Assembly: GCA_038255675.1 (NCBI GenBank)
Contig: JBBSLB010000002.1
Span: forward strand, 1 to 34,976
Source: Mycobacteriales bacterium
Lineage (GTDB): Bacteria; Actinomycetota; Actinomycetes; Mycobacteriales; SCTD01
DNA: 34,976 bases
Direction of reading: 5' to 3'
Position numbers and translations under genes: made by a program
Shown: in pieces, positions 1 through 34,976 of the stretch
How positions within the stretch are numbered: position 1 is the first letter of the stretch
How the letters are laid out: every line of letters starts with the position of its first letter
The notes under the pieces: generated by a model
Seen by the model: the letters and a program-made list of their open reading frames with translations, nothing else
Database searches by the model: none
Told to the model about the DNA's origin: nothing

Positions 1-1
1 C

Positions 2-235
2 GACGCCTCGCCGTACTTCCGTGTCTTCAACCCGGTCAAGCAGGGCCGCGACCACGACCCGGACGGCGACTACATCCGCCGGTGGGTGCCCGAGCTGCGC
101 GGCGTGCCGGGCAAGGCCGTGCACGAGCCGTGGCTGCTGCGCGGCGGGCCGCCAGAGGGCTATCCGCCGCCGGTGGTCGACCACGCCGAGGAGCGGGTCG
201 AGGCGCTGCGCCGCTACGCCACCGCCCGGGCCTGA
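2..235 (+). CDS. Deoxyribodipyrimidine photolyase/cryptochrome family, C-terminal fragment (5' end lies outside the window)
   Basis: Frame 2 reads DASPYFRVFNPVKQGRDHDPDGDYIRRWVPELRGVPGKAVHEPWLL...PPPVVDHAEERVEALRRY and ends at TGA 233-235. This is the conserved FAD-binding C-terminal signature of class I photolyases. It is absent from the ORF track because it has no start codon in the window. Confidence 0.85.
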   Translation, partial: DASPYFRVFNPVKQGRDHDPDGDYIRRWVPELRGVPGKAVHEPWLLRGGPPEGYPPPVVDHAEERVEALRRYATARA

Positions 236-238
236 CCC

Positions 239-2203
239 TCAGCACAGGGCATTGACGTCGAAGACGGAGTCGGGGTTGGTGGCCGGCTGCACCTGTGCCA
301 GCACCACCGGACCCCCGGTGAAGGAGTGCTCGGGGCCGCAGATCGTGCGCGGGTCGGCGTCGGGCGAGCGGAACACCCAGTTCTGCATCGCGAGCAGTCG
401 CCACGGCCCGACGATCGCCCGCCAGTCGTTGTTGGGGTCCGCGACGGTGCCGCGGTCGGAGTAGGTGCCGATCCGATGGCCGGCTCGGCGCAGGCCGTCG
501 ACCACGCCCTGGAGCACGGCGCGGTTGACGGCCACGGCGTTCGGGTTCGGCTGCGCGAGCGGGTCAGTGGTCTGCTCCTGCTGCCAGAACGGCCCGTTGG
601 CGTACGGCCCCTCGACGTCCATCCAGACCATCGGCTTGCCGCCGTGTCGGGCGACCGTCGGCATCCGGGCCAGGGCGTAGGCCGCGATCCGCTCGCCGTA
701 GGCCAGTCCGCAGCTGCTGGTCGCCGTGCCGGTGCCACACAGCTGCGCCCAGACCCGGTTGCCCTCGGCGCTCAGGTCGCGCACGCCGGGGGCGTTCATG
801 TTGAGGTAGACCATCGGCTCACCGGGCAGCGTCTGCGCCCAGGACCATTCGCGGGCGAAGCACTCGTTGTCGGTGAACGGCACCCGGCGGGTCAGCCCGA
901 TGACGGCGAAGGCGCCGCCGGCCGGCTGGTTGAAGCTGCCGTCCGCGCGGCACTGCGGCCAGCTGATGTCCCAGCCGTCGCCGGCAGGGCTGAACCAGCC
1001 GGCCAGGTCGACGACCAGGTGGGTGCTGCCGGCGGCGTTGCGCAGCAGCACCTGGCCGTCGGCGCCGACCTGCGCGACGACCGCGTTGGCCAGCGTCTGG
1101 CCGGCGACGACGTTGAGGTTGCTCGCCCGCGGCACCGTCCCACCAGCGACCTTGGGATAGACGCGGACGTTGGTCGCGCTGGTGGCGCCGGTCGAGGTCA
1201 CGTTCAGCACCACGTTCGTGCCGGGCGCAGGCACGACGCCGGCCCCAGCGACGGTCAGCGCCCGCGCCTCGCCCGCCCCGACCGGTCCGCCGGTGCTGCG
1301 GGTGTCCAGCAGCCGTTGCGGCGCGACCGGGCGGAAGACGCTCTGCAGCACGTCGCCGCTCGGGCTCGGGACGTACCAGCCGGACAGGTCGACGACGGCG
1401 TGCACGCTGCCCGCAGCGCTGCGGAGCGACACGGTGTCGTCAGCGCCCACCGCGACGACGACGGCCGCGGGGGTCTCCCGCCCCGGCGCCGGGTTGAGGT
1501 TGCTGACCGTCGGCGGTGCGCCGGCCCGGGTCGGCCAGACGCGCACGTCGGTCTGCTGCGTCGCCCCGACCGCGGTCACGTTGAGGACCACCGCCGAGGC
1601 ACCCGCGGGGGCGCCCAGCTCGGTGCCGCGCACGCGCAGGGTGCGGACCTCGCCGGCGGCCAGCGGCGCGGACGCGTCGCGGGTGTCGAGCAGCCGCCGC
1701 GGCGACGTCCCCTGGTAGGACGACCCGCTCCCGCCGACGGCGTAGTAGCCGGACAGGTCGGCCAGCAGGTGCACCGACCCGGCGGCGTTCCGTAGCCGGA
1801 CCTCGCCGGCGGCACCGACCGCCACGTGCACGAGGTTGGCGACCGTCGCACCCGGGCCGAGGTTGAGGCTGCTCACCGTCGGGACCGCGCTGCCAGAGGT
1901 CGGCCGCGGGTAGGCGCGCACATCGGTCGGCCGGCTCGCCGCCGTCGCCGTCACGTTGAGCACGACGGCGGTGGCGTCCGCCGGGACACCGGCGCGCCCG
2001 ACCACCACCACGTCGACGAAGCCGCCCGGCCCGACCGGCGTCGCGGTCGTCCGGGTGTCCAGCAGCCGGGCCGGCTCGAGCGGGACGTACGTCGCCTGGC
2101 CCGCCTTCGCCACGGCCGCGACGGCGGGGGTGGCGGTCACCGCCGGCACCCCGGCGACGGCGAGCAGCAGGGCGACGAGCAGGGCCGGGCGGCGGGTCTT
2201 CAC
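239..2203 (-). CDS. Secreted protein with three ~115-aa tandem repeat domains and a C-terminal GH25/DUF1906 (Rv2525c)-like glycoside-hydrolase-like domain
   Basis: 654-aa ORF. The N-terminus MKTRRPALLVALLLAVAGVPAVTATPAVA looks like a signal peptide. Three internal repeats share LLDTR..VLNVT(A/S)...TDVR(V/A)(Y/W)P...SNLN...LR(N/S)AAGS(V/T)H..(A/V)DL(S/A)G(Y/W)(Y/F). The C-terminal block begins GWDISWPQC, as in GH25/DUF1906-type domains. GC3 is high throughout. Confidence 0.8.
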   Translation of the reverse strand: MKTRRPALLVALLLAVAGVPAVTATPAVAAVAKAGQATYVPLEPARLLDTRTTATPVGPGGFVDVVVVGRAGVPADATAVVLNVTATAASRPTDVRAYPRPTSGSAVPTVSSLNLGPGATVANLVHVAVGAAGEVRLRNAAGSVHLLADLSGYYAVGGSGSSYQGTSPRRLLDTRDASAPLAAGEVRTLRVRGTELGAPAGASAVVLNVTAVGATQQTDVRVWPTRAGAPPTVSNLNPAPGRETPAAVVVAVGADDTVSLRSAAGSVHAVVDLSGWYVPSPSGDVLQSVFRPVAPQRLLDTRSTGGPVGAGEARALTVAGAGVVPAPGTNVVLNVTSTGATSATNVRVYPKVAGGTVPRASNLNVVAGQTLANAVVAQVGADGQVLLRNAAGSTHLVVDLAGWFSPAGDGWDISWPQCRADGSFNQPAGGAFAVIGLTRRVPFTDNECFAREWSWAQTLPGEPMVYLNMNAPGVRDLSAEGNRVWAQLCGTGTATSSCGLAYGERIAAYALARMPTVARHGGKPMVWMDVEGPYANGPFWQQEQTTDPLAQPNPNAVAVNRAVLQGVVDGLRRAGHRIGTYSDRGTVADPNNDWRAIVGPWRLLAMQNWVFRSPDADPRTICGPEHSFTGGPVVLAQVQPATNPDSVFDVNALC

Positions 2204-2241
2204 CAGCCGAAACTACTGCGGACCGGGCCTTTCCGACAGGG

Positions 2242-3243
2242 TCAGGCCTTGAGCACGAGCTTGCCGGTGTTCTCCCCGGCGAAGAGCTTCAGCAGCGCCT
2301 CGGGGAAGGCGCGTACCCCGCCTTCGACGACCGTCTCGCGAGACTGCAGGGTGCCCTCGCCGAGCCAGCCGGCCATCTCCTTGAGCGCCTGGCCGTAGCG
2401 GTCGGCGTAGTCGAAGACGACGAAGCCCTCCATGCGGGCGCGGTTGACCAGCAGCGACATGTAGTTCGACGGGCCCGTCATGCCACCGTCGGCGTTGTAC
2501 TGGCTGATCGCGCCGCAGAGCACGACCCGGCCGTGCATCGCCATGCCGGGCAGCACCGTGTCGAGCACCTCGCCGCCGACGTTGTCGAAGTAGACGTCGA
2601 CGCGGTCCGGGGCCTCGCGGCGCAGACCGGCCTTGAGATCGCCCGCCTTGTAGTCCAGGCAGGCGTCGAAGCCGAGCTCCTCCACGACCATCCGGCACTT
2701 GTCCTCGCCGCCGGCGATGCCGACGACCCGGCAGCCCTTGATCTTGGCGATCTGCCCGACGACCGAACCGGTCGCGCCGGCGGCGCCGGAGACCACGACG
2801 GTCTCGCCCGCCTTGGGCTGCCCCACCTCGAGCAGGCCGAAGTACGCCGTCAGTCCGGTCATGCCGAGGGTGCCCAGGTAGGTCGGCAGCGGCGCGGCGT
2901 CGGCCGACACGACCTGCACGCCCTTGCCGTCGCTGACGGCGTACTCCTGCACCCCCGTCATCGCGACGACGTGCGCACCCTCGGCGAAGCGCTCGTTGCG
3001 GCTGGCGACGACCTCGCCGACGACACCGGCGCGCATCACCTCGCCGATCTGGACGGGCGGGATGTAGGAGCGGCCCTCATTCATCCAGCCGCGCATGGCG
3101 GGGTCGAGCGAGACGTACTCGGTGCGCAGCAGGAACTGCCCTTCGCCGGGCTCGGGCACCGGCTCGGTGGTGATGTCCCAGACCTCGTCGGTCGGGAGCC
3201 CCGAGGGGCGGCGGGCCAGGCGCACCTGTGTGTTGTCGGTCAT
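2242..3243 (-). CDS. NADP-dependent oxidoreductase, MDR superfamily (YncB/CurA / alkenal-reductase-like)
   Basis: Translation from ATG 3243 reads MTDNTQVRLARRPSGLPTDEVWDI...VVVSGAAGATGSVVGQIAKIKGCRVVGIAGG...GKLVLKA, the typical YncB/leukotriene-B4-dehydrogenase-like layout with the AxxGxxG NADP motif. The track ORF extends to 3282, but the internal ATG gives the canonical N-terminus. Confidence 0.85.
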   Translation of the reverse strand: MTDNTQVRLARRPSGLPTDEVWDITTEPVPEPGEGQFLLRTEYVSLDPAMRGWMNEGRSYIPPVQIGEVMRAGVVGEVVASRNERFAEGAHVVAMTGVQEYAVSDGKGVQVVSADAAPLPTYLGTLGMTGLTAYFGLLEVGQPKAGETVVVSGAAGATGSVVGQIAKIKGCRVVGIAGGEDKCRMVVEELGFDACLDYKAGDLKAGLRREAPDRVDVYFDNVGGEVLDTVLPGMAMHGRVVLCGAISQYNADGGMTGPSNYMSLLVNRARMEGFVVFDYADRYGQALKEMAGWLGEGTLQSRETVVEGGVRAFPEALLKLFAGENTGKLVLKA

Positions 3244-3340
3244 GACCTCGACCCTGCCACCTGCCCCGGCGGCGCTTCTCACCGGGCGGGTTCGTCCTGG
3301 ATCGTGGGCCGTTCCCGGCTGACCGCCTTACGCTCCGCGC

Positions 3341-4348
3341 GTGCAGGAGCGGCCGCTGGTCACCATCAGCAACCCGGCCGACCCGCGGCGGCCGGCCGAC
3401 GTCCTCGACGCCGACGACCCCGCGCCTGGGAACCCGAAGCGGCTGGTCGTCGTGGTCGGCGTCGTCCTCGCCCTGCTGGCCGGCGTCTCGGGCGTCGACG
3501 AGCTGCGCGAGCGGCGTGCCGCCGACGCGGAGGAACGTCGGCTGCAAGCAGTCCTCCAGGTCCAGCTGACCGACCGGTTCGGCCTTCTGCAGGCCACTGA
3601 CTTCGACGGCCGCACGCAGGAGGCGGTCCTGTCCCGGGCCCTCGGGCTCCGCAACAGCGGTCCCCGCCCGGTGGTGGTGGCGTCGGCCGCGGTCGACGGC
3701 CTGCGCCTGGTGGGCGGCCCGGTCGAGATCGCCCCCGGTCAGGAGGAGCGGCTGCTCCTCCAGCAGCGGCTGCCCTGCTCGCCGGAGCCGGGCTCCGCCA
3801 GCACCGGCCTTGCCGTGCTGTTCGGCATCCGCACCGGCGCCGGGATGCAGGAGCTCGAGCGGCTCCTCGACGAGGAGCTGACTGCGTACGGAGAGGACGC
3901 GCGGCGGGCCTGCGGCCTCGTGCCCCCGGGCGAGGCCGTCCAGCTGTTCTCCGAGCCGGGCGGGCCTCCGGTCGACGGCGTGCTCGACGTCCCGCTGAGC
4001 ATCGCGAACTTCGGCGCCCGCACGACCCAGCTGCTGGACCTGCAGGCGGGGAACGGGCTCACCGCGGAGCTCCTCGACGACACCGGGGGCCGCGTGTCCC
4101 TCCCCCTGGAGATCGGGCCCCGCCTGCCCGACGGCAGCACGGTCCAGCGGCCCTTCCGGCTACGGCTACGGGTGGTCGACTGCGCCCGCGTCGACGCCTC
4201 CGACACCCAGTCCTATGAGTTCGGCAGCGCCTTCACGCTGTCGTACGTCGTGGCCGACGACACGGAGCCGGAGGGGGCCGGGACGACGACGACCGTCCTG
4301 TACGACGCCGAGCCGGTGCGGGACCTTGTGGCGGACGCCTGTCCCTGA
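3341..4348 (+). CDS. Hypothetical single-pass membrane protein (paralog A; four conserved Cys)
   Basis: 335-aa ORF with a GTG start. It has one hydrophobic helix (LVVVVGVVLALLAGVSGV) followed by ELRERRAADAEERRL. It shares collinear motifs with the ORF at 5097-6044: ARRACGLVP, NGLTAxLL, (R/E)VxDCAxV and a C-terminal AC. Confidence 0.7.
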   Translation: MQERPLVTISNPADPRRPADVLDADDPAPGNPKRLVVVVGVVLALLAGVSGVDELRERRAADAEERRLQAVLQVQLTDRFGLLQATDFDGRTQEAVLSRALGLRNSGPRPVVVASAAVDGLRLVGGPVEIAPGQEERLLLQQRLPCSPEPGSASTGLAVLFGIRTGAGMQELERLLDEELTAYGEDARRACGLVPPGEAVQLFSEPGGPPVDGVLDVPLSIANFGARTTQLLDLQAGNGLTAELLDDTGGRVSLPLEIGPRLPDGSTVQRPFRLRLRVVDCARVDASDTQSYEFGSAFTLSYVVADDTEPEGAGTTTTVLYDAEPVRDLVADACP

Positions 4349-4379
4349 CCGGCGAGCGACCCGTGCTCGACTGGGAGAC

Positions 4380-5048
4380 ATGCGGATCGCGGCGCGCTTC
4401 AACGGACCCGTCGGCTCCGGCAACGGCGGCATCACCGCCGGCCGGCTGGCGGCCTACGTCGGCGCCGAGGTGGTCGAGGTGACGCTGCGACGCCCGCCGC
4501 CGCTCGACCGCGACCTGCGGGTCGACGCCTCCGGCGGCACCGCCCGGCTGTACGACGGTGGCCTTCTGGTGGCCGAGGCCGTCCCGTCGGCAGGACCGCT
4601 CGACGCGGGCCCCGCCGTCGACGTGGTGACGGCGCGCACGGCCGAGGCGTCGTTCGGCGGGCTCACCGACCACCCGTACCCGACCTGCTTCGCCTGCGGC
4701 ACCGAGCGCACCGACGGCCTCGGCCTGCGGCCCGGGCCGGTGGGCGACGGCGTCGTGGCGGGTGTGTGGGCGCCGGCTTCGGACGACCTCGTGCTGCTGT
4801 GGGCGGCGCTGGACTGCCCCGGCGGGTGGTCCTGGCCGGACCTGCCGAGCCGGCCGCTGGTCCTCGGCCGCATCGCGCTGCGGCGGCTGGGCCCGGTCGT
4901 CAGCGGACAGCCGCACGTCGTGACCGGCTGGACGACCGGCCAGGAGGGCCGCAAGGTGCACACCGGCACCGCACTGCGCAGCGCCGACGGCGAGCTGCTC
5001 GCCGTGGCGCGGGCGACCTGGCTGACCGTCGCGCCCGCCCCGGCCTGA
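4380..5048 (+). CDS. Hotdog-fold (PaaI-like thioesterase-like) protein
   Basis: ATG 4380 is preceded by GGGAGA. The product reads MRIAARFNGPVGSGNGGITAGRLA...HPYPTCFACGTERTDGLGL...GRKVHTGTALRSADGELLAVARATWL. The CFxCG and C-terminal beta-strand pattern are typical of PaaI/hotdog proteins. The track ORF start at 4215 overlaps the previous gene and was not used. Confidence 0.6.
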   Translation: MRIAARFNGPVGSGNGGITAGRLAAYVGAEVVEVTLRRPPPLDRDLRVDASGGTARLYDGGLLVAEAVPSAGPLDAGPAVDVVTARTAEASFGGLTDHPYPTCFACGTERTDGLGLRPGPVGDGVVAGVWAPASDDLVLLWAALDCPGGWSWPDLPSRPLVLGRIALRRLGPVVSGQPHVVTGWTTGQEGRKVHTGTALRSADGELLAVARATWLTVAPAPA

Positions 5049-5096
5049 GACTTCTGCGAAACACGTGACGGCGACCCCCGACGCTCCTACGGTCGG

Positions 5097-6044
5097 GTGG
5101 TGGACCGCCCGCCGGTGACGATCAGCGCTCCGGCGCGGCCCGGCGCGGAGCCGGACCTGCTCGTCGGCGGCGAGGACGCCGGGCTGGGCCCGGCCGGCCG
5201 GCGTCGGCTCAGGATCCTGGCTGCCGTCGCCGCCGGCGCCGTGCTCGGCTTGATGGTCACCGGCGAGGTGCGCGAGCGGCAGGCTGCCGACGCCGAGGAG
5301 CGGCGGCTGGCAGCGGCGCTCGACCTGACGGTCGAGCCGACCCACGCCGTCGAGCAGTGGGCGCGCTACGACGAGGCAGGACAGACCGCCGAGCTGGACA
5401 TCTCGGTGCACGTGCGCAACGACGGGCCGAGGGCTGTGCTGCTGCTGGCGGCCGCGCTGGGCCCGTGGGCCCTGCCGGACAAGGTGCCGGTGCCCGCAGG
5501 AGAGGTCGGCGAGCTGGTGCTGCAGCGCAGCGTGTCCTGCACGGCGGCGGCCCCCGAGGAGGTGGCCGTCAGCGGGCTGCAGGTGCAGGCCCGCACCGAC
5601 GCGGGCCTCCGCAGCACCACGCTGCCGGTGGACCTCCTGCTCCCGGCCGACGCGGCCCGCCGCGCCTGCGGGCTGGTGCCGTTCGAGGACGCCGTCACCG
5701 TCCGCTTCGCGAACCGACAGGAGCGCGACGAGGCCTACGAGGTCGAGCTGGAGGTGCGGACCGCCACCCGCCGGGCAATGCGGCTCGACGAGCTGCTTGC
5801 CGCCAACGGCCTCACGGCGGTGCTGCTGGGCCCCGGTGGCGAGCCCGGGCCGCCGCTGCCGTGGCCGATGGAGCCGCACTCCACGCTGCAGGTACGGCTG
5901 GAGGTCACGGACTGCGCGGCGGTGGCCGGTGCCATGGAGCAACCGCTGCTGCACCTGCTGCTGCACGACGAGGCTGGCACCGCCGCCACCTCTGCCCTGC
6001 CGGCCGACGACGTGCGGAGCGCGCTGCTCGACCGGGCCTGCTGA
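5097..6044 (+). CDS. Hypothetical single-pass membrane protein (paralog B of 3341-4348)
   Basis: 315-aa ORF reading MVDRPPVTISAPARPG... with TM helix ILAAVAAGAVLGLMV followed by EVRERQAADAEERRL, ARRACGLVPFEDAV, NGLTAVLL, VTDCAAV and C-terminal DRAC. It is collinear with paralog A. Confidence 0.7.
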   Translation: MVDRPPVTISAPARPGAEPDLLVGGEDAGLGPAGRRRLRILAAVAAGAVLGLMVTGEVRERQAADAEERRLAAALDLTVEPTHAVEQWARYDEAGQTAELDISVHVRNDGPRAVLLLAAALGPWALPDKVPVPAGEVGELVLQRSVSCTAAAPEEVAVSGLQVQARTDAGLRSTTLPVDLLLPADAARRACGLVPFEDAVTVRFANRQERDEAYEVELEVRTATRRAMRLDELLAANGLTAVLLGPGGEPGPPLPWPMEPHSTLQVRLEVTDCAAVAGAMEQPLLHLLLHDEAGTAATSALPADDVRSALLDRAC

Positions 6045-6068
6045 CACGCCGCCGACCCCGACGGAGCG

Positions 6069-6169
6069 CGCACGCAGCTGCACCCGGTTGCGACCAGGTG
6101 CGGGCGGCGCGAGCGCGAGCGGTCACACAGGGATCGGTGCGCGAGGCCAGGTGGGTGCAGCTGCGTGCG
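6069..6169. repeat. Perfect 17-bp inverted repeat (CGCACGCAGCTGCACCC / GGGTGCAGCTGCGTGCG) with a 67-nt spacer, in a convergent intergenic region
   Basis: Arms at 6069-6085 and 6153-6169 are exact reverse complements. Each arm contains the palindrome GCAGCTGC. The element lies between the stop of 5097-6044 (+) and the stop of 6205-7509 (-). Confidence 0.8.
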
Positions 6170-6204
6170 GCACCCGGCCGAGAACGCCGGCGGCAGTGCG
6201 CCGG

Positions 6205-7509
6205 TCAGCGTCCGGGTGGGCCGGCAAGCTGCCCCGGCTGAGGCTCGCGCGCGTCGTAGGCCCGGAACCGGGTGGCCCCCGCGGCAACCGCCGCCGTGAC
6301 GCCGACGACGAGCAGCCCGCCGGCGACCGACGCGCCCTGCAGCCCGACCAGCTCGGCGCCCGCCCCGGCCCGCGCGTCGCCGAGCCGCGGGCCGCCGGCG
6401 ACCACGACGATGAAGACGCCGCCGAGCCGGCCGCGCATCTCGTCGGGCGCCGCGGCTTGCAGGATCGCGGTGCGGAAGACCGCCGACACCATGTCGGCCA
6501 GCCCCGCCGCGGCCAGGCAGAGGACCGCCAGCCACAACACGTCGGCCAGCCCGAAGAGCGTGATCGACGCGCCCCACACGACGATCGCGGCGAGCACCGC
6601 GACGCCGTGCCGGTGCACCCGGCCGAGCCAGCCGGAGAACAGCGCACCGAGCAACGCACCGACCGCCAGCGAGGAGTAGAGGATCCCGGCCGTCTGCTCG
6701 CCGCCGCCGTAGACGTCCTGCGCCAGGGCGGGGAACAGCGCCCGCGGCATCGCGAAGACCATCGCCACGAGGTCGACGACGAACGTCATGAGCAGCACCT
6801 GCCGGCTGCGCAGGAACGACAGGCCCTCCAGCACGCTGGCCGTCCCGGCCCGCCGACCACCGCCCTCCGGGGGCATGGCCGGCAGCCCGGAGACCGCGAG
6901 CAGCGCCGCACCGAAGGTCACCGCGTCCAGGGCGTACGCCGCGCCATAGCCGACCTGGGCAACCAGCACGCCGGCCAGCAGCGGGCCGACCGTCACGGCC
7001 AGGTTGAACTCCACCTGCTTGAGCGCGTTCGCCGCAGGCAGCAGCTCCTTGCTCAGCAGCCGCGGGACGAACGCCTGTCGGGCAGGTGAGTCGATCGCGA
7101 AGATGCCTGCCTGGCAAGCGATCACGACGTAGAGCAGCCAGGTCTGCTCGAGATCGAGCAGGGCCTGGCCGACCAGCACGAGCGCGAGCAGCAGCTGGCC
7201 GGAGGTCGTGAGCAGGACCAGCCGGCGTCGGTCGACCGCGTCGGCGATCGCCCCGCCGTACAGCCCGAAGAAGATGAGCGGCAGCAGGCCGGCGACGCCC
7301 ACCAGGCCGACCGCGATGACCGACCGCGTCTGGGCGTAGACCTGCAGCGGGACGGCGACGACCGTGACCTGCGTCCCCAGGACCGAGACGGCGTCGCCGA
7401 ACAGCAGCCGGCGATAGGGCCGGGACACCCGCAGCGGGGTGAGGTCCAGCGCGGCCCCGCGCAGCCGGGCCGCCAGCCCCTGGCGGGTCTGGGCGGTCGG
7501 GCGGGTCAC
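6205..7509 (-). CDS. MFS transporter (MFS_3 / EntS-like family)
   Basis: 434-aa ORF with many hydrophobic helices. The N-terminus ...LRVSRPYRRLLFGDAVSVLGTQVTVVAVPLQVY is typical of the EntS/DUF894-type MFS family. The GTG start at 7509 overlaps the pdxH stop (GTGA). Confidence 0.85.
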   Translation of the reverse strand: MTRPTAQTRQGLAARLRGAALDLTPLRVSRPYRRLLFGDAVSVLGTQVTVVAVPLQVYAQTRSVIAVGLVGVAGLLPLIFFGLYGGAIADAVDRRRLVLLTTSGQLLLALVLVGQALLDLEQTWLLYVVIACQAGIFAIDSPARQAFVPRLLSKELLPAANALKQVEFNLAVTVGPLLAGVLVAQVGYGAAYALDAVTFGAALLAVSGLPAMPPEGGGRRAGTASVLEGLSFLRSRQVLLMTFVVDLVAMVFAMPRALFPALAQDVYGGGEQTAGILYSSLAVGALLGALFSGWLGRVHRHGVAVLAAIVVWGASITLFGLADVLWLAVLCLAAAGLADMVSAVFRTAILQAAAPDEMRGRLGGVFIVVVAGGPRLGDARAGAGAELVGLQGASVAGGLLVVGVTAAVAAGATRFRAYDAREPQPGQLAGPPGR

Positions 7510-8147
7510 GGGGACAGCCGCTCCACCAACCAGGTCGTCCCGTCGAGCCGGTAGCGCAGCCGGTCGTGCAGGCGGCTGGGCCGGCCCTGCCAGAACTCGA
7601 CCGCGGCCGGGACGACGCGCAGTCCGCCCCAGAAGTCGGGGACCGGCACGTCCCGCCCCGCGAAGCGCTGCTCGAGCTCGGCCTGCCTGGCCTGAAGCAC
7701 CTCGCGGCCGGCCACGACCTGCGACTGGTGGGACACCCAGGCACCGATCTGCGAGCCGCGCGGCCGGGAGCTGAAGTAGGCATCGGTCTCGTCACGGTCG
7801 ATCTGCTCGACGGCGCCCTCAACCACGATCTGCCGCTCGAGCTCGACCCAGGAGAACAGCAGCGTGGCGCGCGGGTTCTCGCTCACCTCGCGGCCCTTGC
7901 GGGAGGTCAGGTTGGTGAAGACGACGAAGCCTCGGGCATCGCAGGCCTTGAGCAGGACCGTGCGGGCGCTCGGCGCGCCGGCCGACGACGCCGTGGCCAG
8001 CACGACCGCGTTGGGCTCGACCAGCCCCGATGCGTCGGCGAACCACCGGTCGAACTGCTCGGTCCAGGTCGGCGCGAGCTCGTCCTCGGCCAGTCCCGCA
8101 CGGCCGTAGTCCCTGCGCAGGTCGGCCAGGGCGCGGTCGGGGGTCAC
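7506..8147 (-). CDS. pdxH: Pyridoxamine 5'-phosphate oxidase
   Basis: 213 aa reading MTPDRALADLRRDYGRAGLAEDELAPTW...VLLK..D.RGFVFFTN..SRKG...NP.A.LLF.W..LERQ....G...FWQGRPSRLHDRLRYR....W..ERLSP. This is the canonical PdxH signature, including the C-terminal RLxP. Confidence 0.93.
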   Translation of the reverse strand: MTPDRALADLRRDYGRAGLAEDELAPTWTEQFDRWFADASGLVEPNAVVLATASSAGAPSARTVLLKACDARGFVVFTNLTSRKGREVSENPRATLLFSWVELERQIVVEGAVEQIDRDETDAYFSSRPRGSQIGAWVSHQSQVVAGREVLQARQAELEQRFAGRDVPVPDFWGGLRVVPAAVEFWQGRPSRLHDRLRYRLDGTTWLVERLSP

Positions 8148-8289
8148 GGCGCGAGGCTAGACGCGCTCCGGCGGCGCCGCCGGGGGCCGGATCGGGGCCG
8201 ACGGGGACGTCCGGCAGGATGGGCGCGGGCCTGACCGGTCCGGACCGCACGCCCCACCCCTGCCCGACCTGCAGACGAGGAGCCGCTCC

Positions 8290-10631
<2,342 letters not shown>

Positions 10632-10660
10632 CCGAGCCGCGCCCGCTGCCGCAGGCCTGG

Positions 10661-10882
10661 GTGCCGCGCGTCTTCAACGTCGCGCTGGCCGTCCTGCTGC
10701 TGCTTCTCGTCGCCCCCGTCGTGACCAACTTCGAGGGCAAGCCGTGGTACGTCCAGGCGTTCTTCGTGTTCTTCGCCGTGCCGGTGTTCCTGCTCGTCGC
10801 GGCCTGCCTGGCCTCCGCCGCGCGTCCCGGCTCGCTCGGCCGGGCCGTCCGCCGCCGGCGCAGGGCCCGCAAGCGCGGCTGA
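10661..10882 (+). CDS. Small two-helix membrane protein (hypothetical)
   Basis: 73 aa with a GTG start. It has two hydrophobic helices (ALAVLLLLLVAPVV and FFVFFAVPVFLLVAACLA) and a basic tail RRRRRARKRG. GC3 is high. Confidence 0.5.
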   Translation: MPRVFNVALAVLLLLLVAPVVTNFEGKPWYVQAFFVFFAVPVFLLVAACLASAARPGSLGRAVRRRRRARKRG

Positions 10883-10938
10883 CCCGCCGCGGGGGCTGAC
10901 CCGGCACACGCTGCCGGCCCGGCTCGCCGTCACCGGAC

Positions 10939-10979
10939 GTGGCGATCACGAGGGGGTCCTGAGCGGGCGAGATCGCCAC
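10939..10979. repeat. 9-bp inverted repeat GTGGCGATC / GATCGCCAC with a 23-nt loop (possible terminator or operator)
   Basis: Arms at 10939-10947 and 10971-10979 are exact reverse complements. The element is intergenic, downstream of 10661-10882 and upstream of the DeoR gene. Confidence 0.4.
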
Positions 10980-11050
10980 ATCCCGGGCCGGCTGCGGCCC
11001 CGTACGGGCCTGCTTACCGGCCGCCTCCTTAACGGGCCGTGACGAAGTGA

Positions 11051-11113
11051 TGGACAACACACAAGAACGGGAGTAGAACCAACGAAACACAGATCGAACG
11101 GAGGTGAACCCAC
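11051..11113 (+). promoter_or_regulatory. Putative promoter/operator region of the PTS operon
   Basis: This is the only conspicuously lower-G+C stretch in the window. TGGACA (11051-11056), a 17-nt spacer and TAGAAC (11074-11079) resemble -35/-10 boxes. Direct repeats GAACGGGAG (11065-11073) and GAACGGAGG (11096-11104) are present, and the second overlaps the SD GGAGG before ATG 11114. Confidence 0.3.
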
Positions 11114-11875
11114 ATGTACGCCGAGGAGCGCCAGCAGTACATCGTCGGACTCGCCCGCAGTCGCGGCCGGGTCGACGTGGCCGAGCTGGCCGCCGAGCTC
11201 CAGGTCACCACCGAGACCGTTCGCCGCGACCTGACCATCCTGGAGCGGCAGGGCGTCCTGCGCCGGGTGCACGGCGGGGCCATCCCGGTGGAGCGGCTCG
11301 GCTTCGAGCCGGCGCTGGCGGCCCGTGACAGCGTCATGACCGCCGAGAAGGACCGCATCGCCAAGGCCGCGCTGGCCGAGCTGCCCCAGGAGGGCGCGAT
11401 CCTGCTCGACGCCGGCTCGACGACCGCCCGGCTGGCCGACCTGCTGCCGTCGGACCGGCCGCTCACGGTCGTCACCAACGCGCTGCCGTTGGCGCTGTCG
11501 CTGGTGTCCCGCCCGCACCTCACGGTGCTGCTGCTCGGCGGGCGCGTCCGCGGCCGGACCCTCGCCTCGGTCGACAGCTGGGCCACGGACGCCCTCGCCG
11601 GCACCTTCGTCGACGTCGCCTTCGTGGCCACCAACGGGGTGTCGGTGCGCCGCGGGCTGACGACCCCCGACCACGCCGAGGCCGCGACGAAGCGGGCGAT
11701 GATGGCCTCTGCAGCCCGCGTGGTGCTGCTCGCCGACCACACGAAGGTCGGGGTCGACCACCTCACCCGCTTCGGCGACCTGCACCAGGTCGACACGCTC
11801 ATCACCGACAGCGGGCTCGACGACCGCGCCACCGCCGAGCTCGAGGGCGCCGGACCGCGGGTGGTGCGCGCGTGA
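11114..11875 (+). CDS. DeoR/GlpR-family transcriptional repressor (FruR-like)
   Basis: 253 aa reading MYAEERQQYIVGLARSRGRVDVAELAAELQVTTETVRRDLTILERQGVLRRVHGGA..., i.e. an N-terminal DeoR HTH plus a C-terminal sugar-phosphate sensor domain. Confidence 0.9.
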   Translation: MYAEERQQYIVGLARSRGRVDVAELAAELQVTTETVRRDLTILERQGVLRRVHGGAIPVERLGFEPALAARDSVMTAEKDRIAKAALAELPQEGAILLDAGSTTARLADLLPSDRPLTVVTNALPLALSLVSRPHLTVLLLGGRVRGRTLASVDSWATDALAGTFVDVAFVATNGVSVRRGLTTPDHAEAATKRAMMASAARVVLLADHTKVGVDHLTRFGDLHQVDTLITDSGLDDRATAELEGAGPRVVRA

Positions 11876-12816
11876 TCGTCACCGTGACGCTGAACCCCAG
11901 CCTGGACCGCACCATCGAGGTCGGCGGCCTGGTCCGTGGCGCGCTGGTCCGCGGGACCTCGACGCGCGTGGACGCCGGCGGCAAGGGCGTCAACGTCGCT
12001 CGGGCGCTGACCGCCAACGGCGTGGCCGCCCGTGCCGTGCTGCCGCTCGGCGGGCCGGACGGCGAGCGCCTGCTGGACCTGCTCGCCTCCGCCGGGCTCG
12101 ACGTGGTGGCGGTCCCGGTCCGCAGCGCCACCCGCTCCAACGTCAGCCTGGTCGAGCCGGACGGGACGACGACGAAGGTCAACGAGCCGGGCGGACGCCT
12201 CGACCGCGACGACGTCGAGGCGCTGGTCGCCAGTGTGCTGGCTGCCGCCACGGGCGCCGACTGGGCCGTGCTGTGCGGCAGCCTGCCGCCGGGTGTGCCA
12301 CACGACGTCTACGCCCGCCTGTGCCGCGCCCTGCAGGCCGCCGGGACCAACGTCGCCGTCGACAGCAGCGGCTCGGCGCTCACCGCCGCCCTGGACGTCG
12401 GGCCCGCGCTCGTCAAGCCCAACCGCGAGGAGCTGGCCGAGACCGCCGGGCGTCCCCTGCTGACCCTGGGGGACGTCCTGACGGCGGCCGAGCAGCTGCG
12501 CGCACGTGGCGCCGGCAGCGTGCTGGCCAGCCTGGGCGCCGACGGCGCCCTGCTGGTCGAGCGAGCCGGCGTCCTGCGCGGCCACTCGACGGTGCTCGCC
12601 CCGCGCAGCTCGGTCGGGGCCGGCGACGCGATGCTCGCCGGCTTCCTGTCGGCCGGTGCCGCCGGCGCTCCCGCTCTTGCCACCGCCCTCGCCTGGGGCG
12701 CGGCCGCGGCCGGCCTGCCCGGCAGTCGCATGCCCCTTGCTTCCGACCTCCGGCCGGACGACGTCACCACCAGCCCGCTGCTCGACCGCACGACCCCGCT
12801 GTCCACGTCCCACTGA
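11872..12816 (+). CDS. fruK: PfkB-family ketohexose-phosphate kinase (1-phosphofructokinase / tagatose-6-P kinase class)
   Basis: 314 aa reading MIVTVTLNPSLDRTIEV...GGKGVNVARAL...KPNREEL...GAGDAMLAGF. The GTG start overlaps the DeoR stop (GTGA). Confidence 0.85.
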   Translation: MIVTVTLNPSLDRTIEVGGLVRGALVRGTSTRVDAGGKGVNVARALTANGVAARAVLPLGGPDGERLLDLLASAGLDVVAVPVRSATRSNVSLVEPDGTTTKVNEPGGRLDRDDVEALVASVLAAATGADWAVLCGSLPPGVPHDVYARLCRALQAAGTNVAVDSSGSALTAALDVGPALVKPNREELAETAGRPLLTLGDVLTAAEQLRARGAGSVLASLGADGALLVERAGVLRGHSTVLAPRSSVGAGDAMLAGFLSAGAAGAPALATALAWGAAAAGLPGSRMPLASDLRPDDVTTSPLLDRTTPLSTSH

Positions 12817-12832
12817 CCCAGGAGCGCACCCC

Positions 12833-14005
12833 ATGACCGCAGTCGCTGACGCAAAGCACCTAGAGGGAGCCGGGTTCCGCGCGCGCATCCAGCGCGGCGG
12901 CGGCTACCTCGCCGGCATGATCATGCCGAACATCGCTGCCTTCATCGCGTGGGGCCTGATCACCGCGATGTTCATCCCCACCGGCTGGATCCCGAACGAG
13001 CGGCTGGCCGAGCTGGTCGGCCCGATCATCACCGTGCTGCTGCCCGTCCTGATCGGCTACACCGGCGGGCGCCTCGTGCACGGCCAGCGCGGCGCGGTCG
13101 TCGGCGCCGTCGCCACCATGGGCGTGGTCGTCGGGACCGACATCCCGATGTTCCTGGGCGCCATGCTCATCGGCCCGGCCACCGCGTACGTCCTGAAGCT
13201 CATCGACGGGTTCATCCAGGACAAGGTCAAGGTCGGCTTCGAGATGCTGGTGGACAACTTCACCGCCGGCATCCTCGGCGTGCTGGCGGCACTCGCCGGG
13301 CTGCTCGGGATCGGCCCGGTCGTCGAGGGGCTCACCAAGGCGGCCGGCAACGGCGTGGACTTCCTCGTCGACACCGGCTTCCTGCCACTGGTCTCCCTGC
13401 TGGTCGAGCCCGCCAAGGTGCTCTTCCTCAACAACGCCATCAACTTCGGCGTTCTGTCCCCGCTCGGCGTCGCCGAGGCGACCGAGACCGGCAAGTCGGT
13501 GCTGTTCATGGTCGAGACCAACCCCGGCCCCGGCCTGGGAATCCTGCTGGCCTACTTCTTCTTCGGCCCGCGCCTGCTGCGCCTGTCCGCTCCCGGCGCC
13601 ATCGTCATCCACTTCCTCGGCGGGATCCACGAGATCTACTTCCCGTACGTCCTGATGAAGCCCAAGCTGATCCTCGCCGCCATCGCCGGCGGCGCCGCGG
13701 GCGTCGGCACGGCCGTCGTGACGGGTGCCGGCCTGGTCTCGACTCCCTCGCCCGGCAGCATCTTCGCCTACGCCGCGGTCACCCCCCGCGGAGGCTTCAT
13801 CCCGGTGATCCTGTCGATCCTGGTCGCCACAGCCGTGTCCTTCGCCGTCGCCTCGCTGCTGCTGGGCTTCGGCCGCGGCGAGAAGGCCGAGGAGGCGCCG
13901 CCGGTGCACGAGGACGCCGTCCCCGTGCAGGCATCGTCGGCCACAGCAGAGACGACCGCCCCCACGCACGCCCCGGCTATGCGCAACACCACCGCGGAGG
14001 CGTGA
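12833..14005 (+). CDS. PTS mannitol-class EIIC component (stand-alone)
   Basis: ATG 12833 follows AGGAG. The product reads ...RARIQRGGGYLAGMIMPNIAAFIAWGLITAMFIPTGWIPNERLAELVGPIITVLLPVLIGYTGGRLV...HFLGGIHEIYFPYVLMKP. This is near-collinear with my recollection of the E. coli MtlA EIIC domain. The upstream part of the track ORF (12506-12832) overlaps fruK out of frame. Confidence 0.9.
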   Translation: MTAVADAKHLEGAGFRARIQRGGGYLAGMIMPNIAAFIAWGLITAMFIPTGWIPNERLAELVGPIITVLLPVLIGYTGGRLVHGQRGAVVGAVATMGVVVGTDIPMFLGAMLIGPATAYVLKLIDGFIQDKVKVGFEMLVDNFTAGILGVLAALAGLLGIGPVVEGLTKAAGNGVDFLVDTGFLPLVSLLVEPAKVLFLNNAINFGVLSPLGVAEATETGKSVLFMVETNPGPGLGILLAYFFFGPRLLRLSAPGAIVIHFLGGIHEIYFPYVLMKPKLILAAIAGGAAGVGTAVVTGAGLVSTPSPGSIFAYAAVTPRGGFIPVILSILVATAVSFAVASLLLGFGRGEKAEEAPPVHEDAVPVQASSATAETTAPTHAPAMRNTTAEA

Positions 14006-14006
14006 G

Positions 14007-14315
14007 ATGCCAACAATTGCAGGCGCTTCCGTGACCAAAGTTGTCATCGCGTGCGATGCGGGGATGGGCAGCAGCGTCATGCTGGCCAGCCAGATGCGCA
14101 AGCGGCTGAAGAAGTACGACGTCGCCGTCGAGCACGTCGCGGTCAACGCGATCCCGGCCGACGCCCAGGTGGTGCTCTGCCACAGCGGGCTCGCCCAGCG
14201 CGCCCGCGGCACCGCCCCCGACGCGGTCGTCGTGCCGTTCCAGATCTTCATGGGCGACCCGGTCTTTGACCAGGTCGAGGCCGCGATCCGGGACGGCGGG
14301 ACCCTCGATGGGTGA
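14007..14315 (+). CDS. PTS mannitol-class EIIB component (stand-alone)
   Basis: 102 aa. VTKVVIACDAGMGSSVMLASQMRKRL matches the MtlA EIIB phospho-cysteine loop (IVACDAGMGSS). Confidence 0.88.
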   Translation: MPTIAGASVTKVVIACDAGMGSSVMLASQMRKRLKKYDVAVEHVAVNAIPADAQVVLCHSGLAQRARGTAPDAVVVPFQIFMGDPVFDQVEAAIRDGGTLDG

Positions 14316-14778
14316 CCAGCTCACCGCCGATGTGCTGCAGCTCGAGGGCGTCCGCCTCGGCCTGACCGCGGTCGACAAGTGGGATGCCGTCCGCCAGGCC
14401 GGCGAGCTGCTCGTGGAGCTCGGGGCGGTCGAGCCCGACTACGCGCCCGCCATGCTCGAGCGCGAGCGCTCGGTCTCGACCTTCATCGGCGAGGGCGTCG
14501 CCATCCCGCACGGCACCGACGCCGCCCGGGCGCTGGTGCTGCGGACCACGCTCGCGGTCCTGCAGTTCCCGGCCGGCGTGGACTGGGACGGCAACGACGC
14601 CCGCATCTGCGTCGCCATCGCCGCCAGCGGCGAGGAGCACGTCGAGGTGCTGTCCGCCCTGGCTGTCGTGCTCATGGACGCCGAGGCCGCCGAGCGCCTC
14701 CGCTCCGCCACCGACCCCCAGGACGTGCTGGCGCTGCTCGCCGGCCTGTCCGCAGACGACGAGGAGACCCCCGCATGA
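14308..14778 (+). CDS. PTS mannitol-class EIIA component (PTS_EIIA_2, stand-alone)
   Basis: ATG 14308 overlaps the EIIB stop (ATGGGTGA). ...VEPDYAPAMLERERSVSTFIGEGVAIPHGT... matches the MtlA EIIA phospho-histidine region. Confidence 0.88.
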   Translation: MGDQLTADVLQLEGVRLGLTAVDKWDAVRQAGELLVELGAVEPDYAPAMLERERSVSTFIGEGVAIPHGTDAARALVLRTTLAVLQFPAGVDWDGNDARICVAIAASGEEHVEVLSALAVVLMDAEAAERLRSATDPQDVLALLAGLSADDEETPA

Positions 14779-15815
14779 GAGTGGCCCGCTTCTACGAGCC
14801 CGGCGACGTACGGCTGGAGGACGCCCCGGAGCCGCAGGTCGGCGCCGGCGAGGTGAAGATCCGTGTGCGCGCCTGCTCGACCTGCGGCACGGACGTGAAG
14901 ATCCTCAACCACGGGCACCAGCACATCGACCCGCCCCGGGTCATGGGGCACGAGGTGGCCGGCGAGGTCGTCGACGTCGGTGCCGGCGTCAGCGGCTGGG
15001 CCGCCGGCGACCGCGTCCAGGTCATTGCGGCCGTCCCGTGCGGGACGTGCGCAGAGTGCGCGCGCGGCCGCATGACCATCTGCCCGAACCAGACCTCCGT
15101 CGGCTACCACTACGAGGGCGGCTTCGCGGAGTACCTCGTCGTGCCGCAGCAGGTGCTGGCCGTCGACGGCCTGAACCGGATTCCCGACGGCATCAGCTTC
15201 GCCGAGGCCTCGGTCGCCGAGCCACTGGCCTGCGTGCTGAACGGCCAGGAGCTCGCCGGTGTCGGACCGGGCGACGTCGTCGTCGTCGTGGGCGCCGGGC
15301 CGATCGGCTGCCTGCACGTGCGGCTGGCCCGCTCGCGCGGCGCCGCGCAGGTGCTGCTCGTCGAGCTCAACCGGTCGCGGCTCGACCTGTCGGCCGGCGT
15401 CGTCGCCCCCGACGAGGCGATCTGCAGCGCCGAGACCGACGCCGTGGACGCCGTCCTCAAGGCCACCGACGGCCGCGGCGCCGACGTCGTGATCACGGCG
15501 GCAGCCTCGGGCCAGGCCCAGGAGGAGGCGTTGCTCATGGCGGCGCGCGGCGGCCGGGTCAGCCTGTTCGGCGGACTGCCCAAGGACAAGCCGACCATCA
15601 CCCTGGACTCCAACCTCGTGCACTACCGCGAGCTGACGGTCGTCGGCGCCAACGGTTCGAGCCCGTCGCACAACAAGCGGGCGCTGGAGCTCATTGCCTC
15701 AGGTGACGTCCCGGTGCTCGACCTCATCACGCACCGGCTCCCCCTCGAGGGGGTGCTCGAGGCCTTCGGCATCGTCGCGCGCGGCGAGGCCATCAAGGTC
15801 ACTGTCGAGCCGTAA
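14775..15815 (+). CDS. Zn-dependent MDR-family alcohol/polyol(-phosphate) dehydrogenase
   Basis: ATG 14775 overlaps the EIIA stop (ATGA). The product reads MRVARFYEPGDVRLEDAPEPQVGAGEVKIRVRACSTCGTDVKILNHGHQHIDPPRVMGHEVAGEVVDVG...CGTCAECARG...VVGAGPIGC. It has the catalytic and structural Zn ligand patterns and the GxGxxG motif. Confidence 0.85.
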   Translation: MRVARFYEPGDVRLEDAPEPQVGAGEVKIRVRACSTCGTDVKILNHGHQHIDPPRVMGHEVAGEVVDVGAGVSGWAAGDRVQVIAAVPCGTCAECARGRMTICPNQTSVGYHYEGGFAEYLVVPQQVLAVDGLNRIPDGISFAEASVAEPLACVLNGQELAGVGPGDVVVVVGAGPIGCLHVRLARSRGAAQVLLVELNRSRLDLSAGVVAPDEAICSAETDAVDAVLKATDGRGADVVITAAASGQAQEEALLMAARGGRVSLFGGLPKDKPTITLDSNLVHYRELTVVGANGSSPSHNKRALELIASGDVPVLDLITHRLPLEGVLEAFGIVARGEAIKVTVEP

Positions 15816-15851
15816 GCCACGTCCCTGCAGCATTTCTCGAGGAGGAACTCC

Positions 15852-16136
15852 ATGGCACGACGCGAGGCGACCATCGGCTCACGGGTCGGGCTGCACGCCC
15901 GGCCGGCCGCGATCTTCGTTCAGGCCAGCGCTGCGGCGGGCGTCCCGGTGAAGGTGGGCAAGCCCGACGGGAAGCTCGTCGACGCCCGCAGCATGCTCGG
16001 TGTGCTGGCGCTCGGCGCCAGGAACGGCGACACCGTGGTGCTCGAGGCCGAGGGTGACGGCGCAGAGGCGGCGCTTGATTCCCTGGTCGCGCTGCTCCAG
16101 CAGGACCACGACGAGCCGGCCGCCGCGGATGCCTGA
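15852..16136 (+). CDS. ptsH: Phosphocarrier protein HPr
   Basis: 94 aa. GGAGGA precedes the ATG. The product MARREATIGSRVGLHARPAAIFVQ... contains the His-15 motif GLHARPA. Confidence 0.92.
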   Translation: MARREATIGSRVGLHARPAAIFVQASAAAGVPVKVGKPDGKLVDARSMLGVLALGARNGDTVVLEAEGDGAEAALDSLVALLQQDHDEPAAADA

Positions 16137-17793
16137 CCTGGCTACGGCCCTGAGCGGCATCGCCGTCTCCCCCGGCACGGGTGCGGGGCCAGTGTTCTGC
16201 CTGGCCCCGCCCCCGGCACTGCCCGCCCAGGACGGTCCGGTCGACGACCTGACCGCCGAGGCGAGCCGCGCCGTCGCGGCGCTCGAGCAGGTCGCCGCCG
16301 ACCTCGAGCGCCGCGCGGCCACGGCGACGAGCACCGCCGCCGACGTGCTGCAGGCGCAGGCGCTCATGGCCCGCGACCCGGTGCTGGCCGAGTCGGTCGC
16401 CGGGCGGGTGCTCGAGGGGGCTGGCGCGCCGTGGGCCGTCGACGCCGCCCTGCGCGAGCAGCAGGCCGTCTTCACCGACCTGGGCGGCTACCTCGGTGAG
16501 CGCGCGGCCGACCTGGACGACATCCGGGCGCGCGCGGTCGCTGTCTTGCTCGGGCTGGCGATGCCGGGCGTGCCGTCACCGGGAGTGCCGTTCGTCCTGG
16601 TCGCCGATGACCTCGCGCCGGCCGACACCGCGCAGCTCGACCGCAGCCAGGTGCGAGCCCTGGTCACCGCTCGCGGCGGCCCCACCAGCCACACCGCGAT
16701 CCTGGCCCGTGCGCTGGGCATCCCGGCGGTCGTCTGCTGTCGCGGCATCCTCGACCTGGCCGACGGCACGTCCGTGCTCGTCGACGGCACCACGGGTCAG
16801 GTCCGGCAGATCCGCGAGGACGAGGTCGCCGGCGCCCAGGCCGAGGCCGACGCCGCCCGTCTCGCGCAGGCCGCGGTCGCCGGCCCAGGCCGGACCGCCG
16901 ACGGCCACCCCGTCAAGCTGCTGCGCAACGTCGGCTCGGTTGAGGACCTCGCAGGCACCGCCGGAGACGAGTCCTTCGAGGGCGTCGGCCTGTTCCGTTC
17001 CGAGTTCCTCTACCTCGGTCGGACCTCCGCGCCGAGCGCGCAGGAGCAGGAGGCTGCCTACGTCGAGATGTTCGAGGCGATGGGCGGCGCGAAGATCGTG
17101 CTTCGCACCCTCGACGCCGGCGCCGACAAGCCGCTGCCGTTCCTGGACATGGAGGCCGAGGACAACCCGGCCCTGGGAGTACGAGGGCTGCGCGTCGCCC
17201 GGCGCCGGCCCGAGGTGCTCGCCGACCAGCTCGGGGCGGTCGCCCGCGCCGCCGAGCGGACCGGCGCCGACGTCTGGGTGATGGCACCGATGGTCTCTAC
17301 CGTCGAGGAGGCGGCAGCCTTCGCCGAGCAGGTGCACGCGCTCGGCCTGCCCCGGGCCGGGGTGATGGTCGAGGTGCCGGCCGCCGCGCTGCAGGCCGCG
17401 CGGATCCTCGAGGTCGTCGACTTCCTCAGCATCGGCACGAACGACCTGAGCCAGTACACGCTGGCGACCGACCGCATGAACGGCGAGCTGGCCGACCTGC
17501 TCGACCCGTGGCAACCGGCGCTGCTGCAGCTGCTCGCCATGTGCGCGGCGGCCGGCCGTGAGGCCGGCAAGTCGGTGAGCATCTGCGGCGAGGCGGCGGC
17601 CGATCCGCTGCTGGCCCCCGTCCTGGTCGGCATGGGCATCACCAGCCTGTCGATGTCGGCCGCGTCGCTGCCGGCCGTCCGGGCGGCGATGGCCACCCGA
17701 ACACTGGAGTCGTGCGAGAACCTCGCCCGGCTCGCGCTCGCGGCCCGCGACGCCACCTCGGCCCGGGCCGCTGTGGCCGAGCGGTCCGCCTGA
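16129..17793 (+). CDS. ptsI: Phosphoenolpyruvate-protein phosphotransferase (PTS Enzyme I)
   Basis: 554 aa from ATG 16129, which overlaps the ptsH 3' end. Motifs present: GIAVSPGTGAGPV, GGPTSHTAILARALGIPAVV (phospho-His), FRSEFLY, and IGTNDLSQYTLATDR...C (catalytic Cys in SICGE). Confidence 0.93.
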   Translation: MPDLATALSGIAVSPGTGAGPVFCLAPPPALPAQDGPVDDLTAEASRAVAALEQVAADLERRAATATSTAADVLQAQALMARDPVLAESVAGRVLEGAGAPWAVDAALREQQAVFTDLGGYLGERAADLDDIRARAVAVLLGLAMPGVPSPGVPFVLVADDLAPADTAQLDRSQVRALVTARGGPTSHTAILARALGIPAVVCCRGILDLADGTSVLVDGTTGQVRQIREDEVAGAQAEADAARLAQAAVAGPGRTADGHPVKLLRNVGSVEDLAGTAGDESFEGVGLFRSEFLYLGRTSAPSAQEQEAAYVEMFEAMGGAKIVLRTLDAGADKPLPFLDMEAEDNPALGVRGLRVARRRPEVLADQLGAVARAAERTGADVWVMAPMVSTVEEAAAFAEQVHALGLPRAGVMVEVPAAALQAARILEVVDFLSIGTNDLSQYTLATDRMNGELADLLDPWQPALLQLLAMCAAAGREAGKSVSICGEAAADPLLAPVLVGMGITSLSMSAASLPAVRAAMATRTLESCENLARLALAARDATSARAAVAERSA

Positions 17794-17797
17794 GCGG

Positions 17798-18886
17798 TCA
17801 GCCACGGCGGCGCGGCTCGAGCTCCAGCGGCGCGTAGTAGTGCTCGGCGCCTTCCCGCTCGACGTCGGCGAGCCAGTGCCCGTCGTACTGCTCGGTCGGG
17901 CCCTGAGCCGGGTCGGCGAGCGACCAGGCCTGGCGGCGGTAGGTCCAGTTGTCGGGCTGCAGCCGGTGGCTCTCCCGGAACCACGCAACGGCCGGCTCCG
18001 GCGACCCGGCGGCGTGCAGGTGCTGGCCGAGGGCGAAGGCCGCGGCCGCCTGGGCCTGCTCCGCCGGGCGCGGGCGGGAGCGCTCGAGGACCTCCTCGGC
18101 CGACAGCGCGAAGCGGCTGGCGGGGCCGTGTGCGACCCAGTCGCGCAGCGCGCCGACGTAGCCCTCCGGGTCGATCTGCATCGCCTTGAGGTGGGGCTGC
18201 ACGGTGCGCAGCCGGCTCACCGCCGCCGCCGGCAGCGACGCCACGACCTTGGGGTCCTCGAGGTCGTAGCTGGCAAAGGTCGGAGGCGCCGGGTAGGCCG
18301 TCTCGGGCGGGCGGACGACAGTGCCGTCCTCGTCGACCCAGATGCCCGACGGGACGTTGACCACGCCGAACAGCTCACCGAGCCGGTGTCCGCTGTCCAC
18401 CACGACCGGGAAGTCGACGCCGGCGGCGAACGGCGCCGCGGCCGCGGCGCTGGCGTCCATCGCCACGCTGTACAGCTCGAAGCCCGAGGGCGCGAGCTCA
18501 GTGCGCAGTGCCTGCCAGACCGGCAGGTCGAAGCGGCAGCCTCACCAGCTCGCCCAGGCGGCGATCAGCACCTTCTTCCCGCGCAGGGCAGCGAGGGGGA
18601 AGGGCTCGCCCGTCAGCGTCGGGAGCACCAGGTCGGGGGCCTGGACGGTGGTCATCGCCCGTCCACCGCCCGACGGGCCGAGCGACCAGAGACCGGCCGG
18701 CTCGTCGTGCAGCAGCGGCCGCCCCATCCGCTCGGCGAAGGCGGCGAGGTCGACCTGGCCGTCACGAAGCGTGCCGGGCGGCAGCGGCACGCACTGCTCC
18801 TTGCGGCACGCCCCCTCGGGCTTGACCTCCCAGCCGGTCTCCCGCGCGAGCTGGTCGACGGGCACCCGAGATGTCGTGGAGATCAC
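17798..18886 (-). CDS. Thioredoxin-fold ResA/TlpA-like selenoprotein candidate (W-A-x-x-U-G-C motif); the in-frame TGA at 18544-18542 is read as selenocysteine
   Basis: The two track ORFs (tail of 18542-19801 and 17798-18466) are in the same frame, separated only by one TGA. Read-through gives ...APDLVLPTLTGEPFPLAALRGKKVLIAAWASW-U-GCRFDLPVWQALRTELAPSGFELYSVAMDAS...VNVPSGIWVDEDGTVV.... This is a continuous thioredoxin/redoxin fold with the TGA at the position of the first redox Cys. GC3 stays high across the TGA. The start is uncertain: GTG 18886 is preferred because the GC3-rich segment GWEVKPEGACRKEQCVPL is coding. Alternatives are GTG 18865 and ATG 18655. I see no signal peptide or TM helix. 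Confidence 0.72.
18511..18527 (-). promoter_or_regulatory. Candidate bacterial SECIS stem-loop for the WAxxUGC gene
   Basis: The minus-strand RNA is CCUGCC-GGUCU-GGCAGG, a 6-bp stem with a 5-nt loop. It starts 14 nt after the UGA. As I recall, the loop GGUCU resembles the apical G-G-U-C loop of the E. coli fdhF SECIS. Confidence 0.55.
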
Positions 18887-18907
18887 ACCGCAGGTTACCG
18901 TCAGGGA

Positions 18908-20344
18908 GTGCAGCTGCCGGACGGGTGGGTCGTCGTGCTCAAGCGCGACTGCCCCACGTGCACCCTCGTCGAGCCGGTGCTGCACCAGCTGGCTGATGCC
19001 GGCGGGCTGACCGTCTACAGCCAGGACGACCCGGGCTTCCCCGCCGGCCTGACCGTCGTCGACGACAGCGAGCTCGAGTCGAGCTGGCGGCTGCAGGTCG
19101 ACACCGTCCCGACGCTGCTGCGGGTGGAGGACGGCGCCGAGGTCGCCCGTGCCGTCGGTTGGCTCCGCAGCTCCTGGGAGGAGCTGACCGGGGTGACCGG
19201 GCTCGGCCCCGACCTGCCCGACCACCGGCCCGGCTGCGGCTCCCGCTCGGTCGAGTGGGGCGTCGAGGAGGAGCTCGACCGGCGGTACGGCGAGCGCATC
19301 CTGACCGCCCGCACCGTCGAGCTGGCCGACCTCGAGGACGAGTACGAGGCGGCGTACGCCCGCGGCTGGACCGACGGCCTGCCTGTCGTCCCGCCGACCG
19401 AGGCGCGGGTTCTGGCGATGCTGAAGGGCACGTCGCGCGCGCCGGACGAGGTCGTCGCCGTCGTGCCGCCGGACCTGGTGGAGTGCACCGTCGAGAAGGT
19501 CGCGGTCAACGCGGTGCTGGCCGGCTGCCTGCCCGAGCACCTGCCGGTGGTCCTGGCCGCCGTTGCCGCGGCCTGCACCGACGGCTTCAACATGCACGGC
19601 GTGCTCGCCACGACGATGCCGGCCGGCCCGGTCGTCGTCGTGAACGGCCCTGTGGCGCGGGCGATCGGCATGAACAGCGGGGTGAACGCGCTCGGGCAGG
19701 GCAACCGCGCCAACGCCACGATCGGCCGGGCGCTGCAGCTCGTGGTCCGCAACGTCGGCGGCGGCCGCCCCGGCGAGGTCGACCGCGGCAGCCAGGGCCA
19801 ACCGGGCAAGTACACCGCCTGCTTCGCCGAGGACGAGGAGGGCTCCCCCTTCGACCCCCTGGCCGAGAGCCGTGGGGTCGAGGGCTCGGCCCTCACCCTG
19901 TTCGCCGGCTGCGGCTGGTGGCCCGTCGTCGACCAGCTGTCACGCACCCCGGAGTCGCTGGCCCGCAGCCTCGCGGCGGGCCTGCGCGGCGTCGGCCACC
20001 CCAAGCTGGCGATCGTCTTCGACGCGCTGCTGGTGCTCAGCCCCGAGCACGGCCGGGTCTTCCGCGAGGCCGGCTGGGACCGCGCGCGGCTGCTGGCGGA
20101 GCTCGACGGGCTGCTGACCGTCCCGGCCGCTGAGCTCTCCCGCGGTGTCGACGGCATGGCCGAGGGGATGCCACCGGCCATGATCGCCGGTTGGGGCCAG
20201 GCCGTGCCGCTGCCGAAGTTCCGCCCCGGCGGCCTGCTCATCGCCCACGCCGGCGGCACCGCCGGGCTGTTCTCGACCATCGTGCCCGGCTGGGTCAGCG
20301 GCGCCGGCGGCAGCGAGCCCACCACCGTCCCGATAGGAGCCTGA
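18908..20344 (+). CDS. Thioredoxin-like (CPTC) domain fused to a ~350-aa conserved domain of unknown function; partner of the two selenoprotein candidates
   Basis: Only the 3' part of the 834-aa track ORF (17840-20344) is credible. From GTG 18908 it reads VQLPDGWVVVLKRDCPTCTLVEPVLHQLADAGGLTVYSQDD...DTVPTLLRVEDG (thioredoxin-like), then ...ARGWTDGLPVVPPTEARVLAML...VAVNAVLAGCLPEHLPVVLAA...GVNALGQGNRANATIGRALQLVVRNVGGGRPGEVD.... The region upstream of 18908 is antisense to the ResA-like gene. The stop overlaps the next start (TGATG). Confidence 0.7.
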   Translation: MQLPDGWVVVLKRDCPTCTLVEPVLHQLADAGGLTVYSQDDPGFPAGLTVVDDSELESSWRLQVDTVPTLLRVEDGAEVARAVGWLRSSWEELTGVTGLGPDLPDHRPGCGSRSVEWGVEEELDRRYGERILTARTVELADLEDEYEAAYARGWTDGLPVVPPTEARVLAMLKGTSRAPDEVVAVVPPDLVECTVEKVAVNAVLAGCLPEHLPVVLAAVAAACTDGFNMHGVLATTMPAGPVVVVNGPVARAIGMNSGVNALGQGNRANATIGRALQLVVRNVGGGRPGEVDRGSQGQPGKYTACFAEDEEGSPFDPLAESRGVEGSALTLFAGCGWWPVVDQLSRTPESLARSLAAGLRGVGHPKLAIVFDALLVLSPEHGRVFREAGWDRARLLAELDGLLTVPAAELSRGVDGMAEGMPPAMIAGWGQAVPLPKFRPGGLLIAHAGGTAGLFSTIVPGWVSGAGGSEPTTVPIGA

Positions 20345-20859
20345 TGCGCGTCCTGCTGGATCCCACGTCCGAGCGCGTTCCCTCGACGCGCACCCTGAAC
20401 CCGCGGCCTGCCTCGCTCGACGGACTGACGGTCGGGCTGCTCGACATCTCCAAGGCGCGCGGTGACGTGCTGCTCGACCGGCTGGAGTCCCGGCTCGTGG
20501 CCGATGGGGTGACCGTCCGGCGCTACGCCAAGCCGACCTTCGCCAAGCCCGCGCCGGTTGACCTGCGGCACGAGATCGCCGTGCAGTGCGAGGTGGTCAT
20601 CGAGGCGCTCGCCGATTGAGGCAGTTGCGCGTCGTGCAGTGTGCACGACATCGCCGACCTCGAGGCCCGCGGCCTGGTGGGGGTCTTCCTGGCCAGCAGC
20701 GAGTTCCAGGACGCCGCCGACGCGCAGTCGCGCGCACTCGGCCTTGCCGTGTCCTACGTCCTGGTGCCGCACCCGATCCAGGACCGCACCGACGAGGAGA
20801 TGACGGCGCTGGCCGATGCGGCGTACGACGCCGTTCTGGCGGCAATTACGGACAGATAG
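20344..20859 (+). CDS. UGSC-motif small selenoprotein candidate; the in-frame TGA at 20617-20619 is read as selenocysteine (U92)
   Basis: ATG 20344 is preceded by TAGGAG. Track ORFs 20191-20619 and 20641-20859 are in the same frame, 21 nt apart. Read-through gives ...CEVVIEALAD-U-GSCASCSVHDIADLEARGLVGVFLASSEFQDAADAQSRALGL...VLVPHPIQDRTDEEM...ITDR. This is 171 aa with the motif U-x-x-C-x-x-C. Confidence 0.75.
20631..20649 (+). promoter_or_regulatory. Candidate bacterial SECIS stem-loop for the UGSC gene
   Basis: GUCGUGCA-GUG-UGCACGAC is a perfect 8-bp stem, or 7 bp with loop AGUGU. It starts 11 nt after the UGA, and the loop contains G-U. This is the canonical spacing for bacterial SECIS elements. 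Confidence 0.6.
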
Positions 20860-20946
20860 CGAGATGTCGCCCCGTCACCCGTTCAGAGGTTGATCCGACC
20901 GGCCGAGGAGAGGAGCATCGGCCAAGAGACCGAACGGGGGTGCGGC

Positions 20947-21225
20947 GTGGACAACGACCGGGATCACGAGCTGCTGGCCCACTTCTGGAGCCTGCACGCC
21001 GCTGTCATCAAGCGCGACGGCCTCGAGGACCGGATGCGCGCCGGCGTGCTCGACCAGGAGCTGCTCGACCGCAGCCTGGCCGCCGCGGAGGGCGTGCTCG
21101 AGGCCAGATCGGCGCTCTACCGCCACCTGATGGCCCATGGCTGGACGCCACCACCCGCGCTGGTGCGCGACCTCGCCTACGACGAGATCGTGCTGTCGGA
21201 GACCGACGGCGCGCTGCACGGCTGA
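20947..21225 (+). CDS. Hypothetical small protein
   Basis: High-GC3 frame reading VDNDRDHELLAHFWSLHAAVIKRDGLEDRMRAGVLDQELLDRSLAAAEGVLEARSALYRHLMAHGWTPPPALVRDL.... The start is ambiguous (TTG 20890 or GTG 20947). I recognise no family. Confidence 0.45.
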   Translation: MDNDRDHELLAHFWSLHAAVIKRDGLEDRMRAGVLDQELLDRSLAAAEGVLEARSALYRHLMAHGWTPPPALVRDLAYDEIVLSETDGALHG

Positions 21226-21294
21226 CCGAGCGGGTGGAGCGCCAGCACCGTGTGAACGCGACCGGGCCAGGGCCGGCGGGTGTAGGACTCCTGC

Positions 21295-21765
21295 GTGAGC
21301 GAACCTGTCGAGCACCGCGGTGAGAGTCCGCTCCAGCGCGCCGACCGCAACTGGGACGAGCTGCTCGGGGAGCTGCGGGTCACGCAGACCGGCGTCGCAA
21401 TCCTGTTCTCGCTGCTGCTGACGGTGCCGTTCTCGGCCGGCTTCGAGGACGTCGACCGCTTCCAGCGCCGCGTCTACCTCGTGGGGCTGCTGCTGGCCGC
21501 CGCGTCGTCCGTCGTGCTCATCGCTCCGGTGGCCTACCACCGCGGCCTGTTCGCGCACCGGCAGAAGCAGGCCGTCGTGCGCGCTTCGAACCGCTTCGCC
21601 GTCGTCGGTCTGGCCCTGCTCTGCCTGGCGCTGTCGGCGGTGCTGCTCCTGGTCGCCGACGTGCTGCTGGACCGCGGCGCAGCGGTCGCCATCGCCGGGG
21701 TCTTCGGAGTGGCGACCGCCAGCCTGTGGTTCGCGCCGGCGGCACTGCGGCGACGCGCGCTCTGA
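21295..21765 (+). CDS. DUF6328-family membrane protein
   Basis: 156 aa reading ...RADRNWDELLGELRVTQTGVAILFSLLLTVPFSAGF..., followed by further TM helices. The RNWxELLQELRVxQTGVQILF motif is characteristic of DUF6328. Confidence 0.7.
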   Translation: MSEPVEHRGESPLQRADRNWDELLGELRVTQTGVAILFSLLLTVPFSAGFEDVDRFQRRVYLVGLLLAAASSVVLIAPVAYHRGLFAHRQKQAVVRASNRFAVVGLALLCLALSAVLLLVADVLLDRGAAVAIAGVFGVATASLWFAPAALRRRAL

Positions 21766-21769
21766 GGGG

Positions 21770-22207
21770 TCAGCGGCGGCGCAGGGCGCTCACTACCCCC
21801 CATGGCAGGGCGACGAGGACAGCGGTCAACGGCCCCAGCCCGAGCACCACGAGGAACAAGAAGGCCCCGTCGCTGCCGGTGTCACTGCGCAGCAGCAGGA
21901 TCGAGGCCACCGCGAGCAGCCCCACCCCGGAGCCGATCGCGGCGACCCAGTGTCGGACGAGGTCGTTCGTCTCGGGCGCGTGCCGATACGGCCGGAGCAC
22001 CCGCGCTGCGCTGTAGGCCATCGGCACGACCGCGAAGGGCAGCAGCATCCCCAGGACCCCGCCGGCGACCTGCCCGAGCCGCAGCACCTCGGCGGCCAGC
22101 GCAGACCACAGCGCGAGGGCGGGCGCCAGCGCCAGCGCCAGCACCCGGCGAGGGCCGTCGGCCTGGGTCCACCCGCGCCGAGGGTCGAGCACCGCCGAGG
22201 TCGCCAC
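21770..22207 (-). CDS. Hypothetical membrane protein
   Basis: 145 aa with a GTG start and about 4 hydrophobic helices. It lies 17 nt downstream of the MFS gene on the same strand. Confidence 0.5.
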   Translation of the reverse strand: MATSAVLDPRRGWTQADGPRRVLALALAPALALWSALAAEVLRLGQVAGGVLGMLLPFAVVPMAYSAARVLRPYRHAPETNDLVRHWVAAIGSGVGLLAVASILLLRSDTGSDGAFLFLVVLGLGPLTAVLVALPWGVVSALRRR

Positions 22208-22224
22208 CCTGGACCGTAGTGCGG

Positions 22225-23514
22225 TCAGTCCTCGGTGACGCCCAGGTCGAGCCGCCGGACGTGCACGTGCGGGCGCCGCCGCGCCAGGTGCGCCTCGACC
22301 TTGAGCGAGCGGACCCGCGTCATGACGACCGCCGCGACGATGCCGGACAGCGCGGTGACCACGCCGCCCAGGATGATGCTGCTGCGCGGCCCGAACGCCT
22401 CGGCCAGCGCGCCGATGAGCGGCGCACCCACGGGCGTCCCGCCCAGGAAGACCAGGATGTAGAGGGCCATCACCCGACCGCGCACCTCGGGCGCGCTGCC
22501 GAGCTGGATGATCGAGTTCGCTGTCGTGGTGAAGGTCAGGACAGCCACCCCCGTCGGCACGAGCAGCAGCGCCATCACCTCGTACGACGGGGCGAGGCCG
22601 ACGAGCACCTCGAGCAGGCCGAAGACGAGGACGGCGGCGAACAGCGTCCGCTGGCGCGGCGGGCCCCGGCGTCGCGCGCTGGCGAGCGCACCGACCAGCG
22701 AGCCGACGGCGAGGAACGCCGACAGCAGCCCGTACGCCCCGGCGCCACGGCCGAACACCTCCTTGACCACGAGCGCGAGCGTGATCTGGAAGTTCAGCCC
22801 GAAGGTCCCGACCATGAAGACCAGCACCATCGGCACGAGCAGGTCCGGTCGCGCCCTGACGTAGGCCAGCCCCTCGCGCAGCTGGCCCTTCGCACGGACC
22901 AGCCTCTTCACCGGTTGCAGGTCGGCCGTGCGCATCGCCTGCAGGCCGGCCAGGACGGCGACGTAGGACAGGGCGTTCGCGGCGAAGACCCAGCCGGTGC
23001 CGACGGCCGCGATCGCGATGCCGGCGACGGCCGGGCCGACGATGCGGGCGGAGTTGAAGGTGGCGCTGTTGAGGCTGACCGCGTTGGGGAGGTCGTCGGG
23101 GCCGACCATCTCGCTGACGAAGGCCTGCCGCACCGGGGTGTCGACGACGGACGCGAGCCCCAGGCCGAAGGCCAGCGCGTAGACGTGCCAGAGCTGGACC
23201 GAGCCGGTGAGGTCGAGCACGGCCAGGACGAGCGCGAGGATGCCCATCGCGGCCTGCGCGCCGAGCAGCAGGCGGCGCTTGTCGTACCGGTCGGCGAGCA
23301 CGCCCCCGTAGAGGCCGAACAGCAGGACGGGCAGGAACTGCAGCCCGGTGGTGATGCCCAGCGCGATGCCGGAGTTGCCGGACAGCTCCAGGACCAGCCA
23401 GTCCTGCGCCACGCGCTGGCCCCAGGTGCCGGACAGGCTGATCACCTGGCCGGAGGCGAACAGCCGGTAGTTGCGGTTGCGCAGCGACCGGAAGGTGCCG
23501 TGGCCGTCGGTCAT
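22225..23514 (-). CDS. MFS transporter (MFS_3 / EntS-like family)
   Basis: 429 aa reading MTDGHGTFRSLRNRNYRLFASGQVISLSGTWGQRVAQDWLVLELSGNSGIALGITTGLQFLPVLLFGLYGGVLADRYDKRRLLL.... ATG 23514 overlaps the MarR stop (ATGA). Confidence 0.88.
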   Translation of the reverse strand: MTDGHGTFRSLRNRNYRLFASGQVISLSGTWGQRVAQDWLVLELSGNSGIALGITTGLQFLPVLLFGLYGGVLADRYDKRRLLLGAQAAMGILALVLAVLDLTGSVQLWHVYALAFGLGLASVVDTPVRQAFVSEMVGPDDLPNAVSLNSATFNSARIVGPAVAGIAIAAVGTGWVFAANALSYVAVLAGLQAMRTADLQPVKRLVRAKGQLREGLAYVRARPDLLVPMVLVFMVGTFGLNFQITLALVVKEVFGRGAGAYGLLSAFLAVGSLVGALASARRRGPPRQRTLFAAVLVFGLLEVLVGLAPSYEVMALLLVPTGVAVLTFTTTANSIIQLGSAPEVRGRVMALYILVFLGGTPVGAPLIGALAEAFGPRSSIILGGVVTALSGIVAAVVMTRVRSLKVEAHLARRRPHVHVRRLDLGVTED

Positions 23515-23939
23515 TCGCTGGCCAGCCGGTCGAGGACCTCGGCCGCCCGCTCCAGCACCTCGCGGTCGGCGGGGTCGAGCGCCCGCAGCCGCTGCGCCAG
23601 CCAGGCCTCCCGGCGGCGACGGTCCTCGCGGAGCAGGGCGACCCCGGCCGGGCTCGCGGCGAGCAGCACCTGCCGGCCGTCGGTGGGGTGGTCGGTGCGG
23701 GTGGCCAGCCCGGCGGCCTCGAGCGAGGCGGCGATCCGGGTCATGCTCGGCGGCTGCACCCGCTCGGCGTGGGCGAGCTCGCGCGGGGTCAGCGGACCGT
23801 GCCGCTCCAGCGTCGCCAGTGCGGCGAGCTGGGTCAGGGTCAGCGAGGTGTCGGCGCGCTCCGACCGCATCCGCCGCGCGAGCCGCATGACCGACAGGCG
23901 CAGGGCACTGGCGAGGGCGGGAGCGGTGGCAGGCGGCAC
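23511..23939 (-). CDS. MarR-family transcriptional regulator
   Basis: 142 aa reading ...LTLTQLAALATLERHGPLTPRELAHAERVQPPSMTRIAASLEAAGLATRTDHPTDGRQVLL..., a winged-helix MarR pattern. Confidence 0.88.
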   Translation of the reverse strand: MPPATAPALASALRLSVMRLARRMRSERADTSLTLTQLAALATLERHGPLTPRELAHAERVQPPSMTRIAASLEAAGLATRTDHPTDGRQVLLAASPAGVALLREDRRRREAWLAQRLRALDPADREVLERAAEVLDRLASE

Positions 23940-23986
23940 GTCTCGTGCAACTCGTTCGCCCTGCTAACTATTTCCTCCACGTTCGG

Positions 23987-25447
23987 CTACCCGATCAGCG
24001 CGTTCTCGATCGGCTCGATGGCGAAGTAGATGATGAACAGCGCAGCGATGACCCACAGCAGCGGGCTCACCTCGCGACCCTTGCCCTGCGTCGACTTGAG
24101 CAGCGCGTAGCTGATGAAGCCGGCGCCGATGCCGTTCGTGATGGAGTAGGTGAACGGCATGAGCACGATGGTGAGGAAGGCCGGGATGGCGATCGCGTAG
24201 TCGTCGAAGTCGATGTTGCGGATCTGCGTCAGCAGCAGGAAGCCGACGATGACCAGCGCGGGCGAGGCCGCCTCGAACGGCACCACCGACACCAGCGGGG
24301 TGACGAGCAGCGCTCCGAGGAACAGCAGCCCGGTGACGACGCTGGCCAGCCCGGTGCGCGCGCCGTCGCCGACACCGGCGGCCGACTCGATGTAGGTCGT
24401 GTTCGACGACGCGGACGCCGCACCGCCGGCAACGGCGGCCAGGGAGTCGACGAGCAGCACGCGATCCGCACCGGGCAGGCGGCCCTCCTCGTCGAGCAGG
24501 CCGGCCTCCTGGCCGACGCCCACGACCGTGCCCATGGTGTCGAAGAAGTCGGCCAGCATCAGCGTGAAGACGAGCAGCAGCGCAGCGACGACGCCGACCC
24601 GGGCGAAGCCGCCGAACAGCGAGAAGTCCCCCAGCAGCGACAGGTCGGGGAGGTCGAAGACCGAGTCGGGCAGCGTCGGGACGTTGAGCTGCCAGGCGTT
24701 GGGGTTGACCTGTTCGGGCGACACGAAGGACGGCCCGATGTCGAAGACCGCCTCGACGACCATGGCCACCACCGTGGTCACGACGATGCCGATGAGGATC
24801 GCGCCGCGGGTCTTGCGGGCGACGAGGACCGCCGTGAGCAGCAGCCCGAAGACGAACACCAGCGTCGGCCACCCCTGCAGCTCGCCGCCGACGCCCAGCT
24901 GCACCGGCACCGGCCCGACGTCGGTGCGACGCACGAAACCTGCGTCCACCAGGCCGATCAGGGCGATGAACAGGCCGATCCCGACGCTGATGGCGGTCTT
25001 GAGCTGGAACGGGATCGCGTTGAAGACCGCCGTCCGCAGCCCGACGAGGACAAGCACCGCAATGACGATGCCCTCGAGCACGACCAGCCCCATCGCGTCG
25101 GCCCAGCTCATCTGCGACGCCACCGAGAAGGTGACGAACGCGTTGAGCCCGAGGCCGGTGGCGATGGCGAACGGGTACTTGCCGATGACGCCCATGAGGA
25201 TCGTCATCACGGCGGCGACGAGCGCGGTCACGGCGGCGACCTGCGGGATGCCCAGGACGCGACCGTCCACGTCCGGCACGGTGCCGATGATGAGCGGGTT
25301 CAGCACCACGATGTAGGCCATCGTGAAGAAGGTCGCCGCCCCGCCGCGCACCTCCTGGCGGACCGTGGAGCCGCGCTGGCTGATCATGAAGTAGCGGTCG
25401 AGGCGGCTCGAGGCGCCGGTCCGGGTGCTGGTCTCCTGCGTCGTCAT
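23987..25447 (-). CDS. NCS2-family purine (adenine/guanine/hypoxanthine) permease, AzgA/PurP-like
   Basis: 486 aa reading ...LDRYFMISQRGSTVRQEVRGGAATFFTMAYIVVLNPLIIG...SNTTYIESAAGVGDGARTG.... Confidence 0.9.
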   Translation of the reverse strand: MTTQETSTRTGASSRLDRYFMISQRGSTVRQEVRGGAATFFTMAYIVVLNPLIIGTVPDVDGRVLGIPQVAAVTALVAAVMTILMGVIGKYPFAIATGLGLNAFVTFSVASQMSWADAMGLVVLEGIVIAVLVLVGLRTAVFNAIPFQLKTAISVGIGLFIALIGLVDAGFVRRTDVGPVPVQLGVGGELQGWPTLVFVFGLLLTAVLVARKTRGAILIGIVVTTVVAMVVEAVFDIGPSFVSPEQVNPNAWQLNVPTLPDSVFDLPDLSLLGDFSLFGGFARVGVVAALLLVFTLMLADFFDTMGTVVGVGQEAGLLDEEGRLPGADRVLLVDSLAAVAGGAASASSNTTYIESAAGVGDGARTGLASVVTGLLFLGALLVTPLVSVVPFEAASPALVIVGFLLLTQIRNIDFDDYAIAIPAFLTIVLMPFTYSITNGIGAGFISYALLKSTQGKGREVSPLLWVIAALFIIYFAIEPIENALIG

Positions 25448-25494
25448 GGCGCAGAGGGTGCCAGAGCCGCCGACCCCGGGCGTACGGTGTCGCC

Positions 25495-25761
25495 GTGCCG
25501 AGCCGCCGGATCGCCCGCCCCGACCCGCCGCCGCTCGAGACCGACGACGTCAAGGTGGTCGCCGTCGGCACCGCAGCGTGGGCCCTCGGTCTGCTGGTCC
25601 TGCTGGGCCTCGCGGCCACGGACGCGGCCGACGTCTCCGGCTGGTGGATCGGGATGTGCGTGTACGGCATCGCTCTCGGCCTGTTCGGCATCCGCTACTG
25701 CCAGCGCCGACGCGCCGCGATCGAGCGCGACAAGGCCCGGGGCATCCCGCAGGCCTCCTGA
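25495..25761 (+). CDS. DUF2530-family small membrane protein
   Basis: 88 aa with a GTG start and two TM helices (VVAVGTAAWALGLLVLLGL and WWIGMCVYGIALGLFGI). The gene is divergent from the NCS2 permease, which I recall as a common arrangement in actinobacteria. Confidence 0.6.
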   Translation: MPSRRIARPDPPPLETDDVKVVAVGTAAWALGLLVLLGLAATDAADVSGWWIGMCVYGIALGLFGIRYCQRRRAAIERDKARGIPQAS

Positions 25762-25770
25762 CCCCTTCCT

Positions 25771-25791
25771 GACACCAGGCCTGTTGGTGTC
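25771..25791 (+). terminator. Hairpin GACACCA-(7 nt)-TGGTGTC downstream of the DUF2530 gene
   Basis: 7-bp perfect stem with no U-tract, immediately followed by AAGGAG upstream of the GMC oxidase gene. It could be a terminator or an attenuator. Confidence 0.3.
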
Positions 25792-25812
25792 AAGGAGTCC
25801 GGCGTACGGTGC

Positions 25813-27861
25813 GTGTCCCACCTCACACCTGATCAGGAGCCGTCCGTGGCTGAGCTGACCCCCGTCCAGCGCGAGGTCCTGCGCGCACTGGTCGACACCG
25901 CTGTCCCCTCGCTCCAGGTCGAGGACGACCCACACGGCTTCTGGGCGCTGCCCGGCAGCGCCGTCGGTGTCGACCAGGGCCTCGAGCATGCGCTGGCCGA
26001 CATGAGCCAGGCCGACCAGGCCGGCATGGCCCAGCTGCTCGACGGCCTGGCGATGCTGGGCTTCCAGCACCAGGGACGCAAGACCCGCGAGGGCATGCTC
26101 GGCACCGCGATGGCGCTGGCTCCCGAGGCGCTCATCGCCCTCTCGACGCTGCGCGGCGCGAGCTGCCTGCTCGCGCACTCCATCACCGACGCCGACGGCC
26201 GCAACCCCTTCTGGCCGCAGTACGGCTACCCCGGCCCGGTCATCACCCCGCCCGACACCGAGCCGTACATCACGCCACACGTCCCCACCGACGGCGAGGT
26301 GATCGAGGCCGACGTGGTGGTCGTGGGCTCGGGCGCGGGCGGCGGCACCATCGCCGGCGTCCTGGCCGCGCAGGGCAAGAGGGTCGTCGTGCTCGAGGTC
26401 GGCCGAGCCACCAGCGAGCGCGACTACCGCCAGCTCGAGCTCGAGTCCAGCCAGACGATGATGTACCGCGGTGGCATCGCGGTCTCCGCCGACGGCAACA
26501 TCGGCCTGCTCGCGGGAGCGACCCTCGGCGGCGGCACGACGATCAACTGGCACAACTGCGTCAAGCCCAGCGACGCGGTCCGCAAGCAGTGGGCCGACGA
26601 GCACGGCCTCACCGACGTCGACTCCCCCGATTTCGACCGTCACCTCGAGGCGGTGCTCGCCCGGATGAAGGCCAACGACGAGTGCTCGGATCTCAACGGC
26701 CCGCACCAGCGGATCGTCGAGGGCGCCGACAAGCTCGGCTGGTCCTGGCACACCGCGGTGCGCAACGTCGACAAGGACACCTACGACCCGGCGGCCGCCG
26801 GCTACACCCAGTTCGGTGACCCCAGCGGCAGCAAGATGAGCACGCTGAACACCTACCTTCGTGACGCCTTCGACCACGGCGCGGTCATCCTCGCCAACAC
26901 CAAGGCCGACCAGGTCTGCACCGAGGCCGGGCGGGCCTGCGGCGTGGCCGCCACGTGGACCGACCCCGAGACCGAACAGACCCGCCGGGTGCAGGTCACC
27001 GCGCCTGACGTCGTCGTCGCCTGCGGGGCGCTCGAGACGCCCGCGCTGCTGCTGCGCTCCGGCATCGGCGGCCCGGCCGTCGGCAAGAACCTCTACCTGC
27101 ACCCGAGCGCGGGCATCTTCGGCGTCTACGCCGAGGACCAGCGCGCGTGGTGGGGCCCGCCGCAGGCGGCGGTGATGGACGAGTTCCGCGACCTGGGCGA
27201 CGGTTACGGCTTCCTCGTCGAGGGGTCGCAGTACTACACCGGCGTCTTCGCCTTCCAGCTCGCCCGCCGCGACGGCGCGCAGGCCAAGGAGGCGATGAGC
27301 AAGCTCGGCAGGATGTCGGACTTCCTGTTCGTCCTGCGCGACCACCAGGGCGGGGAGGTGACGATCGACGAGAACGGCGAGGCCGTGCACACCTACGCCC
27401 TGACCGACGAGCGCGACATCGCGGGCTACCGCAAGGGGCTGCGCGTGATGGCCGAGCTGCACGAGGCGGCCGGCGCCGAGGAGATGTGGTTCGGGGCGAC
27501 GCCACGGGTGTGGAAGCGGGGTGAGGACGTCGGCGCGTGGTGCGATGAACTCGACACGATGCACATCGGCGCCGGCGGGCTGTTCATGGGCTCGGCGCAC
27601 CAGATGGGCAGCGCCCGCATGGGCACCGACCCGGCAACCTCCGTCGCTCAGCCGACCGGCGAGCTGCACGACGTCGCCGGCGTGTGGATCGGCGACACCA
27701 GCGCGTTCCCGACGCCGTCCGGCGCCAACCCGATGCTCACCTGCATGGCGCTCGCGCACCGCACCGCCGAGCACATCAGCGGCGAGCGCGACCAGACCGC
27801 GATCCCCGCCGCCCGACACGCCATGGCCGAGAAGGCCCTCGACGACGCCCCCGCGGCCTAG
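25813..27861 (+). CDS. GMC-family FAD oxidoreductase, long-chain alcohol oxidase-like, with a ~150-aa N-terminal extension
   Basis: 682 aa. Motifs present: ADVVVVGSGAGGGTIAGVLAAQGKRVVVLEVG (FAD GxGxxG), GGGTTINWHNC, and a C-terminal GSAHQMGSARMG...VWIGDTSAFPTPSGANP (GMC C-terminal signature). Confidence 0.85.
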   Translation: MSHLTPDQEPSVAELTPVQREVLRALVDTAVPSLQVEDDPHGFWALPGSAVGVDQGLEHALADMSQADQAGMAQLLDGLAMLGFQHQGRKTREGMLGTAMALAPEALIALSTLRGASCLLAHSITDADGRNPFWPQYGYPGPVITPPDTEPYITPHVPTDGEVIEADVVVVGSGAGGGTIAGVLAAQGKRVVVLEVGRATSERDYRQLELESSQTMMYRGGIAVSADGNIGLLAGATLGGGTTINWHNCVKPSDAVRKQWADEHGLTDVDSPDFDRHLEAVLARMKANDECSDLNGPHQRIVEGADKLGWSWHTAVRNVDKDTYDPAAAGYTQFGDPSGSKMSTLNTYLRDAFDHGAVILANTKADQVCTEAGRACGVAATWTDPETEQTRRVQVTAPDVVVACGALETPALLLRSGIGGPAVGKNLYLHPSAGIFGVYAEDQRAWWGPPQAAVMDEFRDLGDGYGFLVEGSQYYTGVFAFQLARRDGAQAKEAMSKLGRMSDFLFVLRDHQGGEVTIDENGEAVHTYALTDERDIAGYRKGLRVMAELHEAAGAEEMWFGATPRVWKRGEDVGAWCDELDTMHIGAGGLFMGSAHQMGSARMGTDPATSVAQPTGELHDVAGVWIGDTSAFPTPSGANPMLTCMALAHRTAEHISGERDQTAIPAARHAMAEKALDDAPAA

Positions 27862-27871
27862 GAGCTCTGAC

Positions 27872-29299
<1,428 letters not shown>

Positions 29300-29310
29300 G
29301 CGATCCGCCG

Positions 29311-29338
29311 GCGCCGGTCCCCGTCCGAGGACCGGCGC
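29311..29338. terminator. GC-rich hairpin between convergent genes (possible bidirectional terminator)
   Basis: GCGCCGGTCC-(8 nt)-GGACCGGCGC is a perfect 10-bp stem, located between stop 29299 (+) and stop 29356 (-). Confidence 0.5.
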
Positions 29339-29355
29339 GGCGGCGCGTCCGGAGG

Positions 29356-29535
29356 CTAGCCGCGCGGCGGGACGAGGTCGAGCAGGCCGAGGCAGTCGAG
29401 CATCGCGTCCTGTCCGTCGTCGACCGCGATGTGCGCCCGCACGGTCTGCGCCGCGCGCCACCGCTCGAGCTCGTGGTGCTGCAGGGTGGCGGCGATGACG
29501 GCGTCGTGCGTGCGGACAGCAGTGGGGGTGGCCAT
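29356..29535 (-). CDS. Hypothetical small protein (59 aa)
   Basis: ATG 29535 has a strong SD (GGAGGA 9 nt upstream). The product reads MATPTAVRTHDAVIAATLQHHELERWRAAQTVRAHIAVDDGQDAMLDCLGLLDLVPPRG. I recognise no family. Confidence 0.5.
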   Translation of the reverse strand: MATPTAVRTHDAVIAATLQHHELERWRAAQTVRAHIAVDDGQDAMLDCLGLLDLVPPRG

Positions 29536-29608
29536 GGTCACACTGTCCTCCCCCTTGGCCGAGGGTCGCGCGGCGGGGGGCCCGGCGGGCCGCGTGGGAG
29601 CCTGCGCC

Positions 29609-30196
29609 ATGGCCGTCCCCCGCACCGTCGGCGCACTGTGCGGGATCGCAGGGCCGGTGGCCTTCGTCGGGGCGTGGCTGGTCGGCGGGCTGCTCCGTGA
29701 CGGCTACGACCCACTGGAGCAGGCGATCAGCCAGCTGGCCCGCGAGGGGACGCCCGATCGCGCTCTCATGACGGCCGGGCTGGTGGCCTTCGGCGTGCTT
29801 GTGCCCGTGTGGGCGGTCGTGCTCGGCCGGGTGCTGGGCAGCCGCGCCGTCCAGGCCGCGGTCGTCGTGGCCGGCCTGGCCACCCTCGCCGTCGCCGCGC
29901 TCCCGCTGACCCGCGAGCCCGGTGGCACGCAGGACCTGCTGCACGCGCTGGTCGCCGCGACCGGCTACGTCGCCATGGCCGGCACCCCCCTGCTCGCCGC
30001 CGGACCGCTGCGCCGTCGCGGTCACCGCACCGCCGCGACCGTCTCGATCGCCGTCGGCCTCCTGAGCGCGGCCTGCCTGGTCGGGACTGTCGCGCTGAGC
30101 AGCGGCAGCGGCGGGCTGCAGCGCGGCGGGCTGGGCGTCGTCGACGTCTGGCACGTCGTCGCCGCCGTCTGGGTGCTGCGGGCAGCGCGGCGCTGA
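29609..30196 (+). CDS. DUF998-family membrane protein
   Basis: 195 aa reading MAVPRTVGALCGIAGPVAFVGAWLVGGLLRDGYDPLEQAISQLAREGTP..., followed by multiple TM helices. This is the typical DUF998 opening. Confidence 0.7.
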   Translation: MAVPRTVGALCGIAGPVAFVGAWLVGGLLRDGYDPLEQAISQLAREGTPDRALMTAGLVAFGVLVPVWAVVLGRVLGSRAVQAAVVVAGLATLAVAALPLTREPGGTQDLLHALVAATGYVAMAGTPLLAAGPLRRRGHRTAATVSIAVGLLSAACLVGTVALSSGSGGLQRGGLGVVDVWHVVAAVWVLRAARR

Positions 30197-30286
30197 TCGA
30201 GCCGGGCGCAATCACCTGGGCCCGGTCTGTGGACAACGGCAACAGCCGTCCGGTGGTCCTCCTAGGGTCTCCCCGACCGGACGGAG

Positions 30287-30592
30287 GTGGACGTGACGGG
30301 GTTCGCCGTCCGACCCGAGCTCGTCGCGGGCGCGGGGGCGCGCCTGGCCGACGTGGCGGTCGACGCTGCCGGCACCGCCGCGTCCCTGCGGGCCGCACTG
30401 ACGGGCGTCGGCGAGGCCGCCGGCCATCCCGGGGTCCTGGCCGCCGCGCAGGACGCCGCGAGCGCCTGGCTGGGTGCGGGCCAGGCGTGGGCGGCCGGGG
30501 CCGCCTCGCTGGGCGACGCCGCCGTCGCCGCCGCCGCCGCCTACCTCGCGACCGACGCCACACGGGCCCAGTCCTTCGCGCCCACGCCGTGA
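30287..30592 (+). CDS. Small helical type VII secretion-target-like protein (EspC/PE-like) carrying a YxxxD motif
   Basis: About 100 aa, Ala-rich and helical. The C-terminal ...AAAAAYLATDATR contains Y-L-A-T-D (30542-30556). The SD GGAGG (30283-30287) favours the second GTG at 30293 as the start. The stop overlaps the next gene's start (GTGA). Confidence 0.6.
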   Translation: MDVTGFAVRPELVAGAGARLADVAVDAAGTAASLRAALTGVGEAAGHPGVLAAAQDAASAWLGAGQAWAAGAASLGDAAVAAAAAYLATDATRAQSFAPTP

Positions 30593-31755
30593 GCCGCTTC
30601 GCCGCGCCGACCGGCGACCCCGAGGGGCTGCGTGCGGCCGCCCGCCGGCTGTCGCGGTCCGCGGCCGAGCTCGACGGCAGGGGCGTCGCCGCCGCGACAG
30701 CCGGCACGACGGCGCTCACGGGGTGGTCCGGGTCGGCCAGCCTGCAGTTCGTCGCCCAGGCCCGCTCGCTGCGCAGCAGCACCTCCCAGGCCCAGGACGC
30801 GCTCGAGGGAGTCAGCCGGGCGGCTTCCCGCTTCGCCGACGAGGTCGAGCAGGCCAGGCAGGAGGTGGCCCGGCTCAACGACGCGTGGGGCGACGCCGTC
30901 GAGCGCGCCCACCGCAGCTGTGACGACGGCAGCGAGACGCTGCGCGAGCAGGGCTCGCGCCTGACGGCCCGCTACGACCAGGTGACCGGCGACCTGCGCG
31001 ACGCGGGCTTCTCGCTCGAGCGGGCGCTGCGGGAGCGCGACCCCGTCGCACTGCTCCCCGGCTGGGTCGCTGGTGGCATCTACACCGGGCAGCACGCCGC
31101 GCGGGCCCACGGCCTGCTCCGCACCCGGGGCGCGGCCGCTGCCCGCTACGCCCACCTCGTCGTGCAGGCCGGCCGCTTCTACGACCTCGGCCGTCCGGCC
31201 GTCGCGAACGCGCTGCTCACCTCGGCCCAGGCCGAGAAGCTGCGCGACGTGCTGACCGGCCGGGGCACGACCGGCCGCTTCGCCGCCGCCCGCACCGTCC
31301 TCGGGCGCGCCTTCCTGCCGCTGACCTTCCTCGGCGGGGTCAGCGACGCGGTGACGGGCGGCGGCCACGACGGCGCCCGCGGTGCGGCCACCCGGGTCGC
31401 AGGTGCTGCGGGCGCCGCCGGCGCGCTGGCTCTGGGGGCGACCTATCTCGGCCTGGCCGCCCTCGGTCCGGTCGGGGTGGCGCTCGCGGCGGGCGCCGTC
31501 ATCGGCTACGGCCTGTGGTCGCTCGGCAATCTTGTCTACGACCACCGCGAGCAGATCGGCGCGTTCCTCGGTCAGGTCGGGACAGGGCTGGCGACCGGGG
31601 CGCGGCACGTCGGCCAGGCCGTCACCCGCACCGTCGACAGCGCCAAGCAGGTCCTCTCCGACGGCGTCGGCGCCGCCGTGGCCACCGGGCGCCGGGTCGT
31701 CGACGTCCTGACCAGCCCGGCCCGGCTGCTGCCCTCGCTCGGCGGGCTGTTCTGA
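30589..31755 (+). CDS. WXG100-like N-terminal domain protein with a Gly/Ala-rich C-terminal membrane region
   Basis: 388 aa. The N-terminus ...TALTGWSGSASLQFVAQARSL...ALEGVSRAASRFADEVEQARQEVARL carries W-S-G at 30724-30732 within a helix-turn-helix pattern. The C-terminus AGAAGAAGALALGATYLGLAALGPVGVALAAGAVIGYGLWSLG has predicted TM or glycine-zipper character. Confidence 0.6.
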   Translation: MSRFAAPTGDPEGLRAAARRLSRSAAELDGRGVAAATAGTTALTGWSGSASLQFVAQARSLRSSTSQAQDALEGVSRAASRFADEVEQARQEVARLNDAWGDAVERAHRSCDDGSETLREQGSRLTARYDQVTGDLRDAGFSLERALRERDPVALLPGWVAGGIYTGQHAARAHGLLRTRGAAAARYAHLVVQAGRFYDLGRPAVANALLTSAQAEKLRDVLTGRGTTGRFAAARTVLGRAFLPLTFLGGVSDAVTGGGHDGARGAATRVAGAAGAAGALALGATYLGLAALGPVGVALAAGAVIGYGLWSLGNLVYDHREQIGAFLGQVGTGLATGARHVGQAVTRTVDSAKQVLSDGVGAAVATGRRVVDVLTSPARLLPSLGGLF

Positions 31756-31756
31756 C

Positions 31757-32539
31757 GTGACGGCCTCCGGCCTGCCCCAGCCCGTGCCGCTGGTGGACCT
31801 CACCGACGAGGAGCTCGCCGCCCTCGACGGCCCGCCCGTCGGGCTCGTCGTGTCCCCCTACCTCGAGGTGCTCGACCCGGCAGCCCGCGACGTCGCCGTC
31901 GTGACGGCGTTCCGCTCGCTCGTGGCCCGCGGGCTGGTCCTCGCCCCCACCCCGCAACACGCCGAGACCGCCGCGCGTGCCGCCGCGGCCGCCGGCGAGG
32001 AGCTGGCCGCGGTCGAGGTCGAGATGGCCGAGGTCCTCTCGCAGGTGCTGACCCTGCGCCGCGTCGCCGACCGCGTGGTCTGCGTCCAGCGGACGACCGG
32101 GCAGAGCCGGGCATGGCGCTACCTGCACCGCGTCGACGACGCACTGACCCTCGACGAGCTCGTCGAGCCGACCGGACTGCACCGCTACGCGCTCGTGGCG
32201 ACGCCCGCCCTGCTCGACGTGCTCGTCGACTGGGTCGTCCCGGACGGCGTCGACGGCGCGGACGGGGCGGAGGTCGACCTCGACGCGTCCGCGGCCGCCG
32301 GCGGCCGGGCCGGTGACGCGCTGGTGGAGCAGCTCGCCGGCGCCCACGTCCTGGCCGACGTCACCGTCCGCGGCCGCGGCGACGCCGGCCCCGGCCTGCT
32401 GCTCGGCACCTTCGCCGGCCCCGACGGGCTGCACCTGTCCACGACCGCCTTCGGCACCGGCGAACAGGTCCGACTCCGCGCGGTCTCCCGACGTAGCCTG
32501 CGGGCGGCGCTGGCCGACCAGCTCGAGGGGACGCGATGA
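31757..32539 (+). CDS. Hypothetical cytoplasmic protein (possible EspG-like chaperone or immunity factor)
   Basis: 260 aa with a GTG start 2 nt after the previous stop and no TM helix. Its size and position after a YxxxD/WxG pair resemble EspG. No motif-level identification was possible. Confidence 0.5.
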   Translation: MTASGLPQPVPLVDLTDEELAALDGPPVGLVVSPYLEVLDPAARDVAVVTAFRSLVARGLVLAPTPQHAETAARAAAAAGEELAAVEVEMAEVLSQVLTLRRVADRVVCVQRTTGQSRAWRYLHRVDDALTLDELVEPTGLHRYALVATPALLDVLVDWVVPDGVDGADGAEVDLDASAAAGGRAGDALVEQLAGAHVLADVTVRGRGDAGPGLLLGTFAGPDGLHLSTTAFGTGEQVRLRAVSRRSLRAALADQLEGTR

Positions 32540-33141
32540 CCAGGGTGCGGTTCACGCGGCTGACCAGCCGCCAGGGCGCCCTGTGGGGGCTCGGGACGCT
32601 GGCGGTGGCGGTGGTGCTGGTCATCTACCTCGTTGCGCAGGACCCGACGCTGGCCGTCTACGCCCTCGTGCTGCCGGTCCTGCTGCTGGTGCTCGTGGCC
32701 GTGGTCGTGCGGCACCGCCAGTGGCTCGAGCTCGACGGGGCCGAGCCGTTCCTGGTCCAGCGCCGCCTGATCACGTCCGATCGGGTGGGCCTGCACAGCG
32801 CCGGGGAGGTCTCGCTGCACACCAACGGCGCCGGCACGGCGATGCTCTGGGCCCACGGCAAGGACCGGAGCCGGGCCTTCGCGCCGGTGCTCGCCCTCAC
32901 GCCCTACGTCCAGCGCTCCCAGCCGGCCGAGGTGCTCGACGCCGCGGCCGCAGCCCTCCAGTCCAGCCGGGCGAAGGGCGCTGTGGTCGTCCGGGAGCAG
33001 CTGCTCGCGCAGTCCGCCCACGTGCGCAGCGGCGGCGCGGTGCAGGCCTCGCCGCTGGCCGGGCTCGCCGGCGACCTGACCGGCCCCGCGCGCGGGACCG
33101 GAGCGGCCGGAAGCACCGGCAGCCTGGCCGACGGCGCCTGA
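32536..33141 (+). CDS. Hypothetical two-TM membrane protein
   Basis: 201 aa. The ATG overlaps the previous stop (ATGA). It has helices LWGLGTLAVAVVLVIYLV and LAVYALVLPVLLLVLVAVVV, followed by a soluble domain. Confidence 0.55.
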   Translation: MTRVRFTRLTSRQGALWGLGTLAVAVVLVIYLVAQDPTLAVYALVLPVLLLVLVAVVVRHRQWLELDGAEPFLVQRRLITSDRVGLHSAGEVSLHTNGAGTAMLWAHGKDRSRAFAPVLALTPYVQRSQPAEVLDAAAAALQSSRAKGAVVVREQLLAQSAHVRSGGAVQASPLAGLAGDLTGPARGTGAAGSTGSLADGA

Positions 33142-33233
33142 GCCGCGGCCGTTCCGCGATGGCGTCCCCTGCTTGCCCCCTGTCCGGCGGCCTCAGCCGG
33201 GCCGTCTTGCGGCCCTGCTGGACGGGCATGAGC

Positions 33234-34511
33234 TCACGGGCAGAGTCTTGCGAACGCCCGGTCCTTGCCTGCGGCCTTTGCCGCGTACAGGGCGAGGTCG
33301 GCTTGGGCGAGCAGGTCCGCCGACGTGCGGATGGTCGCGCCGGGGAGCCAGGTCGACAGACCCACGGACACGCTCAGCGACCGGTCGCCGGCCTGCCGGA
33401 TGCTCACCTGACGGGCCGCAGCGACGAGTCTGTCGGCGACCGCGTGCGCGCCCCCGGCGTCGATGCCCGGCAGCACCACGGCGAACTCCTCGCCACCGAA
33501 GCGCGCAAGGACGTCGCCCGCGCGCTGCAGTGATCCGCTGAGAGCCCGGGCGACGCTGCAGAGGGCCGCGTCCCCCACCAGGTGGCCGAAGGCGTCATTG
33601 AAGGACTTGAAGTTGTCGATGTCGATCATCAGAACCGACAGGGGTTCTGCGGCACGTGTGCAACGGCGCCACTCGCTGCGCAGGGCCTGGTCGAAGGCCC
33701 GGCGGTTCGGGACGCCCGTGAGGGCGTCGCTCATGACCATGCGGAGCATCTGCTCCTCCATGGCCTTCTCGGCGCTGACGTCGAGAACGAGCCCGACCGC
33801 CCGGGCCGGTCTGCCACGTCGGTCCCGGTCCAGGATCCTTCCCCGCAAGGACAGATGACGGGTCGTGGCCTCGTTTCCGACCCGGAGCTCGACCTCCGTC
33901 GCGCCGACGGTGAGGAGCTCCTGGACCGCTACCAGGACTCGGTCGCCATCGTCGGGATGAACTGCGGCCGCGAGGGCTTGGGCGTCGGCGGGCAGGGACT
34001 CCGCGGTCAGGCCCAAGACCTCGGCGGCCTGCGGCTCCCAGGTGAACAGACCCTGGCCGATGTCCAGGTCCCACAGCGCGGCGACCGTCTGGCCGAGGGC
34101 GAGGTCCAGCCCGGTGCGCAGGTGCAGGCTCTGCGCCAGGAGCAGGTGGAAGCGGGTGGTGTCGCGACCGGCGGCCCACCAGAGGTCGCTGTCGGGGATA
34201 GGGCGCGCCACCCACTCCAGGTGGACGGTGCCCCCGTCCCTTTTCACGAAGCGGTTGTCCAGCAGCACCTCGGCGGCACCCGTCTCCAGAGCGGCCAGGG
34301 CCGCCACGACAGCACCCAGGTCGTCGGGATGGACGAGCTCCAGCAGGGAGCGGTCCTGGGCCTGCGTGGTGCTCAAGCCGAGCAGGGTGGCGAAGGGCTC
34401 GTTGACCTCGCGCAGGTGCCCGTCCAGACCGGCGACGGAGAACAACTCGACCTCGGAGGTGCGGAACGTCGACCTGACGCCCGCCAGCGACGCTTCGGGG
34501 AGCACCGTCAC
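33234..34511 (-). CDS. PAS-PAS-GGDEF diguanylate cyclase (GGEEF active site, RxxD I-site)
   Basis: 425 aa. Two PAS-like segments are followed by ...DALTGVPNRRAF...MIDIDNFKSFNDAFGHLVGD...LQRAGDVLARFGGEEFAVVLPG.... RAGD lies 5 residues before GGEEF. The GTG start overlaps the BLUF stop (GTGA). Confidence 0.9.
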   Translation of the reverse strand: MTVLPEASLAGVRSTFRTSEVELFSVAGLDGHLREVNEPFATLLGLSTTQAQDRSLLELVHPDDLGAVVAALAALETGAAEVLLDNRFVKRDGGTVHLEWVARPIPDSDLWWAAGRDTTRFHLLLAQSLHLRTGLDLALGQTVAALWDLDIGQGLFTWEPQAAEVLGLTAESLPADAQALAAAVHPDDGDRVLVAVQELLTVGATEVELRVGNEATTRHLSLRGRILDRDRRGRPARAVGLVLDVSAEKAMEEQMLRMVMSDALTGVPNRRAFDQALRSEWRRCTRAAEPLSVLMIDIDNFKSFNDAFGHLVGDAALCSVARALSGSLQRAGDVLARFGGEEFAVVLPGIDAGGAHAVADRLVAAARQVSIRQAGDRSLSVSVGLSTWLPGATIRTSADLLAQADLALYAAKAAGKDRAFARLCP

Positions 34512-34933
34512 CGGACGCGGTTCTTCGCGTAGAGCTTCAGCAGGGTCTGCGCCACGCCCGCGTTCGTGACCAGGTCGGGGTTGACCAGCGGGTAGTCGGT
34601 GGCGGGGGTGAAGCCGTCGAGCTCCTCCGCCAGGTCCTCGTCGTCGACGTGCTCGAAGCCCATCGTCCAGTCCGGGAACAGCGGCGCGGCGACGTCGGCA
34701 TTCATCAGCAAGCGCAGGTTGACGTGCCGGTCGTCGGTCGCGATCCGCGCATAGGTCTCCCTCAGCGCAGCCGCGTCGCCCTCAAGCACCTGCAGGAAGC
34801 TCTGGCTGCTGTAAAGAAGCATGCCGCTGAGACCAACCTCCTCGTTGTTGCTCCTGGACACTTCGAGCAGCCGCACGAGCTCTGCAGGGCTCATGTCGTG
34901 GGTGGCCTGGCTGCAGTAGATGACACGCTTCAT
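34508..34933 (-). CDS. BLUF-domain blue-light FAD photoreceptor (stand-alone)
   Basis: 141 aa reading MKRVIYCSQATHDMSPAELVRLLEVSRSNNEEVGLSGMLLYSSQSFLQVLEGDAAALRETYARIATDDRH...DWTMGF. The conserved BLUF Tyr, Gln (FLQVLEG) and Trp/Met are present. Confidence 0.9.
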   Translation of the reverse strand: MKRVIYCSQATHDMSPAELVRLLEVSRSNNEEVGLSGMLLYSSQSFLQVLEGDAAALRETYARIATDDRHVNLRLLMNADVAAPLFPDWTMGFEHVDDEDLAEELDGFTPATDYPLVNPDLVTNAGVAQTLLKLYAKNRVR

Positions 34934-34976
34934 GGCTGCCTCTTGGTCGGGGTCTGGGACTGCGGGGCCGATCGGA

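Follow-up and report, generated by a model that had tools for sequence, protein, structure and literature searches.

The window, i.e. the whole stretch of DNA that was analysed (34,976 nucleotides, contig JBBSLB010000002.1 of a Mycobacteriales bacterium, assembly GCA_038255675.1, forward strand), contains three adjacent genes with thiol/selenol redox motifs, here called A, B and C (Table 1). The ATG of C overlaps the stop codon of B by one base (TGATG) and was found at 20344, not at 20345 as given in the initial annotation of this DNA, a small correction; the motifs, the in-frame TGA codons and the coupling of B and C described there all held on rechecking.

Table 1. Genes, selenocysteine codons and associated features of the locus (positions are those of the window).
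Feature	Position	Strand	Description
gene A	17798..18886	-	GTG at 18886, stop at 17798; 362-aa ResA-like WAxxUGC selenoprotein
gene B	18908..20344	+	GTG 18908, TGA 20342-20344; 478 aa
gene C	20344..20859	+	ATG 20344, stop ending 20859; 171-aa UGSC-family selenoprotein
divergent spacer A/B	18887..18907	.	21 nt between GTG starts
Sec codon of gene A	18542..18544	-	TGA, codon 115
Sec codon of gene C	20617..20619	+	TGA, codon 92
SECIS-like hairpin of gene A	18511..18527	-	CCUGCC-GGUCU-GGCAGG
SECIS-like hairpin of gene C	20632..20648	+	UCGUGCA-GUG-UGCACGA

For annotation of the window, three ORF fragments are to be merged into the two selenoprotein genes, and the plain label "thioredoxin" is inadequate for B. 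The spacer between A and B has the core GCAGG[CT]TA[GC]CGTC, which is invariant in 7 genomes with the same A/B arrangement and reads TANNNT on both strands; since the spacer has no room for 5' leaders, A and B would be transcribed leaderless. A scan for E. coli-type promoters and terminators gave no sites, as is expected for an actinobacterium of 74% GC. Searches of the window with Rfam and ARAGORN gave no RNA family and no tRNA, and none of selA, selB, selC and selD lies within it. No third selenoprotein gene was obtained from a strict scan of the window for ORFs split by one TGA, a scan that is not exhaustive, having recovered only the TGA of C and missed the known TGA of A.

Gene A, translated with TGA read as cysteine, scored 467.4 bits against NF041054 (cut-off 300), residues 2–355 of the protein being aligned with positions 2–353 of the 354-position profile. 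The protein consists of an N-terminal Cx4C module (CRKEQC), a Redoxin/AhpC-TSA-type thioredoxin fold (aa ca. 80–192; Pfam AhpC-TSA and Redoxin matches over aa 82–191) and a C-terminal extension of ca. 165 aa. The motif W-A-S-W-[TGA]-G-C lies inside the thioredoxin fold and has the W-A-x-x-U-G-C pattern of the family, of which A is a full-length member sharing both W-A-S-W-U-G-C and the Redoxin-type fold. Across about 40 homologs the Cx4C and AWASW[U/C]GC motifs are kept; the codon aligned with the TGA of A is TGA in 9 related loci and TGC or TGT in about 29 more distant ones. Judging from the motif, the family described in PMC2398784 as 'Prx-like (UGC-containing)' probably corresponds to NF041054.

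Gene C, treated in the same way, scored 146.1 bits against NF041046 (cut-off 125) and 141.9 bits against Pfam PF24696 (cut-off 25). It is a full-length member of the UGSC family, with which it shares D-U-G-S-C, length, Sec position and downstream hairpin and from which it shows no family-level difference. Its motif D-[TGA]-G-S-C-A-S-C (U92-G-S-C95-A-S-C98) places the U/C-G-S-C column at the position found in the family; alignment A6 of UGSC homologs shows no variation at U92 and C95 and at least 90% conservation of C98, the third cysteine being absent from some members (L029, P0252). The NCBI family labels given in the initial annotation were correct (NF041054, ResA-like WAxxUGC; NF041046, UGSC). 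The selenoproteins themselves are not novel: both families already have curated NCBIfam models, and the UGSC-containing protein has been listed as a selenoprotein family since 2007–2008 (PMC1976440, PMC2398784; Zhang & Gladyshev). In GOS data its Sec forms dominate over Cys forms (255 vs 21, PMC2398784), and they do likewise among homologs of C, the best 79 UGSC-centred genome loci, taken from at least 599 species hits, being all Sec forms.

Among full-length database homologs of C, CGSC stands at the TGA column in 33 of 37. Most database copies are 94-aa stubs, and 79 of the 83 truncated homologs stop exactly at ...EALAD, in agreement with the earlier remark that ORF calling fragments these genes. 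In 108 related loci the codon at this column is TGA (98) or TAG (10), and the protein sequence is conserved on both sides of it; the stop codon, with conserved coding sequence 3' of it, is kept in Actinomycetota, Gammaproteobacteria, Deltaproteobacteria/Myxococcota and Acidobacteriota. TAG was found in 9 Geodermatophilus/Blastococcus records and in one unclassified Actinomycetota MAG; UAG-encoded Sec was reportedly the subject of work by Mukai et al. in 2016.

Third-position GC is 0.90–0.95 on both flanks of each TGA. Both hairpins of Table 1 lie just 3' of the UGA, have a G-containing apical loop and are candidate SECIS elements. That of A begins 17 nt 3' of the U in UGA and was seen in 9/9 Sec-form loci, among which there is one compensatory change (C-G to U-A); the mean fold of this region is −14.2 kcal/mol in Sec forms vs −10.5 kcal/mol in Cys forms, a modest gap. 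The hairpin of C begins 13 nt after the UGA, and 24 loci of 4 phyla (GC content 48–76%) retain its 7-bp stem, with compensatory G-C to A-U and U-A to A-U changes; synonymous sites are invariant, e.g. the AGT serine codon. Neither hairpin matched Rfam. When the regions 3' of the two TGAs were folded as single sequences, the z-scores (−1.1 and +1.0) were unremarkable and uninformative, and the hairpin evidence rests on the comparative alignments. Genes of the decoding machinery were found near B-C elsewhere: selA, selB and tRNA-Sec(UCA) follow B-C after about 1 kb in a Halioglobus MAG (L026), and a second gammaproteobacterium (L019) has a tRNA-Sec at a distance of 8 kb from B-C.

On sequence evidence that goes far beyond chance, A and C both genuinely encode selenocysteine, each as a member of a catalogued family, as the initial annotation had proposed for both TGA codons: the proteins score above the cut-offs of the curated selenoprotein models, homologs have cysteine aligned at both positions, a check suggested there, and both hairpins are conserved. 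A reading of both TGAs as real stop codons (through sequencing error, a pseudogene or a split gene), as the two fragments given for C by gene callers might suggest, is hardly conceivable against these results and against a stop kept at the same column in 108 loci of several phyla with conserved sequence after it, and is refuted for practical purposes.

The product of gene B begins with a thioredoxin-fold domain (aa 1 to ca. 100) with C15-P-T-C18 (CPTC, residues 15–18), followed by a linker with a conserved PGCGS motif, the cysteine of which is C110 (codon 19235–19237), and by domain X of ca. 345 aa (aa ca. 130–478) with conserved C207 and C305. CPTC is present in 120/120 and PGCGS in 119/120 close homologs; in X, C207 is conserved to 96% and C305 to 87%, and many Asp, Arg, Asn and Glu residues are invariant. 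The AlphaFold2 model of B (pLDDT 94.8) was submitted to Foldseek and gave thioredoxins at probability 1.0 for the N-terminal domain only (target TM-scores 0.57–0.74); the Pfam Thioredoxin HMM was not significant, and the thioredoxin assignment is therefore at the fold level only. A CPTC thioredoxin-like domain joined to an unassigned body, as described initially, is thus supported by the model. Full-length B gave no Pfam match at E ≤ 0.01. Domain X gave no family in Pfam (E ≤ 10) and NCBIfam; the X-family profile (alignment A1) gave 0 matches in PDB at E ≤ 10, and Foldseek searches of PDB with two models gave no match for X at E ≤ 1e-3. Class I fumarate hydratase, the best Foldseek match, was considered as the fold of X and rejected (Foldseek probability <0.5, TM-score 0.2, rmsd >14 Å).

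At 50% identity, relatives of domain X fall into more than 5,800 clusters. X is found in other lineages by itself or joined to Redoxin, UGSC or the catalytic domain of ferredoxin-thioredoxin reductase (FTR); its N-terminal modules (thioredoxin CxxC, Redoxin/AhpC-TSA, FTR catalytic chain) are all disulfide-reducing, and some B homologs have ResA-like N-terminal domains.

B and C occur almost obligately as a pair. All 29 B-centred loci have C directly 3' of B, and 77 of the 78 informative UGSC-centred loci have B upstream of C (gap 0–155 nt); Cys-form UGSC genes likewise have B homologs upstream, and stand-alone X genes have a UGSC gene on either side. Natural fusions occur in both orders, X-UGSC and UGSC-X, with complete Cys forms in P0242 (model pTM 0.88) and P0252. 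Exceptions are some X proteins with no UGSC neighbour, such as the duplicated X protein P0185, and a UGSC gene at L122 with no X within 4 kb. The functional association of B and C that had been proposed is borne out by this linkage and by the fusions, which mark the pair as a probable, widespread selenium-dependent redox enzyme.

For the UGSC family, the near-obligate partner domain X and the pairing in both gene and fusion orders are added by this analysis; a fusion to a conserved domain called 'Unknown_1', which may be domain X, was described in PMC2398784, where a thioredoxin-like fold was suggested in 2008. Natural Cys-form homologs were used for structure models of the Sec proteins, and in a natural fusion of the Cys form the UGSC domain was predicted to be flavodoxin-like instead of thioredoxin-like, a further addition to what was described for the family. 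A sequence search of PDB with C gave a single chance-level match (E = 0.94). Since 2008 UGSC has ranked with the leading selenoprotein families of surface waters, and it had no functional handle; it is now tied by gene pairing, and sometimes by fusion, to one specific large protein that brings its own reductant module. Natural all-cysteine versions of the pair exist and can be expressed without Sec machinery, and this old annotation gap becomes experimentally approachable.

The B-C pair is probably a conserved two-gene operon for one thiol/selenol relay reductase that carries its own thioredoxin module. Domain X, with the C207/C305 pair and the invariant polar residues, would be the catalytic or substrate-binding body; UGSC would dock on X and bring the reactive U92-x-x-C95(-x-x-C98) centre, and the CPTC domain of B, possibly via linker Cys110, would re-reduce the selenenylsulfide or disulfide after each turnover. 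Electrons would pass from a cellular reductant to CPTC, then to the Se/S centre of UGSC and the cysteines of X, and finally to an oxidised substrate, presumably a small molecule. The N-terminal module as the site of electron input is supported by one lineage in which the catalytic subunit of ferredoxin:thioredoxin reductase (PF02943) replaces the thioredoxin domain of B on X, with UGSC adjacent; PF02943 is absent from the window, and this evidence is comparative only.

Thioredoxin-coupled reductases with cysteine relays are known, e.g. the MsrA/MsrB-Trx fusions such as PilB and the thioredoxin-coupled ArsC. The features in common with B-C are a Sec/Cys-interchangeable putative nucleophile, a resolving-cysteine cascade (proposed for U92, C95 and C98 in C) and the fusion to a thioredoxin fold; B-C differs from them in giving no sequence or fold match, the presumed catalytic body X having no known relative. 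A wider statement falls somewhat short of probable: in B-C a two-component selenoenzyme of very wide distribution (at least 599 species genomes) may so far have gone unrecognised, in which X, a fold with no solved relative, would be the catalytic body, UGSC would be the Sec-bearing active-site subunit and the electron-feeding modules would be interchangeable. If so, it would constitute a new class among the selenium-dependent reductases, one that works in aerobes.

Less likely, yet to be taken seriously, is UGSC as a dedicated electron carrier only, a seleno-analogue of thioredoxin, with X performing the chemistry by means of C207/C305 and with UGSC and the thioredoxin domain of B as successive or alternative reductants. 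The two conserved cysteines and many invariant polar residues of X would suit such a role, as would the occurrence of X without UGSC in some genomes and the FTR catalytic domain-X fusion adjoining a separate UGSC gene, i.e. the position of thioredoxin as FTR substrate. The strong Sec preference in the GOS data and in the best 79 loci is, however, typical of a catalytic nucleophile and not of a shuttle, and the UGSC domain was modelled as flavodoxin-like, not thioredoxin-like.

The initial annotation treated A, B and C as a triad with an architecture reminiscent of glycine/proline reductase logic; on that model they would be three subunits of one selenium-dependent reductase of the glycine/D-proline reductase type. 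Redox motifs are indeed present in all three proteins, the ResA-like character of A is shared by the N-terminal domains of some B homologs, and in the window and 7 related genomes the opposite-strand starts of A and B stand 21 nt apart around the conserved core. Only in this clade does A adjoin B-C, and the three genes do not form a conserved unit: A is missing from 22/29 B-centred and 77/79 UGSC-centred loci, B-C is missing within 6 kb at 32 of 36 A loci (two Sec-form loci among them), and no conserved neighbours of A were found across the A loci. The three-subunit arrangement is improbable and, as a general rule, largely refuted. The best reading of A is a separate ResA-like U-G-C oxidoreductase placed divergently beside B, and probably co-regulated with it, in the window's clade only; this adjacency to the B-C operon is peculiar to the clade and sets A apart from NF041054 at large.

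The comparison with the glycine, sarcosine, betaine and D-proline reductases (GrdA, GrdB, GrdE, PrdA, PrdB) stood as an analogy of logic only. In those enzymes a small Sec protein, whose centre is U/C-x-x-C/U, acts together with a larger protein that binds the substrate, and a thioredoxin system re-reduces the Se-S centre once it is oxidised; C plus B would work alike. Homology was not supported: C and domain X (B residues 130–478) gave no Pfam family besides UGSC at E ≤ 10, GRDA, GRDB and Gly_reductase included, the modelled UGSC fold is flavodoxin-like, and neither a pyruvoyl-type proprotein nor GrdC/D-like partners were evident. B-C differs further in its hosts, aerobic Actinomycetota and Gammaproteobacteria of soil and water, and in the fusion of the thioredoxin module to the large subunit.

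A role of B-C in handling of metals, metalloids or chalcogens (e.g. Hg, As, Se, persulfide), with U-x-x-C-x-x-C as ligand set and not as redox couple, is very unlikely: U/C-x-x-C-x-x-C does resemble metal- or cluster-binding motifs and several bacterial selenoprotein families in reviews are metal-related (PMC13188914), but the third cysteine is absent from L029 and P0252, the modules joined to X are without exception disulfide reductases and not metallochaperones, and no metal-resistance genes lie nearby in the window and the neighbourhood sets.

Neighbours beyond B-C vary by lineage in the three locus sets and name no substrate; they include thiolase, MaoC, acyl-CoA dehydrogenase, flavin reductase and branched-chain amino-acid ABC transport, as well as HhH-GPD, DUF2817, SBP_bac_5 and MlrC. 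These neighbourhoods lean weakly towards acyl-CoA or peptide metabolism, insufficiently for a commitment to either.

Gene A (ResA-like, WAxxUGC motif), gene B (thioredoxin fold followed by a C-terminal part of ~345 residues, domain X) and gene C (UGSC family) stand alone in the window (GC 73.6%) between the PTS enzyme I gene (end 17793) and small hypothetical genes (from 20890). Coordinates, motifs, in-frame TGA codons and GC3 of the initial annotation were rechecked and all found correct; GC3 is 0.90–0.95 up- and downstream of the TGAs of both A and C.

Positions of features in the window and, where a locus (L) is named, in related genomes
Feature	Position	Strand	Remarks
Aminotransferase class-V gene	9510-10631		abuts A directly in L001 and L003
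DeoR-PfkB-PTS (EIIC, EIIB, EIIA)-alcohol dehydrogenase-HPr-enzyme I block	11047-17799		also in L002
Gene A	GTG 18886 to stop 17798	minus	CRKEQC near N-terminus; one in-frame TGA
A TGA (U115)	18544-18542, codon 115	minus	context A-W-A-S-W-[TGA]-G-C
A hairpin	18511-18527	minus	CCUGCC-GGUCU-GGCAGG, 3' of TGA
A/B divergent spacer	18887-18907		invariant core GCAGG[CT]TA[GC]CGTC
Gene B	GTG 18908 to TGA 20342-20344	plus	478 aa; CPTC = residues 15-18
B linker motif PGCGS	19229-19243		B residues 108-112
Gene C	ATG 20344, end 20859	plus	ATG has one base in common with B stop codon
C TGA (U92)	20617-20619, codon 92	plus	context A-D-[TGA]-G-S-C-A-S-C; sole in-frame TGA of C
C hairpin	20632-20648	plus	7-bp stem, UCGUGCA-GUG-UGCACGA, 3' of TGA
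Sec machinery, L026:1-6181	selA 2743-4155; selB 4080-6077; tRNA-Sec(UCA) 6088-6181		Halioglobus sp. MAG
TAG at UGSC Sec position	L005:11698, L008:11698, L009:11698; L075, L077, L095, L113, L124, L133, L134
PF02943-X fusion P0169	L069:970-2935, L070:975-2940		CPC...CPC...CHC
DUF2817 operon	L151:4495-5607, L152:1508-2602		Cys-form UGSC lineage
Frankia A paralogs	about 6001-7040 and 8430-9650	same strand	motifs AWASWCGCRED and AWASWCGCAHD

Family scoring was done with TGA translated as Cys: A matched NCBIfam NF041054 ("ResA-like WAxxUGC motif-containing protein") end to end with 467 bits (cut-off 300); C matched NCBIfam NF041046 ("UGSC family (seleno)protein") with 146 bits (cut-off 125) and Pfam PF24696 with 142 bits (cut-off 25). 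The codon aligned with the TGA of C was compared in 108 loci (29 reached via B, plus the best 79 of at least 599 reached via a UGSC alignment) from Actinomycetota, Gammaproteobacteria, Deltaproteobacteria/Myxococcales and Acidobacteriota; it is a stop codon in 108/108 (TGA 98, TAG 10), and the protein flanking it is strongly conserved throughout (EALAD-U-GSC[TA]SC). In a 5.8-billion-protein database, CGSC was present at this position in 33 of the 37 full-length homologs; 79 of the 83 short homologs finish exactly at ...EALAD, which points to truncation by gene callers at the Sec codon. At the corresponding codon of A, nine related loci have TGA and ~29 have TGC or TGT (Frankia, Acidimicrobiia, Microthrixaceae, Gordonia, Nocardioides and some Proteobacteria).

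The hairpin 3' of the C codon is kept in 24 loci with GC from 48 to 76%, with compensatory changes (G-C to A-U, U-A to A-U) and invariant synonymous sites, e.g., a rare AGT serine codon. That of A was found in 9/9 Sec-form loci with one compensatory change; mean fold energy of the region is −14.2 kcal/mol in Sec forms vs −10.5 kcal/mol in Cys forms, a gap kept modest by conservation of the encoded peptide itself. The proposal that A and C are selenoproteins was thus borne out by family scores, by Cys or Sec aligned with both TGAs in homologs and by the conserved hairpins; on this comparative evidence both TGAs are assigned as selenocysteine codons. A search of the window for tRNA and sel genes gave none; in a Halioglobus sp. 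MAG (L026) the order is B, C, ~1 kb, selA, selB, tRNA-Sec(UCA), and a gammaproteobacterial locus (L019) has tRNA-Sec 8 kb upstream of B.

Genomes of Geodermatophilus and Blastococcus, and a single unclassified MAG of Actinomycetota, have TAG in place of TGA as the UGSC Sec codon; flanks are unchanged, and so is the downstream hairpin in the two loci checked (L005, L009). This fits the UAG-decoding tRNA-Sec of Geodermatophilaceae reportedly described by Mukai et al. in 2016.

A and C are genuine selenoproteins and fresh members of known families, both of them already catalogued (NF041054; NF041046/PF24696, PMC1976440, PMC2398784). A selenoprotein list of 2007 carries the UGSC-containing protein as of unknown function and reports it from Hyphomonas neptunium (PMC1976440). 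In 2008, Global Ocean Sampling data put it with the leading selenoprotein families in abundance (Sec 255 vs Cys 21), enriched in non-marine waters; a fusion of UGSC to a conserved domain "Unknown_1" was also mentioned there (PMC2398784). The "Prx-like (UGC-containing)" family of the same 2008 list is probably that of A. Reviews of 2022 and 2026 still give UGSC as uncharacterised (PMC9312934, PMC13188914), and in our literature search for its function or partner no paper assigning one was found.

Gene neighbourhoods separated the pair B-C from A. C follows B in 29/29 B-centred loci (gap of 2 kb in one); a genome scan with the UGSC alignment found UGSC in at least 599 species genomes, and among the best 79 of these at least 599 loci B lies ahead of C on the same strand, at a gap of 0–155 nt, in 77. 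One of the other two is at a contig end; L122 is the sole true exception, and a profile search there found no X. Cys-form UGSC genes also have a B homolog upstream (51–57% identity, 4-nt overlap). Adjacency of A to B-C is confined to the window and seven related MAGs of Frankiales/Mycobacteriales type (L001, L002, L003, L006, L027, L033/L071, L103); at the other 32 A loci, two of them Sec forms (L034, L036), B-C was not found within 6 kb. The A-B-C triad of the initial annotation is therefore not a general unit, A being absent from most B-C loci, while its view of B and C as one system was strengthened by the near-obligate pairing and by X/UGSC fusions.

The AlphaFold2 model of the B product alone (55-sequence alignment; pLDDT 94.8, pTM 0.81) has a thioredoxin fold in residues 1 to ~100 (Foldseek probability 1.0 to dozens of thioredoxins), as had been expected; the remaining ~345 residues were unmatched. 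Domain X gave no match in Pfam or NCBIfam, in PDB sequences (family profile, E ≤ 10) or in PDB structures (two models, E ≤ 1e-3). Class I fumarate hydratase was the best structural match, yet was rejected as the fold of X (probability <0.5, TM-score 0.2, rmsd >14 Å). The X family counts 5,838 matches at E ≤ 1e-3 and 1,328 at E ≤ 1e-30 in a 1.84-billion-protein library (cluster representatives at 50% identity). Conserved motifs are GWTDGLPVVPPT, NAVMAGC (C207, 96%), VNGP, RANATIGRA, GGGxPG, PGK, CFAExEE (C305, 87%) and a C-terminal AGG; D156, P159, A205, G206, G247, R274 and G323 are invariant. CPTC is present in 120/120 close homologs of B and the thioredoxin-X linker motif PGCGS (C110) in 119/120. 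The C-G-S within this motif resembles U-G-S in the partner selenoprotein; the linker Cys could serve as a swinging arm or could mimic the UGSC loop.

X occurs alone (~345 aa), with the UGSC gene directly after (L066) or before it (L067); duplicated (~715 aa), with no UGSC near in the one case checked; behind an N-terminal thioredoxin CxxC domain, the form in the window; behind Redoxin/AhpC-TSA (Pfam); behind a ferredoxin-thioredoxin reductase catalytic chain (P0169); and fused to UGSC in both orders, X-UGSC and UGSC-X. Sec-containing fusions are cut at the Sec codon in databases (P0170 and P0205 end there, P0200 begins just after); complete Cys-form fusions carry CGSC (P0242, P0252). In P0169 a Cys-rich PF02943 region replaces the thioredoxin domain on X, and a Sec-split UGSC gene lies directly upstream; by implication, versions of the system driven by ferredoxin exist.

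For the fusion protein P0242, a natural Cys form, the model reached pLDDT 87.4 and pTM 0.88. Structure comparison of the UGSC portion of this model gave flavodoxin-like alpha/beta/alpha proteins (lumazine synthase, CheY-like receivers, FMN reductases, the flavodoxin domain of flavodiiron proteins) with probability ~1 and target TM-scores of 0.5–0.55; the predicted fold is thus flavodoxin-like, not the thioredoxin-like one proposed in 2008. CGSC sits in the model at the junction of a beta-strand and the following helix. Such a junction is a common setting of reactive Cys and Sec residues. U92 and C95 of C do not vary; C98 occurs in 90% or more of members and is absent from some (L029, P0252).

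Across the loci compared, X and UGSC form one invariant pair, and the third module varies (thioredoxin fold, Redoxin, ferredoxin-thioredoxin reductase catalytic domain) and is always disulfide-reducing. Together with the conserved chain C15/C18, C110, C207/C305 and U92/C95/C98, this linkage, with the fusions, folds and motifs observed, leads us to read B-C as most likely a thiol/selenol relay reductase. An oxidised substrate would be bound by X; at that site U92 of UGSC, a family in which nearly all genomes prefer Sec to Cys, would act and end as a selenenylsulfide with C95, which may pass on to C98, and the thioredoxin domain of B would restore the reduced state. Here we infer that the two proteins dock, which way the electrons flow and that a small-molecule substrate exists. 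The main rival takes UGSC for a mere electron shuttle and places the chemistry in X, through its own Cys pair. The likeness to glycine/proline reductases noted in the initial annotation is one of logic only: when C and domain X were scanned against Pfam at E ≤ 10, nothing from those families came up, and by sequence B-C appears to have no homology to Stickland reductases. Worth following up is that X and UGSC are near-obligate partners whose reductant modules are interchangeable, and that natural Cys-only versions exist; this makes the function of the long-known orphan UGSC family approachable by experiment.

Neighbours of B-C, surveyed for a substrate, are lineage-specific and name none: thiolase, MaoC hydratase, acyl-CoA dehydrogenase, flavin reductase, amino-acid ABC transport, DUF2817, SBP_bac_5 and MlrC. 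In L151 and L152 a DUF2817 gene overlaps the UGSC gene end, giving a three-gene operon with SBP_bac_5 and MlrC-type genes near; SBP_bac_5 is also beside the duplicated-X protein P0185 (L068). DUF2817, SBP_bac_5 and MlrC give a faint hint of peptide or amino-acid-derived substrates.

A is an independent ResA-like oxidoreductase; its N-terminal Cx4C module is conserved and its U-G-C centre is unusual, one residue separating Sec and Cys. No conserved neighbours of any kind were found across A loci. In the clade of the window the GTG codons of A and B lie 21 nt apart on opposite strands; the spacers aligned (window, L001, L002, L003, L006, L027, L071; 21–25 nt) share a core giving a TANNNT −10-like hexamer on both strands, 5–8 nt before each start codon. 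This sequence pattern suggests leaderless transcripts from overlapping promoters and, therefore, co-regulation; a functional tie of A to B-C is possible in this clade, with no wider conservation in support. The DeoR-to-enzyme I block beside the selenoprotein genes is missing in the closest relatives (L001, L003) and is, by this comparison, a recent insertion or deletion. Frankia spp. (L037, L038, L040, L041, L042) have two Cys-form A paralogs ~1.4 kb apart.

What the first reader, a model, noticed from the sequence alone, without database searches (positions are those of the whole stretch)
18511..18547. In-frame TGA in a thioredoxin-fold gene at the first redox position (WASW-U-GC), with a GGUCU-loop hairpin 14 nt downstream
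On the minus strand the codons read GCC TGG GCG AGC TGG TGA GGC TGC CGC TTC GAC CTG CCG GTC TGG CAG GCA. The TGA replaces the N-terminal Cys of what would be a W-C-x-C type active site after the beta-strand KKVLIAAWASW.

The sequence CCUGCC-GGUCU-GGCAGG (18527-18511) forms a 6-bp stem. As I remember, its loop resembles the apical loop of the E. coli fdhF SECIS.

U-G-C places only one residue between Sec and Cys. This is unusual compared with the CxxC of ResA/TlpA, and it implies a strained selenenylsulfide.
Basis: partly seen in the sequence, partly recalled or inferred. Interest (0 to 1): 0.85.

Follow-up and report, generated by a model that had tools for sequence, protein, structure and literature searches.

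The report
Known UGC selenoprotein gene with SECIS

Summary
Observation confirmed. On the minus strand one frame runs from GTG 18886 to the stop at 17800-17798. It is interrupted only by TGA 18544-18542 (…KKVLIAAWASW-U-GCRFDLPVWQ…). A 6-bp hairpin with loop GGUCU (18527-18511) lies 14 nt downstream.

With U read as C, the 362-aa product hits NCBIfam NF041054, "ResA-like WAxxUGC motif-containing protein", at 467 bits (cutoff 300).

The motif AWASW[C/U]GC is invariant in every homolog recovered with it:
- About 30 genome loci and 26 database proteins carry Cys at this column.
- At least 125 distinct contigs (47-78% GC) carry TGA at the same codon.

The hairpin is under selection only in the TGA forms:
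- All six pairs form in 112 of 121 Sec forms, against 1 of 35 Cys forms.
- Compensatory C-G to U-A switches occur in two pairs.
- The second loop base is G in all 121 Sec forms.

dN/dS is about 0.2 on both sides of the TGA. A second selenoprotein gene, of the UGSC family, lies 2 kb away.

[quoted passage not shown] Its function is untested.

Verdict: real, correctly interpreted, already known, low interest.

The parts
17798..18886 (-). Complete gene for a 362-aa ResA-like WAxxUGC selenoprotein. GTG start at 18886-18884, Sec codon at residue 115, TGA stop at 17800-17798.
   Evidence: NCBIfam NF041054 at 467 bits against a cutoff of 300, covering model positions 2-353 of 354. Pfam AhpC-TSA/Redoxin over residues 82-191. 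The start aligns with the M-I-L start of 26 homologs. dN/dS is 0.16-0.27 on both sides of the TGA.
18542..18544 (-). In-frame UGA, read as selenocysteine (U115). It is the first position of the U-G-C redox motif.
   Evidence: The same codon is TGA in at least 125 distinct contigs. It is TGC/TGT in 35 distinct Cys-form motif sites from genome loci, and Cys in 26 database proteins.
18536..18538 (-). TGC for Cys117, the presumed resolving residue of the U-G-C motif.
   Evidence: Invariant in alignment A1. It aligns to the second Cys of CxxC, with a one-residue deletion, in solved ResA/DsbE proteins.
18528..18541 (-). 14-nt spacer between the UGA and the SECIS stem.
   Evidence: The spacing is fixed across all Sec forms because it lies in coding sequence without indels.
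18511..18527 (-). SECIS hairpin. 5' arm CCUGCC 18527-18522, loop GGUCU 18521-18517, 3' arm GGCAGG 18516-18511. It is written in the codons D(3rd base)-L-P-V-W-Q-A(1st base).
   Evidence: Consensus structure from RNAalifold. 98.6% of cells pair, and two pairs show C-G to U-A compensation in 29 and 13 sequences. All six pairs form in 112 of 121 Sec forms against 1 of 35 Cys forms. Loop base 2 is G in 121 of 121, and base 3 is U or G. The stem Leu codon is CTG or TTG in 124 of 125, although only 51% of Leu codons elsewhere in the same genes end in TG.
18791..18808 (-). Codons for Cys27 to Cys32 (G-A-C-x4-C-V-P), an invariant second cysteine pair in the N-terminal domain.
   Evidence: Invariant columns G25, C27, C32 and P34 in 27 sequences. 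They lie in a beta-hairpin in the AlphaFold model (strands 25-28 and 31-33). Their role is unknown.

Best explanation
This is a working selenoprotein gene.

Recoding. Translation starts at GTG 18886. At UGA 18544-18542 the ribosome does not terminate. The mRNA hairpin 14 nt downstream (6-bp stem, loop GGUCU) acts as a bacterial SECIS. It recruits SelB-GTP-Sec-tRNA(Sec), selenocysteine is inserted, and translation continues to the stop at 17800-17798. The product is a 362-aa protein.

Protein. It belongs to the curated family 'ResA-like WAxxUGC motif-containing protein'. It has a TlpA/ResA-type thioredoxin fold in which the usual W-C-x-x-C has lost one residue and reads W-U-G-C. Sec115 sits at the N-terminus of helix alpha-1, in the position of the attacking Cys. 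Cys117 is the resolving partner.

Inferred, not shown. The pair cycles through a small-ring selenenylsulfide that is more oxidising and more reactive than a CxxC disulfide. The protein acts in the cytoplasm, because it has no signal peptide or membrane anchor. An N-terminal domain with an invariant CX4C pair and a C-terminal helical (TPR-like) domain serve partner or substrate recognition or electron relay. The physiological substrate is unknown.
For: Shown by tools:
- Family membership: 467 bits against a cutoff of 300, full length.
- Sec/Cys pairing at one invariant column.
- At least 120 metagenome contigs found with a DNA pattern that says nothing about the hairpin. All read WASW*GCRxDLP[V/G]WQ in frame.
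- Hairpin statistics. All six pairs form in 112 of 121 Sec forms against 1 of 35 Cys forms. Of the five Cys forms encoding the same L-P-[V/G]-W-Q peptide, none keeps all six pairs, and four use CTC, CTA or TTA for Leu.
- Covariation. Leu1-Gln3 pair: CG 101, UA 13, UG 6, CA 1. Asp3-next-codon pair: CG 83, UA 29, UG 2, CA 4. Fisher p = 4e-12 and 5e-21, with at least 4 and at least 12 independent switches on an NJ tree. Shuffle and slide controls agree.
- The stem Leu codon ends in G in all 125, against 51% NTG elsewhere in the same genes.
- Similar purifying selection upstream and downstream of the TGA, dN/dS 0.16-0.27.
- TGA is otherwise the ordinary stop codon here, ending this gene and the neighbouring 478-aa gene.
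- A second selenoprotein-family gene with an in-frame TGA and a hairpin lies 2 kb away: UGSC, NF041046, 146 bits against 125.
- Fold: the AlphaFold model of homolog P0006 has pLDDT 91.5. The best PDB matches are ResA, DsbE and TlpA, with target TM-score 0.70-0.79.
- One-residue deletion relative to CxxC.

Literature:
- The UGC-containing Prx-like/TlpA-like selenoprotein family is listed in PMC2398784 and PMC13188914.
- The E. coli SECIS needs a stem-loop 11 nt after the UGA, with G23 and U24 in the loop (PMC8659212).
- CGC peptide -0.167 V against thioredoxin -0.270 V.
Against: - No selA, selB, selD or tRNA-Sec lies in the 35-kb window, which is the whole contig. The Sec machinery of this organism is therefore unseen.
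- No Rfam family matches the hairpin.
- The hairpin on its own does not fold better than shuffles.
- It lacks the bulged U of the E. coli fdhF element, and its loop G-U lies 2 nt further from the UGA.
- Part of the stem is imposed by the conserved peptide L-P-x-W-Q, so sequence conservation alone would not prove an RNA element. The argument rests on synonymous sites and on the Sec-versus-Cys contrast.
- Nothing here shows selenium incorporation or any enzymatic activity.
Confidence: 0.92

Rival explanations
1. Pseudogene or sequencing error. A TGC-to-TGA nonsense change, or a miscall, has inactivated an ordinary Cys-form gene.
For: A single-base change separates TGC from TGA. Cys forms are common in the family. 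Gene callers treat the locus as broken and call only a 220-aa fragment, P0001.
Against: - TGA is at the identical codon in at least 125 distinct contigs from organisms of 47-78% GC.
- The downstream frame is intact and under purifying selection (dN/dS 0.19-0.27), equal to the upstream part.
- A hairpin with compensatory changes accompanies TGA but not TGC.
Confidence: 0.02
2. Two genes. Translation terminates at the TGA, giving a 114-aa N-terminal protein. The 222-aa ORF is expressed on its own from GTG 18466.
For: A GTG at 18466 opens a 222-aa ORF. Databases hold many products of about 220 aa of this kind.
Against: - The split would cut the thioredoxin fold immediately before its active-site residue. 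The 222-aa piece would begin after helix alpha-1, inside the second strand of the fold (the one after alpha-1).
- The 25 codons between the TGA and GTG 18466 are conserved as protein, including the invariant G116, C117, D120 and W124.
- Full-length Cys homologs are colinear single proteins of 344-372 aa.
- The fragments of about 220 aa carry no Pfam domain, and their full-length counterparts do.
Confidence: 0.03
3. The UGA is read through, but not as selenocysteine. A near-cognate tRNA inserts Trp, Cys or Arg, with the hairpin acting as a generic read-through stimulator.
For: Downstream structures can stimulate stop-codon read-through in general. The Sec machinery is not visible in the window.
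Against: - The column is strictly Cys or TGA, never Trp or Arg. That pattern is the signature of Sec/Cys exchange.
- The loop carries an invariant G followed by U or G at the distance expected for SelB recognition.
- Its GGUCU matches the fdhF apex.
- NCBI curators model the family as a selenoprotein.
- A second selenoprotein-family gene with TGA is adjacent.
Confidence: 0.03

Closest known systems
NCBIfam NF041054 (WAxxUGC_long), 'ResA-like WAxxUGC motif-containing protein'
   Same: Full-length match at 467 bits against a cutoff of 300. Same W-A-x-x-U-G-C motif and the same three-part architecture: N-terminal domain, thioredoxin fold, C-terminal helical domain.
   Different: Nothing found. 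The window gene is an ordinary member, from an uncultured relative of Frankiaceae/Mycobacteriales (95% identical protein in MAG JAJAYV010000452).
[quoted passage not shown]
   Same: Thioredoxin-fold or AhpC-TSA-type domain, the Sec-containing motif UGC, and many Cys homologs (46 Sec and 855 Cys in GOS). It is reported as more abundant in non-marine samples.
   Different: I could not fetch the papers' example sequences. Identity with the 'long' NCBIfam family is therefore inferred from motif and domain, not tested.
ResA / TlpA / CcmG (DsbE) thiol-disulfide oxidoreductases
   Same: Best structural matches: 2f9s, 1st9, 3gl3 and 1jfu, with target TM-score 0.57-0.79. Same W-A/G-S/T-W-C context, and a V-N-V-P loop at the cis-Pro position.
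   Different: - C/U-G-C instead of C-x-x-C, a one-residue deletion.
- No signal peptide or membrane anchor (read from the N-terminal sequence).
- Extra N-terminal CX4C domain and a C-terminal helical domain of about 150 aa with no PDB match.
- Not linked to cytochrome-maturation genes.
E. coli fdhF SECIS
   Same: A stem-loop immediately 3' of the UGA inside the coding sequence. The apical GGUCU is identical. G then U in the loop are the bases critical for SelB.
   Different: - The spacer is 14 nt instead of 11, so the loop G-U is at positions 25-26 rather than 23-24.
- The 6-bp stem is perfect, without the bulged U17.
- No conserved lower stem.
CXC redox motifs (CGC peptide as a PDI mimic)
   Same: One residue lies between the two redox-active chalcogens, with Gly as the spacer.
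   Different: Here the motif sits in a thioredoxin fold and has Se at the first position. Its potential and activity are unmeasured.

Membership tests
NCBIfam NF041054 ResA-like WAxxUGC motif-containing protein | HMM score above the curated cutoff over the full model | tested here: met
   467.4 bits against 300. Residues 2-355 match model positions 2-353 of 354.
NCBIfam NF041054 ResA-like WAxxUGC motif-containing protein | W-A-x-x-U/C-G-C motif | tested here: met
   W111 A112 S113 W114 U115 G116 C117. These columns are invariant, or nearly so for S113, in 27 sequences.
Bacterial selenoprotein gene (SelB/SECIS-dependent UGA recoding) | In-frame UGA aligned with a conserved Cys in homologs | tested here: met
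   TGA in at least 125 contigs. Cys in about 30 genome loci and 26 proteins at the same column. At least 15 Sec/Cys switches on an NJ tree.
Bacterial selenoprotein gene (SelB/SECIS-dependent UGA recoding) | Conserved stem-loop just 3' of the UGA, with a G in the apical loop | tested here: met
   A 6-bp stem 14 nt after the UGA. 98.6% of cells pair, with compensatory changes in two pairs. Loop base 2 is G in 121 of 121.
Bacterial selenoprotein gene (SelB/SECIS-dependent UGA recoding) | selA, selB, selC (tRNA-Sec) and selD present in the genome | not testable with these tools
   None lies in the 35-kb contig or in the 157 fetched loci. The rest of the genome is not available. The adjacent UGSC gene with its own TGA and hairpin is indirect support.
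Bacterial selenoprotein gene (SelB/SECIS-dependent UGA recoding) | Selenium actually incorporated at the UGA | not testable with these tools
   Needs 75Se labelling or mass spectrometry.
E. coli fdhF-type SECIS | 17-nt upper stem-loop 11 nt after the UGA, with bulged U17 and loop G23/U24 (PMC8659212) | tested here: not met
   The loop GGUCU is shared. However, the spacer is 14 nt, G-U is at positions 25-26, and there is no bulged U. It works like an fdhF SECIS but is not of that exact type.
TlpA/ResA/DsbE thiol-disulfide oxidoreductases | Thioredoxin fold with a TlpA-type insertion | tested here: met
   Foldseek best hits are ResA, DsbE and TlpA, with probability 1.00 and rmsd 1.8-2.6 A over about 116 residues. 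This used the model of a 55%-identical homolog. Pfam Redoxin and AhpC-TSA also match.
TlpA/ResA/DsbE thiol-disulfide oxidoreductases | C-x-x-C active site | tested here: not met
   U-G-C. There is a one-residue gap against WCxPC in every alignment shown. NCBIfam ResA and TlpA models score 54 and 39 bits, far below their cutoffs of 170 and 230.
TlpA/ResA/DsbE thiol-disulfide oxidoreductases | Extracytoplasmic location (signal peptide, lipobox or membrane anchor) | tested here: not met
   The N-terminus VISTTSRVPVDQLARETGWEVKPEGAC... and the homolog N-termini are hydrophilic and form a folded domain. This was judged by inspection. No predictor was run.
Peroxiredoxins (AhpC/TSA) | P-x-x-x-T/S-x-x-C peroxidatic motif | tested here: not met
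   The sequence before U115 is I-A-A-W-A-S-W. Position -3 is Ala and position -7 is not Pro. The Pfam AhpC-TSA hit reflects the shared fold only.

The most novel reading that the evidence does not exclude
The family's SECIS is written entirely in the codons of the conserved helix-alpha-1 peptide D-L-P-(V/G)-W-Q. Cys forms would then carry a latent SECIS only one to three synonymous changes from a working one. That would explain the repeated Sec/Cys switching, at least 15 events. On this reading the protein is not a ResA-type reductase. It would be an uncharacterised cytoplasmic redox enzyme with a one-residue-spaced Se-S pair, a second invariant CX4C pair and a helical-repeat domain. In this actinobacterial lineage it would work together with the divergently transcribed Trx-like/UGSC selenoprotein operon.
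Probability: 0.3. Interest if true: 0.45.

Novelty: already known. Interest (0 to 1): 0.25.

Why it matters
For annotation. The gene is miscalled in the source data as a 220-aa hypothetical protein, and dozens of relatives are split in the same way. Recognising the Sec codon restores a 362-aa redox protein and marks this organism as a selenocysteine user.

For biology. The family is widespread in soil and freshwater metagenomes and has never been characterised. A thioredoxin fold with a U-x-C pair is an unusual redox centre whose potential, partners and substrate are unknown. The clean Sec-versus-Cys contrast at synonymous sites is a good natural data set on what a minimal actinobacterial or soil-bacterial SECIS needs.

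None of this is new in kind.

Tried and rejected
- Rfam scan of 18380-18680 at E <= 10: only noise, no SECIS family.
- Single-sequence folding: not significant for this hairpin, the UGSC hairpin or the true fdhF SECIS. I dropped it as a criterion.
- An extended lower stem, and a UGA-containing 5' hairpin suggested by MFE folds: not supported by the 117-sequence consensus.
- Conserved gene neighbourhood. All-against-all clustering of ORFs within +/-5 kb in 157 loci gave only the gene itself, its antisense and alternative frames, and generic oxidoreductases. The Trx-like/UGSC neighbours are shared only by the four closest relatives.
- Search for tRNA-Sec in the window and all loci: none.
- Search for sel genes among 20 window ORFs: none.
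I used a 55%-identical Cys homolog instead. Coordinates are not returned, so the distance between the CX4C pair and the UGC site could not be measured.
- Ungapped dN/dS was wrong for loci with indels. I replaced it with a codon alignment. L007 and L005 remain noisy.
- Literature searches for 'WAxxUGC', for 'UGC motif' with selenoprotein, and for the sequence GCCGGUCUGGC found nothing. I recalled that sequence as part of a Moorella SECIS. That resemblance stays unverified and is not used.
- Peroxiredoxin and genuine ResA/TlpA membership were considered and rejected (see the membership test).
Full report
**1. What is in the sequence**

The reverse strand of 17600-19200 and its translation show one reading frame. 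It runs from GTG 18886-18884 to a TGA stop at 17800-17798. Its only internal stop is TGA 18544-18542.

Fourteen nucleotides after the TGA lies CCUGCC (18527-18522), GGUCU (18521-18517), GGCAGG (18516-18511).

The window is 73.6% G+C. In such sequence a 6-bp G+C-rich hairpin is not remarkable. Fold z-scores are -1.35 for 81 nt and -0.23 for 45 nt. The authentic E. coli fdhF SECIS does no better, at -0.94. The question therefore had to be settled by comparison with other sequences.

**2. What the protein is**

With the TGA read as Cys, the 362-aa product matches NCBIfam NF041054, 'ResA-like WAxxUGC motif-containing protein' (equivalog):
- E = 3e-140, 467 bits against a curated cutoff of 300.
- The match covers positions 2-353 of the 354-position model.
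- The 'U' in the family name is selenocysteine.

Other matches:
- Pfam sees only the generic AhpC-TSA/Redoxin domain over residues 82-191, plus weak TPR signals near the C-terminus.
- The true ResA and TlpA models score far below their cutoffs.

An alignment with 26 full-length homologs confirms the start: V-I-S aligns with M-I-L. It also shows conservation along the whole length. Invariant features include:
- W111, A112, W114, C/U115, G116, C117, D120 and W124.
- The N-V-P loop at the cis-proline position.
- A second cysteine pair, C27 and C32 (G-A-C-x4-C-V-P), in an N-terminal domain.
- An N-W-T-Y-[KR]-R-Q-A-W motif in a C-terminal helical domain.

An AlphaFold model of a 55%-identical Cys homolog is confident (pLDDT 91.5, pTM 0.90). 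Its central domain superposes on ResA, DsbE, TlpA and CcmG, with target TM-score up to 0.79. The flanking domains have no PDB counterpart.

Residue-level alignments to solved structures read WASWCG-CR against WASWCGPCR, WATWCPPCR and WGTWCKPCE. The TGA therefore occupies the N-terminal, attacking Cys position. The family has lost one residue between the two redox positions.

**3. Sec/Cys test**

A scan of one genome per species returned 36 loci. The motif AWASW[C/U]GC is present in all but the two most distant loci.
- TGA occurs in five close relatives (79-95% identity; Frankiaceae, Mycobacteriales and Actinomycetota MAGs) and in a 53%-identical Solirubrobacterales MAG.
- TGC or TGT occurs in Frankia, Parafrankia, Gordonia, Nocardioides, Acidimicrobiia, Microthrixaceae and some proteobacteria.

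That scan was biased towards Cys, because one of its search peptides was AWASWCGC. I therefore scanned metagenome contigs for the DNA pattern TGGGCNWSNTGGTGAGGNTGYCGNNNNGA. This pattern fixes the TGA but says nothing about the hairpin.
- Every one reads ...WASW*GCRxDLP[V/G]WQ... in frame and continues as the family sequence.
- The Sec-form genes span 47-78% G+C.

On an NJ tree of 110 Sec and 59 Cys forms, the two states interleave with at least 15 switches.

In the protein database the close relatives of the window protein appear as fragments of about 220 aa without a Pfam domain. The window's own gene is among them as P0001. The more distant Cys forms are full-length and are called 'peroxiredoxin' or 'ResA-like WAxxUGC motif-containing protein'. 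This is the usual mis-annotation of selenoprotein genes.

**4. The hairpin is a selected RNA element in Sec forms only**

The stem is written in the codons D(3rd base)-L-P / W-Q-(1st base of the next codon). Part of it therefore follows from the conserved peptide, and the test has to use synonymous sites and the Sec-versus-Cys contrast.

- Among 121 distinct Sec-form sequences, 112 form all six pairs. Among 35 Cys forms, one does.
- Of the five Cys forms that encode the same L-P-[V/G]-W-Q peptide, none keeps all six pairs. Four use CTC, CTA or TTA for Leu (read).
- In Sec forms the Leu codon is CTG or TTG in 124 of 125, and the remaining codon also ends in G. Only 51% of Leu codons elsewhere in the same genes end in TG, and CTC is nearly as common as CTG.
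- Two pairs covary.
  - Leu 1st base with Gln 3rd base: CG 101, UA 13, UG 6, CA 1.
  - Asp 3rd base with the 1st base of the next codon: CG 83, UA 29, UG 2, CA 4.
  - Fisher p = 4e-12 and 5e-21. There are at least 4 and at least 12 independent switches on a tree built from flanking sequence.
- The formal count on 117 sequences:
  - 98.6% of cells pair, against 27-66% for slid partners.
  - 42 cells change on both sides, against 11.2 +/- 2.6 in shuffles (0 of 500).
  - Covariation score 0.210 against 0.122 (0 of 500).
- RNAalifold returns exactly this hairpin and nothing else.
- The loop is N-G-[U/G]-N-U. The G is invariant in 121 of 121 Sec forms. In Cys forms this position is G, C, U or A.

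The E. coli rule, as reviewed in PMC8659212, is a stem-loop 11 nt after the UGA with G23 and U24 in the loop and a bulged U17. I verified the fdhF sequence. It is 100% identical to fdhF in H1-H3, and the best match is at least 99% identical in 5413 of 5420 records. Its apex GCAGGUCUGC shares GGUCU with the window.

The window element differs in three ways. Its spacer is 14 nt, so G-U is at positions 25-26. It has no bulge. It has no conserved lower stem. It works like the fdhF SECIS but is not of that exact type.

**5. Both halves are translated**

Codon-aligned comparisons of the window with its four closest relatives give dN/dS of 0.16-0.18 for the 114 codons before the TGA. For the 247 codons after it the values are 0.19-0.27.

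TGA is the ordinary stop here. It ends this gene and the neighbouring 478-aa gene. A reassigned genetic code is therefore not the explanation, and the recoding must be local.

**6. Context**

The window holds no tRNA, and the 20 ORFs scanned include no sel gene. The window is the entire contig (P0001: longest contig 34976). The Sec machinery therefore cannot be checked.

A second selenoprotein gene lies 2 kb away on the other strand.
- Gene 20344-20859 has an in-frame TGA at 20617-20619 (...EALAD-U-GSC...).
- It matches NF041046, 'UGSC family (seleno)protein', at 146 bits against a cutoff of 125.
- It has a 7-8-bp hairpin, GUCGUGC-AGUGU-GCACGAC, 11 nt after the TGA. That places G-U at positions 23-24.
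- It is translationally coupled (TGATG) to a 478-aa gene at 18908-20344. That gene has a CPTC thioredoxin-like N-terminus, no Pfam or NCBIfam match, and more than 8000 homologs.
- The same pair occurs in Geodermatophilus, where UGSC is annotated as two pieces.

The WAxxUGC gene is divergent from this operon, with only 21 nt between the two start codons. That adjacency is shared only by the four closest relatives. Across 157 loci no neighbour is generally conserved.

**7. Mechanism**

Shown:
- A Sec/Cys column at the attacking position of a TlpA/ResA-type fold.
- A SECIS-like hairpin selected only when the codon is TGA.
- Purifying selection on both sides of the TGA.

Following from established knowledge of bacterial Sec decoding: SelB-GTP-Sec-tRNA(Sec) binds the hairpin as the ribosome approaches the UGA, and Sec is inserted in competition with RF2.

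Inferred:
- Sec115 attacks a substrate disulfide, sulfenate or peroxide, and Cys117 resolves it through a small-ring selenenylsulfide.
- A CGC peptide disulfide has E = -0.167 V, against -0.270 V for thioredoxin. The couple is therefore probably much more oxidising than in ResA.
- The protein is cytoplasmic, because its N-terminus is hydrophilic and folded.
- The invariant CX4C pair and the helical C-terminal domain probably serve regeneration or partner recognition. A metal site is an alternative that I cannot exclude.

**8. Comparison with what is known, and novelty**

The family type is listed as 'Prx-like (UGC-containing)', with 46 Sec and 855 Cys sequences, in the 2008 GOS selenoproteome (PMC2398784). 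[quoted passage not shown] That review also notes that the functions of such proteins remain uncharacterised.

No paper mentions 'WAxxUGC', and I found no experimental work on the family.

Its remaining value lies in correcting the annotation and in the unexplored chemistry of a U-x-C thioredoxin fold.

Interest 0.25.

Noticed in passing
window 20344-20859 (+); TGA 20617-20619; hairpin 20631-20649: A second selenoprotein gene, of the UGSC family (NF041046, 146 bits against 125). It has an in-frame TGA (...EALAD-U-GSCASC...). A hairpin GUCGUGC-AGUGU-GCACGAC lies 11 nt downstream, which places loop G-U at positions 23-24 as in E. coli fdhF.
   Followed up: partly
window 18908-20344 (+): A 478-aa protein with a CPTC thioredoxin-like N-terminus and a large C-terminal part. 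It matches no Pfam or NCBIfam family but has more than 8000 database homologs. Its stop overlaps the UGSC start (TGATG). The same gene pair is in Geodermatophilus (L157), so this looks like a conserved, uncharacterised partner of UGSC selenoproteins.
   Followed up: partly
window 18887-18907: Only 21 nt separate the divergent start codons of the WAxxUGC gene (GTG 18886, minus strand) and the 478-aa gene (GTG 18908, plus strand). The spacing is 21-23 nt in L001-L004. This implies leaderless transcripts, or promoters lying inside each other's coding sequence.
   Followed up: no
L157 6431-6964: In a cultured Geodermatophilus genome the UGSC gene is annotated as two ORFs of 92 and 77 aa, both hitting PF24696. 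This is presumably the same split at a Sec TGA.
   Followed up: no
L008-L013 (Frankia spp.): Each Frankia locus carries two different WASWCGC genes. One reads ...CGCREDLRLWSALR and the other ...CGCAHDLPLWAELR. These are paralogous Cys forms close together (compare).
   Followed up: no
L046, L137, L035, L097: A few family members look damaged. L046 and L137 lose the family reading frame shortly after the hairpin. L035 (Cys form) diverges right after CGC and hits a stop. L097 has GGG in place of the invariant Trp codon. These are possible pseudogenes or assembly errors.
   Followed up: no
protein database hits P0003-P0113: Dozens of 'hypothetical proteins' of about 220 aa without Pfam domains are the C-terminal parts of Sec-form WAxxUGC genes, truncated by gene callers at the TGA. 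This is a systematic mis-annotation that includes the window's own gene (P0001).
   Followed up: partly
window 11108-17793 (+): A DeoR/GlpR-type regulator, mannitol-type PTS IIC, a IIA domain, an HPr-like ORF and PtsI form a PTS sugar-uptake cluster. It ends just 3' of the end of the WAxxUGC gene, in convergent orientation.
   Followed up: no
window 20947-21225 (+), 21286-21765 (+), 34508-34975 (-): A 92-aa ORF conserved in L001-L003 with no family, a DUF6328 protein, and a BLUF blue-light sensor domain protein cut by the contig end.
   Followed up: no

What the first reader, a model, noticed from the sequence alone, without database searches (positions are those of the whole stretch)
18908..20344. 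CPTC-thioredoxin fusion to a large uncharacterised domain as the likely catalytic partner
The N-terminal ~90 aa (VVLKRDCPTCTLVEPVL...DTVPTLLRVEDG) look like a minimal thioredoxin/glutaredoxin fold.

The remaining ~350 aa carry strongly patterned motifs: GWTDGLPVVPPTE, VAVNAVLAGC, GVNALGQGNRANATIGRALQLVVRNVGG and QGQPGKYTACFAEDE. I cannot place these in any family I know.

The stop overlaps the UGSC start. This suggests stoichiometric co-production and a physical complex.
Basis: inference. Interest (0 to 1): 0.7.

Follow-up and report, generated by a model that had tools for sequence, protein, structure and literature searches.

The report
Thioredoxin-fused partner of UGSC selenoprotein
This gene fuses a small thioredoxin-like module to a large, widespread protein domain of unknown function that almost always sits beside, or is fused to, the orphan "UGSC" selenoprotein, so the pair probably forms a thioredoxin-powered redox enzyme that nobody has characterised.

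Summary
Window 18908-20344 (+) is a real 478-aa gene. Residues 1-95 form a divergent thioredoxin fold with a conserved CxTC.

X matches nothing in Pfam, NCBIfam or PDB sequences, yet the family spans at least 5,384 clusters at 50% identity. Its AlphaFold model is confident (pLDDT 95). Its only structural neighbour is class I Fe-S fumarate hydratase, and that match is weak and has no sequence-profile support.

The link to UGSC is strong. A Sec-type UGSC gene lies directly downstream in 78 of 80 homologous loci from many phyla. X and UGSC are also naturally fused, in both orders.

Other relatives replace the thioredoxin module with a Redoxin or a ferredoxin-thioredoxin-reductase beta domain. Some sit in trxB-trxA-X-UGSC operons, and paralogues lie in organic-acid or amino-acid catabolic clusters.

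Best reading: X plus UGSC is the core of a thioredoxin-driven thiol/selenol reductase. Cys207 is the key residue of X and the fused thioredoxin is the built-in electron donor. The substrate is unknown.

The third gene (ResA-like WAxxUGC) is not a conserved partner. A UGSC fusion to an "Unknown_1" domain was noted in 2008, and no function has been reported since.

The parts
18908..20344 (+). Trx-X gene (478 codons plus stop): N-terminal thioredoxin-like module, linker, large uncharacterised domain X
   Evidence: Translation. Homologues up to 91% identity at the same length. AlphaFold2 model pLDDT 95.1.
18908..19192 (+). Thioredoxin-fold module (residues 1-95). Active-site Cys15 (18950-18952) and Cys18 (18959-18961) form CPTC; cis-Pro loop TVP68T.
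   Evidence: Foldseek probability 1.0 to thioredoxins. C15, C18, P68 and T69 invariant in 78 homologues. 31% identity to Arthrobacter operon TrxA. Below the curated thioredoxin HMM cut-offs.
19193..19309 (+). Linker (residues 96-134) with the invariant PGC110G motif (Cys110 at 19235-19237) in a predicted beta-hairpin, followed by a lower-confidence stretch
   Evidence: C110 is 100% conserved in 78 Trx-X proteins. In the 90-sequence alignment it is seen in 44 sequences, nearly all of them Trx- or Redoxin-fused, and in none of the stand-alone or UGSC-fused forms. pLDDT falls to 72 at residues 121-130.
19310..20341 (+). Domain X (residues ~135-478), the UGSC-associated domain. Key residues: D156, C207 (19526-19528), T235, T236, R267, N269, R274, C305 (19820-19822), E308, H381, A448-G-G450.
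   Evidence: Conservation. No Pfam, NCBIfam or PDB-sequence hit. Stand-alone model pLDDT 95.3, pTM 0.93. 5,384 50%-identity clusters at E<=1e-3.
20344..20859 (+). UGSC family selenoprotein gene (171 codons). Sec codon TGA at 20617-20619 within the motif D-U-G-S-C-A-S-C. The start overlaps the Trx-X stop by one base.
   Evidence: PF24696 E 2.8e-41; NF041046 146.1 bits against a cut-off of 125. Coordinates. The same position is TGA in 74 and TAG in 3 of 77 homologous loci, never a Cys codon.
20631..20649 (+). SECIS-like hairpin (8-bp stem GUCGUGCA/UGCACGAC, 3-nt loop) starting 11 nt after the UGA
   Evidence: Read from the sequence. Fold of 20617-20668 is -21.5 kcal/mol with z only -1.68 in this GC-rich context. 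No Rfam hit.
17798..18886 (-). Neighbour, not part of the conserved unit: divergently transcribed ResA-like WAxxUGC selenoprotein gene, with in-frame TGA at 18542-18544 (minus strand)
   Evidence: NF041054 368.6 bits against a cut-off of 300. Coordinates. Near the pair in only 2 of 80 homologous loci.

Best explanation
The gene encodes a three-part protein: a thioredoxin-like module (CxTC), a linker with one invariant cysteine (Cys110), and a ~345-aa domain X that is the obligate partner of the UGSC selenoprotein encoded next door.

Proposed mechanism. X and UGSC form a complex that is the core of a thiol/selenol-dependent reductase.
- X provides the substrate pocket and the near-invariant Cys207, usually together with Cys305.
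- UGSC provides the redox-active Sec92-x-x-Cys95 pair.
- After each turnover an oxidised selenenyl-sulfide or disulfide must be re-reduced.
- The fused thioredoxin module (Cys15/Cys18, possibly relayed through Cys110) does this, and is itself recharged by the cell's thioredoxin reductase.

In relatives the same electron-supply job is done by a fused Redoxin or ferredoxin-thioredoxin-reductase beta module, or by trxB-trxA genes in the same operon. The logic resembles the Stickland reductases (glycine or proline reductase), where a UxxC selenoprotein, a large substrate-binding subunit and the thioredoxin system work together.

The substrate is unknown. Paralogues sit in clusters for uptake and catabolism of carboxylates, CoA esters and amino-acid derivatives, so a small organic acid is the best guess.

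Shown: the domain architecture, residue conservation, gene linkage, natural fusions and the thioredoxin-system genes in relatives' operons.

Inferred: the physical complex, the direction of electron flow, the catalytic role of Cys207/Cys305 and the class of substrate.
For: 1. Linkage to UGSC. A Sec-type UGSC gene is directly downstream in 78 of 80 Trx-X loci from many phyla. It is the only neighbour conserved across phyla.

2. Natural fusions. Of 150 cluster representatives, 12 carry the post-Sec half of UGSC fused in front of X (gene callers stop at the Sec TGA), 4 are full UGSC-X, and 3 are X-UGSC ending at the Sec codon.

3. Interchangeable electron-supply modules in front of X:
- Trx (this gene);
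- AhpC/Redoxin (P0125, P0182);
- ferredoxin-thioredoxin reductase beta (P0155), with UGSC(Sec) directly upstream.

A NifU-like redox module also occurs, as a C-terminal tail on X (P0263).

4. Thioredoxin-system genes in relatives' operons:
- Arthrobacter: trxB-trxA-X-UGSC;
- Roseovarius: X-UGSC-trxB;
- Variovorax SRS16: trxB-TctC-SDR-X-UGSC;
- V. boronicumulans: TrxB-like-TctC-UGSC-X fusion.

5. Conserved cysteines. C15, C18, C110 and C207 are 100% conserved and C305 is 95% conserved in 78 Trx-X proteins. C207 is kept in 89 of 90 and C305 in 84 of 90 diverse X domains.

6. Catabolic contexts of paralogues. Neighbours include peptide or Liv-type ABC transporters, TctC and TRAP transporters, family III CoA-transferases, CoA ester lyase, RraA, AcnX, an enolase-superfamily enzyme and amidohydrolases.

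7. The N-terminal module is a genuine thioredoxin fold.
Against: - No biochemical data exist for any member. Reviews from 2022 and 2026 still list UGSC function as unknown.
- No structure of the complex could be computed here, so the proximity of Sec92/Cys95, Cys207/Cys305, Cys110 and Cys15/Cys18 is untested.
- Some UGSC-X fusions have a redox-dead UGSC module (DMGTS or GWSG instead of U/CGSC) while keeping all X motifs (Vibrio, Sporomusa, P0228). So the chemistry of X does not always need the UGSC selenol or thiol.
- Some X genes have no UGSC nearby.
- C305 is replaced by A, T, S or V in about 5% of members, so a strict Cys207-Cys305 catalytic disulfide is not universal.
- The Trx-X/UGSC pair in this window has no catabolic neighbours that hint at a substrate.
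Confidence: 0.5

Rival explanations
1. X is a non-redox enzyme of organic-acid or amino-acid metabolism, such as an isomerase, epimerase or hydro-lyase, that uses Cys207 (with or without Cys305) as nucleophile or acid/base. UGSC and the thioredoxin module only keep these oxidation-prone thiols reduced, or gate activity by redox state.
For: - All X motifs, including C207 and C305, are retained in fusions whose UGSC module has lost its Sec/Cys pair. These sit beside aconitase X and enolase genes.
- Some X genes lack any UGSC neighbour.
- Contexts are rich in dehydratases, lyases and racemase-superfamily enzymes.
- The only structural neighbour is a hydro-lyase, class I fumarate hydratase.
Against: - Keeping a dedicated selenoprotein plus a fused or operon-encoded thioredoxin system, including trxB, merely for maintenance is unusual. 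Every one of the 77 UGSC partners read at that codon in Trx-X loci is a Sec form, which points to demanding redox chemistry.
- Redoxin and FTR-beta modules are interchangeable with Trx in front of X, which fits stoichiometric electron delivery.
Confidence: 0.2
2. Trx-X is not the substrate-binding enzyme. It is a dedicated reductase or recycling factor for UGSC, and UGSC is the terminal enzyme acting on an unknown oxidant or substrate.
For: - X always co-occurs with electron-supply modules.
- UGSC carries the Sec, normally the catalytic residue of a selenoenzyme.
- Invariant UGSC residues (K37, K63, H101-D102, H143-P144) could form a pocket of their own.
Against: - A 345-aa domain with about 45 near-invariant residues, many of them polar (D156, T235, T236, R267, N269, R274, E308, H381), is far more than a thioredoxin-to-redoxin adaptor needs.
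- X paralogues diversify with catabolic context, and tandem X-X or X1-UGSC-X2 arrangements occur, which suggests X sets substrate specificity.
- X exists without a redox-active UGSC.
Confidence: 0.15
3. X is a very divergent relative of the alpha or N-terminal domain of class I Fe-S fumarate/tartrate hydro-lyases. It binds an Fe-S cluster or metal through Cys207, Cys305 and a third ligand (Cys110 or the UGSC Sec/Cys), with UGSC playing the role of the beta subunit.
For: - The only consistent Foldseek hits of the X model are Leishmania class I fumarate hydratases (E 8e-4, probability up to 0.77, about 370 aligned columns) and the M. jannaschii alpha subunit (E 4.8e-3).
- The layout of a ~345-aa plus a ~170-aa protein, adjacent or fused, mirrors the alpha/beta or fused fumarate hydratases.
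- A non-significant hhalign match places X 'NAVLAGC207LPEH' on FumA 'TAAC224PPYH'. From my own recollection of the enzyme, FumA Cys224 is an Fe-S ligand.
- Redox-dead UGSC fusions carry three additional cysteines in X.
Against: - TM-scores are only 0.20-0.28 with rmsd about 16 A.
- Profile-profile comparison of X against a fumarate hydratase alpha profile gives probability 0.13%, and UGSC against the FumA C-domain gives 0.3%.
- No member hits Pfam Fumerase even at E<=10.
- Only two cysteines are conserved across X, several members have just C207 plus C305, and C305 is sometimes lost.
- C110 is absent from stand-alone and UGSC-fused forms.
- The fumarate hydratase CQDTG motif is absent.
Confidence: 0.08

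Closest known systems
Glycine/sarcosine/betaine reductase and D-proline reductase (Stickland reductases: GrdB/PrdB selenoprotein, GrdE/PrdA, thioredoxin system)
   Same: - A small selenoprotein with a UxxC redox motif works with a larger partner subunit.
- Thioredoxin and thioredoxin reductase genes lie in the same operon in relatives.
- The implied chemistry is dithiol/selenol-driven reduction of a small carboxylate.

The features of the Stickland enzymes themselves come from established knowledge of those enzymes, not from a test here.
   Different: - There is no detectable sequence relationship: no GRDB or Gly_reductase Pfam hit for X or UGSC members even at E<=10.
- The hosts are mostly aerobic aquatic or soil bacteria and haloarchaea rather than amino-acid-fermenting anaerobes.
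- There is no evidence for a pyruvoyl group or a protein-C-like partner.
Thioredoxin-fused client reductases (e.g. Neisseria PilB Trx-MsrA-MsrB; plant APS reductase with a Trx/Grx-like domain; peroxiredoxin-glutaredoxin fusions)
   Same: A thioredoxin-fold CxxC module is fused in cis to the enzyme it is presumed to recycle. In relatives the module can be swapped for another redoxin or supplied in trans.
   Different: The client domain X is unrelated to Msr, APS/PAPS reductase or peroxiredoxin families. It also needs an additional selenoprotein partner.
Class I (Fe-S) fumarate hydratase / L-tartrate dehydratase, alpha or N-terminal domain (Pfam PF05681)
   Same: - It is the best and only consistent structural neighbour of the X model.
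- It has a two-gene or fused alpha-plus-beta architecture of similar sizes.
- It has a cysteine at the end of a helix followed by Pro.
- It acts on small dicarboxylates, which fits the catabolic contexts of X paralogues.
   Different: - The structural match is weak: TM 0.20-0.28 and probability at most 0.77.
- There is no sequence-profile support: hhalign probability 0.13%.
- The three-Cys cluster signature is not present.
'Unknown_1' domain fused to the UGSC-containing protein in ocean metagenomes (Zhang and Gladyshev 2008, PMC2398784, Fig. S1A)
   Same: The paper describes a conserved domain of unknown function fused to UGSC, also found as a separate protein in a few aquatic organisms, with conserved Cys. 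The UGSC-X fusions found here fit that description.
   Different: Identity could not be verified because the published alignment is held only as an image. The paper did not report the Trx-X form, the near-universal operon linkage, the trxB/trxA operons or a structure.

Membership tests
Thioredoxin superfamily (N-terminal module, residues 1-95) | Thioredoxin fold (beta-alpha-beta ... beta-beta-alpha) | tested here: met
   AlphaFold2 model with pLDDT above 90 over the module. Foldseek probability 1.0 and TM (target) 0.55-0.73 to many thioredoxins.
Thioredoxin superfamily (N-terminal module, residues 1-95) | CxxC at the start of helix 1, and a cis-Pro loop | tested here: met
   C15-P-T-C18 precedes helix 16-31. 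C15, C18, P68 and T69 (in T-V-P68-T69) are invariant in 78 homologues.
Thioredoxin proper (TIGR01068 / PF00085) | Score above the curated HMM cut-off | tested here: not met
   TIGR01068 scores 15.9 bits against a cut-off of 96.8. PF00085 is not reported for this protein at E<=0.1. It is a divergent Trx-fold module, not a bona fide thioredoxin.
UGSC family (seleno)protein (downstream gene 20344-20859) | Curated HMM cut-off, and in-frame UGA at the U-G-S-C motif | tested here: met
   NF041046 scores 146.1 bits against a cut-off of 125, and PF24696 scores 141.9 bits. TGA at 20617-20619 lies in D-U-G-S-C.
UGSC family (seleno)protein (downstream gene 20344-20859) | Bacterial SECIS hairpin just downstream of the UGA | tested here: inconclusive
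   An 8-bp hairpin lies 11 nt after the UGA, but the fold z-score is only -1.68 in this 74% G+C sequence. There is no Rfam match.
Class I Fe-S fumarate/tartrate hydro-lyase alpha domain (PF05681) | Shared fold | tested here: inconclusive
   Foldseek E 8e-4 to 1e-2 and probability 0.23-0.77 over about 370 columns, but TM 0.20-0.28 and rmsd about 16 A.
Class I Fe-S fumarate/tartrate hydro-lyase alpha domain (PF05681) | Sequence or profile similarity | tested here: not met
   hhalign of the X profile against FumA and against a 23-sequence fumarate hydratase alpha profile gives probability 0.13% in both cases. None of 90 members hits PF05681 at E<=10.
Class I Fe-S fumarate/tartrate hydro-lyase alpha domain (PF05681) | Three conserved Cys ligands of the [4Fe-4S] cluster (CQDTG, CPP, third Cys) | tested here: not met
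   Only C207 and C305 are conserved across X, C305 is replaced in 6 of 90 sequences, and there is no CQDTG motif.
Glycine/betaine/proline reductase components (GrdB/PrdB PF07355; GrdE/PrdA) | Sequence membership | tested here: not met
   No such Pfam hit for 90 X-containing or 13 UGSC sequences at E<=10.
Glycine/betaine/proline reductase components (GrdB/PrdB PF07355; GrdE/PrdA) | Pyruvoyl group from self-cleavage of the large subunit | not testable with these tools
   This needs intact-mass analysis or SDS-PAGE of purified X.
ResA-like WAxxUGC motif protein (upstream divergent gene) | Curated HMM cut-off, and UGA in W-A-x-x-U-G-C | tested here: met
   NF041054 scores 368.6 bits against a cut-off of 300. 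The motif W-A-S-W-U-G-C has its TGA at 18542-18544 on the minus strand.

The most novel reading that the evidence does not exclude
X plus UGSC is a previously unrecognised class of cofactor-independent (flavin-free, metal-free) thioredoxin-driven selenoenzyme in aerobic bacteria, with a Cys form in haloarchaea. It would be functionally analogous to the Stickland reductases but evolutionarily unrelated and built on a new fold. X paralogues would set the specificity for different small carboxylate or amino-acid-derived substrates. This would finally give a function to UGSC, one of the most abundant orphan selenoprotein families in aquatic metagenomes.
Probability: 0.3. Interest if true: 0.85.

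Novelty: new variant of a known kind. Interest (0 to 1): 0.62.

Why it matters
UGSC has been listed among the most abundant prokaryotic selenoprotein families in ocean and freshwater metagenomes since 2007-2008, and reviews still gave it no function in 2022 and 2026.

This analysis shows that its partner is a very large family with no family model. The partner is linked to UGSC by near-universal adjacency and by fusions in both orders, and it is wired to the thioredoxin system.

That turns an orphan selenoprotein into a testable two- or three-component enzyme. Cultured hosts are available: Geodermatophilus, Arthrobacter, Roseovarius, Variovorax, Paracoccus and haloarchaea.

It also matters for annotation:
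- X deserves a Pfam or NCBIfam model. It is currently named "hypothetical protein" or "thioredoxin family protein".
- Many database entries of UGSC and of UGSC-X fusions are truncated at the Sec codon.

Tried and rejected
- **Sequence searches of X.** Pfam, NCBIfam and PDB sequences gave nothing, with the single protein or a 90-sequence profile.
- **Fold search with the full-length model.** It returned almost only thioredoxins. A second model of X alone was needed to see the fumarate hydratase hits.
- **Fumarate hydratase homology.** I tested it with hhalign against E. coli FumA and against a purpose-built fumarate hydratase alpha profile. Probability was 0.13% both times. UGSC against the FumA C-domain gave 0.3%. 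Membership rejected; only a weak structural resemblance remains.
- **A three-Cys Fe-S site within X.** Rejected, because several members have only C207 and C305, and C110 is confined to Trx- or Redoxin-fused forms.
- **GrdB/PrdB/GrdE relationship.** No weak Pfam hits.
- **UGSC profile against PDB sequences.** Only a chance hit to talin.
- **A three-gene unit with the WAxxUGC protein.** Rejected: 2 of 80 loci.
- **Other universally conserved neighbours.** None apart from UGSC; the remaining clusters are lineage synteny or Sec-machinery genes.
- **Identity with the 2008 'Unknown_1' domain.** Not verifiable, because the alignment is held only as an image.
- **Mukai et al. 2016.** The paper is not held, so it could not be read.
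- **Inter-residue distances.** Model coordinates are not exposed by the tools, so distances between the cysteines could not be measured.
Full report
**1. What is in the window**

It is a real gene. The protein search returned 8000 homologues, which is its cap, led by a 478-aa protein at 91% identity. In addition, 78 homologues taken from species genomes align from the first residues onward.

Its stop codon shares one base with the ATG of the next gene (20344-20859). That gene has an in-frame TGA at 20617-20619 inside the motif D-U-G-S-C. It passes the curated cut-off of NCBIfam NF041046, "UGSC family (seleno)protein" (146 vs 125 bits), and Pfam PF24696. An 8-bp hairpin starts 11 nt after the UGA. 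That looks like a SECIS element but is not statistically distinctive in this composition.

Upstream, only about 21 nt away on the other strand, lies a second selenoprotein gene (17798-18886). It is a ResA-like WAxxUGC protein, scoring 369 bits on NF041054 against a cut-off of 300.

**2. Anatomy of the protein**

AlphaFold2 with a 90-sequence alignment gives a confident model with mean pLDDT 95.1.

- Residues 1-95 are a minimal thioredoxin fold. Foldseek probability to dozens of thioredoxins is 1.0. A pairwise alignment to a canonical WCGPC thioredoxin gives 31% identity.
- Profile hits stay far below the curated thioredoxin cut-offs, so this is a divergent Trx-fold module.
- Cys15 and Cys18 (CPTC here, CxTC in the family) and Pro68 and Thr69 of the T-V-P-T loop are invariant in 78 homologues.
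- The linker carries an invariant P-G-C110-G motif, followed by a lower-confidence stretch.
These are the conserved core of the family: D156-G-L-P159, A205-G-C207, T235-T236, G-x-G-x-R267-x-N269-x-x-x-G-R274-A, C305-x-x-E308, P379-x-H381 and A448-G-G450.

**3. X is a large family that no database describes**

No Pfam, NCBIfam or PDB-sequence match was found, with the single protein or the profile. Sources call members "hypothetical protein" or, because of the N-terminal module, "thioredoxin family protein".

An exhaustive HMMER scan with X alone finds 5,384 clusters at 50% identity with E<=1e-3.

A model of X alone is equally confident (pLDDT 95.3, pTM 0.93). Its only consistent PDB neighbours are class I Fe-S fumarate hydratases. 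The Leishmania enzymes score E about 8e-4 with probability up to 0.77 over about 370 aligned columns. The M. jannaschii alpha subunit scores E 4.8e-3. However, TM-scores are only 0.20-0.28 and rmsd is about 16 A.

I tested this lead further.
- hhalign of the X profile against E. coli FumA gave probability 0.13%, and so did the comparison with a purpose-built fumarate hydratase alpha profile.
- No member touches Pfam Fumerase even at E<=10.
- The three-cysteine cluster signature is absent.

X is therefore not a member of that family. At most there is a weak architectural resemblance, and the fold may be new.

**4. The link to UGSC**

The best 80 loci kept are Trx-X genes from Actinomycetota (Frankiales, Geodermatophilus, many Acidimicrobiia), Myxococcota, Alpha-, Beta- and Gammaproteobacteria, Chloroflexota, Nitrospirales and others.

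A UGSC gene lies directly downstream on the same strand in 77 of the 80. A 78th shows the UGSC start at the contig end. In all 77 the UGSC position is a recoded stop, never a Cys codon. Clustering of all neighbouring ORFs found no other partner conserved across phyla. The WAxxUGC gene is nearby in only 2 loci.

Natural fusions confirm a physical relationship. Among 150 cluster representatives:
- 12 carry the post-Sec half of UGSC in front of X (Sec-type UGSC-X fusions cut by gene callers at the TGA);
- 4 are full UGSC-X;
- 3 are X-UGSC ending exactly at the Sec codon.

Zhang and Gladyshev (2008) reported a "UGSC/Unknown_1 fusion" in ocean metagenomes. This is very probably the same domain, though their alignment is held only as an image.

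**5. Evidence on mechanism**

The position in front of X is occupied by interchangeable disulfide-reductase modules:
- thioredoxin (this gene);
- AhpC/Redoxin;
- the catalytic beta chain of ferredoxin-thioredoxin reductase, still with UGSC(Sec) next door.

A NifU-like redox domain can also follow X or UGSC.

Where no module is fused, thioredoxin-system genes are in the operon:
- Arthrobacter sp. ERGS1:01 has trxB-trxA-X-UGSC;
- Roseovarius THAF8 has X-UGSC-trxB;
- Variovorax SRS16 has trxB-TctC-SDR-X-UGSC;
- V. boronicumulans has a TrxB-like gene, TctC and a UGSC-X fusion.

Within X, Cys207 is kept in 89 of 90 diverse members and Cys305 in 84 of 90. Cys110 occurs in the Trx- or Redoxin-fused forms and not in the stand-alone or UGSC-fused forms.

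The paralogues that are not Trx-fused sit in catabolic clusters. Neighbours include carboxylate, peptide or amino-acid uptake systems (TctC, DctP/TAXI TRAP, SBP_bac_5, Liv-type ABC), family III CoA-transferases, CoA ester lyase, RraA-like proteins, aconitase X, an enolase-superfamily enzyme and amidohydrolases. Tandem X-X proteins and haloarchaeal X1-UGSC(Cys)-X2 arrangements suggest that X works as a (pseudo)dimer and sets specificity.

**6. Best explanation**

X plus UGSC is the core of a thiol/selenol-dependent reductase. X provides the pocket and Cys207 (with or without Cys305). UGSC provides the Sec92-x-x-Cys95 couple. The fused thioredoxin module, possibly through Cys110, re-reduces the oxidised pair and is itself recharged by thioredoxin reductase.

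The architecture, linkage, fusions and trx genes are shown. The complex, the direction of electron flow, the catalytic roles and the class of substrate (a small organic acid or amino-acid derivative) are inferred. I put this at about 0.5.

The logic parallels glycine and proline reductase, from established knowledge of those enzymes, but no homology is detectable.

**7. Rivals**

- **(a) X is a non-redox Cys-dependent isomerase or hydro-lyase kept reduced by its partners (0.2).** In its favour, UGSC-X fusions in Vibrio europaeus and Sporomusa termitida have lost the redox pair (DMGTS) yet keep every X motif, and they sit beside aconitase X.
- **(b) Trx-X merely recycles UGSC, which is the real enzyme (0.15).** Against it, X is far too large and too conserved for an adaptor, and it diversifies with context.
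- **(c) X is a fumarate-hydratase-like Fe-S or metal protein with an inter-subunit site (0.08).** Only the weak fold match supports this.

**8. Novelty and verdict**

The UGSC family and a UGSC fusion to an unknown domain were already on record. The following appear to be new:
- the Trx-fused partner and its near-universal operon with Sec-UGSC;
- fusions in both orders;
- interchangeable reductase modules and trxB-trxA operons;
- a confident structure without a convincing known fold.

I know of no family model or functional study. I rate it a new variant of a known kind (thioredoxin-coupled thiol/selenol oxidoreductase systems). Interest is moderately high, because it makes a long-standing orphan selenoprotein directly testable.

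Noticed in passing
L013, L015 and L061 (UGSC genes downstream of Trx-X in Geodermatophilus sp., G. obscurus DSM 43162 and Blastococcus sp.): The Sec position of UGSC is TAG rather than TGA in these three Geodermatophilaceae loci, against TGA in the other 74. PMC8124441, citing Mukai et al. 2016, states that some bacteria recode UAG to Sec. That this applies to Geodermatophilaceae is from my memory only. The window itself uses TGA. No tRNA-Sec gene lies within these three loci.
   Followed up: partly
L007, L012, L026, L028, L029, L050, L056, L059, L069, L075: Sec-machinery genes sit beside the Trx-X/UGSC pair. ORF clusters whose representative sequences I judged by eye to be selA-like and selB-like (no family search was run on them) each occur in 9 loci. 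A tRNA-Sec (anticodon TCA) lies within a few hundred bases to about 3.5 kb of the pair in 6 loci. This suggests the pair is a principal Sec user and may travel with the Sec trait. selB is also near UGSC-X in Paracoccus ferrooxidans.
   Followed up: partly
window 17798-18886 (-) and 18887-18907: A second selenoprotein gene (ResA-like WAxxUGC, TGA at 18542-18544 on the minus strand, with a TPR-like tail) is transcribed divergently from Trx-X. Only about 21 nt separate the two predicted start codons. This implies leaderless mRNAs, overlapping promoters or a different start. The adjacency is not conserved in relatives.
   Followed up: partly
L095 6323-8008 (Vibrio europaeus pVEu) and L099 6281-8005 (Sporomusa termitida pSPTER); also P0228: UGSC-X fusions whose UGSC module has lost the Sec/Cys pair (A-D-M-G-T-S or G-W-S-G instead of D-U/C-G-S-C) while X keeps all its motifs. 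The Vibrio and Sporomusa proteins also gain three extra cysteines, at about positions 261, 283 and 294. Both lie near aconitase X plus DUF126 genes.
   Followed up: partly
L100 6983-9645 (Halorientalis litorea) and L110 5953-8652 (Halalkalicoccus jeotgali): Haloarchaea carry X1-UGSC(Cys form)-X2 cassettes beside CoA-transferase, CoA ester lyase, RraA and TRAP-transporter genes. The system therefore also exists in archaea, in an all-cysteine version.
   Followed up: partly
L081 11457-11969; L084 10291-10827; P0189, P0197, P0206 and similar: Gene callers split UGSC into two ORFs at the Sec codon and truncate Sec-type UGSC-X and X-UGSC fusions. Many database entries of about 420-460 aa are therefore fragments.
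   Followed up: yes
window 8161-17793 compared with L081: The window is syntenic with a 4.2-Mb actinobacterial contig. Shared genes include citrate synthase upstream, and DUF6328, MFS, MarR, xanthine/uracil permease, GMC oxidoreductase and aldehyde dehydrogenase downstream. Between citrate synthase and Trx-X, however, the window carries a DeoR regulator, a PTS EIIC, a Zn-dependent dehydrogenase, HPr and Enzyme I, plus the WAxxUGC gene. The relative instead has an ABC transporter and an Aminotran_5 gene there.
   Followed up: no
window 20890-21225 (+): A 111-codon ORF immediately after UGSC has no Pfam match. I did not check whether it is conserved.
   Followed up: no
L065 and L080: Two Trx-X loci have no UGSC downstream. 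In L065 the downstream sequence is full of stop codons in all three forward frames, which may indicate an insertion or decay.
   Followed up: partly

What the first reader, a model, noticed from the sequence alone, without database searches (positions are those of the whole stretch)
20617..20649. UGSC: in-frame TGA giving a U-x-x-C-x-x-C motif, with a perfect 8-bp hairpin 11 nt downstream
The sequence GCC GAT TGA GGC AGT TGC GCG TCG TGC AGT GTG CAC... joins two track ORFs into one 171-aa protein. The 21 nt between them encode G-S-C-A-S-C-S, which is too Cys-rich and too well framed to be a spacer.

The hairpin GUCGUGCA-GUG-UGCACGAC (20631-20649) sits at the classical distance for a bacterial SECIS.

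The UxxCxxC spacing is, as far as I recall, the motif described for the substrate-specific selenoprotein B of glycine/sarcosine/betaine reductases. This hints at a distant GrdB/PrdB-like chemistry, but I cannot confirm homology by eye.
Basis: partly seen in the sequence, partly recalled or inferred. Interest (0 to 1): 0.85.

Follow-up and report, generated by a model that had tools for sequence, protein, structure and literature searches.

The report
Known UGSC-family selenoprotein gene with SECIS
The in-frame TGA at 20617 is a real selenocysteine codon in an ordinary member of the already catalogued "UGSC" selenoprotein family, whose biochemical function is still unknown, and it sits in a conserved two-gene cassette with a thioredoxin-fusion partner.

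Summary
ORF 20344-20859 (+) has one in-frame TGA (20617-20619), reads EALAD-U-GSCASCSVHD, and has a perfect 8-bp hairpin (20631-20649) 11 nt after the TGA.

The read-through protein scores above the curated cut-offs of NCBIfam NF041046 "UGSC family (seleno)protein" and Pfam PF24696. This family has been described since 2007-2008 and its function is unknown.

In 160 related genomic loci this column is TGA (137), TAG (10, all Geodermatophilaceae, a lineage reported to read UAG as Sec) or Cys (13). Only the stop-codon forms freeze the synonymous sites of the next codons into a 7-8 bp stem with an invariant GU loop. Cys forms have no hairpin. selA-selB-tRNASec lie beside the gene in 18 loci, but not in this window.

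Beyond the finding:
- An uncharacterised gene (18908-20344; thioredoxin domain plus an unknown ~360-aa domain) sits immediately upstream in 154/160 loci, often with an ATGA overlap. Elsewhere its unknown domain is fused to UGSC.
- The predicted fold is flavodoxin-like, not thioredoxin-like.

A second selenoprotein gene (WAxxUGC, TGA 18542-18544, minus strand) lies next door.

Verdict: real, already known, modest interest.

The parts
20344..20859 (+). UGSC-family selenoprotein gene. 171 aa with Sec at residue 92, ATG start, TAG stop at 20857-20859.
   Evidence: Translation. NCBIfam NF041046 146.1 bits against a cut-off of 125. Pfam PF24696 141.9 bits. The downstream half keeps frame and accumulates synonymous differences against 8 orthologues.
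20617..20619 (+). UGA selenocysteine codon (U92) in the motif D-U-G-S-C-A-S-C.
   Evidence: Among 160 related loci plus the window, the same column is TGA in 138, TAG in 10 and TGC/TGT in 13. Of the 120 best database proteins, 79 are fragments ending ...EALAD and 33 have Cys here.
20631..20649 (+). SECIS-type hairpin inside the coding sequence (codons for A/T-S-C-S-V-H-D). 7-8 bp stem, apical loop (A)GUG(U), starting 11 nt after the UGA.
   Evidence: MFE fold. Synonymous-site freezing occurs only in Sec forms. Pair counts: 97.1% of cells paired, pair 4 is G-C 84 / G-U 26 / A-U 3 with none broken, and sliding the partner by one column drops pairing to 1.5-14%. GU in the loop in 138/138. Cys forms lack the hairpin, MFE -5.2 against -11.7 kcal/mol.
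20336..20339 (+). GGAG Shine-Dalgarno-like motif upstream of the UGSC start. The start overlaps the partner's stop (ATGA, 20344 shared).
   Evidence: Read directly from the sequence. The 4-nt stop/start overlap is found in 72 of 140 loci where both genes could be delimited.
18908..20344 (+). Partner gene, 478 aa. N-terminal thioredoxin-fold domain (CPTC, C14/C17), then an invariant P-G-C-G-S linker motif (C109), then an uncharacterised ~360-aa domain with invariant C206 and C304. This is probably the 'Unknown_1' domain of Zhang & Gladyshev 2008.
   Evidence: Immediately upstream of UGSC in 154/160 loci across Actinomycetota, Proteobacteria, Bacteroidota and Myxococcota, in both Sec and Cys forms. 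No Pfam or NCBIfam family. AF2 and Foldseek recognise only the thioredoxin domain. Conserved residues. Its C-domain is fused to UGSC in P0340, P0348, P0368, P0382, P0410, P0378 and P0384.

Best explanation
Window 20344-20859 encodes an orthologue of the known 'UGSC-containing' selenoprotein family (NF041046 / PF24696).

Shown: the UGA at 20617 occupies a column that is Sec or Cys throughout the family. It is followed, 11 nt downstream, by a hairpin that is under RNA-level selection only in genes carrying a stop codon at that column.

Inferred from the standard bacterial mechanism: SelB-GTP-Sec-tRNASec binds this SECIS hairpin on the translating mRNA and delivers Sec to the UGA, giving one 171-aa protein.

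Inferred from an AlphaFold2 model of a 61%-identical Cys homologue:
- The protein is a five-stranded flavodoxin-like alpha/beta domain.
- U92 sits at the N-cap of helix 3, right after strand 3.
- C95 and C98 are one and two turns further along that helix.
- The other invariant residues (D34, K37, R39 after strand 1; K63-P64-T65 after strand 2; H101-D102; H143-P144 after strand 5) lie on the same C-terminal edge of the sheet, which is the usual active-site location in this fold.

Proposed function (inferred, not shown): UGSC is the redox-active selenol/thiol subunit of a two-component oxidoreductase. Its other subunit is the co-translated upstream protein. U92 attacks a substrate or a partner cysteine and is resolved as a U92-C95 selenenylsulfide (with C98 as a possible relay). 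The partner's own thioredoxin domain (C14/C17), perhaps via the C109 linker cysteine, re-reduces it. The partner's unknown C-domain (C206, C304) would carry substrate specificity. The substrate is unknown.
For: Family membership: both above the curated cut-offs.

Prior description as a selenoprotein of unknown function: PMC1976440, PMC2398784, PMC13188914.

Sec/Cys column: 138 TGA (the window's own gene plus 137 related loci), 10 TAG and 13 Cys; truncated database proteins end exactly at ...EALAD. The TAG forms are confined to Geodermatophilaceae, whose tRNASec has a CUA anticodon and whose UGSC genes were already reported with TAG (PMC5330540).

SECIS.

Purifying selection downstream of the UGA.

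Sec machinery adjacent to the cassette: partner-UGSC-selA-selB-tRNASec in Pseudohongiella, Halopseudomonas and relatives, and selA-selB-tRNASec-partner-UGSC in four actinobacterial MAGs.

A second, independent selenoprotein gene with a conserved TGA and hairpin lies 1.4 kb away in the same window.

Partner linkage: 154/160 loci, ATGA overlap, domain fusions.

Fold: AF2 pLDDT 90.7 and secondary-structure order; Foldseek hits to lumazine synthase, flavodoxin, CheY-like and MttC domains. The partner's N-terminal domain is a thioredoxin fold.
Against: - No tRNASec, selA, selB or selD is present in the 35-kb window, so Sec competence of this particular organism is inferred, not shown.
- The hairpin by itself is not improbable in a 74% G+C window.
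- The stem is so conserved that true compensatory changes are few (4 cells, 2 pairs). The case rests mainly on frozen synonymous sites and the Sec/Cys contrast.
- No Rfam family matches.
- The functional model (redox relay with the partner) rests on conserved cysteines, gene linkage, fusions and a predicted structure. There are no biochemical data for any member.
- The partner's C-domain model is only moderately confident (pLDDT 74) and has no recognisable relatives.
Confidence: 0.93

Rival explanations
1. The TGA is a genuine stop. The locus is a split or decaying gene, or two small independent genes (91 aa and a 72-aa GTG-ORF).
For: Automatic gene callers truncate here. 79 of the 120 best database hits are ~94-aa fragments. 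TGA is also the ordinary stop of the upstream gene.
Against: The stop is kept at the same column in 148 of the 161 sequences compared (the window plus 160 related loci), across several phyla. The 21 nt after it always encode GSC(T/A)(S/T)C in frame. The downstream 76 codons keep frame with many synonymous changes. The single predicted domain needs both halves: strand 3 is before the Sec and helix 3 after it. Cys forms are contiguous proteins.
Confidence: 0.02
2. The UGA is read through by something other than Sec, such as near-cognate Trp or Cys insertion or an altered genetic code.
For: A few database proteins show W or R at the column (P0001, P0002, P0004, P0032). These could be code-4 translations or single-base variants.
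Against: The hairpin with an invariant GU loop at the SelB-type distance exists only in stop-codon forms. tRNASec(UCA), selA and selB are adjacent in 18 loci. The codon switches to TAG exactly in the lineage whose tRNASec carries CUA (PMC5330540). TGA is used as a normal stop by the neighbouring gene.
Confidence: 0.03
3. Functional rival, and the first reader's hint. UGSC is a remote homologue of the Sec-bearing part of GrdB/PrdB, and the cassette carries out a GrdB/PrdB-like reductive C-N cleavage. The partner would play the role of the substrate-binding proprotein, and its thioredoxin domain would replace GrdA/Trx.
For: UxxCxxC is the published GrdB/F/H motif (PMC6778437, PMC13188914). In read-through GRDB-like proteins the local layout is the same: hydrophobic strand, U-x-x-C, helix, 'GI/GV' strand, then a V-P-x-P loop. 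hhalign puts the Sec columns in register. Both systems pair a small Sec subunit with a larger partner and depend on thioredoxin-type reductants. The invariant P-G-C-G-S motif sits in a disordered linker of the partner, exactly between its two domains. That is where a self-processing site could be.
Against: No GRDB or Gly_reductase Pfam hit for either protein. hhalign Prob 0.3%, P 0.21, and the partner's Trx CxxC gives a comparably weak alignment to the same GRDB-like region. The third Cys is W/A/I in fused UGSC relatives, and marine GRDB-like proteins have only UxxC. The hosts are mostly aerobic Actinomycetota and Proteobacteria rather than Stickland fermenters. No structural comparison was possible.
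Confidence: 0.1

Closest known systems
UGSC-containing selenoprotein family (Zhang & Gladyshev 2007/2008; NCBIfam NF041046; Pfam PF24696; prototype Hyphomonas neptunium ABI76733.1)
   Same: Passes both curated HMMs. Same U-G-S-C motif, same ~170-aa length, same Sec/Cys column, SECIS directly downstream. [quoted passage not shown]
   Different: Nothing essential; this is an orthologue. Points not found in the papers read here:
- The predicted fold is flavodoxin-like, whereas the 2008 paper suggested 'likely Trx-like'.
- The thioredoxin-fusion partner gene is near-universal and often overlaps the UGSC start.
- The SECIS stem is frozen at nucleotide level.
GrdB/GrdF/GrdH and PrdB (Pfam PF07355 GRDB), the Sec subunits of glycine/sarcosine/betaine and D-proline reductases
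   Same: U-x-x-C(-x-x-C) motif placed after a hydrophobic strand at the start of a helix. A small Sec subunit works with a second protein and a thioredoxin-type reductant.
   Different: No detectable sequence homology. No GrdE/PrdA-type pyruvoyl proprotein next door. Different host physiology. The third Cys is not conserved across the wider UGSC family.
ResA-like WAxxUGC selenoprotein (NCBIfam NF041054), encoded divergently at 17798-18886 in this window
   Same: Also a UGA-Sec gene with a coding-region hairpin carrying a GU loop. Also a thiol-type redox motif (U-G-C).
   Different: A genuine thioredoxin/AhpC-TSA fold protein. It is adjacent to the UGSC cassette in only 5 of 160 loci, so the linkage is lineage-specific, not systemic.
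Escherichia coli fdhF-type bacterial SECIS (own knowledge of the Bock laboratory's work; bSECISearch model of Zhang & Gladyshev 2005)
   Same: Hairpin inside the ORF beginning about 11 nt after the UGA. Conserved G-U in the apical loop. It constrains the downstream amino acids.
   Different: Shorter and simpler: 7-8 bp, a 3-5 nt loop, no bulged U evident. SelB binding is untested. No Rfam model matches it.

Membership tests
UGSC family (seleno)protein (NF041046 / PF24696) | Whole-protein HMM score above the curated cut-off | tested here: met
   NF041046 146.1 bits (cut-off 125), residues 26-168 on model positions 1-146/147. PF24696 141.9 bits (cut-off 25), residues 4-169 on model positions 2-171/172.
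UGSC family (seleno)protein (NF041046 / PF24696) | U/C-G-S-C motif, with the first position Sec (stop codon) or Cys in homologues | tested here: met
   Window: D-U-G-S-C. Among the window plus 160 related loci: 138 TGA, 10 TAG, 13 TGC/TGT. 33 Cys proteins among the top 120 hits.
UGSC family (seleno)protein (NF041046 / PF24696) | Bacterial SECIS element downstream of the Sec codon | tested here: met
   Hairpin at 20631-20649. Conserved only in stop-codon forms, with frozen synonymous sites and an invariant GU loop.
UGSC family (seleno)protein (NF041046 / PF24696) | Selenocysteine actually incorporated (Se in the protein) | not testable with these tools
   Needs 75Se labelling or MS of the peptide EALAD-U-GSCASCSVHDIADLEAR.
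UGSC family (seleno)protein (NF041046 / PF24696) | Host genome encodes selA, selB, selC and selD | tested here: inconclusive
   None in the 35-kb window. The rest of the genome is not available. selA, selB and tRNASec are adjacent to the cassette in 18 related loci, and a second Sec gene is in the window.
GrdB/PrdB (Pfam PF07355 GRDB) | Match to the GRDB profile | tested here: not met
   No GRDB hit at E<=1. The Pfam model ends at the Sec position, so it covers only the part N-terminal to Sec.
GrdB/PrdB (Pfam PF07355 GRDB) | Profile-profile similarity across the Sec-containing region | tested here: not met
   hhalign of the UGSC alignment against 23 read-through GRDB-like proteins: Sec columns in register, but Prob 0.28%, E/P 0.21. 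The partner's Trx CxxC motif gives a comparably weak alignment to the same GRDB-like region (Prob 0.58%, E 0.1).
GrdB/PrdB (Pfam PF07355 GRDB) | U-x-x-C-x-x-C motif | tested here: inconclusive
   Present in the window and in all 160 close loci. The third Cys is W/A/I in fused UGSC relatives, and the marine GRDB-like proteins examined have only U-P-x-C.
GrdB/PrdB (Pfam PF07355 GRDB) | Adjacent GrdE/PrdA-type pyruvoyl proprotein (Pfam Gly_reductase) | tested here: not met
   The conserved neighbour has no Pfam or NCBIfam family apart from weak thioredoxin hits. hhalign of the partner against GRDB-like proteins gave nothing.
Thioredoxin-fold selenoproteins (suggested for UGSC in PMC2398784) | Thioredoxin fold with the UxxC at the N-terminus of helix 1 | tested here: not met
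   The AF2 model (pLDDT 90.7) is beta-alpha repeated five times, with Sec after strand 3. Best PDB matches are lumazine synthase, flavodoxin, CheB receiver and the MttC corrinoid domain at TM about 0.5, with no thioredoxins. This rests on a predicted, not solved, structure.

The most novel reading that the evidence does not exclude
UGSC, the 'Unknown_1' domain and a thioredoxin module together form one obligate, previously unrecognised selenol/thiol reductase. It is widespread in aerobic Actinomycetota and Proteobacteria, with about 2,200 clusters at 50% identity. Its Sec sits on a flavodoxin-like scaffold, not a thioredoxin one. Its chemistry may parallel GrdB/PrdB, with reductive cleavage on a partner subunit that might self-process at the invariant P-G-C-G-S linker. 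In several marine gammaproteobacteria the whole Sec machinery (selA-selB-selC) is encoded directly behind this cassette. That suggests the cassette is a principal reason those genomes keep selenocysteine.
Probability: 0.2. Interest if true: 0.6.

Novelty: already known. Interest (0 to 1): 0.25.

Why it matters
For annotation, two ORF fragments should be merged into one selenoprotein, and the same applies to the WAxxUGC gene next door. Most public gene calls of this family are truncated at the Sec codon (79 of the top 120 hits).

[quoted passage not shown] This analysis gives a concrete starting point for finding that function:
- a near-obligate partner gene, and domain fusions with that partner;
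- a built-in thioredoxin domain in the partner;
- a non-thioredoxin fold for UGSC;
- direct linkage to selAB-selC in some genomes.

None of this makes the window's gene itself surprising.

Tried and rejected
- Rfam, at gathering thresholds and at permissive E-values around the site: nothing relevant.
- PDB sequence search with the UGSC profile: only a spurious 19-residue CGSCTSC match to the TET3 CXXC domain, E 5.9.
A natural Cys homologue, P0003, was used instead.
- GrdB/PrdB link. A GOS 'GrdB' read composite was used as seed. The protein search returned only proteins truncated at Sec, so 23 genomic loci were fetched and translated through the TGA. Single-sequence and profile hhalign were both insignificant.
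- Partner C-domain: no Pfam, NCBIfam, PDB-sequence or Foldseek match beyond the thioredoxin domain. hhalign against GRDB-like proteins and against UGSC was negative.
- P0271, an apparent partner+UGSC fusion of 651 aa, looks like a frameshifted translation rich in Arg runs. It was not used as evidence.
- Sigma-70 promoter and intrinsic-terminator scans around the cassette found nothing.
- The two other TGAs followed by 8-bp hairpins were checked. 25759 is the ordinary stop of a small membrane-protein ORF with a terminator-like hairpin; 30921 showed no coding evidence.
- Other window neighbours (orf20890, DUF6328, PtsI) are not conserved next to UGSC in any locus.

Full report
**Observation.** The window is 73.6% G+C. 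On the + strand an ORF starts at ATG 20344, overlapping the TGA stop of the upstream gene as ATGA, and runs to TAG 20857-20859. It has a single in-frame TGA at 20617-20619. Read-through gives 171 aa with ...VVIEALAD-U-GSCASCSVHDIADLEARG.... GUCGUGCA-GUG-UGCACGAC at 20631-20649 is a perfect 8-bp hairpin starting 11 nt after the TGA, and it is part of the MFE fold. Within this window alone such a hairpin is not remarkable. There are 13 perfect 8-bp hairpins on the strand against 14 in shuffles, and 3 of 304 TGAs are followed by one. The evidence that matters is comparative.

**Identity.** With U replaced by C, the protein scores 146.1 bits on NCBIfam NF041046 'UGSC family (seleno)protein' (equivalog, cut-off 125) and 141.9 bits on Pfam PF24696 'UGSC family'. 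The family was named 'UGSC-containing protein' by Zhang and Gladyshev. They called it 'a selenoprotein of unknown function' found in Hyphomonas neptunium and ocean metagenomes (PMC1976440). In the GOS data it was one of the most abundant selenoprotein families, with 255 Sec and 21 Cys forms, more frequent in non-marine samples, 'likely Trx-like fold', and with a UGSC/'Unknown_1' fusion (PMC2398784). A 2026 review still lists it as uncharacterised (PMC13188914). The feature is therefore real and already catalogued.

**The Sec/Cys column.**
- The 80 genomic loci closest to the window protein are Actinomycetota, mainly Mycobacteriales/Geodermatophilaceae and Acidimicrobiia (best hit 88% identity). 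All have a stop codon at this column: 70 TGA and 10 TAG.
- A second set seeded on Cys homologues added Proteobacteria, Bacteroidota and Myxococcota. Counting the window, the total is 161 sequences: 138 TGA, 10 TAG and 13 Cys.
- The TAG cases are all Geodermatophilus or Blastococcus. Geodermatophilaceae are reported to carry tRNASec with a CUA anticodon and UGSC genes with TAG (PMC5330540). The stop codon thus co-varies with the tRNASec anticodon.
- Among the 120 best database proteins, 33 have Cys at the column and 79 are ~94-aa fragments ending exactly at ...EALAD, which are gene calls truncated at the Sec codon.
- Downstream of the TGA the frame is kept for 76 codons with many synonymous differences against eight orthologues.

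**SECIS.** In 138 distinct stop-codon genes, third-position entropy falls to 0.23, 0.15, 0, 0 and 0 bits at codons +4 to +8, and 0.15 at +10. Flanking codons vary freely (1.0-1.9 bits), as do the same codons in the 13 Cys-form genes (0.39-1.95 bits).

The frozen segment ACG-UCG-UGC-AGU-GUG-CAC-GAC forms the stem:
- Four pairs are invariant.
- Pair 4 is G-C (84), G-U (26) or A-U (3) and is never broken.
- Over the whole stem, 97.1% of cells are paired. Sliding the 3' partner by one column drops this to 1.5-14%.
- The eighth pair opens in 13 of the 113 aligned sequences, so the element is best described as a 7-bp stem with an N-G-U-N-U loop. G-U is invariant in 138/138.
- Cys forms have no hairpin (mean MFE -5.2 against -11.7 kcal/mol).

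Residues +7/+8 are always S-V, C-M or S-L in Sec forms but S-T, A-I or T-L in Cys forms. The RNA element therefore dictates part of the peptide sequence. Strict compensatory changes are few (4 cells), so the argument rests on synonymous-site freezing and the Sec/Cys contrast. No Rfam family matches.

**Sec machinery.** None is in the window. Eighteen related loci encode selA and/or selB next to the cassette, and 14 carry tRNASec(UCA) within 6 kb. The orders are partner-UGSC-selA-selB-tRNASec in Pseudohongiella, Halopseudomonas and other Gammaproteobacteria, and selA-selB-tRNASec-partner-UGSC in four actinobacterial MAGs. The window also contains a second selenoprotein gene (see 'Noticed in passing'), which independently argues that this organism decodes UGA as Sec.

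**Context.** The gene immediately upstream (18908-20344, 478 aa) is found directly upstream of UGSC in 154 of 160 loci, in Sec and Cys forms and in all phyla sampled. Several of the exceptions lie at contig ends. The 4-nt ATGA stop/start overlap is present in 72 of 140 loci.

Features of this partner gene:
- It has no Pfam or NCBIfam family.
- Its first ~105 residues model as a thioredoxin fold with an invariant CPTC.
- An invariant P-G-C-G-S motif lies in a low-confidence linker.
- A ~360-aa domain with invariant C206 and C304 follows. It has no detectable relatives in the PDB.

An exhaustive profile search found 2,195 clusters at 50% identity (E<=1e-3). Several are proteins in which a Cys-type UGSC domain is fused N-terminally to this same C-domain without the thioredoxin module (P0340, P0348, P0368, P0382, P0410, P0378, P0384). 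This is very probably the 'UGSC/Unknown_1' fusion of the 2008 paper. Gene order, translational coupling and fusion together argue that the two proteins work as one unit. No other window neighbour is conserved.

**Fold.** An AlphaFold2 model of a natural Cys homologue (P0003, 61% identical; pLDDT 90.7, pTM 0.85) is a (beta-alpha)x5 three-layer sandwich. The best PDB matches are weak (TM about 0.5) and of the flavodoxin-like kind: lumazine synthase, flavodoxin, the CheB receiver domain and the MttC corrinoid domain. There are no thioredoxins among them. In window numbering, U92 lies between strand 3 and helix 3, and C95 and C98 are on the first turns of that helix. The remaining invariant residues (D34, K37, R39; K63-P64-T65; H101-D102; H143-P144) follow strands 1, 2 and 5. 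All of them therefore lie on the C-terminal edge of the sheet, where this fold class normally has its active site (inference).

**The GrdB/PrdB idea.** Homology was tested as follows.
- No GRDB Pfam hit. That model stops at the Sec position.
- I recovered 23 GRDB-like genes and translated them through their TGA. They read ...VD.V.L.PV-U-P.C....
- hhalign against the UGSC profile puts the Sec columns and the following strands in register, but with Prob 0.3% and P 0.21. The partner's thioredoxin CxxC gives a comparably weak alignment to the same GRDB-like region.
- The partner is not GrdE/PrdA-like.
- The third Cys is W/A/I in the fused UGSC relatives.

Membership is therefore not supported.

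**Mechanism.**
- Shown: the Sec/Cys column, the SECIS-type element, the coupled partner and the fusions.
- Inferred from established bacterial Sec biology: SelB-dependent recoding.
- Proposed: UGSC is the selenol/thiol redox subunit. U92 acts as nucleophile, C95 resolves it as a selenenylsulfide, and C98 is an optional relay. The partner's C-domain supplies substrate specificity, and its thioredoxin domain (possibly via C109) recycles the Sec subunit. The fused forms, which lack the thioredoxin module, would use free thioredoxin. The substrate is unknown.

**Verdict.** This is a correct and well-observed finding of an already known selenoprotein family. The main interpretation is supported and the GrdB hint is not. 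Interest is low to moderate. It lies in the unsolved function of an abundant family and in the partner, fusion, fold and selAB-linkage leads assembled here.

**Noticed in passing.**
- A second selenoprotein gene lies on the minus strand (17798-18886, TGA at 18542-18544...AAWASW-U-GC...). It scores 467 bits on NF041054 'ResA-like WAxxUGC' and has an AhpC/TSA-Redoxin fold. Its TGA and a CUGCC-GGUCU-GGCAG hairpin are conserved in five orthologues. Its start is 21 nt from the partner's start, on the opposite strand.
- A DeoR-regulated PTS operon occupies 11114-17793.
- A BLUF plus PAS-GGDEF gene pair lies at 33234-34933.

Noticed in passing
window 17798-18886 (- strand); TGA at 18542-18544: A second selenoprotein gene. 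It reads ...KKVLIAAWASW-U-GCRFDLPVWQ..., scores 467 bits on NCBIfam NF041054 'ResA-like WAxxUGC motif-containing protein' (cut-off 300), and has an AhpC/TSA-Redoxin fold. Its TGA and a downstream hairpin CUGCC-GGUCU-GGCAG are conserved in five orthologous loci (L001, L004, L005, L008, L033). It is transcribed divergently from the UGSC partner gene, with the two start codons only 21 nt apart. The adjacency is seen in just 5 of 160 loci.
   Followed up: partly
L007, L013, L015, L018, L030, L039, L044, L055, L067, L068 (Sec column, e.g. L007:6271-6273): In Geodermatophilus and Blastococcus genomes the Sec column of UGSC is TAG instead of TGA, and the downstream hairpin is unchanged. This matches the published UAG=Sec recoding with tRNASec(CUA) in Geodermatophilaceae (PMC5330540, citing Mukai et al. 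2016). The window itself uses TGA.
   Followed up: partly
L097:6568-9976 and equivalents in L095, L096, L100, L103, L106, L108, L109, L114, L115, L124, L130, L135, L137; L029, L034, L065, L077 upstream: selA (Pfam SelA, 522 bits), selB and tRNASec(UCA) are encoded directly next to the partner-UGSC cassette in 18 loci from Gammaproteobacteria and Actinomycetota. This suggests that in those genomes UGSC is a main client of the Sec machinery.
   Followed up: partly
proteins P0340, P0348, P0368, P0382, P0410, P0378, P0384 (not in the window): Natural fusions of a Cys-type UGSC domain (N-terminal) with the partner's unknown C-domain, without the thioredoxin module. In these the third Cys of UxxCxxC is W, A or I, and P0378 also lacks the second Cys. 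P0343 carries an N-terminal HTH domain in front of UGSC.
   Followed up: partly
window 18908-20344, residues 107-111 of the partner protein (about 19226-19240): An invariant P-G-C-G-S motif (93/93 sequences) sits in a low-confidence linker exactly between the thioredoxin domain and the unknown domain. It could be a shuttle cysteine or a self-processing site. It is unexplained.
   Followed up: no
window 11114-17793 (+): A DeoR-family regulator followed by PTS components (EIIC 12482-14005, EIIA 14110-14778, HPr 15816-16136, enzyme I 16000-17793). This is an ordinary sugar-PTS operon and is not conserved next to UGSC elsewhere.
   Followed up: no
window 33234-34933 (-): A BLUF blue-light sensor gene (34508-34933) lies directly upstream of a PAS-GGDEF diguanylate cyclase gene (33234-34511), with overlapping stop and start. 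This may be a light-regulated c-di-GMP module.
   Followed up: no
window 25759-25800 (+): This TGA is also followed by a perfect 8-bp hairpin (UGACACCA...UGGUGUCA). On inspection it is the normal stop of a small membrane-protein ORF, with a terminator-like hairpin, just before the GMC oxidoreductase gene. It is not a Sec candidate.
   Followed up: yes
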